Positions 1-64,000 of a stretch of 64,000 nt of DNA are shown piece after piece (the stretch's first letter is position 1; each line of letters starts with the position of its first letter). The position numbers and the translations under genes are program-made. The notes below the pieces were generated by a model, which had not been told where the DNA came from, did no database searches, and was given only the letters and a program-made list of their open reading frames with translations. Source of the stretch: Eledone cirrhosa (Eukaryota); assembly GCA_964016885.1 (NCBI GenBank), contig OZ024759.1, forward strand, positions 23,684,001 to 23,748,000. The letters run 5' to 3'.

Positions 1-390
1 GGTGGTGTTTGTCCTGACTGCTACATGACCACTTTACAGTGTGTGCTTGGTGGTGTTTGTCCTGACTGCTACATGACCACTTTACAGTGTGTGCTTGGTG
101 GTGTTTGTCCTGACTGCTACATGACCACTTTACAGTGTGTGCTTGGTGGTGTTTGTCCTGACTGCTACATGACCACTTTAAAGTGTGTGCTGGGTGCTTT
201 TTGTCATGACTCCTACATGACCACTTTACAGAGTGTGCTGGGTGCTTTTTGTCATGACTGCTACACGACCACTTTACAGTGTGCTGGGTACTTTTTGTCA
301 TGACTGCTACATGACCACTTTACAGTGTGTGCTGGGTGCTTTTTGCCGTGTCTTTTACACGTCCACTTTACAGTGTAGGCTGGGTGCTTA
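1..390. repeat. 48-bp minisatellite, about 8 units, runs off the window start
   Basis: Unit ggtggtgtttgtcctgactgctacatgaccactttacagtgtgtgctt, degenerating rightwards. It explains the repetitive ORF 25..303. Confidence 0.9.
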
Positions 391-418
391 ATGAAAAAAT
401 GACATTATCAATATTCTT

Positions 419-604
419 GGATTGGCAGTATTAGTAGAGGGTCGGACGCCATGATTTGCAGCATAGAGTTACGGCCCTTTGCGTTCTAAGTTCAAATCCT
501 GCCGAGGTTAGCTTTGCCTTTCATCCCTACGCGGTCGATAAAATAAAGCACCAGTAATGCACTGGGGTAATTGCTGGCCTTGTGCCAAAAGTAGAAATAA
601 TTAT
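419..604 (+). mobile_element. tRNA-derived SINE (family D)
   Basis: A-box-like tggcagtattagtag, B-box-like gttcaaatcc, core gcctttcatcc..cggtcgataaaataaag.accag, tail ggccttgtgccaaaagtagaaataattat. About ten copies or fragments occur in the window. Confidence 0.8.
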
Positions 605-629
605 CAATATAAAGACTATGTATAGCATT

Positions 630-955
630 GATATGGTCCCGTAACTCCCGAGGAAGTCGTAACGGCGCGTTTCTAGAGCATGTATTATTTAAACCTGGTG
701 GAGCCCCTCTCCTCTCCATGTCTGAATACAACAGATTTCTTCCAGAGAAGAATAGAGAGAGAGTGAGAGAATGGAAATGTGAAAATAGATATGGTATGGT
801 ATGATATGGTCCTGTAACGCCTGCGGAAGTCGTAGGGGCATCGTATTGACATGCGGCGTTTCTAGGGCATTTGTTTTTAAATCTGGCAGAGCCCATCTCC
901 TTTTCATGAGACATATACCAGACACCTTCCAGAGAAGGAATATCCTCTTCATGAG
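630..955. repeat. Two diverged ~170-bp units of an unclassified interspersed repeat
   Basis: ggtccc/tgtaac..gaagtcgta..ggcg.ttctag.gcat..taaa.ctgg..gagccc..ttccagagaag occurs twice here and again at ~12810-12950. Confidence 0.6.
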
Positions 956-961
956 TATAGC

Positions 962-999
<38 letters not shown>

Positions 1000-1001
<2 letters not shown>

Positions 1002-1207
1002 ATAAATTATCGAGATTCGCATTTCGGCCCACGAAATAACGAAAAACAACCTCCGAGATGTGCGGCAAGTGCTCAATGATTCAGATGAACCAGAGCTATA
1101 ACAAACGGTAAAGGCCAAACACACTGAGACGATGGTTAAACAATCATTCGCATAGCCCCCCCCCGCCCCCCCCCCCCCCCAAAAAAAACGATCAAGTAAT
1201 TCGGGTA
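1000..1207 (+). mobile_element. Short (TA)n-flanked non-coding element (family B)
   Basis: Near-identical reverse-complement copy at ~55865-56052, also flanked by (TA)n. Confidence 0.75.
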
Positions 1208-1213
1208 TATACA

Positions 1214-1306
<93 letters not shown>

Positions 1307-1944
1307 GAAAAAAATGAAACGAAATTTCATTTCTCACTCTTAGTACGGCTGTTACTTAAATATAAGTATGTATACGTACATACATATATGTATACAGACG
1401 TACAGTAGTATGTATATATATACATACATACACACATATATATATATGTACCTATGGATTCACCGAACATTTATTATAATGCTCGGTGTGTTTGTAAATT
1501 CATTTCACCTGATGAGATCAGTGATAATTGATCATGGCTTTACGATCGATCTATCTCTTATTGAAACATGTGTCGTGATTAAAATAATTGGAATTTTACC
1601 TTGCCTTCAGATTTTCATTTTGATACTTATACTCCGTTTTACATCATTTAGCTGTTCCCTTGAATGGAATTGGAGATATACAAAAGCGTGGAGAACTTAA
1701 TATTGGTAACATAAATTTATTGGACCGTTTTACACAACCAATAATACACCTTACTATATAACAACTATATATATATATATAATTATATATTCGTGTACAG
1801 ATATTTTTTCATACACAATAACAAAATATAAACAAACGTATTTATTTCACGAGGCTCGATAAGGATAAATATATATAATTTTTGCATATATATGTTGTAA
1901 GCACTTATATTCTGTTGTATATTCTTGGTAGTGGAGTAGGAAAA

Positions 1945-2449
1945 TTAGACAGTAGATCTATTTAAAAGTTGATGGTATTTATGGTTTGGTGGGAAGTTTT
2001 TCTCCAGGATAGCAAAGAATTTTTTAGGGATATGGTCTTTAATCTGTAGATTAAATGGAGCATTATACCAAGTAGCCCGTCTATTACGGTTTCGACATTG
2101 TTTCTTATATTTATATAATGTATCGGGAGGTTTACTGCTAGAGTTACTATTAGTGATTTTATTATAGATAGGTTTAGTTAGATTAATTGATGTTTTAGTC
2201 TGATTACTAGGAATTTTGTTAGTTATGTTGTTGACATATGTAAGAGTATTAGGGTGAATGGTTTTTTGAAAGTGACATATATATGTGAAGGTATGTATAT
2301 CTACTCTGATAATTTGTAATATTTTTTTACATAGATCTTTAATATGATATACATACCAACACACACATATATCCCAGAAACGATCGTAAAATGATGATTC
2401 TTTCAATATAAGGAACCTGTTCTTTGTTTTCATTTCATTGTTTTTATTA

Positions 2450-2450
<1 letters not shown>
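1945..2450. mobile_element. Naiad-type PLE relic with inversion
   Basis: Minus strand gives RNRNRRATWYNAPFN..FFAILEKNFPPNHKYHQLLNRSTV, homologous to 32947 and 42449. The plus-strand part ~2265-2450 matches the HHR-bearing terminal repeat at 61144-61330 (GAAAcgatcGTA). Confidence 0.7.
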
Positions 2451-2519
<69 letters not shown>

Positions 2520-2521
<2 letters not shown>

Positions 2522-2656
2522 CGAAGGAAATGTGGTAAGGAACCAGGTGGACCATAACGCACCAAAGTACTCAATACTTGGGGTAGTAGAGTGGGTAATA
2601 GGAACCAGTAAGACCCCGACGGCTGAGCTCAAGCCGTTTCGACGGCTAATTCTGGA

Positions 2657-2658
<2 letters not shown>
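2520..2658 (-). mobile_element. (TA)n-inserted stub, family A (3' half of a hammerhead plus tail)
   Basis: Reverse complement reads agtccagaattagccgtc-GAAA-cggc ttgagctca gcc-GTC-ggggtc...ttccttcgttata. Other copies at 10311, 31053, 31340, 54670 and 56360, with a tail variant at 8058. Confidence 0.8.
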
Positions 2659-2740
<82 letters not shown>

Positions 2741-2870
2741 TATATGTATATATATATATATATATATGTATGTACATATATGTATATATATATATATATA
2801 TATATGTATGTACATATATATAATATATATATATGTACATATGTATGTATATATGTTTTTTTTTTCTTTC

Positions 2871-3182
2871 ATGCGCAGGGACATAGAAATAATCGGGCTG
2901 GATACCCGATCGCGCGGTTAAACCACTGGGAGTGAAGGACCCATAGCCTTTGTCAGGGCATTGTTCTAGGAGAAGGCAACTCAGGAACTGGGATAACATT
3001 CGACATGAAACCTGATCTGTTCTTCTTTTCGGGTTGTAGCTACTATCGCTCAGAGAGTGGGATTTTCTCAGTGCACAGTCTTTCCTCACTTTAAAAGTAA
3101 TCTTCACGCACAGGCATTGCACGATAGAATTAATTAATAATCATTGCAATAGCCATACTCGATAACGAGGGGGCAGCCATCA
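2871..3182 (+). mobile_element. Non-autonomous repeat resembling an RTE 5' UTR (family C)
   Basis: Reverse-complement copy at ~46423-46765. Contains ctaggagaaggcaactc, similar to RTE-clade 5' UTR motifs as recalled, not searched. Confidence 0.55.
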
Positions 3183-3238
3183 GGTATGTATATATGTATA
3201 TATGTATGCATCATGTAATACGTGTGTATATATGTAAT

Positions 3239-3322
<84 letters not shown>

Positions 3323-3589
3323 GAGAGTTTCTGTTTATGACCCACTGATATGATTATAAAAAGCACCTTCCAGGCGTTTGTTTCAATTTAAATTACTAAT
3401 GTGTATAAAATATACAGAGCGTGGCTATTGGTACGGACTAGCAGAAAGTAGGCGGTGTACAAATATGAGAATAGCTAAGGTCGTACAAAATTGTCTTTCA
3501 GCCCAACTATCTACCACATTACTTAGTATAACTTATTTTTGATAACGTCCAAAATTGTCTTTCAGGCTAGCTATCAACCACATCAAAAC

Positions 3590-3995
3590 GAGTTTCCTAT
3601 CATTTGAAGGCTAATATCTTTGATACTTACATCCTACCAGTTGTGTTATATGGTGTTGACTACGTTAATTGGACGCCAAGGTCACTTCAGAAGCTCTCTA
3701 CATTCCAGAACCACATCATGAGACATGACTGGCAAGCAGCTCAGCGACCGTATCTGTATCAGTGAGCTGCTCAACATTACTAAACTTAGACCAATTACAT
3801 CAATTCTCAAGTCAAGAGTACTCAAACTATACGGTCATATAAAAAGATCAACTCGTGGTGTGAGTAGGTTATGCTTGGAAGGAAGCTTGGCTGGTAAGAG
3901 AAGCAGAGGCCGGCAGCCAAAACTATGGCTTGACAATGTCAACTTATAGACTGGTCTTGATATTTGCTCTTTAAACTCTGGCGTTGGTGATCGAA
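3590..3995 (+). pseudogene. RTE-like LINE C-terminal fragment
   Basis: ILPVVLYG..W..LQKLSTFQ (frameshift) ..LKLYGHIKR..LEGSLAGKRSRGRQPKLWLDNV, typical of the region after the RT domain in RTE-clade LINEs. Confidence 0.75.
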
Positions 3996-4102
3996 CTGAA
4001 GATCCCGTTAAGGGTGAAAGCAGCGATCTTCTGAAGATCCCGTTAAGGGTGAAAGCAGCGATTCTTTGCTTAAACTTTAATCTGTTATTTCAATAAATAT
4101 AA

Positions 4103-4325
<223 letters not shown>

Positions 4326-4489
4326 TATTGTGTAGGTGATTCAGTAACATTGTGGGTTATTTGCATTGATGTTAATATTAACACTCTATGGCTAAAACCG
4401 AATGTATATACTTTAAGTTTAATTCGAGGAAGCTTAACAAAATTCACATTTATGTGAAACTTCGTCGTATTAAGGTAGAGCAGGATTAG

Positions 4490-5770
4490 TAAGAACGCTA
4501 ACTTTGGGGGTTATTGACTTGGGTTTCAAAAAAAATTATTGATATGGTGTGAACGGGGATATTTGAAGAAGTTTCGGGGTTATTTCGGGCTTGAAGTTAA
4601 GTAGGAACAAAAGGGGAGATTTAAAAAGAGATTGGGGGTATTTCGGGCTTGCTGTTAAGGAGGATATGAAAGGGGGGATTTTAAGAAGGATCGGGGTTAT
4701 TTTGTGTTTGCATTTATATAGGCATAAATTGAGAGATTTTTAAGAAGGATCGGGGCCATTTCGAGTTATAGGCATAAAGGGGGAGATTTTATAAAGTTTC
4801 GGTGTTATTTCGGGCTTGTATTTAAGGAGACATTACATTGAGATTTTTAAAAAAGACCCGGGGTGATTTCGGGCTTGCTGTTAAGCGAGTTATGAATGGG
4901 AAGATTTTAAGAAGGTTTGGTGTTATCTGGGTCTTGACTTTATGTAGGTAAAAAGGAAAGATTTTGAGAAGATCCAGGGTTATTTGGGGCTAGCATTTAA
5001 GTGGAGACGGGTAGCCTAGTGATAAGGGTGTTGGACTTACGATCATAATGTCATGGGTTCGATTCCTGGGCTGGTTTTCGTGTTGTATTCTAGAGTTGCT
5101 GCAGTATACTAAACTGAAAATGAGTACCAGCAATGGCTGGGGGTTTGACCACGCGATGGACTGGCGTCCTTTCCAGGGGGAAGTCTTGTACTCTCAGTCG
5201 CTTCACACCATGAAACCGGGATAAACACCGGCCTAACGAGACTTCTGGCTTAAGACCGACTTTTTTTTAGATCTTTTTTTAGATTTAAGTAGGTATAAAA
5301 TGGGAAATTTATTTTAAAAGATGGTTCGGAGTTATTTCCGGCTTACAGATAAGTAGATTATGAAAGGGAAGGTTTTTTAAATGTTCGGAGTTATTTTGGG
5401 TTTGCAGTTAATCAGGTTACGAAAGGGAAGATTTGAAGAAAGTTCAGGATTATTTCTGGTTTGCATAAAAGTAGACATGAAATGGGAGATTTTAAAACGA
5501 TTCGAGGTTATTTGGGGCTTGAAGTTAAGTAGGCATGGAAGGGAAGATTTTAAAAATGGTCCGGAGTTTATTTAGGGTTTGCATTTATGTAGGAATAAAG
5601 GGGGAGATGTTAAGAAGGTTGGTGGTTATTTCGGTCTTGCAGTTAATCAGGTTATAAAAGGGTAAATTTTAACAACGTTCAGAGTTATTTGGGGCTTAGA
5701 TTTAAGTAGGTGTGAAACGGAAGATTTTAAAAAGGTTTGGTGTTATTTTGGGATCTCTTTTAAGTAGGCG
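4490..5770. repeat. Degenerate ~59-60 bp minisatellite interrupted by a SINE
   Basis: Recurrent gaaggttcggggttatttcgggcttgcagttaagtagg..aaagggagattttaa at ~60-bp period on both sides of the SINE at 5005-5262. Confidence 0.8.
5005..5262 (+). mobile_element. tRNA-derived SINE (family E)
   Basis: A box tagcctagtgataag, B box ggttcgattcc, V-domain-like gcgatggactggcgtcctttccagggg. A related reverse copy lies at ~13339-13590. Confidence 0.75.
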
Positions 5771-6548
5771 TCGGAGAAGGCAGAAGGTGGGGATATCCAT
5801 AAAACTGTAAATTCTATTTTTATATCAACATTTAGCTTGGTCAAATATGCTTAACGTCATTTAGTGATTCATTTGTGTCTGAATATTCAGTGAATGCTTT
5901 ATGATTAGGTTGATATCACACTGATGAGCATACGTGGTTGATGTCACCCACAATTCTACCACCACCGCTACCATCATCACCACCACTATCATCATCATTG
6001 TCAAACAAGTAGAACGAAATAATTAAAAGAAATCAAAAGCACAAAGACCAATAAAACTCAACAACTTTCATTTAACCAGTGAATCTGATTCCTGTAACTG
6101 CCTGGAAAGTTTACCTTCTTTTCAAGTCCTCTGTAAAAAATGTTAGTTATGCAACATCATCAAAACAACTCACTGGACAACCATTTTAATTCACAGGATA
6201 TCAGTATTATATATATATATATATATGTGTGTATCCCGGGTTCAGTCGGGAGCAGAGTATAAATATTTATACTCTGCTATGTTTGAGTACCTTACTTACT
6301 CTAGAAGCCATTTCTATATTATATATATATCCAAGATAGCTGAGGGAATATGCAGAATTACCTGTCAACGTGGCTTGACATGATTATAGGAGTTGGGAGT
6401 AGATGGAGGGCAGGCACGTAGACACCAACAATGATGTCATGGTGACAAAATTTACAGCGTTGGTGGGCATGGCTTTTCTGATTGGTATTAGTACTATGTG
6501 ACCTTGTACAACCTGCTTCATAGTCGAAGGGTTGTATATGTATGTATG

Positions 6549-6721
<173 letters not shown>

Positions 6722-6821
6722 GTATATATATATTTTTTTATTTTTTTTATTTTTTTTTTTATTTTATAGAAGGAGCTTCTACAGGACTAGTACTGTTTCA
6801 TTCAGATGAAATCTTCATATA

Positions 6822-6872
6822 AGCTTCCTGAAGATTTCATCTGAATGAAACAGTACTAGTCCTGTAGAAGCT
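6822..6872 (+). ncRNA. Type I hammerhead ribozyme
   Basis: agcttc-CTGAAGA-t ttca tc tgaa t-GAAA-cag tactagtc ct-GTA-gaagct. Stem I is agcttc/gaagct and the cleavage triplet is GUA. Confidence 0.75.
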
Positions 6873-6959
6873 CCTTCTATAAACTAAAAAAAATTTACTC
6901 TGCCATGTATTGAGTACCTTACTTACTGTGGTTATCCCCGACTCAACCCGGGACCTACG

Positions 6960-6990
<31 letters not shown>

Positions 6991-7442
6991 GTAGAACACT
7001 GGAAGGTAATATCCGTAGTGGTAGAGCACTCAGTCCATGGGACGAGTTAGGTAGGCGTGGCTACACAACAGTTAGTTCACAATACCGAGAACAATTGTTT
7101 CACCTTAGCGGATCCTCAGTTCAATATATATATATATATACATAAGTATAAGGGTATGTGTTTGTGTGAATTTGTGAGAGTGAGGACTTATATGTGTGCG
7201 TGTGTGAGTGTGTTTGAAGACACCTGACCATAGTCATTGTTAGCTTAAGTGAACCTTAAAGATCAGGCGTGGCACCCCCAGTTTGAAGTTGTCTATAGAT
7301 TTCTTTCTGCCTTTGTTACTCTAAATATAGTTTTTAAAGAATTCCCTTTAAACCCATCAACCAATGAACTCCACCCATCCCAATCACCATCCTCTCCTAC
7401 CACCAGAAAAGATATAAATACTATCATATTACTTGGACAGTC

Positions 7443-7493
7443 GGCTTCCTGATGATTTGTCCCGAATGAAACAGTTCTAGTCGTGTAGAAGCC
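7443..7493 (+). ncRNA. Type I hammerhead ribozyme (same family as 6822)
   Basis: ggcttc-CTGATGA-tttgtcccgaat-GAAA-cagttctagtcgt-GTA-gaagcc. The outer stem I pair covaries (a:t versus g:c). The 3' tail to ~7575 is shared. Confidence 0.7.
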
Positions 7494-7591
7494 TTTTCTA
7501 TATTAATTATTTATACTCTGCTTTGTATTGAGTACCTTACTTACTGTGGTTACCCCCGATTGAACCCGGTATAAACTATATTATATATAAA

Positions 7592-7687
<96 letters not shown>

Positions 7688-8166
7688 TATAATATATATA
7701 TATGTGTCGGCCGTCACAAACAGTCATAGCCGGCATGGGCTGGGGTTTGGATTCTGACGATCGATTGGTTATTGATTAGGCGATACTCGCTGATAAAGCC
7801 ACATGCACTGATTATGTATTGTTGCATAATATATGCAGGCAGAGGATGCAGTGCACCCTACTGCTGCATTAGTGCGGCAGAAACTCGAGTCCGGGAACTA
7901 TTATAGGCACCCGTTTTACGTGTGTTGTGTTGAAGCGAATAACTATGTGTATACTCTGGGAATGTATCCTACATTACCTATTGAGTACGCTGAGATACAA
8001 CCGGTCTTGGCATAAATATGCTGGGTCCGTCAACTCCTTATTATATATATATATATATGACTCTTTTCCTATTACCCACTCTACTACCCTTAGTATTGAG
8101 TAACTCTGATGCACTATGGTCCATCTGGTATCTTACCAGACCCTGTTTGTTTTATATATATATATA

Positions 8167-9036
8167 CTAGTTGGCCCGTCTGGCTGGCGCTCGACTAAGT
8201 ATACCGGCATTTTATCTTTTCAGAAATCCCCTCTCCACTCCAGTGCAACAATACCGCACGCCCTCTCAAGTCAGCGAGGGGAGATGGGGTAACGTGCTCT
8301 GGTGTTGGGTTTGAATAACTTTTAGGATTCCCCAGTTCAGTAGCCAGTATGTTAAAGAAAATTGATAGTTACAACAATAAAGGCTGAACAGAGAACACAT
8401 TTTTTAACAAACAATAATTTGTACAACCATAATGGAAATTCCAAGTAACAGAAAATATTTAAATTACATTGTTAGAGCCTCAGAATATACAATATTTTTT
8501 GTTCAGCCCTCCTGAGCAAAGATGAAGAGATTGTTTGGCGAGCTCACCCTAGAGCATCCTACATACAATTGACCATGGGAGAAGCACTGATCTCGTAGCT
8601 CGTCTCATGGAGACGTTGACCTCTGGACACTCCTGTCAGGAGCAGGTAAGCTGTAGTGACATAGAGGCCTACCACCAATCTCGAGGACACTGTTTTCAAG
8701 ACAAATGAGCGCCTCATTGAAAACGACACCGTGTGTTACGTTCGGATTGTGTCTGAGTGTGCGGTGTAGGATGTCCTCAGCTAAACTTTCGCGGTGGGTT
8801 TTCCACATTGCGAGAGGGTCGGTGAGATCGCAGTTGTGCAGCATAATAGCAAAACGTTTTCGCAGCTGAGAAGGGACTTTAGCAGTTGCTGCTTCTTGCA
8901 GGGTGAGGTGCCAATGGCTGTCATCGTGTAACATACCACGCATCTGGCAAGCCAAACGGTAAGTGGAACATTGATGGCCATTGATGGTTCTCAGATCTTG
9001 GAAAGACTGTGGTCCTCTAACATCGAACAGTAACAA
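8167..9036 (-). mobile_element. Internally deleted Helitron
   Basis: LLFDVRGPQSFQDLRTINGHQCSTYRLACQMRGMLHDDSHW (Rep-Hel linker) is joined to a Pif1 C-terminus CFSHGQLYVGCSRV..TKNIVYSEAL (8470-8600). The terminal CTAG at 8167-8170 abuts T. Confidence 0.85.
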
Positions 9037-9490
9037 TGACGATAAGCCGTCTGTGCTTTCGTGAAATAAATAGGTTTTTGTTTTTGTGTATGCAAAAATA
9101 TCTGTACACGAATATATATATTAAAATAACATTAAAGTTTAAGCAAAGAATCGCAGCTTTCACCCTTAACTAAAAATATCAGTCTGTGAACGCAGAAGTA
9201 AATATTTCGAAAAATGTTATCTAATGCAGACAGCCAGACATACAGAGAGATACTATAATAAAAAAGAAGGGAATGCGACGTCATAAGAAAATGTGAGGAA
9301 TGACGTATAACCGAAATGTTGACATTTGAAATTTTAAAGAAATGAATATTTAAATAATGTCTTTAATCTTTTAACAAAATCCAGTAGACAAAAATACCCT
9401 CCCTTTTTTTACTTTATAGTATATATATATTAATATATATATAAGGAAAAAAAAAATTTTTATTCCTCATAATCGTCTCTTTCTCCCTGT

Positions 9491-9532
<42 letters not shown>

Positions 9533-9533
9533 G

Positions 9534-9603
<70 letters not shown>

Positions 9604-9656
9604 CGTATATATTATATATACATATATATATATACATATATATACATATATATATG

Positions 9657-9728
<72 letters not shown>

Positions 9729-10012
9729 TTTCGTGAAATAGTCTTTTTAAGACTATATAGAGCATTTGTAGTTTTTCCAAATTGATGGATGAGTATTTAA
9801 CCTTAATTTTATTCTGAGTTAAGACTCTATTGGTTTTTTCCCTGGATTTCACAAAACCTGTGGATAAAATTTCTGTCTTGACTTTTTTTTTTTAATTGAG
9901 TTTGAATTATTTTCCCACATCTTACGTTAAATATTTTCCATTTTGACGTTAAAGTCACTTTTATATTATGAAATACTGTTGGCTTCTTGCTCACATTAAT
10001 TTCTCTATTTTC

Positions 10013-10266
<254 letters not shown>

Positions 10267-10310
10267 TATTGGCAAAATGAGCCTCCCAAAGTATAACAAT
10301 ATATATATAT

Positions 10311-10517
10311 AACGAAGGAAATGTGGTAAGGAACCAGATGGACCATAACGCACCAAAGTACTCAATACTTAGGGTAGTAGAGTGGGTAATAGGAACGAGT
10401 AGGACCCCTACGGCTGAGCTCAAGCCGTTTCGACGACTAATTCTGGACTAAAAGTTTAGTCCAGAATTAGCCGTCGAAACGGCTTGAGCTCAGCCGTCGG
10501 GGTCCTACTCGTTCCTA
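10311..10517. mobile_element. Family A fold-back (palindromic) mini-element
   Basis: Long arm 10311-10450, loop aaagtt, short arm 10457-10517, with (TA)n on both sides. Confidence 0.85.
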
Positions 10518-10875
10518 TATATATATATTTATATACAGACAGACACACACAAATATATATATATACTTTTTACTTGTTGGTATTTGTCATTCTTATGTCA
10601 TTCATATAGTATAGCCACAAATATCTGGTCGATATATTCGTTGTGTCACACTTATGTAATTTTATGTTAACTCTGATCGATAGATTTATTAACTTCTCGC
10701 GCCATTGAGTTCTGTATGTTAACCTCACAACTTCAGTTTTGATTTACACTTGATATATTATTGGTAATTAGGTACTGTATAATACTACCCTTTCATATTT
10801 ATAATTATATATAACTCATTTATAATTATAAATCATATTATTAACATATATATATATATATATACATATATATAT

Positions 10876-11002
10876 CAGGGGCGAAGGGTGCGTGCATGCA
10901 ACGCATGCACTGCATGCGTTATAGAATCTTGAGTTGATCAATTGTGTCGGTTGAAGCAAGCAGAATTTTGGGTGCTTGCTAAATCGTAGACACATAAAAA
11001 GA

Positions 11003-11071
<69 letters not shown>

Positions 11072-11210
11072 CACACAAACACTAGATAACACTACATGCA
11101 GCTTTGACCGAGAGGGCCATTTAGATGGAATTGGGGGGGGGGCTGCACGGCCCCACTTTCCGCCGTGGCGATTGGACTGCATGCCCTGCTTTCCAGGTTA
11201 CCCTTCGCCA

Positions 11211-11213
<3 letters not shown>
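10876..11213. mobile_element. Probable hAT-type MITE
   Basis: Imperfect TIRs caggggcgaagggt / acccttcgccatta, inserted in (TA)n, with internal (CA)n. Confidence 0.55.
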
Positions 11214-11266
<53 letters not shown>

Positions 11267-11267
11267 C

Positions 11268-11366
<99 letters not shown>

Positions 11367-11525
11367 AATTAGTAAATTTGTATTCCAATGTTACTAAGTA
11401 GTTGCATTGGATGGAGTCAACCGACGTCAGAGATTGCTCAACGTATAATAAAGTGTGTTTTAAAATCCGGAGAAAATATGGAGAAGAAGTTTATGAAATG
11501 GAAATGCGGGTATACAGAATTTATT

Positions 11526-11642
11526 AGGTAACAATTGTTTCTATAGTGTATGGATTACCTATACCTCGCTATTTGAATAATATAAAAATATTATCATAAA
11601 CCGAAGGTACACTGTAAGCAAACACACCATGTCGTCAGACCT
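11526..11642 (-). ncRNA. Hammerhead ribozyme with long stem II
   Basis: Reverse complement reads aggt-CTGACGA-catggtgtgt...atacactata-GAAA-caatt-GTT-acct, homologous to 43870-43986. Confidence 0.7.
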
Positions 11643-12144
11643 TTGTATTGGAATGATATGAAAATATTTTATACACTAGATAAATTAGCAACCCCTCAGG
11701 GGAGGTCACTCTAATTTTGGCGCACGAAATTATTTGGAAGATATTTGTGTGTTGTGTGACCTATTTTCTCACCGTTGTTATTTTCTGAGAAGGGAAGTAA
11801 GTCTCGCTCAATCAACTGACTCAACAGGGGACGCTAATCATACGAAATTTATCTGTACTAGATATTCATACATCTACGGATATAAATCATTCGACACACT
11901 GTTGAATGCTAGAGTTACTGCGTCTTCAGTCTAGTTGTATATACACAAATCCAGGTAGCACACAATATCTGTGTATCGATCGATCGATCTATAGATCAAT
12001 CAATTTATGCATCTGTCTATCGATCTAGCATCTATCTCACTATTTCAAAAATAAAACATTAAATGAAACAAGAATTGTTCCAAAGAAAACATTTATTCAT
12101 AAAAGCAAAAATATTTAACATTTTTTAAATAAATTTTTTTAAAG

Positions 12145-12606
12145 GGCACTTGATCAAGGCTATTTGATAGAAGAGCTATGTCATCAGCAAAATCTGTATC
12201 ATATATAACAGTTGATGGGTTTCGCTTATTTCTCCTTTGTGTCAATATAAAGCTGTGGTCTTGTTCATTAATTATGGCTTCCCGAGTGGCATAGTCGAGG
12301 GTGATTCTGAATATGGTGCCAATGTGTCACCTCGAAGGACACCATCAAGCTCAAGAACTTCTTCATAAAGTCGAATTCTCTACCAGAAAAATTCGTCTAC
12401 ACATAAATGTTACCAAGACAGAGTACATATTACTAAATCAGGAAGATGCAAATCTTGTCACACTTGATGGTGGAATACCAAATCGAACCTTCATTGATCA
12501 ACTCTCAGTCGATACAGATCTCAGAAGGCATCAGTTGCCAAGAGTAATGGAAAGCTGTGAATTGTGGAGAGACTTTGTCATGAATGTTTTACTGTGGTCA
12601 CATTGA
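12145..12606. pseudogene. RTE-like LINE RT fragment with internal inversion
   Basis: Minus strand 12145-12300 gives LDYATREA..DTDFADDIALLSNSLDQ. The plus strand from ~12340 continues QAQELLHKVE..LHINVTKTEY. Confidence 0.7.
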
Positions 12607-14170
12607 AGATTACTGGGAACCAACTCATGGGAAACGCAGTAGACGAAACCTCGAACCTTCATCGATAAACTCTCAGACAATATAAACCTCAGTAGGGATA
12701 AGTTTGCCAGGAAAAATATAATATATTGGTTGTGTTCCGGCTCTTTACGCTCTGAGTTCAGTTCCCAGGGAGGTTAGCTTTGCTTTTCATCTTTCCAGTC
12801 TCTCTGCATGCTTGGTCCCGTAACTCCCGAGGGAATCGTGACGGCACCGTATTGACATACGGCGTTGCTAGGGCATTTTAAAACCTGGTGGACCCCAATC
12901 CTCTTCAGGTGTAAATACAGCAGATTTCTTCCAGAGAAGGACAAGGAGTGAAAGAATGAAAGTGAGAAAGAGATATAGAAGAACCAATTCCAGTACTTGA
13001 CTGGTGCGTTTCTTATCGAACTTGAATTGATAAAAGGCAAAGTCGAGTTCAGTGGGATTTGAACTCAGAGAGTCGAAACTAGTACCCCAGAACACTCTAT
13101 TTAACGATTCTGCCAATTCGCTCTCTCTAAGGTCTATAAAATAGTATAAAATACCAATCAAGTACTCGGATCGATTAAATAGACTTTCGCCATCCCCACC
13201 ACCCTAAAAATTGTGCTTAAATCAAAATATGAAAATAGAACACGCCCCACACACATGCACGTGTTTTTTTTGTTTTGTTTTTTTATTACCCGTTTGTTGG
13301 TTTGTCTGCGCATGCGCCTGTCTGCCTCTATCGCTGTCTAAAGTCTGTCTTGAGCCCGGATGTCTCATATCCCAGTTTCCATGGCATGAAGCGACTGCGA
13401 GTACAAGACTCCCTCCTCCATTGGTTAACCCCCAAGCTATTGCTGGTACTCATTTTCAGTTGAGTATACCGGAGCCACGTGAAATGAAGTGTTTTGCTCA
13501 ACAACACAACACAGAACCCAGTCCAGGAAGCGAACCCACTACATTATGATCGTAAATCCAACACCCTTACCCCTAGGCCACACACTTCCACTCAATGCCT
13601 GTTTTTTCGGTCTATCTTTTTTCTTCCCTCTTCTCCTCACATATACACAACATACGCATACATAAATGCATCTATGGACCTCCGTCGATTTCGACAATGG
13701 GTGTTCCAGCTGATTGATTAACGGAATAGTCTCCTTATGAATGCAACGAGAAAGTGGCAGAGCATTCCACAGACATATCTACCTTAAAGTAATTCTCAGG
13801 AAGATTCAGTGTTCTTTTTTACTTTTCAAGATGGCTAACTAACAACAATATATGTTTTTGTTAAGCTAGTCTATCTTACCTTTTATCCTTCTTTCTTCCA
13901 AACACTAATTTTTCTCATTTTTATTTTATCTCCCGATGAAAGACTATTGTCCGTAACATCGAATCACGTTTAAGACTGATAGAATTATATCATTAATGTA
14001 CTGTATTTTGCTTTTGTGTTAGATTTCCTTGTTTCTCCATATCGATTATTGAATATATATTATGTTTGTCTATATATATGGTGAACTAACTGATGTGTAA
14101 CCACTTCTACCTAACTCGTTCCATGGACTGAATGCTCTACCACTACAGATATTACCTTCCAGTGTTCTAC

Positions 14171-14214
<44 letters not shown>

Positions 14215-14268
14215 CAGGTTTAGCGGGAATTATGTGTGCACATTAGCAGATGTTATACGGTGATATGT

Positions 14269-14362
<94 letters not shown>

Positions 14363-14752
14363 GTGTATATGTGTGTGTATATATATAGGTGTCTGAGATC
14401 TATATACACTGGTCATAAATACACACATATATATACACATACACTCACATATATATACTCAACAACACCAACAGGGAACCCGTGCTTCGATTTACGCGAA
14501 ATTTCTTTTATTTTTTTTGTATTTCCATTTCAGTGACAACTTCCTTTCAAAGTATTTTCCCATTATGCGCTCGTTTGGTTGTATTACATTACAGAGAAGC
14601 AAGCAAGCAATCACAGACTTTTATTAATATACCAGGGTCATGTTTACTTAAAAATAATTTTTTTAACAATTAAAATATACACAGACATGTATATAATGTG
14701 AAATGAAACTGGAAGACCCAGATATATACGTGTGTGTATGTATATATATAAA

Positions 14753-14805
<53 letters not shown>

Positions 14806-14811
<6 letters not shown>

Positions 14812-15780
14812 AAGTTTGTCCTCATCAGTGGCCTTCCAACCGTCGTAGGCATTTCGTATTAAAGGCCATATACTTCGCATTAAAGGCCATATACCTCAGG
14901 TTGGTGCGAGCAACGGCTAAAAAAAGTCGTTGGGACATGTAAATAAAGGGGACGCTAGGGTAAACAGACAAAATGGTTTAAGCAGCAGAAAGTGATGAAG
15001 AAGAAACAAGTCCCAGATTTCTATGAATATAAATTCGGTGGAATCGTGAACGAGAGAATAAAGACCATCAAACCTGGTTGAAATGTGAGCAAGGAAGGAA
15101 TTTCGCACAGGTCTAACGGGAGGAAGAAGGGGTCTGGTCTGCGAATTCGGTAAACATAAGTTCTGTGAAGTCGCAGACGAGAGAGAGAGAGAAAAAAAAT
15201 CCATACCGGCTTGGCCAAGTGCCCGCGAGGAAAGGATTACGGATAGGTCAAACGGGAAGAAAGGGGAGGAGGAGAGGTAGTGACAGAGAGTGAGTGAGTG
15301 AAAGGTGAGGAACAGGCTAACAGAGAGAGAGAGACTGCTAGAAAGGGTAAAGACACAAAGAACGAAACAGACTGGTGGCAGCGGAGGAAAAAATATATGT
15401 GTAAATATGATAATAATGGAGCTGCGGCGCTGCAAATGGGTTACATATGAAAAAGTTTGTCCTCATCAGTGGCCTTCCAACCGTCGTAGGCATTTCGTCG
15501 CATTAAAGGCAATATACCTCAGGTTGGTGTGAGCAACGGCTAAAAAAAGTCGTTGGGACACGTAAATAAAGGGGACGCTAGGGTAAACAGACAAAATGGT
15601 TTAAGCAGTAGAAAGTGATGAAGAAGAAACAAGTCCCAGATTTCTATGAATATAAATTCGGTGGAATCGTGAACGAGAGAATAAAGACCATCAAACCTGG
15701 TTGAAATGTGAGCAAGGAAGGAATTTCGCACAGGTCTAACGGGAGGAAGAAGGAGTCTGGTCTGCGAATTCGGTAAACAT
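14806..15780. repeat. Direct duplication of a ~340-bp element (14806-15157 and 15446-15780)
   Basis: Near-identical blocks from atgaaaaagtttgtcctcatcag to gcgaattcggtaaacata. The flanking blocks 14370-14630 and 15810-16155 are also diverged duplicates. Confidence 0.8.
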
Positions 15781-16164
15781 ATATATATATATATACATGT
15801 ATGTGTGTGTGTATATATGTATGTGGGCGTCTGTGATCTATATACACTGATGATAGAGACACACACACATGTATATATACACAGACTCACATATATATAT
15901 ATATATACACAACAACACCAGCTCTCTCTCTCTCTCCCCCTCTCTCTCTCTCTCTCTTTAAGAAGGTACCCGGAAAAACCCCATATCTCAGGACCCCGTG
16001 CTCCGAATTACGCGAAACTTGTTTTATTCCATTTGTATTCCTATTTCAGGGTCAACTTCCTTTCAACCTATTTTCCCATTATGCGCCATTTTGGCTGTAT
16101 TACTTTACAGACAAGCAAGCAAGCAAACAACCATAGAGTTTTAGTATTATATAGATAGATAGAT

Positions 16165-18957
16165 ATCTTTCTTTATTTGCCACAGGGGCGTACAAAAATG
16201 GGACATTACAAGACGTGACGGAGGGGGTTTTACATAAAATCTTTAACAATGATAAATAACAATAATCTATATAAAAATAAAACAATTGAATCCCCATTAG
16301 GAGGGGGGGGGGTAAAGCTACTGCGGGGTTGTTTTAAACCCCGTGGATAGAACAACCCTGAACTCCAAGAATACGTGTTGTAGGTGTTCCCGTCTTCCCT
16401 CTGTTTATCTTCCCCAACCTACAGGTTTATATACAGAGAAGGCCCATTCACCCGGGCCATTTTCGCCACATTCACCCACCTTTCAGCGAATTTACTGGGG
16501 TGTAGCACCTCTCTCTCCACTCCCACCTTCCTTCTGAACTGGTGCTTAAAGAAGGGGATGAGTTGTTGTCTGGAGAGAAAGGTGCTTGCCCTCAGTCCTT
16601 TTAACCTCGTCCACCATATTACCTCTTTTGCCATAGCCACCAGACAGAGGAAGACGACCTCTCCTTCATTCTTAAATGAAAGCGGCGGGGGGATCCTCAC
16701 GATGGACTCGGCTGACAACTGGATGCGTCCTAAACGTGACAGTAGCTGTTCGACATAATTCCACAGGTCGGTCACCCCTGGACACTGAACAATTGGGTGC
16801 AGAACGGTTTCGATGCCTTGCTCGCATCTTGGACAGGTCCTTTTGGCAGGATCTCTGCCAGGGCGTCCATGCCTGTAGATTTTGAGCTCGAACTGGTAGA
16901 GCTCCTCGGTAGCACTGCCAGGCCAGAGACCTCTGGAAGTTACCTAGGCCCTGGACGGAAAGTCCTCCCGAACAGACTGGTCAGTTGGTCTTCCTCGATG
17001 CCGAGAGTTTCCTCGAGAACGTCGTCGCTAATCCCCTATAGAATGTCGAAGTAGAGTCTTCGCTGATTGCCGTTTCCGCTTGCTAGAGGGCTGTGTGCGC
17101 CTGAAAGCACTCGAGGTGCCAGGTGCCCATTTTCGGTCTTCGCTTGACCCAGGACTGCAGCTCTGTTAATGAGACGAGTTGTGGAAGAGCTCGTCTCACA
17201 AACGACAGCCACACCGGTTCGCCGGTCAGGAACACCTGGAGATGGCGTAGCCGCAGCGCGTGTTTCCGTATCATCAGCCACGGCATGCTCAGCCCTCTGT
17301 TAGAATGGTGTTGACAGCAGATGGATCTCCTCACCAATGGAGCCTGTTTCTTCCAGAGGAACTTGAAGAGTCGGCGTTCCATTTTGGTGAGGTATTCGCG
17401 GGGACAAGGCACGACTGTCAAGCGGTAGTAGATGACGGACGCTATGTAAGTGTTCGCCACCTCCACTCGACCTTTCAAGGAGAGTTTGCACTCAGCCCAC
17501 TCTGAGTGAGTGCAAACACCTTCGCCGTGACCTCGTTCCAGTTCTTGTCCACCTGGAGGTCTGGACCAAACCAGACCCCGAGCAATTTCACCGGTCCTTC
17601 CGTCCAGCGTCCAACGACATTGCCGGAAGGCATGGGTTTGCCTCTCCATGTGCCGAGTTGCAAACCGACAGACTTGTTTGGGTTTAGTCTTGCTCCTGTC
17701 AATGTTTCGTATTCCTGTAATAGGTTGCCGATTACCCTGATGTCCGAGGTTTTAGACACCATTACGGTTATGTCATCGGCATAGGCCGAGGATGCTTTCC
17801 GAAGTCCTGGTTCGATCGGGATGCCCTCAACAGCTCCAACTTCCGCAGTAATGGCTCGAGAGTTAGTACATACAGAATGGAGGATAGAGGGCACCCCTGA
17901 CGGATGGAACGCATGATTTGGAATGGCTCCGATAGGTAGCCATTCACCTTGACTGCCGAGCAGATGCTGGTGTGCATGGCAGCTATCCAGCCTCTGAAGA
18001 CGGGACCGAAGCCGGCCTTGAGAACCGCTTCCAAGTATTGATGGTCGACCCTATCAAATGCCTTAGACTGATCTAAATTGATCAGAGCCCCACCGAAGCC
18101 AGGCTTACACGCTACCCTCTCTATGATGTATCGCATGAGGTGGAGGTTGTCATGTATGGACCTGGTCGGGATTGCACACATTAGCACGTCCCGTACTAGC
18201 CTCGCTGCTAACACCTTGGCTAAAATCTGTAACTCTGTGTTGAGCAGATTTATGGGCCTGAAATTTCTTATCTCATCCCCTTGTTCTTATCTTTCCTGAT
18301 CAGCGTTACTACGCCTCTTCCTACTGCCAGTTGCAGTAGACCGCTTCGTGGACGCCAGAGAACAAGTCTGGCATGCCTATGTAAAACTGATAGGGTAGAC
18401 TATCTAGACCGGGTGATTTGCGTTTCCCGCAGCGGCTTAGGGCATCTTCTATTTCGCCCGCTGTCATCGGCCTTTCGAAGCTCTCTGCATCCGTGCCCGA
18501 GAGTCGTGGTTCGCCGTCGAGGTAGGAGCTGAAGTCCATCACCCTCCTTAATGCATCCCTTGCCCGAACAGTTGTGCAAAATGCTGCTGGAAGGCCGTGC
18601 ACATCTGCTTCGATTCAAGTAGAATGCGTCCATCTTTGTCTTGCAAGGACCGAATTGTGGATCTGTTGCCACTTTTCGCCTCTCGGGCCCAGCTAACAGC
18701 TTTGGCTCCCTCATTTCTTAGAGAACGTGTTCTACTTCTGACAATACAATCTTCGTGTTTCACGTTGAAGAACTGGTCAGTCCCGTTCTCGCCGCTAGCA
18801 CGTCAGCTGTACTGCCATTCCTAAGTGCCGCTTCTACTTTAGCTACCAGTTCCTTTTCGGTTTTATTCTTTTCTAAAGCTACTTCCTTGCTAAATGCTAT
18901 CGATTCTATTCTAACTGCTCTCTTGAGAGAGCTCCACCACGTGTTGTTGACGATCGT
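16165..18957 (-). mobile_element. Tx1/L1-clade LINE copy 1, 5'-truncated and degraded
   Basis: Frameshifted RT pieces KSPGLD, LINLDQSKAFDRV, SIRQGCPLS, AYADD plus C-terminal domain. The 3' end abuts gatagatagata. Confidence 0.9.
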
Positions 18958-19073
18958 TGTAAAAAAGAATAACCGAAAAGGAACTGGTAGCTAAAGTAGA
19001 AGAGGCACTTAAGAATGGCAGTACAGCTGACGTGAGATAGAAAGATCGATAGATATGTTTCTTTATTAGCCAG

Positions 19074-19122
<49 letters not shown>

Positions 19123-19247
19123 TTCTTTATTAGCCACAGGGGCGCAACAAGAAAAGGGGACAATACAAAGACATATAGATAGATAGATAGATAGATATAT
19201 TTCTTTATTAGCCACAAGGGCGTACAAGAAAAGGATAGATAGATATG

Positions 19248-20223
19248 CTTCTTTTATTTGCCACCAGGGCATCAAAAGTAGGACAAGTACAATGGGGGGA
19301 GTTTACAAAACAAGGCGTCCTCAATAAGGAGGAGGCAATAACAATATATAAAAATAAAATAAAATATAACAAAAAATAAAATTTATAACAAAGTCCTCAA
19401 TAGAGAGGAGGCGCCTTGGGGGGTCGCACACACCCCCGAAAAAAGTGTGCAACCCTTCTCCTCAGGAGCACAGAGAAGGGGTGCTCCCTTGGTCTTTCAT
19501 CTTCCTCACCTATAGTCTGATGTAGAGTGAAGGCCCATTCACACGGGCCATTCTCGCCACTTTCACCCATCTTTCATAGAAACGGCTGGGGTGCAGCACC
19601 TCTCTCTCCATCCTGATCCTTCTTCCGAAATGATATCGGAAGAAACGGACCAGTTGTTGGCCAGAGAGAAAGGTATCTGACCTCAGTCCTTTCAGACGCG
19701 TCCACCATACAACCTCTTTCGCCATGGCTATTACGCACAGAAACACCGCCTCTCCTTCGTTTTTGAAGAGGGGAGGCGGCTTGATCGTTACAGTAGACTC
19801 GGTGGTCAACCGGATCGGTCCCACCCTTGACAGCAGTTGTTCGACATAGCCCCACAGATCGGCAATGCCCGAGCAGTGTACCAATGCGTGTGCAACGGTT
19901 TCCTCGTCGCACACGCATCTGGGACAGATCTTTTTCGATGGGTCCCTACCCGGGCGCCCGTGTCTGTAGAGCCTTTCTCGAACGGGCAGAGCCCTTCTGT
20001 AGCATTGTCAGGCCAGGGACCTCTGGAAGTTGTCCATGGGTCCCGGGCTGAATGTCCTACCGAACAGGTTGGCCAGTTCGTCTTCCTCCATGCCTAGGGC
20101 TTCTCCGAGGGCGTCGTCGCACCTGCTAACCACCAGCCCTCTATAGAATGACGAGGTGGATTCTCCAGACAGCCGGGTCCGCCTGCCAGAGAGCCGTGAG
20201 CGCCTGGGCACACTCGGTGTGCC
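19248..20223 (-). mobile_element. Tx1 LINE copy 2, 5'-truncated
   Basis: C-terminal CxxC..ETVAHALVHC..VVWWTRLKG. (GATA)n on both sides. Confidence 0.9.
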
Positions 20224-20282
<59 letters not shown>

Positions 20283-20515
20283 TTCTTTATTAGCCACAAG
20301 GGCGCAACAAGAAAGGGGACAATACAAAGACATGCCGGGGATTTTACATTCAGTCGTGTAAAAAATATAAAAACAAACAATTTCAACAATCGAAATCCCC
20401 AATAGGGGGGAGGCGCCACAAATGGGTTGTTTAATACCCCGTCGATAGAACAACCCTCAACTCAAGGAGCGTGTTGTGCAAGTGCTCCTTTCTTCCTTTT
20501 GCTCTCTTCCTCAAC

Positions 20516-23500
20516 CTACAGGCTTATAAACATAGAAGGCCCAATCACTCGGGCCATTTTCGCTTCATTCACCCACCTTTCAGTAAATTTACTGGGGTGC
20601 AGTGCCTCTCTCTCCACCCTGATTCTCCTTCTAAAGTGATACTTAAAGAATGGAATCAATTGTTGTCCGGAGAGAAAGGCATCTGTCCTCAGTCCTCTCA
20701 ACCTCGTCCACCATATAACTTCTTTCACCATAGCCACCGTACGGAGGAAAACCGCCTCTCTTTCGTTTTTGAAAGAGTCTGGCGGTTTGATCCTTACTAT
20801 GGACTCGGCAGTCAACTGTATTTGTCCCATACGCGACAGCAGTTGTTCTGCATAGTTCCACAGGTCGCTTACGCCCGGGCAGTGTACAATTGCGTGCAGA
20901 ACTGTTTCAATGTCCTGCGCACATCTTGGACACGTCCTCTTGGAAGGATCCCTGCCAGGGCGTCCGTGCCTGTAGATCTTGTCACGAACCGGTAGAGCTC
21001 CTCGGTAGCACTGCCAGGCCAGGGACCTCTGGAAGTTGTCCATAGGTCCCGGGCGGAAAGTCCTACCAAACATACTGGTGAGCTCATCGTCTTTGACGCC
21101 CAGAGTCTCTCCGAGCACGTCGTCGCCCTTGTAACGTACAATCCCTCTATAGAATGTCGAAGTGGAGTCTCCACTGATTGCTGCGCCCGCTTGCCAGAGG
21201 ACTGTGAGCGCCTGAGCGCATTCAATGTGCCAGGCGCCCATCGTTTTCGGTCTTTTCTTCACCCAGGACTGCAGCTCCGTTAGCGAGACGAGCTGTGGGA
21301 AAGCCTGTCTCACAAACGGTGCCCACACCGGTTGGGGGTCGGTGAGGAATACCTGGAGATGCCGCAGCCTCAGCGCATGTTTGCGCATCATCAGCCACGG
21401 CATTCCCAGCCCTCACCAGCGGAGCCTGCTTCTTCCACAGAAACTGGAAGAGCATGCGTTCCATATTGGCGAGGTGTTCACGGGGACAAGGCACGACAGT
21501 CAAGCGGTAGTAGATGACGGACGCTATGAAAGTGTTCGCCACCTCCGCTCGACCTTTCAAGGACAGTTTGCACTCTGCCCACTTCTGAGTGAGTGCAAAC
21601 ACCTTGGCCGTGACCTCGTTCCAGTTTTTCTCCACCTGGAGGTCTGGACCGAACCAGACCCCGAGCAATTTCACCGGTCCGTCCGTCCAGCGTCCAACGA
21701 CGCTGTCGGATGTCATCGGTTTGCCTCTCCACGTACCGAGTTGCAAACCGACAGACTTGTCTGGGTTTAGTTTTGCTCCCGTCAGCGTTTCGTATTCTTT
21801 CAGTATGTTGCCGATCACCCCGATTTCCGAGGTGCTCGACACCATTACTGTTACGTCGTCGGCATAAGCCGACGCCGCTTTGCGCAGTCCCGGTTCTAGG
21901 GGGATGCCCTGCAACAGCTCCAATTTCCGCAGTAGTGGCTCTAGAGTCAATACATACAGAATGGAGGAGAGAGGGCATCCCTGTCGAATGGAACGCGTGA
22001 TTGCGAACGGCTCCGATAGGTAGCCGTTCACCTTGACCCTCGAGCAGATGCTGGTGTGCATCGCCTCGATCCATCCTCTGAACACGGGACCGAAACCGGC
22101 CGCCTTGAGAACCGCTTCCAAGTATCGATGGTCGACCCTATCGAATGCCTTAGACTGATCCAAGTTGATCAGAGCCCCACCGAAGCCGGGTTTACTACCC
22201 ACCCTCTCTATGATGTATCGCATGAGGTGGAGGTTGTCGTGTATGGACCTGGTCGGGATTGCACACGTTTGCGCTTTCCCTGCCAGGTTCTCGACGACAA
22301 GCGCCAACCTCGTCGCTAGCACCTTGGCCAAAATCTTTAACTCTGTGTTGAGCAGAGTTATGGGCCTGAAGTTGTTAATTTCGTCCCCCTTGTTCTCGTC
22401 TTTCCTGATCAGCGTTACTACGCCCTTGCCTGCAGAACTGGGAATTCTCCCGTTCTGCTGCCAATTGCAGTAGACGGCTTCGAAGACGCCAGAGAACAAG
22501 TCCGGCATGCCTATGTAAAATTCGTAGGGTAGACCATCTAGACCGGGTGACTTGCGTTTCCCGCAGCGGCCCAGAGCGTCCCGTATCTCAGTGTCCGTGA
22601 TCGGTCTTTCGCAGAACTCGGCGTCCGTGTTCGAGAGACGCGGCAGGCCGTCGAGGTATGAACTAAAGTCCATTGCCCCGTTCGGCTCACCGTCGTTCTG
22701 CTCAAACAGTCGCGCAAAGTGCCGCTGAAAGGCCGCGCACATTTGCTTGGGGTCAAGTAGCACGCGTCCTTTTTGGTCTTTCAAAGACCGAATCGTGGAC
22801 TTGTTGCCACTTTTTGCCTCCGCCACTCGGGCCCAGCTGACAGCTTTCGCTCCTTCGTTTCCTAGAGCACGTGTTTTGCTTCTGACCACGCAGCCTTCGT
22901 GTTTCGCTCGACGCTAACACTCTAGCCGCGTTGCCACTTCTAAGTGCCTCCTCTACCTTGGCTACTAGTTCTCTTTCTATTCTGTTTTTCTCTAAGGCTA
23001 ACTCTCTGCTATACCCTATCGATTCTATTCTAATTGCTTTCTTGAGAGAGTACCACCATCTATTGTTGACGATGGCTCCCGTTAACTGTTGCTTGACTAG
23101 TTTACTTATCCGTTCACTGTAAGCTTTACGTGCCGGCAACGACATGTTCAGCTTCCAGTATCCAGGACCCTGTCTATGTATTCTATCACGGTTGACTAAG
23201 CAGACGACTAACTTGTGATCTGAATAGGCAACCATGTGCATTCGTGGACAGCTTAACATATCCTTGTCCCTTTCTCTAATGAAGAACCTATCTAAATACG
23301 ATCTAGATGTCCCACTGCGGTTTACCCACGTCCACTGTGGTGCAGTCGGGAAATCCAGTCGATACCTATCGGCCAGTTGGAATTGGCCGATTAAAGTTTT
23401 GAGGCTGTTGCACCCCGCTCTACTGGGACATGCTCCCACATAGTCCCATCGTGCATCTAGGATACCATTCCAGTCCCCCACTAAAAGTAAGGAGCGAGAC

Positions 23501-23901
23501 GTTCCCAGAAAAGACTCTAGACGCTTAAAGAAGTCTGGCCGTGATTGCGATTGCCCGGTCGGGGCATAAACGGCCACCAGTCTGAAGGCTCCACCTCCGA
23601 TACTGTTCACGTCTAGGACTACCAGTCTACCCTCCGGGTCCAAGTGTACTTGCTGTACTCCGACGTCCAGGTTCTTCCGAAACATAACAGCCACTCCACC
23701 TCCACCTCCTGGCTGACAGAGAGATGCGTAGATCTCAAAGTCGTCGAAGATGGGGGTTAGTTGCTGCCTGTTGTGGATTCTGGACTCGGTAATGGCTATC
23801 ACATCCATACTGTGTGACCTAAGGTCGTTTAAAAGTTGGCCCTGTTTCCAGGGCATCCCTAGGCCACGCACATTCACGGTTCCAACTCGTAAACCAGCCA
23901 T
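20516..23901 (-). pseudogene. Tx1 ORF2: APE endonuclease, RT and C-terminal CCHC domain, with two frameshifts
   Basis: APE motifs TVNVRGL, ITES, VYAP, GDWN, SYLDRF, SDH (22753..23901). RT motifs KSPGLDG, FRPITLLN, DQSKAFDRV, QGCPLS, YADD (21222..22889). CPRC..ETVLHAIVHC (20516..21403). Confidence 0.92.
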
Positions 23902-24533
23902 GTTGGTGAAGAAAAGTTGGAGAAAAAGGACGAAAGGTGCACTTACCTTTTCGTTTCCTGGAGATGGGGTTGTTCAATCTCCATTTGGGTGCTGGATGGG
24001 GTGTTGGGTGGGGTGGGGAAACCTTTCAACAGGACGCGGTTGATGGGTTTGTGGCAGGGGTTGCCCACGTCCTGTGAAAATTTAATTTTCAGGTCTTTAT
24101 AGGTTTCCATAGAAACCCTTATAAGTTTAAGGTGTGGAGACGATTCTGCCTTGACGAAAGTTTTGCCCTCCGTCTCCACCTTGGGGTTTTGGGAGATGAC
24201 CTCCATCAAACTCTTGTTGTTTGTGTTGATGTATGCGTATTGTTGTTTGTGTTTTTGTTGTATTGTTTTAGTTTGTTGTTCATCTGGGAGTTTTCTTTTT
24301 ATGGTGGGTGCTTGTGTTTGGGGTGGTGTTGGTGCTGGTTTTGCTGATAGGGGGTGTTTGACTGTGGTGTTGTTTGTGTTGTTGTTTGTGTCTGTGGTTG
24401 TGTGTTGGTGTTGGTGATTTGAGTTTTGGGGGTTTTGTGGTGTCTCTTTTTTTGTTTTTTGGATTTCCGCGGTTCTCCCTCTTCTTCACTTAAAGAAGGA
24501 GAAGCAGCTTCATCCGTCGATGAATAATCATCG

Positions 24534-25862
24534 TCAGGTGTGTGGGGTAAGGGTATGTTGTGTGGTGGTGGTGGTGTTTCGGTATGTGTGTTTGTGGTAG
24601 TGTTTGATGGAGTGGGATGGAGTGGGGATGTGTTCTTCAGGGGTGTTGTCTCTGTTTTTTCTGTTGTTGTTGGTTGAGTGTCTGTTTGTTTTGGTGTGGT
24701 TGTTCGTTTCGTCTGTCGTTGTACTTGTGGTGGTGGTGGTGGTTGTTTTGGTGTTGGTGTTGGTAATAGCGTTTTTTTTTATGATGTTGCTGTTGTGTGT
24801 TTGTGGACAAGAGGCTTTTAGGTGAGATGTGCTACCACAGCGAAAGCAGTGAAATTTTCTTCCTTCTACCGAAATGTTTATTTTGTTGTTATTATCAATA
24901 ACGACTCTTTCGGGTATTTTGGAGATTCTCTCCGTTTTCATTTGCAACAGAATCTCCAAATCGGTGCCCGCCCACCTTTGTCGAATGGATTTTCGTATCG
25001 AAAGTATTATGTCTGTTTCTGGCTCTACGAAGCCAGCCAAGATCCACCAGATGTTAATGCTTGGAGGTATGTTTTTTATTTTTATTTTTTGTGTCCTTTT
25101 CCCCATGTATGTAGGGAAAAAGGTGTATGCTTTTGACACTATTGGTGTCACAGAGTTTTTTGGGGCCAGTGCCTCGCTTTTAAACAGTACGGAAACACTT
25201 CCGTACTGTTTTCCTCGCTGGAGAAAATCGACATTTCCTAGAATCTCCTTGAAAGAATCTTCTATATCTGACTGATTAACAAATGTCGGTTTTCTTGACG
25301 AATTTGACACAGTCCTAAAAGTGACTGATCGGCGGTTTGTGTCTTCCTTTATTTCAAGGGGTGAGTTAATTCTAAACCCACCTCTTTCTTCGAAAGTTAC
25401 AAATTTTCTCCCTTGCTGGAGCATATCTCTTGCGTTGGAGATATCAAGATTTATAAAATCTTGTTTCTTGTTGACTGTGTCAGCAAAAGACATTTTCTTT
25501 TTTTGTGTGATGTTGTTGTTAATAATGATGTTATCGTTGTTGGAAATTTTATGTGTAGATGTATCTGTAGAGTTGTTGATGTCTTTTTCATGTGTATGTA
25601 TGTCAATGGGTTTTTTTGCCGTGTTTTCCCGTGTGTTATTGTCATTTTTCTCCGCTTTGGCGGTAGAAATTGTAACATTTTCAAATGTTGATATATTTTT
25701 TTCTTTTGTGACAGTATCTATGGCAACGTCCATAGCAGCAGAAGCAGATATAACGTTAATGTCTGCCTCTTTCTCTCTCTTTTCACTATTAACGTTCTCC
25801 AGCGTTCTAGTGTTGCTCAAGTTTTTTTTACTTTGTAAAATTTGATATTTTAAGACAAACAT
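24534..25862 (-). CDS. Tx1 ORF1 nucleic-acid-binding protein with zinc knuckle
   Basis: 442-aa ORF upstream of ORF2 with CFRCGSTSHLKASC (CX2CX4HX4C). A low-complexity tail probably continues, frameshifted, to ~23943. Confidence 0.8.
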   Translation of the reverse strand: MFVLKYQILQSKKNLSNTRTLENVNSEKREKEADINVISASAAMDVAIDTVTKEKNISTFENVTISTAKAEKNDNNTRENTAKKPIDIHTHEKDINNSTDTSTHKISNNDNIIINNNITQKKKMSFADTVNKKQDFINLDISNARDMLQQGRKFVTFEERGGFRINSPLEIKEDTNRRSVTFRTVSNSSRKPTFVNQSDIEDSFKEILGNVDFLQRGKQYGSVSVLFKSEALAPKNSVTPIVSKAYTFFPTYMGKRTQKIKIKNIPPSINIWWILAGFVEPETDIILSIRKSIRQRWAGTDLEILLQMKTERISKIPERVVIDNNNKINISVEGRKFHCFRCGSTSHLKASCPQTHNSNIIKKNAITNTNTKTTTTTTTSTTTDETNNHTKTNRHSTNNNRKNRDNTPEEHIPTPSHSIKHYHKHTYRNTTTTTQHTLTPHT

Positions 25863-26030
25863 TTAAATAAAATTTTCGCCCCTACAGGGGCGAAAAATGG
25901 GATTACCACCCAGCTGACAATTCAGCTTGGGGGTTAATCTACAAAGTGTTGTATTTTTTTCAAATAATTAGATCGGTTTTTTGCATAGAAATTAACAAAA
26001 AACTTACCGGCGATATTCCACACGTTAGAC

Positions 26031-26116
<86 letters not shown>

Positions 26117-26117
<1 letters not shown>

Positions 26118-27100
26118 CAAGGGCACAAAAGAAGGGGACAAATACAAATGGGGAGTTTACATACAGGTATATGAAAATAAGACTATTAATAAAATAACAA
26201 ATAACAATTGAAATCCCCAATAGGGGGGGGGGTCGTTATACAGGGGTTGTACACACCCCGAAAAAATGTGCAACCCTCATCTCCAGGAGCACCAAGAGTG
26301 GGTACTCCCTTCCTCTCTTCCTCTTTTTCCTCAACCTACAGGCTTATATAGAGAGAAAGCCCAACCACTCGGGCCATCTTTGCCACATTCACCCACCTTT
26401 TATAAAATTTGCTGGGGTACAGCACCTCTCTCTCCATCCTGATTCTTCTTCCAAAATGATATTTGAAAAAACGAATCAGTTGTTCGCCGGAGAGAAAGGT
26501 GTCTGACCTCAGCCCTTTTAACCTTGTCCACCATATAACTTCTTTCACCATAGCCCTAACACATAGGAAAACCGCCTCTCCCTCGTTTTTGAAGGAGGGT
26601 GGTGGTTTGATCATGACAATGGACTCGGTGGTCAACTGGATTGGTCCCAGCCGCGACAATAGTCGTTTTACATAGCCCCACAGGTCGGTAACGCCCGGGT
26701 AGTGTACAAATGCGTGCGCAGCGGTTTCCTCGTCGCGCACGCATCTCGGACATATCTTTTTCGAAGGGTCCCTGCTCGGGCGCCCGTGTCTGAAGAGTTT
26801 GTCTCGAACTGGTAGAGCTCCTCGGTAGCACTGCCAGGCCAGGGACTTTTGGAAGTTGTCCATCGGTCCCGGGCGGAAGGTCCTACCGAACAAACTGGCC
26901 AGTTCGTCTTCCTCCATGCCTAGGGCTTCTCCGAGGGCGTCGTCGCACCTGCTAACCACCAGCCCTCTATAGAATGACGAGGTGGATTCTCCACTGACAG
27001 CCGGGTCCGCCTGTCAGAAAGCCGTGAGCGCCTGGGCACACTCGGTGTGCCAGGCGCCCAGTTTTCTCAGTCTTTGCTTGACCCAGGATTGCAGCTCGGT
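26117..27100 (-). mobile_element. Tx1 LINE copy 4, 5'-truncated
   Basis: ORF 26336..26959 is paralogous to copies 2 and 3. (GATA)n at both ends, including 27101-27128. Confidence 0.9.
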
Positions 27101-27616
27101 GATAGATAGATAAATAGATAGATAGATATGCAAACACATATTGCGTATTGTTATGGTTGATTGCTCTAGCGTAAATTTAAATGTTCTATTTTGATCATAA
27201 CTTTGCCTTTCATCCTTACGGGGCCGATAAAATAAAGTACCAGTAATACACTGGAATAATTGCTGGCCTTGGGCCAAAAGTAGAAATAATTATTTAATGC
27301 ACTGGGATAATTGCTGGCCTTGTGCCAAAACTAGAAACAATTATTTTTCAAATCACTGGAGCTTGTTATTTATATCGTATTAAAAAAATGTTTCATTTTG
27401 TTTTAAATAATAAATAAATGTTGCCTCCCATTTTCTTTTGTTCGTCGTTTGTCAAGCGAAGGAAGTGCAAATTCTCCACCATGCTTCATAATTTCTAACT
27501 TATTTTTACACACAACTGAAGCATACCGATGACTATGTGACCACTTAGTGACTCAGGCCTACAGCGGGTGATTGAGGCTTGATGAAATATAAAAAGAAAG
27601 GTAATTAGATAGATTA

Positions 27617-27617
27617 T

Positions 27618-27654
<37 letters not shown>

Positions 27655-27695
27655 GGATGGATGGATGGATGGACGGACGGACGGACGGACGGACG

Positions 27696-27757
<62 letters not shown>

Positions 27758-27840
27758 AGAAGAAGAAGAAGAAGAAGAAGAAGAAGAAGAAGAAGAAGAA
27801 GAAGAAGAAGAAGAAGAAGAAGAAGAAGAAGAAGAAGAAG
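27617..27840. repeat. Compound microsatellite (GATA)(GGAT)(GGAC)(AGAC)(GAA)
   Basis: Direct reading. Confidence 0.95.
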
Positions 27841-27873
27841 GGGGAATAAAAGGAGGAGGAAGAAGAGTTATGT

Positions 27874-27910
<37 letters not shown>

Positions 27911-28194
27911 GAAAAATTGAACAGGGACAGAACAGAGAGGCAGTACGACCAATGTTTATATATATATATATATATCCCAAGTATGAAATTGATCTGAGTC
28001 ATAATTGTATTTCCGTGTTCACCTTGTTTTTATTATTGACGTCTTTATATATATACCTCACTTCAGCTTTACACAGAGACAGACCAGGGAAGATCAACAG
28101 CTGAAAATTATATTTGGAATATCTTTCATCCGAGTGGTAAGAAAAACAAAAATTATTTTAAAGTTCTTTTATTTTTTTCACCATTATGCTTACA

Positions 28195-28258
<64 letters not shown>

Positions 28259-28264
28259 GATATT

Positions 28265-28304
<40 letters not shown>

Positions 28305-28532
28305 GATATTAATAATATATATATATATATATATATATAAGAGGGTGTTAAAGTTTGCTTGAAGCATTGTGAAATGTGTAAAATACGTATTTAAGAAAGC
28401 CACAACAATGCAGAGGGAAATCTCGAGGTAGGAAGTGAAAGATAGATAGGAAAAACAGGTGAAAGTGAAAATTGAGAGAGACAAAGATGAAAACAAAACA
28501 AAGGTAGAAGGGTTACCGTAGTAGAGATTTAA

Positions 28533-28568
28533 TCCCAATATTTCGGGCTCACGCCCATCAACGGGGGA
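28533..28568 (-). ncRNA. Minimal hammerhead motif with degenerate core
   Basis: Reverse complement reads tccc-CCGTTGA-t gggc gtga gccc-GAAA-t-ATT-ggga. Two core changes from CUGAUGA. Confidence 0.5.
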
Positions 28569-28774
28569 AAGTTTCAAAAGGGGGGGAACAGGCCAAGCGG
28601 AGAAAGTTGTGATGTCGTTAAGACAGGAATGCCGTTATGGGGAGAAAATTAAAATTATTTAAAAATTTGAACGAGGGAAAGAATGCGCGTGCGCGTGATA
28701 GGCTGTGGCAAAAGCTACTGACCAAATGGGTTAAATCAAGAGGGTGCGCTAGCGTGTGAAAGCCGTAAGATATG

Positions 28775-29630
28775 TGTGTGTAAATATATATGTGTGTGTA
28801 ACTGTGTGTGTATAAGTGTAAGTGTGTATATGTGTGAGTGTGTGTGTGTGTGTGAAAGATAGTGGGCTGTAGAAGCTGGAAATCAAAGGGTGTGAAAGGT
28901 GGTAGGTTGTAAAACATGTGTGCGTGTATAAATATAGATGTGTGTGTGTAAGCGTATGGGTATACATGTGTGTGTAACTGTGTGTGTATATGTGTGAGTG
29001 CGTTTGTGTGTGAAAGATAGTGGGCTGTAGAAGCTGGAAATCAAAGGGTGTGAAAGGTGGTAGGTTGTAAAAACATGTGTGCGTGTATAAATATAGATGT
29101 GTGTGTGTATGCGTATGGGTATACATGTGTGTGTAACTGTGTGTGTATATGTGTGAGTGCGTTTGTGTGTGAAAGATAGTGGGCTGTAGAAGCTGGAAAT
29201 CAAAGGGTGTGAAAGGTGGTAGGTTGTAAAAACATGTGTGCGTGTATAAATATAGATGTGTGTGTGTATGCGTATGGGTATACATGTGTGTGTAACTGTG
29301 TGTGTATATGTGTGAGTGCGTTTGTGTGTGAAAGATAGTGGGCTGTAGAAGCTGGAAATCAAAGGGTGTGAAAGGTGGTAGGTTGTAAAACATGTGTGCG
29401 TGTATAAATATAGATGTGTGTGTGTAAGCGTATGGGTATACATGTGTGTGTAACTGTGTGTGTATATGTGTGAGTGCGTTTGTGTGTGAAAGATAGTGGG
29501 CTGTAGAAGCTGGAAATCAAAGGGTGTGAAAGGTGGTAGGTTGTAAAAACATGTGTGCGTGTATAAATATAGATGTGTGTGTGTATGCGTATGGGTATGC
29601 ATATACGTGCGTGTGTGTGAAGATAGCAGG
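28775..29630. repeat. 158/159-bp tandem repeat, about 5.4 units
   Basis: gaaagatagtgggctgtagaagctggaaatc starts at 28854, 29012, 29171, 29330 and 29488. Confidence 0.92.
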
Positions 29631-31052
29631 CCGTAGGCTGTGAATGGTCACTATGGTTAAGTTAGCCATGTCAGCTCATTTCTCTCAGCCCGGTTGTTAG
29701 TGGGGGTCTGAGGTTCTTAATAACAAGTGCTTCCTTTATCCTTAAGGATCCGATGCTGCGTTCAGTCGCTAGGACTGTGACCAAGGGTCTACCCTGTGGG
29801 TTTCCGCATTTAAGGATGTGTTTACGGAAGGAAGATGCGTTGGTGTTGATATGTTCCTTGATACGAACATGTAGGGGTCGGATGGTGCTACCTATGTAAA
29901 ACTTGTTACATTTATCGCATTGAATCTTATATACGACATAGGTGCGTAGGCAATCTGCCCCCCGTATCGGGCAGTTGCTGAGGGAACACGTCCCATCTGA
30001 CTCGTCGGGTTTGTTGGAGAGGCATCTTCGCAGCGAAGGTCCTGTGTGGGCCAAATGTATGTCAAGTCCCTCCGTCCGTATGGCCCTGCGGATGGCGTTC
30101 GTGGTATATTCACTCAGGTGGGGGATTTTAAAGAAGCACCTGCTATTATTTAATTTTCTAGTGGGTGTCTGTCTATTGGGTCTGGGGTCTCTAATTTTGT
30201 TAATCAGTCGCTTGGGATAACCATTAGATCTGAGTAGATTACGGAATTGCGTGGTATGGGTGAGACCACCCATCGGGTCGCTGCATCTGTTAGTGATCCG
30301 TGTCAGTTCATTTAGGACATAGCCTCTCTTAGCGTTGTTGGGGAGGGCTGAGTTATAATGCACAAATAAGTCCTATATATATATATATATATACGATATT
30401 AATAATATATATATATATATATATAACTATATATTTAGAAACACACAGATACATGCGGACACACACATATACATGAATGCATCCGCACCCAACCGTGAAT
30501 TAAGGGTGCCAACTTCACCGATGTTGCTCAATGAATGACTGGGACAGACCAATCCGGTTGAACTAGACTGAACCAGTATCAGAGTTAAAAATACATTATG
30601 AAGAGAGAAGAAACATTTAGATATAATTAGTAATAAAATGTATCATACCTAAACTGCTCCTAGATTCCTCGACTACGTAGTTTCGTGGCATAAACAAAAA
30701 CAATACATCATAAAGATATAGAGTCCTTGCGAGGTCTGCCGACTTATCAAGAGGATACCTCATTTTACTAGTCTCAAGAACGCGTCTACACGGCGTGAGA
30801 AAGAATCCCAAAAGGCGGAGGGGGAGATAGTCACGCGATATAACGGTCGAGAAACAGAGCTAAGCCTCCTATAACCCCGAAGAAAATACCACGGAGGCGG
30901 AGGGGGTATTTATATCGAAGCCGTAGAAGAGGTGGTGAAGGAGAAGAGAAGTATGAGTAATGGAAGCTTTCCAGCAGTCCCCACACCTCAAAGATTGCTC
31001 GACCAGAGGGAGTTATTAACAATATATTTAGAAACACATATATATATATATA

Positions 31053-31243
31053 TAGGAACCAGTAAGACCCCGACGGCTGAGCTCAAGCCGTTTCGACGGC
31101 TAATTCTGGACTGAATTAGCCGTCGAAACGGCTTGAGCTCAGCCGTCGGGGTCTTACTGGTTCCTATTACCCACTCTACTACCCCAAGTATTGAGTACTT
31201 TGGTGCGTTATGGTCCACCTGGTTCCTTACCACATTTCCTTCG

Positions 31244-31291
<48 letters not shown>

Positions 31292-31297
31292 GATATT

Positions 31298-31342
<45 letters not shown>

Positions 31343-31542
31343 AACCAGTAAGACCCCGACGGCTGAGCTCAAGCCGTTTCGACGGCTAATTTCGACGGCT
31401 AATTCGGTCCAGAATTAGCCGTCGAAACGGCTTGAGCTCAGCCGTCGGGGTCTTACTGGTTCCTATTACCCACTCTACTACCCCAAGTATTGAGTACTTT
31501 GGTGCGTTATGGTCCACCTGGTTCCTTACCACATTTCCTTCG

Positions 31543-31544
<2 letters not shown>
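31053..31544. mobile_element. Two family A fold-back mini-elements (31053-31244 and 31340-31544)
   Basis: Each is a short inverted arm plus a long arm. The central junctions differ and the two are separated by (TA)n. Confidence 0.85.
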
Positions 31545-31581
<37 letters not shown>

Positions 31582-31588
31582 CGATATT

Positions 31589-31632
<44 letters not shown>

Positions 31633-31939
31633 TTTTGGAGTAGATATACGATATTATGTAATGGTTGTATTTTAAGGGTACGTCAAACCTATTTGTAAAA
31701 CTGTTATATATTGTATTTTGTTTGATGAAGGCATACCATAATTTAATGTGGTATCCCTGAAATATGTATAATGAAATAAATATGGTTTTATAAATTAATA
31801 TCGTATATATATATATATACGATATTAATAATATATACGATACTAACATCGTATATCTACTCCAAAAATTTGTCGAGTGCTTTATATCAGTTATAAAAAT
31901 ATTTACTTGTTCTATCCCAACAATTTTAAATAGAACTTT

Positions 31940-32006
<67 letters not shown>

Positions 32007-32008
<2 letters not shown>

Positions 32009-32254
32009 TCATCATCATCATTTTCGTTTAACGTCCGTTTTCCACGCTAGCATGGGTTAGACGGGAGTTGTCCCACTTGAAGGCAAGGCTGGTCGGGTGA
32101 CCGTGTCTCGCTCATATAGGACTATCTGGCAGGTTTTTTACGGCTGGATGCCCTTCCTAACACCAACCACATTTACAGTGTGGAACTGGGAACTTTTTAC
32201 CGCGTTACCTACACGACCACATTACAGCGTGGACTGTGTGTCTTTTTTGTCGTG

Positions 32255-32260
<6 letters not shown>
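32007..32260 (-). mobile_element. SINE or LINE-tail fragment with (GAT)n tail
   Basis: (cat)n..ttaacgtccgttttccacgctagcatgggttagacgg..ggctggatgcccttcctaa. A reverse copy lies at ~46010-46225. Confidence 0.65.
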
Positions 32261-32313
<53 letters not shown>

Positions 32314-32360
32314 AAGTAAAAGCGAAGTAGTTTCAGATGTTCAAGTTCTTTAATAATAAT

Positions 32361-32434
32361 GCTGTGATATATATTTCAATGACGACACTGGCCACACTGT
32401 TCTGTGTGAGAGTGTCGTGACATCATCAAACAGC
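32361..32434 (-). ncRNA. Hammerhead ribozyme, C3>U variant
   Basis: Reverse complement reads gctgt-TTGATGA-tgtc acgacact..agtgtcgt catt-GAAA-tatat-ATC-acagc. Confidence 0.6.
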
Positions 32435-32946
32435 TTGTTACATAATAAGGTTATGTTTCCGAGGCAATCTAAATTGATTTAGGATTTTAATTTTTATTTC
32501 CAACTCTCACTCATAACTTCCAATGTAAAACCATGATACCTAGAATTAAGTATATTTTCTCTTGGGAGTTGATGATCAGTCGTACTGTCCATGTTTGGTG
32601 AGGGGTAGTGTTGTGACCTGTAAAAACTAACACTCTCCCATCCCATCTGGCTTTCGGCTGACTGCCACAGCAGTAAACTATGGTACAGACCTAAGTGGGT
32701 CATTGTTTGGCTGAGAGGGTGAACTGACTAAGTGAATTTCGTTGAAATCTGCGGTAGCTAATGTTCAACTTCCTTCGGACGTGCGCCTGCGCAGACCGGT
32801 AAGCCATACCTATAACCGATCACGTGGCAGCTTTGAAAGAGTCGGATGTAATAGTGTAGAAAATCGCACTAAGGAACACGGTCACAATGTCAATTAAACA
32901 AGCGATAGTATAGGTAGCTTACCACACAATAAAGATCACGACAACG

Positions 32947-34130
32947 GTGACAGTGACAAATGTAACCTACTTGAATTATTCCTCTACTATAAGATCAACA
33001 AAGGCGACGGCCTACTACCAACATCTTTCTATACATAAACGTAGCAGAAGGAAGACGAGTGCACCCGAGCATAAAGCGAAAGAGACACGTAACGAGCTAC
33101 AGCGCAATAACATTCATAAGAACGATCACCCTGATAGCACAACCCGTAGCAAACGTACAAAGACACATAATCGCCACCGTAACGTCCTATGGTTCCATCC
33201 CCCCTACTCTCGGAGTGTGGCCTCCGACATACCCCGGATATTCTTCGAAGCCTTAGAGAAGAACTTCCCACCCAACCATAAGTATAGGAAAATCCTTAAT
33301 AGGAACAATATAAAAATATCCTTCTCTACTACTCCTAACCTAGCAGACATCATAGGAACAACAAATCACAGTAAGATCACCAAGACACAGCTCCTTAGCA
33401 CCGATGCACCTACACCTGACAACAACAATATCGGCCGTAACGACTCCCTAGCAGCATCCAATAGTGCTGGCAACAGCCACTACAGATGCAATCAACATAA
33501 CCGCGACCTGACTGGGGAATATGCAGGTGACCCGCACGGGTCACCTGACGGCAACGGAAGACGCTGCTGCGTGCGGAATAATAATGGTATCACCCCGCAC
33601 ACAGTGGATTATAATGGTGCTAATGACAAGTGTAGGGGCGTAGGTAACAACATAGATAGCAATAATAATAGCCTTACCGTGGGAACTAGAAGGGACCGCG
33701 ACCGAAATTGCAACTGCCGCGACAGGGGACGCTGCCCCCTTAGGGGTAACTGCCTGACTGATAGGGTTATATATAGGTGCACCATAACTAGCCATAATAG
33801 CGTTAAACATTATATAGGGGCTACCTCTGTCCTGTTCAAAAATAGATTTCGAACACATCACTCTTTCGCAAACAAGAAACTAAGACACTCCACTTCGCTC
33901 GCGAACTACATCACAGCATTAAAAGACTCAAAACATCAGCTTCTCCACGCACTGGAAAATTGTCGGCAGAGCAGCACCGTACAACTTCAAGAGGAAGTGC
34001 GAGATTTGCCTCATGGAGCTCTACCATATCATAACGGCACCCCTACGAGCTCATCAACAGCAGAGGTGAAACGACGATAAGATGTACACATCGCTTAAAA
34101 ATATCCTACTCCAGATGGAATAAGAATGGG
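32947..34130 (+). pseudogene. Naiad-type PLE C-terminal fragment with GIY-YIG endonuclease
   Basis: RNVLWFHPPYS..FPPNHKYRKILNRNNIKISFSTTPN..NCNCRDRGRCPLRGNCLTDRVIYRCTI..HYIGATSVLFKNRF. Frameshift near 33935. Confidence 0.85.
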
Positions 34131-34439
34131 GAGTGGAAACCGTAAACCGGGTCTCCCTGCACCAAGTTTTAACACCCCGGCGGGCAGGCGCTGCAAAAAA
34201 CATCCGGAAATTAACCATGCATCCCGGACCCGGCATGAATCGACCCAGGCGGGCAGGCGCAGAAAACAAACGTCTCGTAACTAACGTTGCATACCTGACC
34301 CTGTGCGTATCGACAATGGTAGGGTAGTAACCACATAATAGTCACGGATAAAAAAAAAATCGTCCGGAAAAGACTGCTCTAACACCGGCTAGAGTTATCT
34401 CCCTTGACCTACTGCAAAATCAATACATGTTTTTTTACG

Positions 34440-36245
34440 AAGAATGAACGTCATTGTTCCAGGCCTGGAAGTTGTTGGCAGTCCTTTTGTTGGGCTGCAT
34501 TATATTTGTCCACATCATCATATGGGCATTGAGGGTTTTCTCCCTATCCTCATGCTCTTGTGGTGTTAGCATTGCAGGTGACATAGCTAACCTATTCATG
34601 GTATGGTGGGACAATAGACTTAAACTTAAAGAACAATTAGAAGACAGCAACGTCTTAACCCTGATAATGTACTCTCGCTACGTTGATGATATAAACATCG
34701 TAGTTAAAACACCCCCACTAGAGAACAGTCAGGAATTAGAGAAAAACACCAAGGAAAGCATCCAGCAAATAGCTAACTCCATCCACCGGAGTATTAGTTA
34801 CTATAGACTACCCAAGCAAACACCCCAACCATCGATTGCCTGTACTAGACACAGAGCTCTGGTTAGAAACCATTAATATCAAAAAACAAATCCTCCATTT
34901 CCATTATGCCAAACCCATGACTTCCAAATATTTGATCCACCGAAACTCAGCTGTTTCGGACCACACCAAAATCAACATACTGATTGCGGATTTGGTACGG
35001 GTGATGAGAAACGTGTGCCGCATGTGCAACCCCAAAGAACTATAGAGACACATACAACATTTCATCCACCGTATGCAGTTCTCTGGTTACAATCAGAGAG
35101 ATAAAATCAAAGTATGTAGAGGAGCCAGAACCAAATGGGAAAAAATGGTAAATAATGATACAAATGGGACCTGCTCCTTCTATAGGAGCAAATTTTGGAA
35201 TAGAATAGAAAGAACTAGGAATAAGGTTAATAGAATAAACTCATGGTATGATAGCAATAAATACCAGAGTGTAATGTTCATCAATACAACCCTTAGAGGT
35301 GAACTAGCTTACAAATTTAGAAGGGCCCTAGATAAACATAAACTCAATATTAAGATAGTAGAAAGACCAGGTACCTCCATAAAAACACTTATTAGCAATA
35401 CATACCCTTCTCAAAGACCTCCCTGTATAGATAAGAAATGTATAATCTGTAAACTAAACCCCCATATTAACTGTAAAACTAGAAATGTAGTATATAGCAT
35501 AAGATGTACTGAAGGACAATGTAGAGATAAGAATATAGTGTACATATGTGAGACAGCTCGTAGTATAGGAGAACGGATAAATGAACACTGGCGAGAGCTT
35601 CAAGATAGAAATGAATCATATGTACCCCACCAACATGCTAAAATAGAACATAAGGGTAAATTAGAGAACATAGAAATAAAAATAGAATCTACACACAGAA
35701 AAGACGCAATGTTTAGACAAATCACAGAGGCAATAAACATAAATGAACTCCAACCAAAATTAAATAGAAAACATGAATGGAATAGCAACATCACAACTTA
35801 CAATTAAGGACAAAATGAAAACACACACACACATAGAACAACCAACCAGTAACATGTAAATAAACAAATAAATAAACAAATATAAACACACACAGACACC
35901 CGGATGTAACACATACGCAAACTAAGCACACAACACACACAAAAACAAGATGGCGTAGGACAGAACAAAGGAGAGGCACAAAAACAAAGAAAAGAATCCC
36001 CAGTCACTGAAGAGGTCACAGAATGTGTGACGAAAGAACTTTGACAATATATGTACAACCTTTCCGGTTGTGGAACGAACCAACCAACCGGAAATTTATA
36101 AATTCTTAAATTTATAAATTGGAGTGAAAGAAACTGGTGCGTGTGTTTCTAGTTGGCAACATGACCCTCCCAAAGCATAACAATATCGGTTTCAACACAC
36201 GTTTTCAGATAAAGAATCTTGCTAAACAAATTCAGAAACGAAATA
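34440..36245 (+). mobile_element. Penelope-like element: RT C-terminal half, GIY-YIG and terminal repeat, with a short inverted 5' piece
   Basis: IANLFMVWWD..YSRYVDD, PVLDTELW, HYAKPMTSKYLIHRNSA, MQFSGY, CKTRNVVYSIRC..YICETARSIGERINEH..RQITEA..PKLNRKHEW. Contains stops and frameshifts. Confidence 0.88.
36003..36045 (+). ncRNA. Minimal hammerhead ribozyme in PLE 3' terminal repeat
   Basis: gtca-CTGAAGA-g gtcaca gaatg tgtgac-GAAA-gaa-CTT-tgac. Confidence 0.75.
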
Positions 36246-36277
<32 letters not shown>

Positions 36278-36415
36278 AAGGTTAAACAAGGTTCAATGAA
36301 TAAATCAAAGAATGAGTTTTACAATAGATTGGAAGCACTCCACAGAAATGGTTTTCCGGAGTTATTAATATTAATTCAAAATATTAACAAAAATAGACAT
36401 TCGTGTGATCAAGTA

Positions 36416-36482
36416 TATTTTATTATACATATTTCAGAGGTACTGAGCTATCTTCAACAGTACGTCCTCATCAGATAAAATA
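36416..36482 (-). ncRNA. Hammerhead ribozyme
   Basis: Reverse complement reads tattttat-CTGATGA-ggac gtactg ttgaagatagct cagtac ctct-GAAA-tatgt-ATA-ataaaata, with an 8-bp stem I. Confidence 0.7.
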
Positions 36483-37761
36483 AGATGATGCATGATATAC
36501 CCTGACTTAGTAGATGGTTAAGATTCAGTCATGGTAGTGAATAAGATATGACAAAACTCAATATTTATATACCTTAAGATTGAGACATGAAAAAATTGCA
36601 TATAATACAGAGGGTGCGTGTAAGAAAGCTTAAAAATACATAATAGCAATTTACATAACTGTTAGAGATTCAAATAATTTAAATTATTGAAGAAAGAAGA
36701 AAGACAGAGACAACAGATAAGGAAAAAGATAGTTACTCGAAGTATAGAAAGCAAAAGAGAATTGATCAAGGATAGAGAGACAAGGAGGAATAATGTTTAT
36801 AGTATAAAGCACAGTGAGGGGGATTTGTATTCCGTGGTTAAATAGCGTTTAATTAGATGATGCAAAAATATATATATATATAAATACATAAATATATATT
36901 TGGGCATAGCTTTGTGAAAGAGTAATTTCGAATCTTTGAATTATCTACAAATAATCAATCAATCTAAATATTAAATATATCTGGGTGTAATTATATGAGG
37001 GTTTAATTTCGAGTTCTTAAGTTAATTAGAAATATAGTATTAATCAATTATATATATTATATATACACAAACGTATCCGGATGACCGTTAAATTTCGAAT
37101 CCTTTATGTTAGTTCAGAATAATGAATTAATCTAAAGGTATAATAATGTATAAGTATTTATATTAAAGTATACTATCATATTTAATTTATAATATCATAT
37201 TTAAAGTATTTGCAAACATGAGAAGGAAGAGACTTAATATTTTCATCATCTCGAAGGTAATCCATATTAAATTATATTAAAAATTTGTTTATATTAAAGA
37301 GATTTTATATTAAAAAATAATAATCATTATATAATTTAGAAAGTAATTACAGTTATAACTTTAAAAATTTAAAATTAGCAATTAGAATGCCCTAAAGTAT
37401 CCAAAGGCCTTATAATTATACTTAAGAAGGGTATCATTAAACTAGATATACGCATTTGTCTAAATTTATACAAAGAGTATATTGTCTAAAGTTGAAGACG
37501 ATATTAGTCAGTTATATATAATATAATATAATATAATATAATAAATAAGTTACTGTTAATATTGTTAAAATTAAGGTTTTACATCAATTATTATATTAGG
37601 ATCACTTAATACATATATAATATAAATATACAAATCAAACTTCATGAATCATAAAAGATAAGAACCAGATTCAAAATAAATAAATAAATGGTTTGCGATC
37701 CTATAAGTGCCAAATATCTAAGCTATATAATTTAAAAATACAAGAACATTTTTAAGGATCT

Positions 37762-37898
37762 ATATTATAGTATAATATCATATTTAAAGTGTCAGCAAGC
37801 ATGAAAAAGCGAAGGCTTAAGATTTTCATCGACCCGAAGTCTTAAGTCTTCTCTTTCTCATGCTTGCTGACACTTTAAATATGATATTATACTATAAT
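37762..37898. repeat. Inverted repeat with ~60-bp arms
   Basis: attatagtataatatcatatttaaagtgtcagcaagcatga..cttaaga followed by its reverse complement. A diverged direct copy of the left arm lies at ~37187-37258. Confidence 0.8.
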
Positions 37899-38603
37899 TG
37901 TTTCTACTTTTGACACAAGGTCAGCAATTACCCAGTACATTACTGGTACTTTATTTTATCGACCCCGTAAGGATGAAAGGCAAAGTTAACCTTGGCGGGA
38001 TTTGAACTCAGATCATAAAGGGAATATAGATCCTTCAAAATGTTTTTAAATTATATAGCTTAGATATTTGGCACTTATAGGATTGTGTCCTAAAAAGATA
38101 GACACAACGAGCGAGGGTGGTGGGGAGAAAGAGAGAGTACATGAAAGAAGACGGACAAACGCGGAGGTATAGGATAAAAAAAATATCACTTTAATAAAAA
38201 GACGCCCACGTGGCTCAAAACGTATCAATATTAAACCATTCGACCATTAGAGATGTATTGTTCAGTGCTTTAAGATTGATACTTCATTTTATTAATGTTT
38301 TCATATTGTTTATCTCTTCTTCTATTTGGCTAATCAATATCTTGAGCCACATCGTTATCTTTTCAGTAGCAGCTGATGGGTGAATGACAAACAAATTTTA
38401 CGAATTTGTAAATAATCGTTAAACTATATTTTTGTCCTTTGTGCATAGTATCGATCTTAAAGGACTGAAACAGTTGCCTGCATTAGTTCATTGTACAGTT
38501 TTCTTCCATATTGTTTATTCATTCATATATTTTTAGCCATACGGGACACTTTTTTTCAAATTAATATATAATATAATATATAATATATTATTATATAATA
38601 TAA

Positions 38604-41600
38604 CTAGCAGTTTAGCCCGGCGTTGCTCGGGTTTATTCATTTGTTATGAAAAGTTACATACAGGTAAACGTGGCTTGAAAGCGAATAAGCTTATCAATTA
38701 AGTGCACAAAGCAGTTGAACTGGTTATTAAAAGTTACGAACCAATTAGCATTTTGGACAATCAATGATGGGTTAATAATCTTCCAATAGCGAATTTAGTA
38801 GACCAAAGTTGCAAGATGGTGGCCTTGATGCCGCTGGGTGTCACATCTGTCCGCCATGGGTGACCCTACCAGGAAATAGTTTTCAAGACGGCATAGCTCC
38901 AAAACGTCCTACACCTGCACCAACATCTATAGCACCTCTTTGTAGACGATATTGCGTGTCATCTCTTGAGGAGTGTAAGCAAAAAGTCCATTCCTGCTCC
39001 CGACGTGGGAACAGGCAACATAAAGTTGACCATGGGAGAAGCATGCTCCCCCAAATGGATGCCCGCCACCGACAATGTTTGCCCTTGTGACTTGTTAATG
39101 GACATGGCAAAACATGGTCTCATCGGGAATTGGGATCGCCGGAAATCGAACGGGATATCTGACGCCCAAGGGAAAAGGTTCATCCTTGGAATGAAAACAT
39201 TCTCCCCTCTCCCGCACCCCGTTACAATGGTGGCCTCAAACATGTGGGACGTCATTGACTTGACGACCATGCGAGTACCGTTGCACTGCTTTGGTGGGCG
39301 CAAGTTCCTTATTAGTATAATGCGACAGCCAACCCTAAGCTTAAGAATGTGAGGTGGGAGCCATGGAGGCTCAAGGGAATTTAATAACTCAACCGGATAA
39401 TTAACGATATCGTCGGGGTCTGACGTCCGGTCGATAGATTTGAAGATGTGCTCTTTACCAGGAATTTTCTCAAACAGCTGCTCGTTAATAAAATTAACCA
39501 TGGCATTTTTCGGAGCAAGGATGACTCTTTCGCTGAGCCAATCAAAGTTTTTAAAGTTAAATGAGACATTAGGAAAAACTGCCTCCCAAAGGTCAGAAGG
39601 GCTGCTCACAATGTTGCACAGGGAGTCGATTGCTATGCCGCCCTTGACATCCGCAGGGACCTTGCCCTCACCAAGTGCTAAAGTGTTCTGAACAAATGCT
39701 GCAGACATATTATCACCATGCAAATGAGCACGCATATTTGTGCTCAGGTACAAAGTCTTCACCTGGGGTCACAACGTGGACGACTTAAGGCAGGCACGCA
39801 CTTCATCAGCTCTTGTCCCTTTGGGGATGACAGGAAGCGTTTGCCGAAAATCCCCTGATAGCAGAAGGGTTACGCCACCCATAGGAGCCGTAGAATCCCT
39901 AATGTCTTTCAGGGTCCTGTCCAATGCCTCAAGGGCACCCTTGTGTGCCATTGTGCACTAATCCCAAACAATGAGGCAACATTTTTTGAGAACCAGGGCT
40001 TCGTGTGAGCTCTTGCTGATATTGAATGTTGGTGTCTCAGTTTTTACTAAATCCAAGGGGGGTTTAAAGGTTGAATGTGCTGTCCTGCCTCCCGGCAGCA
40101 AAGTAGCAGCGATCCCGGACGATGCAACGGCCAACGCAATTTTTTTCTCCTGACGAATCTTAGCGGGAATCAATTTTGTTACAAAAGTTTTTCCGGTACC
40201 CCCAGGAGCATCGAGAAAGTAAATACCCCCAGTCTGATTTTGAACCGCGTCAATGATAGTTAAATAGGCCAACCTTTGGGCCGACAGACGTTTGGGCTCA
40301 TTTTCCTCTAAGTATTGGAAAAGAGATTCGATGTCATATGCTGTTTCCCGCAACAAATCCGGGGCCAACGTGTTAGCTTCATCTGTGACGGTTGACGGCA
40401 CGCCATACGTCGCCAACTCACTCCCACCCATGTCGAGGAGGGCGTCCTCGATATCAATGAGTGCCCTGTTGTAGATAATGCCGCTGTAAGCAACTTCCAC
40501 TGAAGGATACTGCAGATGAGCCAGGCGCAGGAAATCCTCAGACATGAAGTCTCTGTACTTGACCCATAAAGATTTGGGATCACCCAATTCACACTTTTGA
40601 AGCAAAATGGCAAAGAGTTCCCGTAGACCTTTAGGTGATTTCAACAAAGTACCCTCTGCTAAAGTGGAATCCCATTGCGAATCATCTTCCAAAAGACCAC
40701 GCTTAAAGCAGGCTTCCCGGTACGTATCACATATTTCTCCATCAACAGTTTTGAGGTCCTGAAAATGTTGTGGGCCTACAACTTCATGCAGAAGAAGGCG
40801 GAGATGAAAGCACTCATGCTGACTTGGGGGCCCTTCCAAGACAGCTGTCAAATTTTACACCAGGATGTCTTTCAACAGCCTGACCTGACTTTCTTCGCAC
40901 CCAAGTGTTTTTCGACCATATAAAATCGGTTGGAACCTGGGGATACACAATTGTTTGCGCAAATGTATCGAACTGGCAAAGTTTGAAGAAACCTGTCAGA
41001 GTGGTCTCTTTCGGATCGGCGGACAGCTTGGCGGCGGTTTGGTCCGTAAAGTAAACCCTTTGCCCATTTTCCAAATGTACCGCAAGCTGTACGATGGCGG
41101 CGTGTCGTTGGTGTAGGGGGAAACCAAATAGGCGCCAAAAAGCTTCAGGTATTCGGTGACCTCATCAGAGACCTTATTTACATATTTGCATATGTATTTT
41201 ATAGACTTGACGGAGTTGCAAAACTCAACGTTGATGTGGCCGTTGAACATCTTCAAGAGAAGCGGGCAGTAAGGGATCACCCATCTATTGTCGACTTGAC
41301 CTCCCTTTACTGTTGTGGTGAAGCCACCGTTCTCGGGCCGTCTCCGCCTGTACATGGGGTACCCATCGCCACCAGTCTGAGTCTCGTCAACAAATTTTTG
41401 GGGGTATCCCTTACTGCACGACCCCCCTTTCAGACACGTGTGATGCTCATTGGGACCCGACGCACACGGACCATGTTAGCTTTGACGATGTCATGTAATT
41501 CCTGGTCAGTTGCTGGGTTAGGGATTTCAGCCGAAATGAAGCTGTCTATGGCATTTGAATTGATTTTATCAGCTAACCAAATCAAAATGTGAGCATGTGG

Positions 41601-41880
41601 CAGCCCTCGTTTTTGCCATTCGACGGTGAACATGTCACATTTTACAGCCCCAAATACCTGACCTTTTTGATTAAAGCCATGAGTTTAGCCAGTTTCAGTC
41701 TGAACACTCTGGCAATGAGGTCATGTCTGTTCGAATAATTTTGCCCAGGAAAAAGTTCATTCCGATTCATGTCTATAGCATTAATATGTTATATGAAGTG
41801 TTATTTTGCGGGATGTTATTTGCAATAAGCCGATTGAAAATGCTCCAGATAAGCCGTATGCTAATACGGAACGCTCCACT
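38604..41880 (-). mobile_element. Helitron (RepHel pseudogene) with intact 3' terminus
   Basis: Rep motifs VEWQKRGLPHAHIL, YRRR, KYICKYVNK. Pif1 motifs DAPGGTGKTF, ASSGIAATLL, GDFRQTLPV, FAMSINKSQGQT. The 3' hairpin cccgagcaacgccggg is followed by CTAG|T at 38604. Confidence 0.93.
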
Positions 41881-42541
41881 GCAGTGTTGTCATATGAGTA
41901 TTACCCCATAATTTAATATCTACCTTAGCCTTAACTTGGGGGATAATACGATCTAATATGTACTTACTAATCCTACCTATATCGGACTTTGAAGGACATA
42001 TTAATCTAATTTTAGGGTTAGTATCGAAGTTATCCTTATGGTCCTTCAGATTAAAAGTCGGTGTAGCTGGGGATAGGGGTACCGTTCTGTCGTCAATTTT
42101 CAGTTTCCTAACAATATCACATGCTGCGTTATTAATGTTGGTTAGTGTAGTTGCGTTTGTTTTTTTGTATTTCCTATGTAATTCCTTACGTATAAAATTG
42201 TTATATGTTTCTACATCCAGGGTGTATAGATTCGAAGTTTTGTCTGCCTTTATGATAATTCCTTTGGTATTCTTTAGGTTGTTGAGTAGAGTTTTAATAT
42301 CTCGTTGCAGTTCGTTTTTCCTTCCGTTTGTAAATTTGATTCCGGTTATCATTTTCATTAAGTCCTGTTCGAAAGAATCCAAAAGAGGGTTAGAGGGTGG
42401 GTTTTTGTAGGATTTGAAACCAAACTTCTCGTTGTTGGTGTCCGAAGTTTGTGTAATCCTTTTCCGATCGAAGTGGAAGGCCTTCCATCTAATCCGCCGA
42501 ATAAATTCGTTGGTCCTTTGTATCAGACCTTCAACGAGCAT
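41880..42541 (-). pseudogene. Naiad-type PLE N-terminal (pre-RT) segment, inverted
   Basis: LIQRTNEFIRRIRWKA..FGFKS..KADKTSNLY..LKDHKDNFDTNPKIRLICPSKSDIGRISK. Confidence 0.85.
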
Positions 42542-44025
42542 GCTGAATATTATAATGACGCACTTAGAAAAGCTGGTTACTGCGAGAAAATTGAATATCT
42601 AGACGATAACCACATAAGTACTATGAATAAAACACATCTAAGTCGAACTAGTATTGCACCACACACACACATGAATAGGCATTCTAACAGGTGCAAACCA
42701 GCAAATAGAGTCAGACGTAGAGAGTACATATGGTATAACCCCGTGTACAATTCTTCTATTAGCACTAAGATTATCTCACAATTCTATACACTAATCAATA
42801 AACACTTTACAACTTCACATAAATACTATAAAATCTTTAACTCGCGCACCATTAGACTCTCATACTCCACTGCACCTAACATAGAACAACTAATTAGAAA
42901 ACTCAACTCAGCAATACTGAATAAGTACATCCCTAATGACTCAGCGCACCAGCATAGCAACATGCAACGCACTAACACGCAACCGCAACCCCACCAAACT
43001 ATCCAGGATTCTACTGCAAAACATAAAAATAGTTGTAACTGCACCAAACCAGGTACGTGCCCACTGAATAACCAGTGCCTAGCACGCAATATTGTCTACC
43101 GGTGTACAATAAATTCCGGGACCAACAAATGGTATTACGTCGGATGTACCGCAACTTCTTTCAAGGCTCGCCTATACCAACATCGATCTTCGATCAGGCA
43201 CGAGAAAATGCGCTCCGTAACAACCCTCGCCGATAAAGCCTGGCAGCTTCGGAGGAACAATCAAGCGTTCTCCCTTGATTGGCAAATTATTGCAGCTGCG
43301 CCTGCATATCAGCAAAATCATCGATTCTGCAAGTTATGCAATTTAGAGATATACTGCATTTTAACGTCGGTAAACAAACTTTTGAACAGCAAAATTGAAC
43401 GTTCTCTATACTGTAACCATCGTTTGAAAACGACTTTTTCTTTTTTTAAATGCATATAATGTTACCTTTTTACACCAACGTTTGCAAATTTCTGTCTTAT
43501 ATGTTTATACACTAGATATGGCTTTCTATAATAATAGTACTAAACACTGTTTTTCTGGACCCCTTTAGAAATAACCTGCTACTATAATAGCCCTAATAAC
43601 TTGTCTGTGACATTGTACCACTTTGACCCCTCTAACTAAATTTTGTCCGAACAACACCACTAGAAGTATCTACTTCCCAGCCAACCTTAGCACGCCTCAT
43701 TAAGCTAACTGCTGCCAAAACATTCTCTCTTCACAATCTCTACTAGTCTGACAGTCTTAAACCCTAAGACTCCCTCCACCTTACTCACTTCCCTCTTCCC
43801 CTTCTCTTCCTACCTCCTTCTTTATCTTTTATCTAGTGTATAAAATATTTTCATATCATTCTAATACAAAGGTCTGATGACATGGTGTGTTAGCTTACAG
43901 TGTACTTTCGGTTTTTGATAATATTTGTGTATTATTCAAATAGCGAGGTATAGGTAACTCATACACTATAGAAACAATTGTTACCTAATAAATTCTATAT
44001 ACCCGCATTTCCATTTCGTAAATTT
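42541..44025 (+). mobile_element. Naiad-type PLE C-terminal segment (thumb, GIY-YIG) plus 3' terminal repeat
   Basis: YNDALRKAGY..IWYNPVY..SCNCTKPGTCPLNNQCLARNIVYRC..YYVGCTATSFKARLYQH..CKLCNLE..LLNSKIE..CNH, stop at 43459. Confidence 0.88.
43870..43986 (+). ncRNA. Hammerhead ribozyme with 90-nt stem II
   Basis: aggt-CTGATGA (43874-80)-catggtgtgt...atacactata-GAAA (43971-74)-caatt-GTT-acct, in the Naiad 3' UTR. Confidence 0.72.
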
Positions 44026-44027
44026 TT

Positions 44028-44081
<54 letters not shown>

Positions 44082-44099
44082 TGTATATAAATACAATAT

Positions 44100-44676
44100 A
44101 TATATATGAATGTATGTATAGTATATTTGCCAATATACCGTATGTTTAATTAAAACATTTAGAAGACGATACGCTATCAGTTTTAAAGTACTGACTATGT
44201 CACTTACTTATTTTCGGTGAAAGAGAAAGAGGGAGAGAGGTTGACAGTCTGTTTCACGCTGGTTGGCGTTCATCTGAACCACGCACTCCCCTGCTTCCGC
44301 CAAAAATTATAGAAGCTGGATTCTTATAGAATTACCGTAATAATCAGGAGCTGATTATACAGAGCGATTACCGGTCCAGCAAAAATGAGGAATTAGGATT
44401 GGTGCTCTGGATTATTATTATATAATCGGCTCCTCATTATTACTGGAATTCTATAATAATCCAGCTTCTATAATTTTCGGTGGAAGCAGGGGAGTGCGTG
44501 GTTCTGATGAACGCCAACCAGCGTGAAACAGACTGTCAACCTCTCTCCCTCTTTCACCGAAAATAAGTAAGTCACATAGTCACTACTTTAAAACTGATAG
44601 CGTATGGTCTTCTAAATGTTTTAATTAAACATACAGTATATTGCCAAATACACTATACATGTATTCATTTATATAT
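44100..44676. repeat. Large fold-back element with ~255-bp arms and ~60-bp spacer
   Basis: 44100-44358 is the slightly diverged reverse complement of 44420-44676. Each arm carries an HHR. Confidence 0.88.
44500..44541 (+). ncRNA. Minimal hammerhead ribozyme with canonical core
   Basis: ggtt-CTGATGA-acgc caacca gcgt-GAAA-cagact-GTC-aacc. The antisense twin at 44239-44280 has CAGATGA. Confidence 0.82.
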
Positions 44677-44703
44677 CGCTATTTTAGAGCAGCAATCCTA
44701 ATT

Positions 44704-44754
<51 letters not shown>

Positions 44755-45248
44755 CACTGGGTAATTGCTGGCCTTGTGCCTAAAGTAGAAACAATTATTA
44801 CGGGGTCGATAAAATAAAGTACCAGTAATGTACTGGGTAATTTGCTGGCCTTGTGCCAAAAGTAGAAACAATTATTATTATCGATAGTGTTTTCCCCAGC
44901 ATCCGAGGTAGACTTAGATGGTACAGGTGGTGTCAAATTTCTTACAGGTATACTTGTTTCAAGGCACTGTTCAGCCTGGCCGCTAGGAGTACTTGAAGGA
45001 AGACAGACAAACGCGGAGGTATAAGATAAAAGAAATATCACTTTAATAAAAAAAAGGGCCCACGTGGTTCAAAACATATCAATGATTTAAAATATGAACG
45101 GACACAGACAGTCCCCTCTCAACAGTGTTTCAGTGCTTTAAGATCGATACTTCATTTTATTAATGTTTGCATATTGTTTATCTCTTCTTCTATCTGGCTA
45201 ATCAATATCTTGAGTCACATTGTGACACCTAATATTACATTTAAAGTG

Positions 45249-45580
45249 AAGGCACATGGCTTAGTGGTTAGAGCATTGGGCTTGCAAACGGAAGGTTGTG
45301 AGCTCGATTCTCGGACCAGGTGATGCGTTGTGTCCTTGTGCAAGGCACTTTATTTCACGTTGCTCCAATTTACTCAGCTGTAGAAATGAGTTGTGACGTC
45401 ACTGGTGCCAAGCTGTATCGGCCATTGCCTTTCCCTTGGACAACATCTATGGTGTGGAGTGAGGAAGCTGGTATGCATGGGCGACTGCTGTCTTCCACAA
45501 ACAACCTTGCCAGGACTTGTGCCGTGGAGGGGAACTTTCTAGGTGCAAATCCCATGGTCATTGGGGACCGAAAAGGTTAT
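45249..45580 (+). mobile_element. tRNA-derived SINE (family F)
   Basis: A box tggcttagtggttag, B-box-like agctcgattc, CORE-like gtgtccttgtgcaaggcactt. Confidence 0.7.
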
Positions 45581-46900
45581 CTCTCAGTGGAAGATCAGTG
45601 CACTACAGTAAAATATGAAGTGTTACTAAGTGAAATGATTTTAACGGTATGAATATATACCAGACAAACTATATATATATATATAGAATGACATGATGCT
45701 GAATGAAAATAAAAGTAATATATATAAACATACCCATACCGACCATAATTAAATATGGAATGATACGCGATGCGGGTATAATACGGGTATTTAGTTAAAA
45801 CGTAAATATAGTTAAATAGTCTATGAAATAAGTAATCCAAATTCTTTTATATTTAGTTACATTATAACTTCAGCATTTATGGATAAATATCTAAAATTTA
45901 AAATAGTATCTAAGTAAATTGAATCTAACATAACAGTTATACAAGCCGAAGTTGAAGCATATAGAGAATATCTCCCCACGCCCCTCCCATTGTAAAGCGG
46001 TAGTGTAGGTGTCACGACAAAAAGCACCCAGTCCACACTGTAAAGTGGTCGTGTAGGCACCACGGTAAAAAAAGCACCCAGTACTCACTGTAAATGAGAT
46101 TGGTTTTAGGAAGGGCATCCAGCTGTAGAAACCGAGCCAAAATCAGTCCTGTATGAGCAAGACATGGACACTTGACCTGGCATTGCCCACAACAGGACAA
46201 CCCGTCTAACCCATGCTAGCGTCGAAATACTGATTGCCAGATAAATTAACTATGGAGATATAAAAGATACAGAAGCGAAAACCAACCCAAACCAAACAGT
46301 GAGTGTGTTCTGTTATTATTTCTGGAAATATTATAACAATATGGCCCTCCCCAAATATAACAATATTTATTTCAGCACACGATTTCATATCAAAAACCTT
46401 GCAAAACAAATATATATATATATGATGGCTGCCCCCTCGTTATCGAGTATGGCCATTGCACGATATATCATTATTAATTAATTCTATCGTGCAATGCCTG
46501 TGCCTGAACATATATTTTAAAGTGAGGAAAGACTGTGCACTGAGCCAATCCCACTCTCTGAGCGACAGTAGCTATAATCCGAAAAGAAGAAAAGATCAAC
46601 ATCATCGGTAACTACTGAGCCGCAGGTTTTATATCGGAGTTATCCCAGTTTCCTGAGTTGCCTTCTCCTAGAAGAATGCCCTGACAAAGGCTAGGGGTCC
46701 TTCACTCCCAGTGGTTTAACCGCGCGATCGGGTGTCCAGCCCGACTATTTCTATGTCCCCGCGCATATACATATACATGCACCCATGCATATACACATAT
46801 ACATATACATACAATGGGCATGTGCATATACATATTTACACACTTTTGGATGGCCGTTGACTCTTATGAGTTCTTCAGCCCTTTGTATATATATATATAC

Positions 46901-46960
<60 letters not shown>

Positions 46961-46962
46961 GT

Positions 46963-47012
<50 letters not shown>

Positions 47013-47013
<1 letters not shown>

Positions 47014-47205
47014 TAATAATTGTTTCTACGTTAGGCACAAGGCCAGCAATTACCCAGTGCATTACTGGTACTTTATTTTATCGACCCCGTAAGGATGAAA
47101 GGCAAAGTCAACCTCGGCGGGATTTGAACTCAGATCGTAAAGGGACGTAACTATGCTGGAAAGCAGGGCGTCCAACCCTCTACCGATACTGCCATTCCAC
47201 CGCCC
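47013..47205 (-). mobile_element. Full-length SINE D with target-site duplication
   Basis: Flanked on both sides by tatcagtaataat. Confidence 0.85.
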
Positions 47206-47255
47206 TTATCAGTAATAATAATAAATACAAAGGCCAAAGAGGACGCGATAACTGT

Positions 47256-47347
<92 letters not shown>

Positions 47348-47484
47348 TATATATAAATCCGTAGAGCAAATATTTATTAGTGGCAGATTAAAAGTTTAAG
47401 CAAACAATTTCTGCTTTAACCTTCAACAAGATTATATATATATAATCTCGAAGTGGGCTCGATAAGGGTAATATATATATATAA

Positions 47485-48405
47485 ACGGATAAACTGTAAA
47501 ACTAGAAACGTAGTCTATAGCATAAGATGTACAGAGGGTACTTGCAGAAACATGACAACAACATACATAGGTGAGACAGCTCGTAGCATAGGTGAAAGGA
47601 TAGACCAACACTGGGAGGAACTAAAAGGACGAAAAAACGGGTCAGTACTATACGAACATGCTAGACAACAACATGACGGTAACATAGACAACATAGAAAT
47701 TAGAATAATATCTAAACATAGGAATGACCCAGCAGATAGGCAAATCAGAGAGGTCAGTGAAATAGAAATTAGAAGACCAAAGCTAAACAGAAAGAATGAG
47801 TGGAACAACAACAACACCCAAACAAACAACACTGACCTAAGAGAAGTATAAATAAGTAAATAAAATTAAATAAAATAAGATAAATAAATACATACACAAG
47901 CACAATAACAACAAGCACATAAACACACACTAGTCACCCAGCAGACACAACACTATACACACTAGTCACACATCACACATAACACTATACACACACGCAA
48001 ACGCATGCGCAAAGAAGACAAAATAAAATAAGATAAACAAACAAGCAAATAAATAAATAAATATATAGACAGACTGAACAAAAAAAAACAAAAAAAAAAT
48101 GGCGTAGACATACAACACAACAGGAGGAACAATGAATATAACACCACTGACGATGTTGCAGATGTGCAACGAAAGATTTATGTAAATTATGTAAACTATA
48201 TATATATATATATGTGTTTGTGTCTATATTGTATCTGTATTATTTTTGACCGCCGGTCAGTCAATGGCAACATTGAGGACCGAGTAAGTTAGATCGCAGA
48301 TATAATAAAAGACAGCGAGAAGCGAAAACCAACCAAACAGTGAGTGTGTTCTGTTATTAATTCTGGCAATATTACGCAAATATGACCCTCCCCAAGTATA
48401 ACAAT
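47485..48405 (+). mobile_element. PLE GIY-YIG fragment plus 3' terminal repeat (related to 35073)
   Basis: NCKTRNVVYSIRCTEGTC..YIGETARSIGERIDQH..PKLNRKNEW. HHR-like CTGACGA-t gttgca gatg tgcaac-GAAA-ga-TTT at 48147-48180. The tail gaccctccccaagtataacaa(ta)n recurs at 46340 and 53865. Confidence 0.82.
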
Positions 48406-48473
48406 ATATATATATATATATAAATATATATATATATAAACACCGATTCTTTGCTTAAACTTTAATCTGTTCT

Positions 48474-48528
<55 letters not shown>

Positions 48529-48779
48529 CGTTTCTAAATTTGTTTAGCAATATTCTTTATCTGAAATCGTGTGTTGAAACCGATATTGTTATACTTTGGG
48601 AGGGTCATGTTGCCAATAAGAAACACACGCACCAGTAACTTTCACTTCAATTTATTATAATAAATTTATAAATTTATAAATTTATTATAATAAATTGAAG
48701 TGAAAGCAACATGACCCTCCCAAAGTATAACAATATATATATATATATAAGAACAGATTAAAGTTTAAGCAAAGAATCG

Positions 48780-48844
<65 letters not shown>

Positions 48845-48997
48845 TAACAGATTAAAGTTTAAGCAAAGAATCGCTGCTTTCACCCTTAACGGGATCTTCT
48901 GTTATTTTAATAAATATTTGCTCTACGGTTCTTATATATATATATATTTATCCTTATAGAACCCTCTTTTGATTTTAGTCTTCACATTTATTATTAT

Positions 48998-49040
<43 letters not shown>

Positions 49041-49511
49041 AATGCATTATATAGAAACACAATGTTCTTTCCTTGTTTATAGATCCGACCCCCTGAACGA
49101 AAAACATTCGTCATTAATCCCTTCCTTTCATCCCTCTCCCTTAGAATTTGAAATCCCTTTCTCCGGGAAACCAAGTGTGCCACTCGTTCCAAAATCACTG
49201 ACTGCTCTGTCAGTTCGCTGTAGTTGAAATGATAAAATGTAACAGCAACCCGCCCCCATCTTCAAAATATACGTCTATAGAAAGAAAATATGTCAAATGC
49301 AAAAGTTAGCAGGAAAAGCTTTGTTGAACATCAGATAAACTCTTTCGTGTAAGTATATAACATGTTAGCAGTCTAAGCAATTTGGTATTGAATTTCTTTA
49401 TGTATAATTTTTTTTCTCACTAATTTTAACCAAGTTCTTTTTTCTTTACATTTTCTTATTTTACATTCTATTCTTTCTTCTCAAACAAATTTTTTTCTTT
49501 TTCTATTAAAT

Positions 49512-49595
<84 letters not shown>

Positions 49596-49734
49596 ATTAT
49601 ATATATATACTCATTAATTATTATTATTATTATTATATATATACCCCCCACACACACACACACACTCTCTCAAGAGCGTGAAACTAATAAACCTTTGTTC
49701 GTACTGCCTCTCTGTTTTGTTCCCGTTCCATTTT

Positions 49735-49780
<46 letters not shown>

Positions 49781-50409
49781 TGTCTCTTTGTAATCGAACG
49801 TAGCATCATAAAATAAAGTATCTCTAATAATTATTATGCTTTGCGGCATAGAGTTACGGACCTTTACGCTGTGAGTTCGAATCCCGCCGAGGTTAACTTT
49901 ACCATTCATCCTTACGGGGTCAATAAGATAAAGTATCAGTAATGCACTGGAGTCGATTTAATCGACTTTCCCCTACCCCTAAATTACTGGCCTTGTGCCT
50001 ATACTAGAAATCATTATTATACACGATTTATTTCGTTTGCATTTATAACAAGATTTCCTTCATGACACACAAAAATATACTATCAAAACCCCCCAAAAAA
50101 CCTCATCAATTTAACACTAAGTGCGTCAATCGGCCACACCCCCACAAGGGGTATCGGAACCTCCCTCTAATACATTTGCTCACCATACGGAGAGATGGAG
50201 GCGATGATAGTGGAAGTTCGGCTGTTCTTTCATGTTTACTTAGGTTACTATTTTCTATTATATATACACAACATTACTGTACTATTTATCATAAGAATAT
50301 ATATATATATATATATATAGTTTTGCGAGGTTTTTTATATGAAATTGTGTCGAAATATTTATCATTTATATATATAAATGATTTTAGATAGCTAAATAAA
50401 TATTCCAAT

Positions 50410-50625
50410 TGAGATATACATTTTCCAGCCTGTGGTTTTCGAGACGTTTAGTGGGGGGGGGGGGGAGTCGGGCTGCTGACTGCGAGTTTCCTCTCTTCAC
50501 TGGCGGCTCGCCTAATAGAGATAACTGACGAATCTCGCGAGGGCGCTTGGTTGTTCCAGCGTATCAGCCTCGCCATCACCCGAGGCAACGCTGCGAGTGT
50601 GCTGGCTTGCCTCAAAAATCATTAG
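50410..50625 (+). pseudogene. CRE-like non-LTR retrotransposon C-terminal fragment (restriction-like endonuclease type)
   Basis: Manual translation gives FQPVVFETF.. and LTASFLSSLAARLIEITDESREGAWLFQRISLAITRGNAASVLACLKNH*, matching the CRE-type QR.S.A..RGNA terminus. Confidence 0.7.
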
Positions 50626-51855
50626 AGAGGTTGCCCATTACTCCTCGCGACGCTGCTGTCTTTTGCTCTGGTGGTGGCTCAGTTGTTCACCCCTACCTTT
50701 ATATTTTCTTTAATATTGCAACATGAAAGGAATATATCCTTCTGAAAGAACCACGAGCAATTTATAATGTTATTTAAGCATTTGTAGTGTTATTCATGTA
50801 TATACATATATATGTACATATATTCATATATATGTACATATTTGTTATGTTATTCTACTGTAAATTTATGTATATGGTTTGTATATTAATTGTATTTATT
50901 TATATTTTCATTCTGTAAAGAATTATAAACAATTTGTAATATTATTTTTACAACTGTGAATAAAGGTTCATTTCTCAAGGACTTCGGTGACAGAATTGTA
51001 GAATAAATATCAGAACGGATATATTTTATTTTAAATACGTTCGCTCCGTTTAGACTATGTAAACATCAACTCTATCGTTTACCGTCCTTTTACTCTCTTC
51101 AACTCTTCCACCTTTGTCACCAACAGGGGCCTCGTTTGCCTTTAAAATGTGAGGGGGACAAACATTTAAAGGAGCATGTTAGTATTGCTTATGGTGCCTT
51201 TTCCTGGACCCTATAACATAAGTAAAGTTTTATGCTAATTAAATTTGACATATTCAAATGAAGTTCATATATTAAAAAAATAAGCTTAAAAAGAATTTAT
51301 TATATCAAATAAACAAAAAACAAAAGATGGTTTGTCACCCGTTCCTGAAAAAGTGTGTGTGTGGGGCGGGGGGGGGGGGGGCTGGTACCCCCCTGAAACA
51401 AAGCCCTTCGTCACCAATATAAATAGAATTTGTTATGTTTGACCTATTTATTTATTTATTTATTTTTAGTCTTTGTTATAAACCTTTCTTTCATACAAAA
51501 AAAAAAATCCATATTGTATCGTCTTTATTGTCCTCTTAATGTAGGACCTGTGTGGCAAATAAACAAACCATTATCGGTAGACGGTCGGACCCCATGCTTT
51601 GCAGCAAAGAGTTACGACCCTTTATGGTCTGAGTTCAAATCCCGCCGAGATTAACTTTACCTTTCATCCTTACGGGGGTTGATAAATTAATGTACCAGTA
51701 ATACACTGGTATAATTGCTGGCCTTTTTGCCTAAAGTAGAAACAATTATTTGTATTACTATGGTTATGGTTTCTATGTAGAGTTAACCGCATAAATCAAT
51801 GTTTCTTTCAGGACAAGATGACGTTCATCTATTAAAATAATTTACTAATCATATA

Positions 51856-52245
51856 AATAATTATTTCTACTTTTGGCACAAGGCCAGCAATTACCCCAGT
51901 ACATTACTGGTACTTTATTTTATCGACCCTGTAAGGATGAAAGGCAAAGTTAACCTCGGCGGGATTTGAACTCAGAATGGCAAGGGCCGTAACTCCATGC
52001 GTCAAAGCATGGCGTCCGACCCTCTACCGATACTGCCAATCCACCGCCCACTAATCATATAAATAATTGTTTCTACTATTGGCACAAGGCCAGCGATTAT
52101 CCAGTACATTACTGGTACTTTATTTTATCGACCCCGTAAGGATGAAAGGCAAAGTTAACCTCGACGGGATTTGAACTCAGAAATGGCAAGGGTCGTAACT
52201 CTATGCGTCAAAGCATGGCGTCCGACCCTCTACCGATACTGCCAA
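51856..52245 (-). mobile_element. Two tandem SINE D copies
   Basis: Near-identical units, each preceded by actaatcatataaataat. Another plus-strand copy lies at 51570-51750. Confidence 0.85.
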
Positions 52246-52269
52246 AAATAATGTTACCATTGTCTAGTT

Positions 52270-52934
52270 CACAGGTTCTCAACCCATTTAGGCCAAATGC
52301 CCTCTTTTGTCCCTCGAAATCATGAAACGCCCCCCCCCCCCCGCCACCCTATTTTTCCATTTTTCAATATACTACTGATTTTTATATCAGTAGATTACTA
52401 AAAAATTGATTAACAATATTCCAAAGATGTGTGTATTATCTGATTATGTGTTGTGTGGGGTCCTAGATGTGTGTGTTACTCGCTTCTGTTTTTCTTTTCT
52501 TTTTTCTATTTGTAATATTATTTATACAATAGGGAATAAAATAGATCTACATAGTTTTAACTGGTCGCGGTTGAATCAATAATTTCAGACATAAATTACA
52601 TTGTTATCGGTGAAGGAAAGATAAGATTCTAAAAGGGTGCGGTCAAAGTGTCATTGATCTAGTTGACTGTGTGTTTTTCCATTTTTAGGATCTCAATTAC
52701 CGGACATGCCTACACACCTGCTCACAGCTGCCGTCAGACTATAGTTATGCTGTCTGCAAGCTCATTCAAATGCATTCACATTGGCTGTCTCAAAGACATA
52801 CAAATATGGCTTATAAAACTTACCAAAATAAAGAGCCTTCCAGCACACCCTTTAACCCCCCCCCTCCCCCAGCTCCAAACGCGCCCCCTAACGTGACCTT
52901 GCTCCCAAACGCCCCCCCCCGTTGAGAACCTTTG
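52270..52934. mobile_element. hAT-superfamily MITE with 8-bp TSD
   Basis: TIRs cacaggttctcaac / gttgagaacctttg. TSD gtctagtt at 52262-52269 and 52935-52942. Confidence 0.8.
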
Positions 52935-53952
52935 GTCTAGTTGAACTAAAGCGTGTACTAACCGGTTAAGCGCGCATTGTATGAGTGCACACACTAACAT
53001 ATACTACCTACAGTATATATATATGTATCGAAATCTGCCCAACGTTGAACCCTGGGTGACATTTAACGATCACTTTCTGGGTTACCTCTTTCGGGCGTCA
53101 ACAAGTTTAAGTTGTGGCTGATAAGGAGACAGGGGAAGCGATAGATATAAATAGCCTGTCTTAGAACAAGCGGCAATCAGTTCGAAGCAGTTCTTGATAA
53201 AGTAAGACATGTAGACTATTGCTCCCAACAGACCCTTTTGTGGGGTCTTACAGACTCTTACTCTCTCTCTCTTCCACTCAATCTCTATCTCTTGGCCTCT
53301 CTCTTAACCAAAACCGTGTAGTTCATGAAGTTTTCTTGGTAAATACAATTTAATTTTACTTTTACAAACAAACAAATAAAGTACAAAATTCCTGTGTATT
53401 TTTTCGTATAGCTCTGGCGTGAGCTATTTTCAATAAATTAATAATATAGCCGTTTGGTGTCATCGTGGTTAATTTGTATGTATTCATGTTCTGCAATGTG
53501 TGGACACAATAGTGACCACATGACACAACAAGCTACGTGTGAACACGCACGTAACAAACGAATTAACACTACAATACAATCAACTCACCAACACGTCCAT
53601 ACAAATAAACGCTATATATATATATATATATACACATATATATATATATATACAGACAAACATATATATATATATATACACACACATATACACACACACA
53701 CACATATATATATGTGTGTGTTTGTGTCTATATTGTATCTGTGTTTTTGACCGCTGGTCAGTCAATGGCAACATTGAGGGCCGAATAAATTAAATTACCG
53801 ATATAAAAGACACAAGCGAAAACCAACCAAACAGTGAGTGTGTTCTGTCAATATTACACAAATATGACCCTCCCCAAATATATATATATATTAGAAAGTG
53901 AGGTTTTTTTTACAAAATGAAAAATAACCGAGGTGTCCTACACGAGTGAAAG

Positions 53953-54242
53953 TATAAAGAAAAAGAGATGAAATCGAAAATGCAACTGGAGTCTTATTTT
54001 TTTTTTAAATATATATATTTATTTGGTTCCTTTACCGGTTTCGCAGTTCTTCTGCTTTTCAAAAGGTGAGTTGAGATGGAAGGTCTGTGGTTTTTCTGAG
54101 AAAAACCACAGACCTTCCATCTCAACTCACCTTTTGAAAAGCAGAAGAACTGCGAAACCGGTAAAGGAACCAAATAAATATATATATTTTTTTTAAAAAT
54201 AAGACTCCAGTTGCATTTTCGATTTCACGTCTTTTTCTTTAT
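53953..54242. repeat. Near-perfect ~290-bp palindrome carrying a degenerate HHR in each arm
   Basis: Axis near 54098. The right arm reads cctt-TTGAAAA-gcag aagaa ctgc-GAAA-ccg-GTA-aagg (54130-54167). Confidence 0.85.
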
Positions 54243-54409
54243 ATATATATATATAGTAAAAAATTGAACGGGAACAAAACAGAGAGGCAGTACGAACAAA
54301 GGTTTATTAGTTTCACGCTCTTGAGAGTGGGGTGGTGGGGAACGACGTTTCGGGCATATATATATATATATATATATATACGTATATATATATATATATA
54401 TATGTCTCT

Positions 54410-54541
54410 GCGTGTGCCCTAAGGACAGACACTGGTCTGTTGGAGAGGCAGGACATGGCAGCGATAATGAGGGACAGAGACCGCTGGAGAGAACTCGTCC
54501 ATGGATCTCGGGAATTTTACCCGCCCTAGAATAGAATAGAA
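54410..54541 (+). mobile_element. RTE-like LINE 3' stub with (TAGAA)n tail
   Basis: LRTDTGLLERQDMAAIMRDRDRWRELV..* followed by tagaatagaatagaa. Confidence 0.6.
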
Positions 54542-54750
54542 TATATATCATACTCTACTTCTGTATTCGGCTTATTTTCCCCCTTGTTTCAAAATCCAAG
54601 CGTACACACACACATATGCATACAAATATATATTATCTATAGATGTATATATTATTTATATATATATATCGGAAAAGAGTCAGGACCCCAACGGCTGAGT
54701 TCCGGCCGTTTCGACAGCTAGATCCGAACATATATATATATATACATATT

Positions 54751-54840
<90 letters not shown>

Positions 54841-55185
54841 AAATGAAGTAATTCCGTCGGAAAGGTGCAGGAAAAAAGAGTGCTCTATGTAGGTTACAGA
54901 GCTTATTAGTTATGTAATAAACAATATAAGATAATTATAACATAAGATAATTATAAGATAACATAACATAAGATAATTATAAAAATAAGATAATTATAAG
55001 AATAAATACACCACGATTTTTTCATTCTGATGACTGAAAGCAAATTTCGTTTGGTTTCAAAAAACCACTGGTAAATGTTTCTACGTTTGGCACAAGGCCA
55101 GCAAATATCCAGTGCATTACTGGTACTTTATTTTATCGACCCCGTAAGGATGAAAGTTATGTAATAATAAAAACACCATGTTTTA

Positions 55186-55243
55186 TTCATTCTGACGACT
55201 GAAAGCAGATATATCTGCTTTCAAGAAATCACTGGTAAATGAA
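55186..55243 (+). ncRNA. Hammerhead ribozyme, with a damaged tandem copy at 55021-55077
   Basis: ttcatt-CTGACGA-c tgaaagcagat at atctgctttca a-GAAA-tcactg-GTA-aatgaa. Confidence 0.72.
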
Positions 55244-56051
55244 ATAATTATCTTATGTTGTTTATTACTTAACTATATATATATATATTTATATTATGTA
55301 TACATATTATTTATGCATGTATATATATATATTAAATGTGTGTGTGTGTGTGTGTAAACATGCGCATTGTTTGTTTTTACATCACGGTTCGACAAAAAGA
55401 GAAAAATACCAGACATGAAAAAAAAAAAAAAGAAGAAAGCTACTGGGATTGGTAATTGCCAACTAAATTTCTTTGAAGATGGTGCTCCGACATGGCCGCC
55501 GTCAAATGAATGTAACCAGTGAAGATATAAACGGATTTACCAATATTTAAGGAATTGGTCGGTTTAAAATGTTAACGTTCCTCAGTTACTAAATCACAGA
55601 CGGTAGTAGTAAGTACTAAGTAACATTGGCGCTAGAGTGTCTCCTATCGTAGCAACCAGTACAAAGTATACTTTCGAAACGCACCTTATAGTAGCTAGCA
55701 GTAGCTTACTCCACTCAAACCATATTCCTGTGAGAATTCTATCCCCAACCTAGCAGCGCCTGACTGTACTCCTTACATTCAGTTCAGTGCTGCCAGGCAT
55801 ACGTGCACATATATATATATTTCAAGGATTTCACACATTTTATATATATATATATACATTTTCATTACCCGAATTACTTGATCGTTTTTTTTGGCTATGC
55901 GAATGATTGTTTAACCATCGTCTCATTGTGTTTGGCCTTTAACGTTTGTTATAGCTCTGGTTCATCTGAATCATTGAGCACTTGCCACACATCTCGGAGG
56001 TTGTTTTTCGTCATTTCGTGGGCCGAAATGCGAATCTCGATAATTTATGTT

Positions 56052-56154
<103 letters not shown>

Positions 56155-56178
56155 TTCAAGAATTTCACACATTTTTCA

Positions 56179-56213
<35 letters not shown>

Positions 56214-56834
56214 GATATTCGAAAATGTGTGAAAACTTTGGTGCAGTTAGGCATATTTAAAAAAAGGAAAAGAATGATTTTACTTGTAGTTCTAAATAAT
56301 TTCTAAACAAGAACTACAAATGACGTCATTCTTTACCCTTTTATATATATAGAGAGAGAGAATTAGCCGTCGAAACGGCTTGAGCTCAGCTGTCGGGGTC
56401 TTACTGGTTCCTATATATATAGAGAGAGAGATACATCGACACATATATTGGTTTACGAAGCTAGTCTAAGAGAATCGCTACAACTTCGTCTGTGTACTGT
56501 GTACACAGACGTCGTTTGGTTTGTTATTTATGTTTAAATTTACAGACACACATGCATACATATTTGTTGAACTAACTTTATACCGGGATGTTATATCCGT
56601 AGTAAGTAGAGCACTCAGTCCATAAGAAGAGTTCGGTTTAAAGTTAGTTCAACAAATATATATATATTATATATATATATATATATTTGTTGAACTAACT
56701 TTATACCGAATATATATATATATATGTATATATATGTATATATATATGGAAAAGATAGACAGAACTCTCATCTAATATAGACCACACAAATTCTAGTACA
56801 GTGATAAATACTTCATCGGTCAGATAGAAGAGCT

Positions 56835-60565
<3,731 letters not shown>

Positions 60566-60698
60566 TAGATAAATCTACCAAGAGTTTACGGTAGTGTCCA
60601 ATCCGTATGAAGAACTCAATGTATTCCGGATATCATGGAAAGAAGAGATGTAATGAAAAATCACTTTCGGTGAAAGATAAACGGAATACAGAGTCAAG

Positions 60699-61335
60699 AT
60701 AAAATATTAAACAAATAATGAATAAAACAATGAAACAGTTCCTTATATTAAACAAAAAAAGTTCATTATTTAACGATCGTTTCTAGGATATATATGTGTT
60801 AGAATTGGCATGCATATTCAACAGATCTATGTACAAAATTATACAAAATTATACAAACTATCAAGATTAAATATACATACCAAACACACATATATGCCGT
60901 CTTCAGAAATAATGAAATATATTTATTGATAATAACCACATGTTACATGTATATACACACACCAAACTGCATAAAACTTTTTGTATTTATTGATAATAAC
61001 AACATGTTACATGTATATACACACACCAAACTGCATAAAACTTTTTGTATTTTCATTGGTCAATTTTGAACTCCGTTCCCAAACGGACCTGAAATTTTGA
61101 ATTGTTGTTATTATCAATAAATATATTTCATTATTTCTGAAGACGGCATATATGTGTGTTTGGTATGTATATTTAATCTTGATAGTTTGTATAATTTTGT
61201 ATAATTTTGTACATAGATCTGTTGAATATGCATGCCAATTCTAACACATATATATCCTAGAAACGATCGTTAAATAATGAACTTTTTTTGTTTAATATAA
61301 GGAACTGTTTCATTGTTTTATTCATTATTTGTTTA

Positions 61336-61345
<10 letters not shown>
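60699..61345. repeat. Fold-back element with ~240-bp arms and long-stem-II HHR in both arms
   Basis: 60699-60940 is the reverse complement of 61103-61345. The spacer contains a ~65-bp direct duplication. Confidence 0.88.
61127..61281 (+). ncRNA. Hammerhead ribozyme with 116-nt stem II (antisense twin at 60762-60916)
   Basis: ttcattattt-CTGAAGA (61137-43)-cggcatatatgtgtgtttggtatgtatattt...gaatatgcatgccaattctaacacatatatatccta-GAAA (61260-63)-cgatc-GTT-aaataatgaa. Stem I is 10 bp. Confidence 0.75.
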
Positions 61346-61402
<57 letters not shown>

Positions 61403-61407
61403 GTATG

Positions 61408-61648
<241 letters not shown>

Positions 61649-61649
61649 G

Positions 61650-61984
<335 letters not shown>

Positions 61985-61985
61985 G

Positions 61986-62020
<35 letters not shown>

Positions 62021-62021
62021 G

Positions 62022-62108
<87 letters not shown>

Positions 62109-62179
62109 ATATATATATGTATGTATATATATATATGTATGTATATATATATATGTATGTATATATATATATATGTATG

Positions 62180-62291
<112 letters not shown>

Positions 62292-62299
62292 TATATGTG

Positions 62300-62332
<33 letters not shown>

Positions 62333-62367
62333 GTATATATATATGTATATATATGTATATATATATG

Positions 62368-62400
<33 letters not shown>

Positions 62401-62401
62401 G

Positions 62402-62434
<33 letters not shown>

Positions 62435-62435
62435 G

Positions 62436-62466
<31 letters not shown>

Positions 62467-62517
62467 GTATATATATATGTATATATATATGTATATATAT
62501 ATATATGTATATATACA

Positions 62518-62869
62518 TGAATAACAGAATTGAACGAACATTATTCTGCCGTCACAGAACTAAAACCCTTTTTTCCCACTACAAGCAGAATATTACATAA
62601 AAGAGGGACATCCCCCAACTATATAAACCTTAATCTAGTTAGAAAAATATAAAAACAATCTCTTCTCAACATATATTAATAACCTTAAATTACCATACTA
62701 ATAATGAAAAGATATGCCGATGAGAATAGGTACAAATATGCGATAATGAATGTGTCTAAAAACGTCCATAAGTATGTATATATATGTGAAAATGTATATA
62801 AATAAGTAAATATATATATATGTTTGATGTGTATAGTTAGATGTAAGTGTATTCATGTATTAAAGTGCT

Positions 62870-62902
<33 letters not shown>

Positions 62903-62919
62903 ATATGTGTGTATATATG

Positions 62920-62952
<33 letters not shown>

Positions 62953-64000
62953 ATGTATATGTATATATGTATATATATATATGTGTATGTATGTATGTGT
63001 ATATGGATGTGTATGTATGTGTATGTGTGTACACATGGACTAGAGTATGTATGTATATATGTGTGTGTCTATACGTGTGTATATATAAAGATAAGTTGAG
63101 TATGAAAATGTATACACATGAGCGCGTATGTATGTACATGAATACATGTGTGTATATATATGTGTATGCATGTGTATATATATGTAAGTATGAATATGTG
63201 AATTGTGAGTATATGTATTTTGTAGAGGTGTGCAAATATATTTGTGTGTGAATGCGTGGGTGAAAGAATACGTACACTTGAAAGAAAAATTTAAGTCTGA
63301 ATGTTAAGTGCAAACACAAAACCAACCACGCATATCTTTACTATCTCTAATCCTTCTATAGATTTAGAAAAATAACCAATAATATATTCTATAAAAAATG
63401 TCAAAACAACAGATGGGAATCTAATTAATCACTGCCACCAAGAATTCTCACTGCTATCGAAAAACCACTCCTTCAACTATTCTTCTAACAACTTCACCCC
63501 TCCCTCCTAATATTCTCTATAAAAACTAAATAGGTCCTCAGTAATATTATTCTGATGAAATGACAGTAAATAATAACATTGAAATATTGAATGTCTGCAT
63601 AACTAAAAGTTTGTAGATAGCTGTTTTAGGTTATGTAACTGTTATAGAAACACGTGTCAATAAATTCCTTTCAACTAAACTGTATCCATTCAAATCTTTC
63701 TATTTTTCTCCGGATTACTTTTGGAACTACAACTGGAACCGTCGAGCAAACTCTACGTGAGCTGATAATCTACTGTGTGTAATATTTATATTACAACACA
63801 ACGGAAAAAACTGTATATTTACCTCCTGTAAAGTCGAGCAACCCACACAGCAAACGCAACCACAACAATGGAAAAACACTACCTGGATATGTCACTCAAA
63901 AACATACCAACCCAAGGTAGAAAGGAATATTTATTGAGCATGATTCAAAAAACTAATGAATTCATTCGACGTGTCAGGTGGAAAACGCTCCACTATGATA
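62518..64000 (+). mobile_element. Naiad-type PLE in partial-tandem layout: ORF tail, terminal repeat, start of next ORF
   Basis: 62518-62600 gives [22 protein letters not shown] (Naiad C-terminus). An HHR-like CTGATGA-aatg..catt-GAAA-tatt lies at 63552-63590. Confidence 0.75.
63868..64000 (+). CDS. N-terminus of a Naiad PLE ORF, open at the window end
   Basis: MEKHYLDMSLKNIPTQGRKEYLLSMIQKTNEFIRRVRWKTLHYD, homologous to LIQRTNEFIRRIRWKA at 42541. Not in the ORF track. Confidence 0.8.
   Translation, partial: MEKHYLDMSLKNIPTQGRKEYLLSMIQKTNEFIRRVRWKTLHYD

Follow-up and report, generated by a model that had tools for sequence, protein, structure and literature searches.

Hairpin copies in the window

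The window, a stretch of 64,000 nt from the genome of Eledone cirrhosa (contig OZ024759.1, positions 23,684,001 to 23,748,000), contains three hairpins and two solo arms of a family termed A, as well as a hairpin of a second family, B. Arm limits are given in the numbering of the parent Penelope-like element (PLE), in which the A of AGTCC is +1.

2521–2659, minus strand: solo long arm (+138 to +1) with one additional G before +1, flanked by (TA)n tracts
6769–6959, plus strand: family B hairpin of the same long-plus-short layout, for comparison (ends approximate)
10312–10452, minus strand: long arm (+138 to −3 of the PLE leader)
10453–10454: two non-element bases at the hairpin centre
10455–10515, plus strand: short arm (−3 to +58), with +1 at 10458
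31055–31112, minus strand: short arm (+58 to +1)
31113–31244, plus strand: long arm (+7 to +138)
31117–31152, plus strand: predicted 3′ half of a type I hammerhead, read by eye against the parent
31165–31244, plus strand: 80-nt tail between the two putative priming sites
31341–31391, minus strand: short arm (+58 to +8)
31392–31406: hairpin centre, antisense +20 to +7 copied again and one additional G
31407–31543, plus strand: long arm (+2 to +138)
56360–56411, plus strand: solo short arm (+7 to +58)

The arms of the window end as described in the initial annotation, the long arms at TTCCTTCGT directly followed by TATA (10312, 31244, 31543 and, in the solo arm, 2521) and the short arms at GTTCC followed by TATA (10515, 31055, 31341 and 56411). 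Its list of family A copies stands, but lacked the solo long arm at 2521–2659. The centres of the three hairpins differ from each other and are each located 12–21 nt 5′ of GAAA, again in agreement with the earlier description. In the hairpin at 31055–31244, positions +1 to +6 are present in the short arm and missing from the long arm. The tail contains GUAU-UGA-GUAC, which is common to families A and B. The segment 31117–31152 comprises, in this order, the 3′ strand of stem II, GAAA, stem III with a palindromic loop, the cut site and the 3′ strand of stem I, with the predicted cut GUC/GGGG between 31147 and 31148. The 5′ half of the hammerhead core is absent from all copies in the window, as had been noted.

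Haplotype CCTACTCG is found in both the long and the short arm of the 10311 copy. The variant cgagtagg had been taken to be private to this copy, but is a common subfamily haplotype present in 24 of 79 long arms. The copies at 31055 and 31341 are identical in sequence except for their centres and both adjoin a duplicated CGATATTAATAA; they may therefore represent one event plus a local duplication. Accordingly, the proposed independence of the junctions is uncertain for this pair and applies to family A overall (see below). In a comparison of the 10311 copy with three contig sets of one sample, none of the pieces listed spans the whole stretch.

The parent element

Family A represents the leader of a 3.5-kb PLE with a unit length of 3,533–3,542 nt and one open reading frame (ORF) of 724 amino acids. 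The ORF displays YRDD at residue 348 and the GIY-YIG-type motif VIY..YIG at 591, together with motifs of the Hydra clade, namely RWR at 37 (R for K), DKT at 117, the linker CNCPDGSIC (CxCx5C) at 572, CNLC (CxxC) at 670 and CKH (CxH) at 698. GxK[FY] is absent from the ORF, as the definition of the Hydra clade requires. Searches with the ORF returned 0 families from Pfam and 0 hits from the PDB, and the parent is classified by its motifs as a putative EN+ PLE of Hydra-like type. As in the Hydra clade, the insertion target is (TA)n. Moreover, partial tandems forming pLTRs, an inverted 5′-truncated copy and a tail at one end are observed at L105–L107, L109, L165, L180 and other loci. The length of the parent exceeds the <3 kb of the Hydra clade, which is a tendency rather than a strict criterion.

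The initial annotation had predicted a parent PLE with the missing hammerhead half upstream, which was indeed found. However, instead of the literal gaccc(c)-CUGANGA the parent carries ACCCC-UUGANAA. Two other classifications were rejected: the hairpins carry only the 3′ half of a hammerhead and form no tandem monomers, at variance with an animal non-LTR retrozyme, and the unequal ends, the variable centres (56 types in 79 hairpins) and the RT-encoding parent are at variance with a MITE or DNA transposon.

Arm ends and pairing across the genome

Exact-pattern searches extended the observations on arm ends and hairpins to the entire genome. The core 34-mer has 18,369 exact matches (reversed control, 0), a 29-mer of the tail 25,637, and the pattern of hairpin centres 7,777 on each strand, so that a chance origin of the hairpins can be dismissed. 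At about 190 bases, the hairpins are the shortest form in which this Penelope-type element inserts, and the genome contains thousands of them. All tabulated samples of hairpins and arms were taken from the start of one contig. Among the first 100 matches of the 34-mer listed, all from contig C1 and with ends near mismatches classed by eye, 98 arms end at two sites, 47 at +58 and 51 at +138, while one stops 12 nt early and one continues into the ORF; the scattered ends that would have spoken against fixed endpoints are thus not seen. The parent continues with TATTACC behind the short site and with TATCTAG behind the long site. The microhomology to the target noted previously at the short end is therefore matched by a second TAT at the long end (TTCGT followed by TATCTAG), which had gone unmentioned.

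Of 79 hairpins tabulated, 77 combine one long with one short arm (p about 1e-23 against a 50:50 expectation) and two have one arm that continues into the ORF; neither long-plus-long nor short-plus-short pairs occur among them. Classification by eye of 38 long loci yielded 29 long-plus-short insertions and eight unclassifiable ones. The remaining locus, L174, is short-plus-short and stands against the two-start reading developed below. Candidate target duplications flank 3 of 77 hairpins, compared with 0.4 after shuffling.

The 79 hairpins display 56 junction types. Some junctions recur, the commonest in 6 of 79, and the pair at 31055 and 31341 may be a duplication, as would be expected if most hairpins were second-generation, SINE- or MITE-like copies of a few hairpin RNAs generated from a single primer. 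However, the sheer number of junction types, the association of the commonest junction with four haplotypes and both orientations, and the occurrence of the same two ends in long insertions render such an origin improbable.

The 5′ limit of the copies

Family A arms extend through the 3′ strand of stem II (+11 to +18) and stop about 10 nt beyond it, within the 37-nt loop II and 29 nt below the TATA-like box TATTTAAA. Among long arms selected by the tail, 100 in all, 57 end between −4 and +7 and 35 between +8 and +83, none stops at −5 to −29 and eight extend past −30. In family B, all 15 hairpins among 30 arms reach −1 to +2 of AGCTTCC, 29 nt below the TATA-like TATAAATA. These hairpins include the entire stem II and core, and their stop lies 5′ of the whole ribozyme. 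A sharp limit at about +1 with a TATA-like box at −29 is thus common to both families, and solo arms as well as template-jump junctions have the same stop point as the hairpins.

The initial annotation had attributed the stops to stalling at stem II. According to this explanation, two primings occur and synthesis ends at stem II or another RNA structure, not at the end of the template. Family A centres do fall between both strands of stem II, and the 35 earlier stops are scattered. However, stalling does not account for stops beyond the 3′ strand with an empty interval at −5 to −29, nor for family B, in which stem II and core are read through, nor for the long ORF-bearing copies, 23 of 23 of which cross the same point; it is considered unlikely. 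Judged by the spacing of TATA/Inr-like elements, using what is taken here to be their consensus, and by the stops of the DNA copies, +1 is the predicted transcription start, and run-off at the 5′ end of the transcript would fit the arm stops best.

An extra G before +1 or +2 is found at 13 of 64 ends abutting (TA)n (by eye) versus 2 of 135 read-through arms. As a mark of the cap this G is only suggestive; G is also the commonest interruption of (TA)n (53% of non-A bases), and an extra G is present in about 6 of 50 members of the uncapped +42 class described below. A retrovirus-like strong-stop mechanism, with an independent jump of each cDNA from +1 to the RNA's 3′ end, has lost probability, given that among 100 arms inspected by eye none stops at about +1 opposite a read-through partner and that the long copies, all of which pass +1, are free of a scar there.

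Probable dual synthesis on one RNA species

Comparison of the two arms shows that the long arm reaches further 5′ in 40 hairpins, the short arm in 29 and both equally far in 10. In the 29 classified long insertions, the short arm is longer in 17, often by kilobases, the long arm in 10, and two are equal. These figures bear on the fold-back considered in the initial annotation, in which a single cDNA primed at +138 copies itself to the first TAT and then joins the second target end. Such self-priming would account for the strict pairing and for variants common to both arms, the first TAT encountered from +1 is that at +59, and the 40 hairpins with a longer long arm agree with it. It was also proposed in PMC3846280, where palindromes at inverted junctions are read in this way. 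However, in 29 of 79 hairpins the short arm contains sequence that its long partner lacks, and in most of the long insertions the short arm is the longer one, which argues for two primings. Moreover, the arms of L298, L308 and L318 do not overlap at all, so that flipping of a loop cannot explain these insertions; they largely refute the fold-back, leaving it quite improbable.

Six diagnostic sites are concordant between the arms in 69 of 79 hairpins, compared with 13.7 after shuffling, and the arms of three differ at two sites. In addition, L064 and L208 have a chimeric junction common to both arms. Strict pairing, common haplotypes and common chimeric junctions indicate that the two ends of the target likely use one and the same RNA species for priming, as was suggested initially. 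The common haplotypes could also reflect repair between the arms or one dominant donor locus.

The hammerhead and copies ending at its predicted cut

The core of the parent reads UUGANAA, a known compensatory U3:A8 variant, and the features of a type I hammerhead are present (core positions 3–9, GAAA, the UH triplet and stems I–III, with a bulged stem II). In 135 read-through arms, U4, G5, A6, A8, A9 and G10.1 are each kept in 131–134, and position 3 is occupied by U in 107 arms and by C in 25. Minimum free energy folding of the parent did not yield the active hammerhead fold, and among 150 of 231 Rfam matches listed there were sub-threshold hairpin matches and no hammerhead.

A rarer class of about 320–600 hairpins (321–597) is centred on the predicted cut. 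In 26 of 50 centres listed, both arms end exactly at +42 with inserted bases. Slippage on repeats of 2–3 nt can account for 22 of the 50. The class emerges only under the condition that both arms stop there, and no enrichment is visible in 100 tail-selected arms (three at +41 to +43). The length of the G-run at the predicted cut is changed in 5 of 135 read-through arms versus 0 of 227 others (p 0.007, with arms not all independent). These hairpins are best described as candidate copies that stop at the cut of a predicted self-cleaving ribozyme; alternatively, synthesis may have stalled at the base of stem III, 1–2 nt away.

Perfect palindromes are unstable and difficult to assemble. This instability, together with slippage at the centres near +42, would be compatible with an assembly artefact or with later shrinkage of long palindromes to a stable size by deletion. 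However, on neither account are the arms expected to be asymmetric, to be joined through untemplated bases or to stop sharply at +1 in two families; solo arms and template-jump junctions end at the identical point as well. This explanation is the least credible of those considered.

Comparison with known systems

The inverted arms with a one-sided tail and the use of two internal start sites have already been published. Strict pairing, promoter run-off and footprints of the cut site were not found in the mainly open-access literature searched. The origin of PLE inverted repeats with a one-sided tail and the role of the hammerhead were called open in PMC8557442, PMC4209133 and PMC11167929.

With the Hydra-clade PLEs, which include Hydra-1_Obim of an octopus (Craig et al. 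2021, PMC8557442), the element shares the C-terminal endonuclease, RW[K/R], DKT, the CxCx5C linker, CxxC and CxH, as well as the (TA)n target, the hammerhead, the inverted 5′-truncated copy and the tail at one end. In contrast, its unit is 3.5 kb long (generally <3 kb in Hydra) and its tail 80 nt (30–40 in Hydra), most copies are hairpins of about 190 nt, and the hammerhead listed for Hydra-1_oBim differs in sequence and has a CUGAAGA core.

The protein of Poseidon of Anolis (PAc; Frangieh et al. 2024, PMC11167929) acts in vitro on both strands of AT-rich DNA, which it cuts and extends, and starts reverse transcription at two internal sites bracketing the tail, with uncleaved RNA as the main template. 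However, priming by PAc is reported to occur without homology to the target and the start sites are used without strand bias, whereas here UAU is found at both sites and each insertion has one of each; no RNA ends at the ribozyme cut were seen for PAc, whereas here one class of copies stops at the predicted cut. LINE-1 twin priming (reviewed in PMC10760644) likewise involves two primings per target and head-to-head cDNAs joined by microhomology. The present starts differ in being fixed and internal, both copies usually span the same stretch of RNA, and the resulting structure predominates instead of arising as a by-product. PLE hammerheads (Cervera and de la Pena 2014, PMC4209133) share the U3-A8 covariation, a short helix I, a long helix II and a palindromic loop 3; here helix III has 6 bp, and the ribozyme is divided by the predicted transcription start, which falls within loop II. 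The same report noted pairs of motifs on opposite strands and proposed a circular template for copies of more than unit length.

Proposed mechanism of insertion

The hairpins are probably minimal two-primer insertions of the Hydra-motif PLE, whose copies would run off the 5′ end of the RNA and join head to head. Both strands of a (TA)n tract would be nicked, and both ends of the cut tract would prime reverse transcription on element RNA by pairing of the target ...ATA-3′ with UAU, one copy starting at +138 and the other at +58. Both would then run off the predicted capped 5′ end at +1, after which end-joining would link them, accompanied by nibbling, brief re-copying, untemplated bases and short microhomologies. 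The same two ends recur in longer insertions, which vary solely in the extent of each copy; their template likely lacks an end at +1 and may be a ribozyme-cut RNA that was circularised or jumped, or a read-through multimer.

More tentatively, the genome might record the whole PLE cycle, with the ribozyme as a switch between abortive and productive insertion. Since the predicted transcription start splits the hammerhead, the leader could not cut alone. Uncut capped leaders would yield dead-end two-primer hairpins, the majority, and RNA cut at +42, aided by the 5′ half that the transcript carries at its far end, would give rise either to cut-centred hairpins or, after circularisation or an end-to-end jump, to full-length partial tandems in which the TATA box is restored. 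The 321–597 cut-centred hairpins, the passage of all 23 long copies beyond +1 and the G-run changes at the cut are consistent with this possibility.

Thousands of natural insertions provide sharp, testable numbers, with one long and one short start each and UAU at both. They also place a predicted transcription start and include copies that terminate where the ribozyme is predicted to cut, a site for which in vivo evidence has been lacking. The intact ORF of L106 and the leader of about 140 nt provide the basis for a direct in vitro test.

Family A hairpins and their parent element

The three hairpins and the solo short stub re-read in the window are as the initial annotation described them, and a solo long arm is additionally found at 2521-2659. 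This hairpin structure, which derives from the leader of a Penelope-like element (PLE), is real and abundant. Exact matches in the 3.0 Gb assembly, which is rich in (TA)n, number 18,369 for a core 34-mer, 25,637 for a tail 29-mer, 7,777 per strand for the hairpin-centre pattern and 3,844 for the read-through form, with 0 for each reversed control. The hairpin at 31341 is flanked on both sides by CGATATTAATAA (31291-31302 and 31583-31594); the repeat arose either by duplication of the target or by tandem duplication of this locality. Diverged relatives are also present:

8059-8145 and about 54670-54730: family A relatives of ~86% identity, in (TA)n

From long copies, a parent unit of 3,533-3,542 nt with a single 724-aa ORF (locus L106) was reached. 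The ORF displays the motifs RWR, DKT, YRDD, CxCx5C, VIY..YIG, CxxC and CxH, without GxKF/Y, in agreement with the Hydra-clade description in an excerpt of PMC8557442. By its motifs the parent would thus belong to this clade; Pfam and PDB searches with the ORF gave no match. Numbered from the A of AGTCC (+1), the parent pLTR comprises:

5' part: ACCCC (stem I), UUGA(G/U)AA core, 5' strand of stem II, TATTTAAA at -29, +1
From +1 on: 3' strand of stem II at +11..+18, GAAA, 6-bp stem III with palindromic loop
3' part: GUC/GGGG at +41/+42 (predicted cut), short end +58, long end +138, ATG +232

The literal CUGANGA expected for the parent was not found, the core being UUGA(G/U)AA behind ACCCC. This U3:A8 type of hammerhead core is known from Schistosoma PLEs (PMC4209133, in part). 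Position 3 is C opposite A8 in 25/135 read-through arms (those passing +1), and such ribozymes may be inactive. Further motifs occur in the window:

3996, 4031, 7449, 44504 (plus strand) and 7119 (minus strand): CUGANGA..GAAA motifs resembling minimal hammerheads

Two start sites, probably on one RNA

Nearly all arms (98/100) end at +58 or +138, and TAT directly follows both ends in the parent sequence. Among the loci examined, 77 of 79 hairpins pair a long with a short arm, the other 2 having one arm running into the ORF; the 38 long loci comprise 29 long+short, 1 short+short and 8 unclassed. The layout itself is already known, since excerpts of PMC11167929 describe PLE both-strand cutting with two internal starts in vitro, and those of PMC8557442 and PMC3846280 inverted copies with the tail at one end. 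However, the starts in PMC11167929 show neither target homology nor strand bias, whereas family A has UAU at both starts and uses one of each. Literature searches found no precedent for this strict rule and the UAU match; 'tail', 'cleavage site' and 'transcription start' are absent from the excerpted bioRxiv preprint 10.64898/2026.07.22.740005. The comparison with twin priming is drawn from part of PMC10760644.

Situated between the two starts, GTATTGAGTA is common to family A and B tails (6907-6916, 7525-7534, 8093-8102 and 31188-31197). It can fold as a GUAU-UGA-GUAC triloop hairpin and represents a candidate protein-binding site.

The short arm extends further 5' than the long arm in 29/79 hairpins and is the longer one in 17/29 long insertions, while in L298, L308 and L318 the arms lack any overlap. 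Fold-back, in which the short arm is copied from the long cDNA, is largely ruled out, because such a copy can yield neither extra short-arm sequence nor non-overlapping arms; the alternative offered initially, priming by both target ends, is supported. Six diagnostic sites are concordant between the arms in 69/79 hairpins (shuffled mean 13.7), and L064 and L208 carry unique junctions common to both arms. The simplest reading is that both arms stem from one RNA molecule, although repair between arms or one dominant donor locus could mimic this concordance.

Short units, tandem or chimeric, of 257-358 nt or with a +960/+42 joint occur in L064, L208, L052 and L108. In L064 and L208 both arms share the joint, as would result from copying a ligated RNA or a small circle.

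Position of the stop

Among 100 long arms picked by their tail, the end lies at -4..+7 in 57 and at +8..+83 in 35; none falls at -5..-29, and 8 arms extend further. The stop is a cliff within loop II, away from any stem foot. An independent test of its position is provided by family B (2,802 exact genome matches to a 29-mer), whose hairpins (window 6769-6959; L236-L265) are likewise long+short but carry a complete CUGAAGA hammerhead in their arms. Among 30 family B arms, 15 hairpins were identified, together with one solo arm and six read-through copies. Every one of the 15 hairpins extends to -1..+2 of a position located 29 nt below TATAAATA and 5' of the entire ribozyme. The proposed stall at stem II is not supported by either family. 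An extra G precedes +1/+2 in 13/64 (TA)n-abutting ends versus 2/135 read-through arms. This is weakly consistent with cap copying, since G often breaks (TA)n and also occurs in the +42 class (hairpins centred on the predicted cut). The transcription start at +1 is predicted from its spacing to the TATA-like box and from the positions at which DNA copies end.

A possible second template

The pattern around the predicted cut matches 321 centres genome-wide; among 50 listed, 26 have both arms ending at +42 plus inserted bases, slippage could account for 22, and the other 2 are ambiguous. A looser pattern, which under-samples longer arms, gave 597 matches (control 20), and among 50 of these listed the further arm, judged by eye, lies at +42 in 26, including 8 readable as +41. 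Arms start at +41/+42 in 5/60 ORF-start loci. By eye, each of the 23 copies that carry 1.5 kb or more of the element and extend to the upstream +1 continues beyond it, whereas 7 short jump-type loci end at that point. The G run at the cut differs in length in 5/135 read-through arms versus 0/227 others. Together, these observations point to a second template type, cut or circular, as had been proposed for PLEs in PMC4209133 (excerpt); alternatively, the long copies could derive from read-through multimers. Template-jump joints in L054, L184 and L199 bear a short A run; two of these joints, independent of each other, lead to +504, which may be a premature poly(A) site.

Other elements in the window

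Two further fold-back elements are located at about 54000-54240 and 18808-19026. The longer arm of the former ends in (TA)n, and this element may represent a third family of this layout. The remaining features are:

About 8600-8960 (minus strand): stretch resembling a Helitron Rep/helicase fragment
56830-60580: extended AT-rich tandem array, strongly GC-skewed
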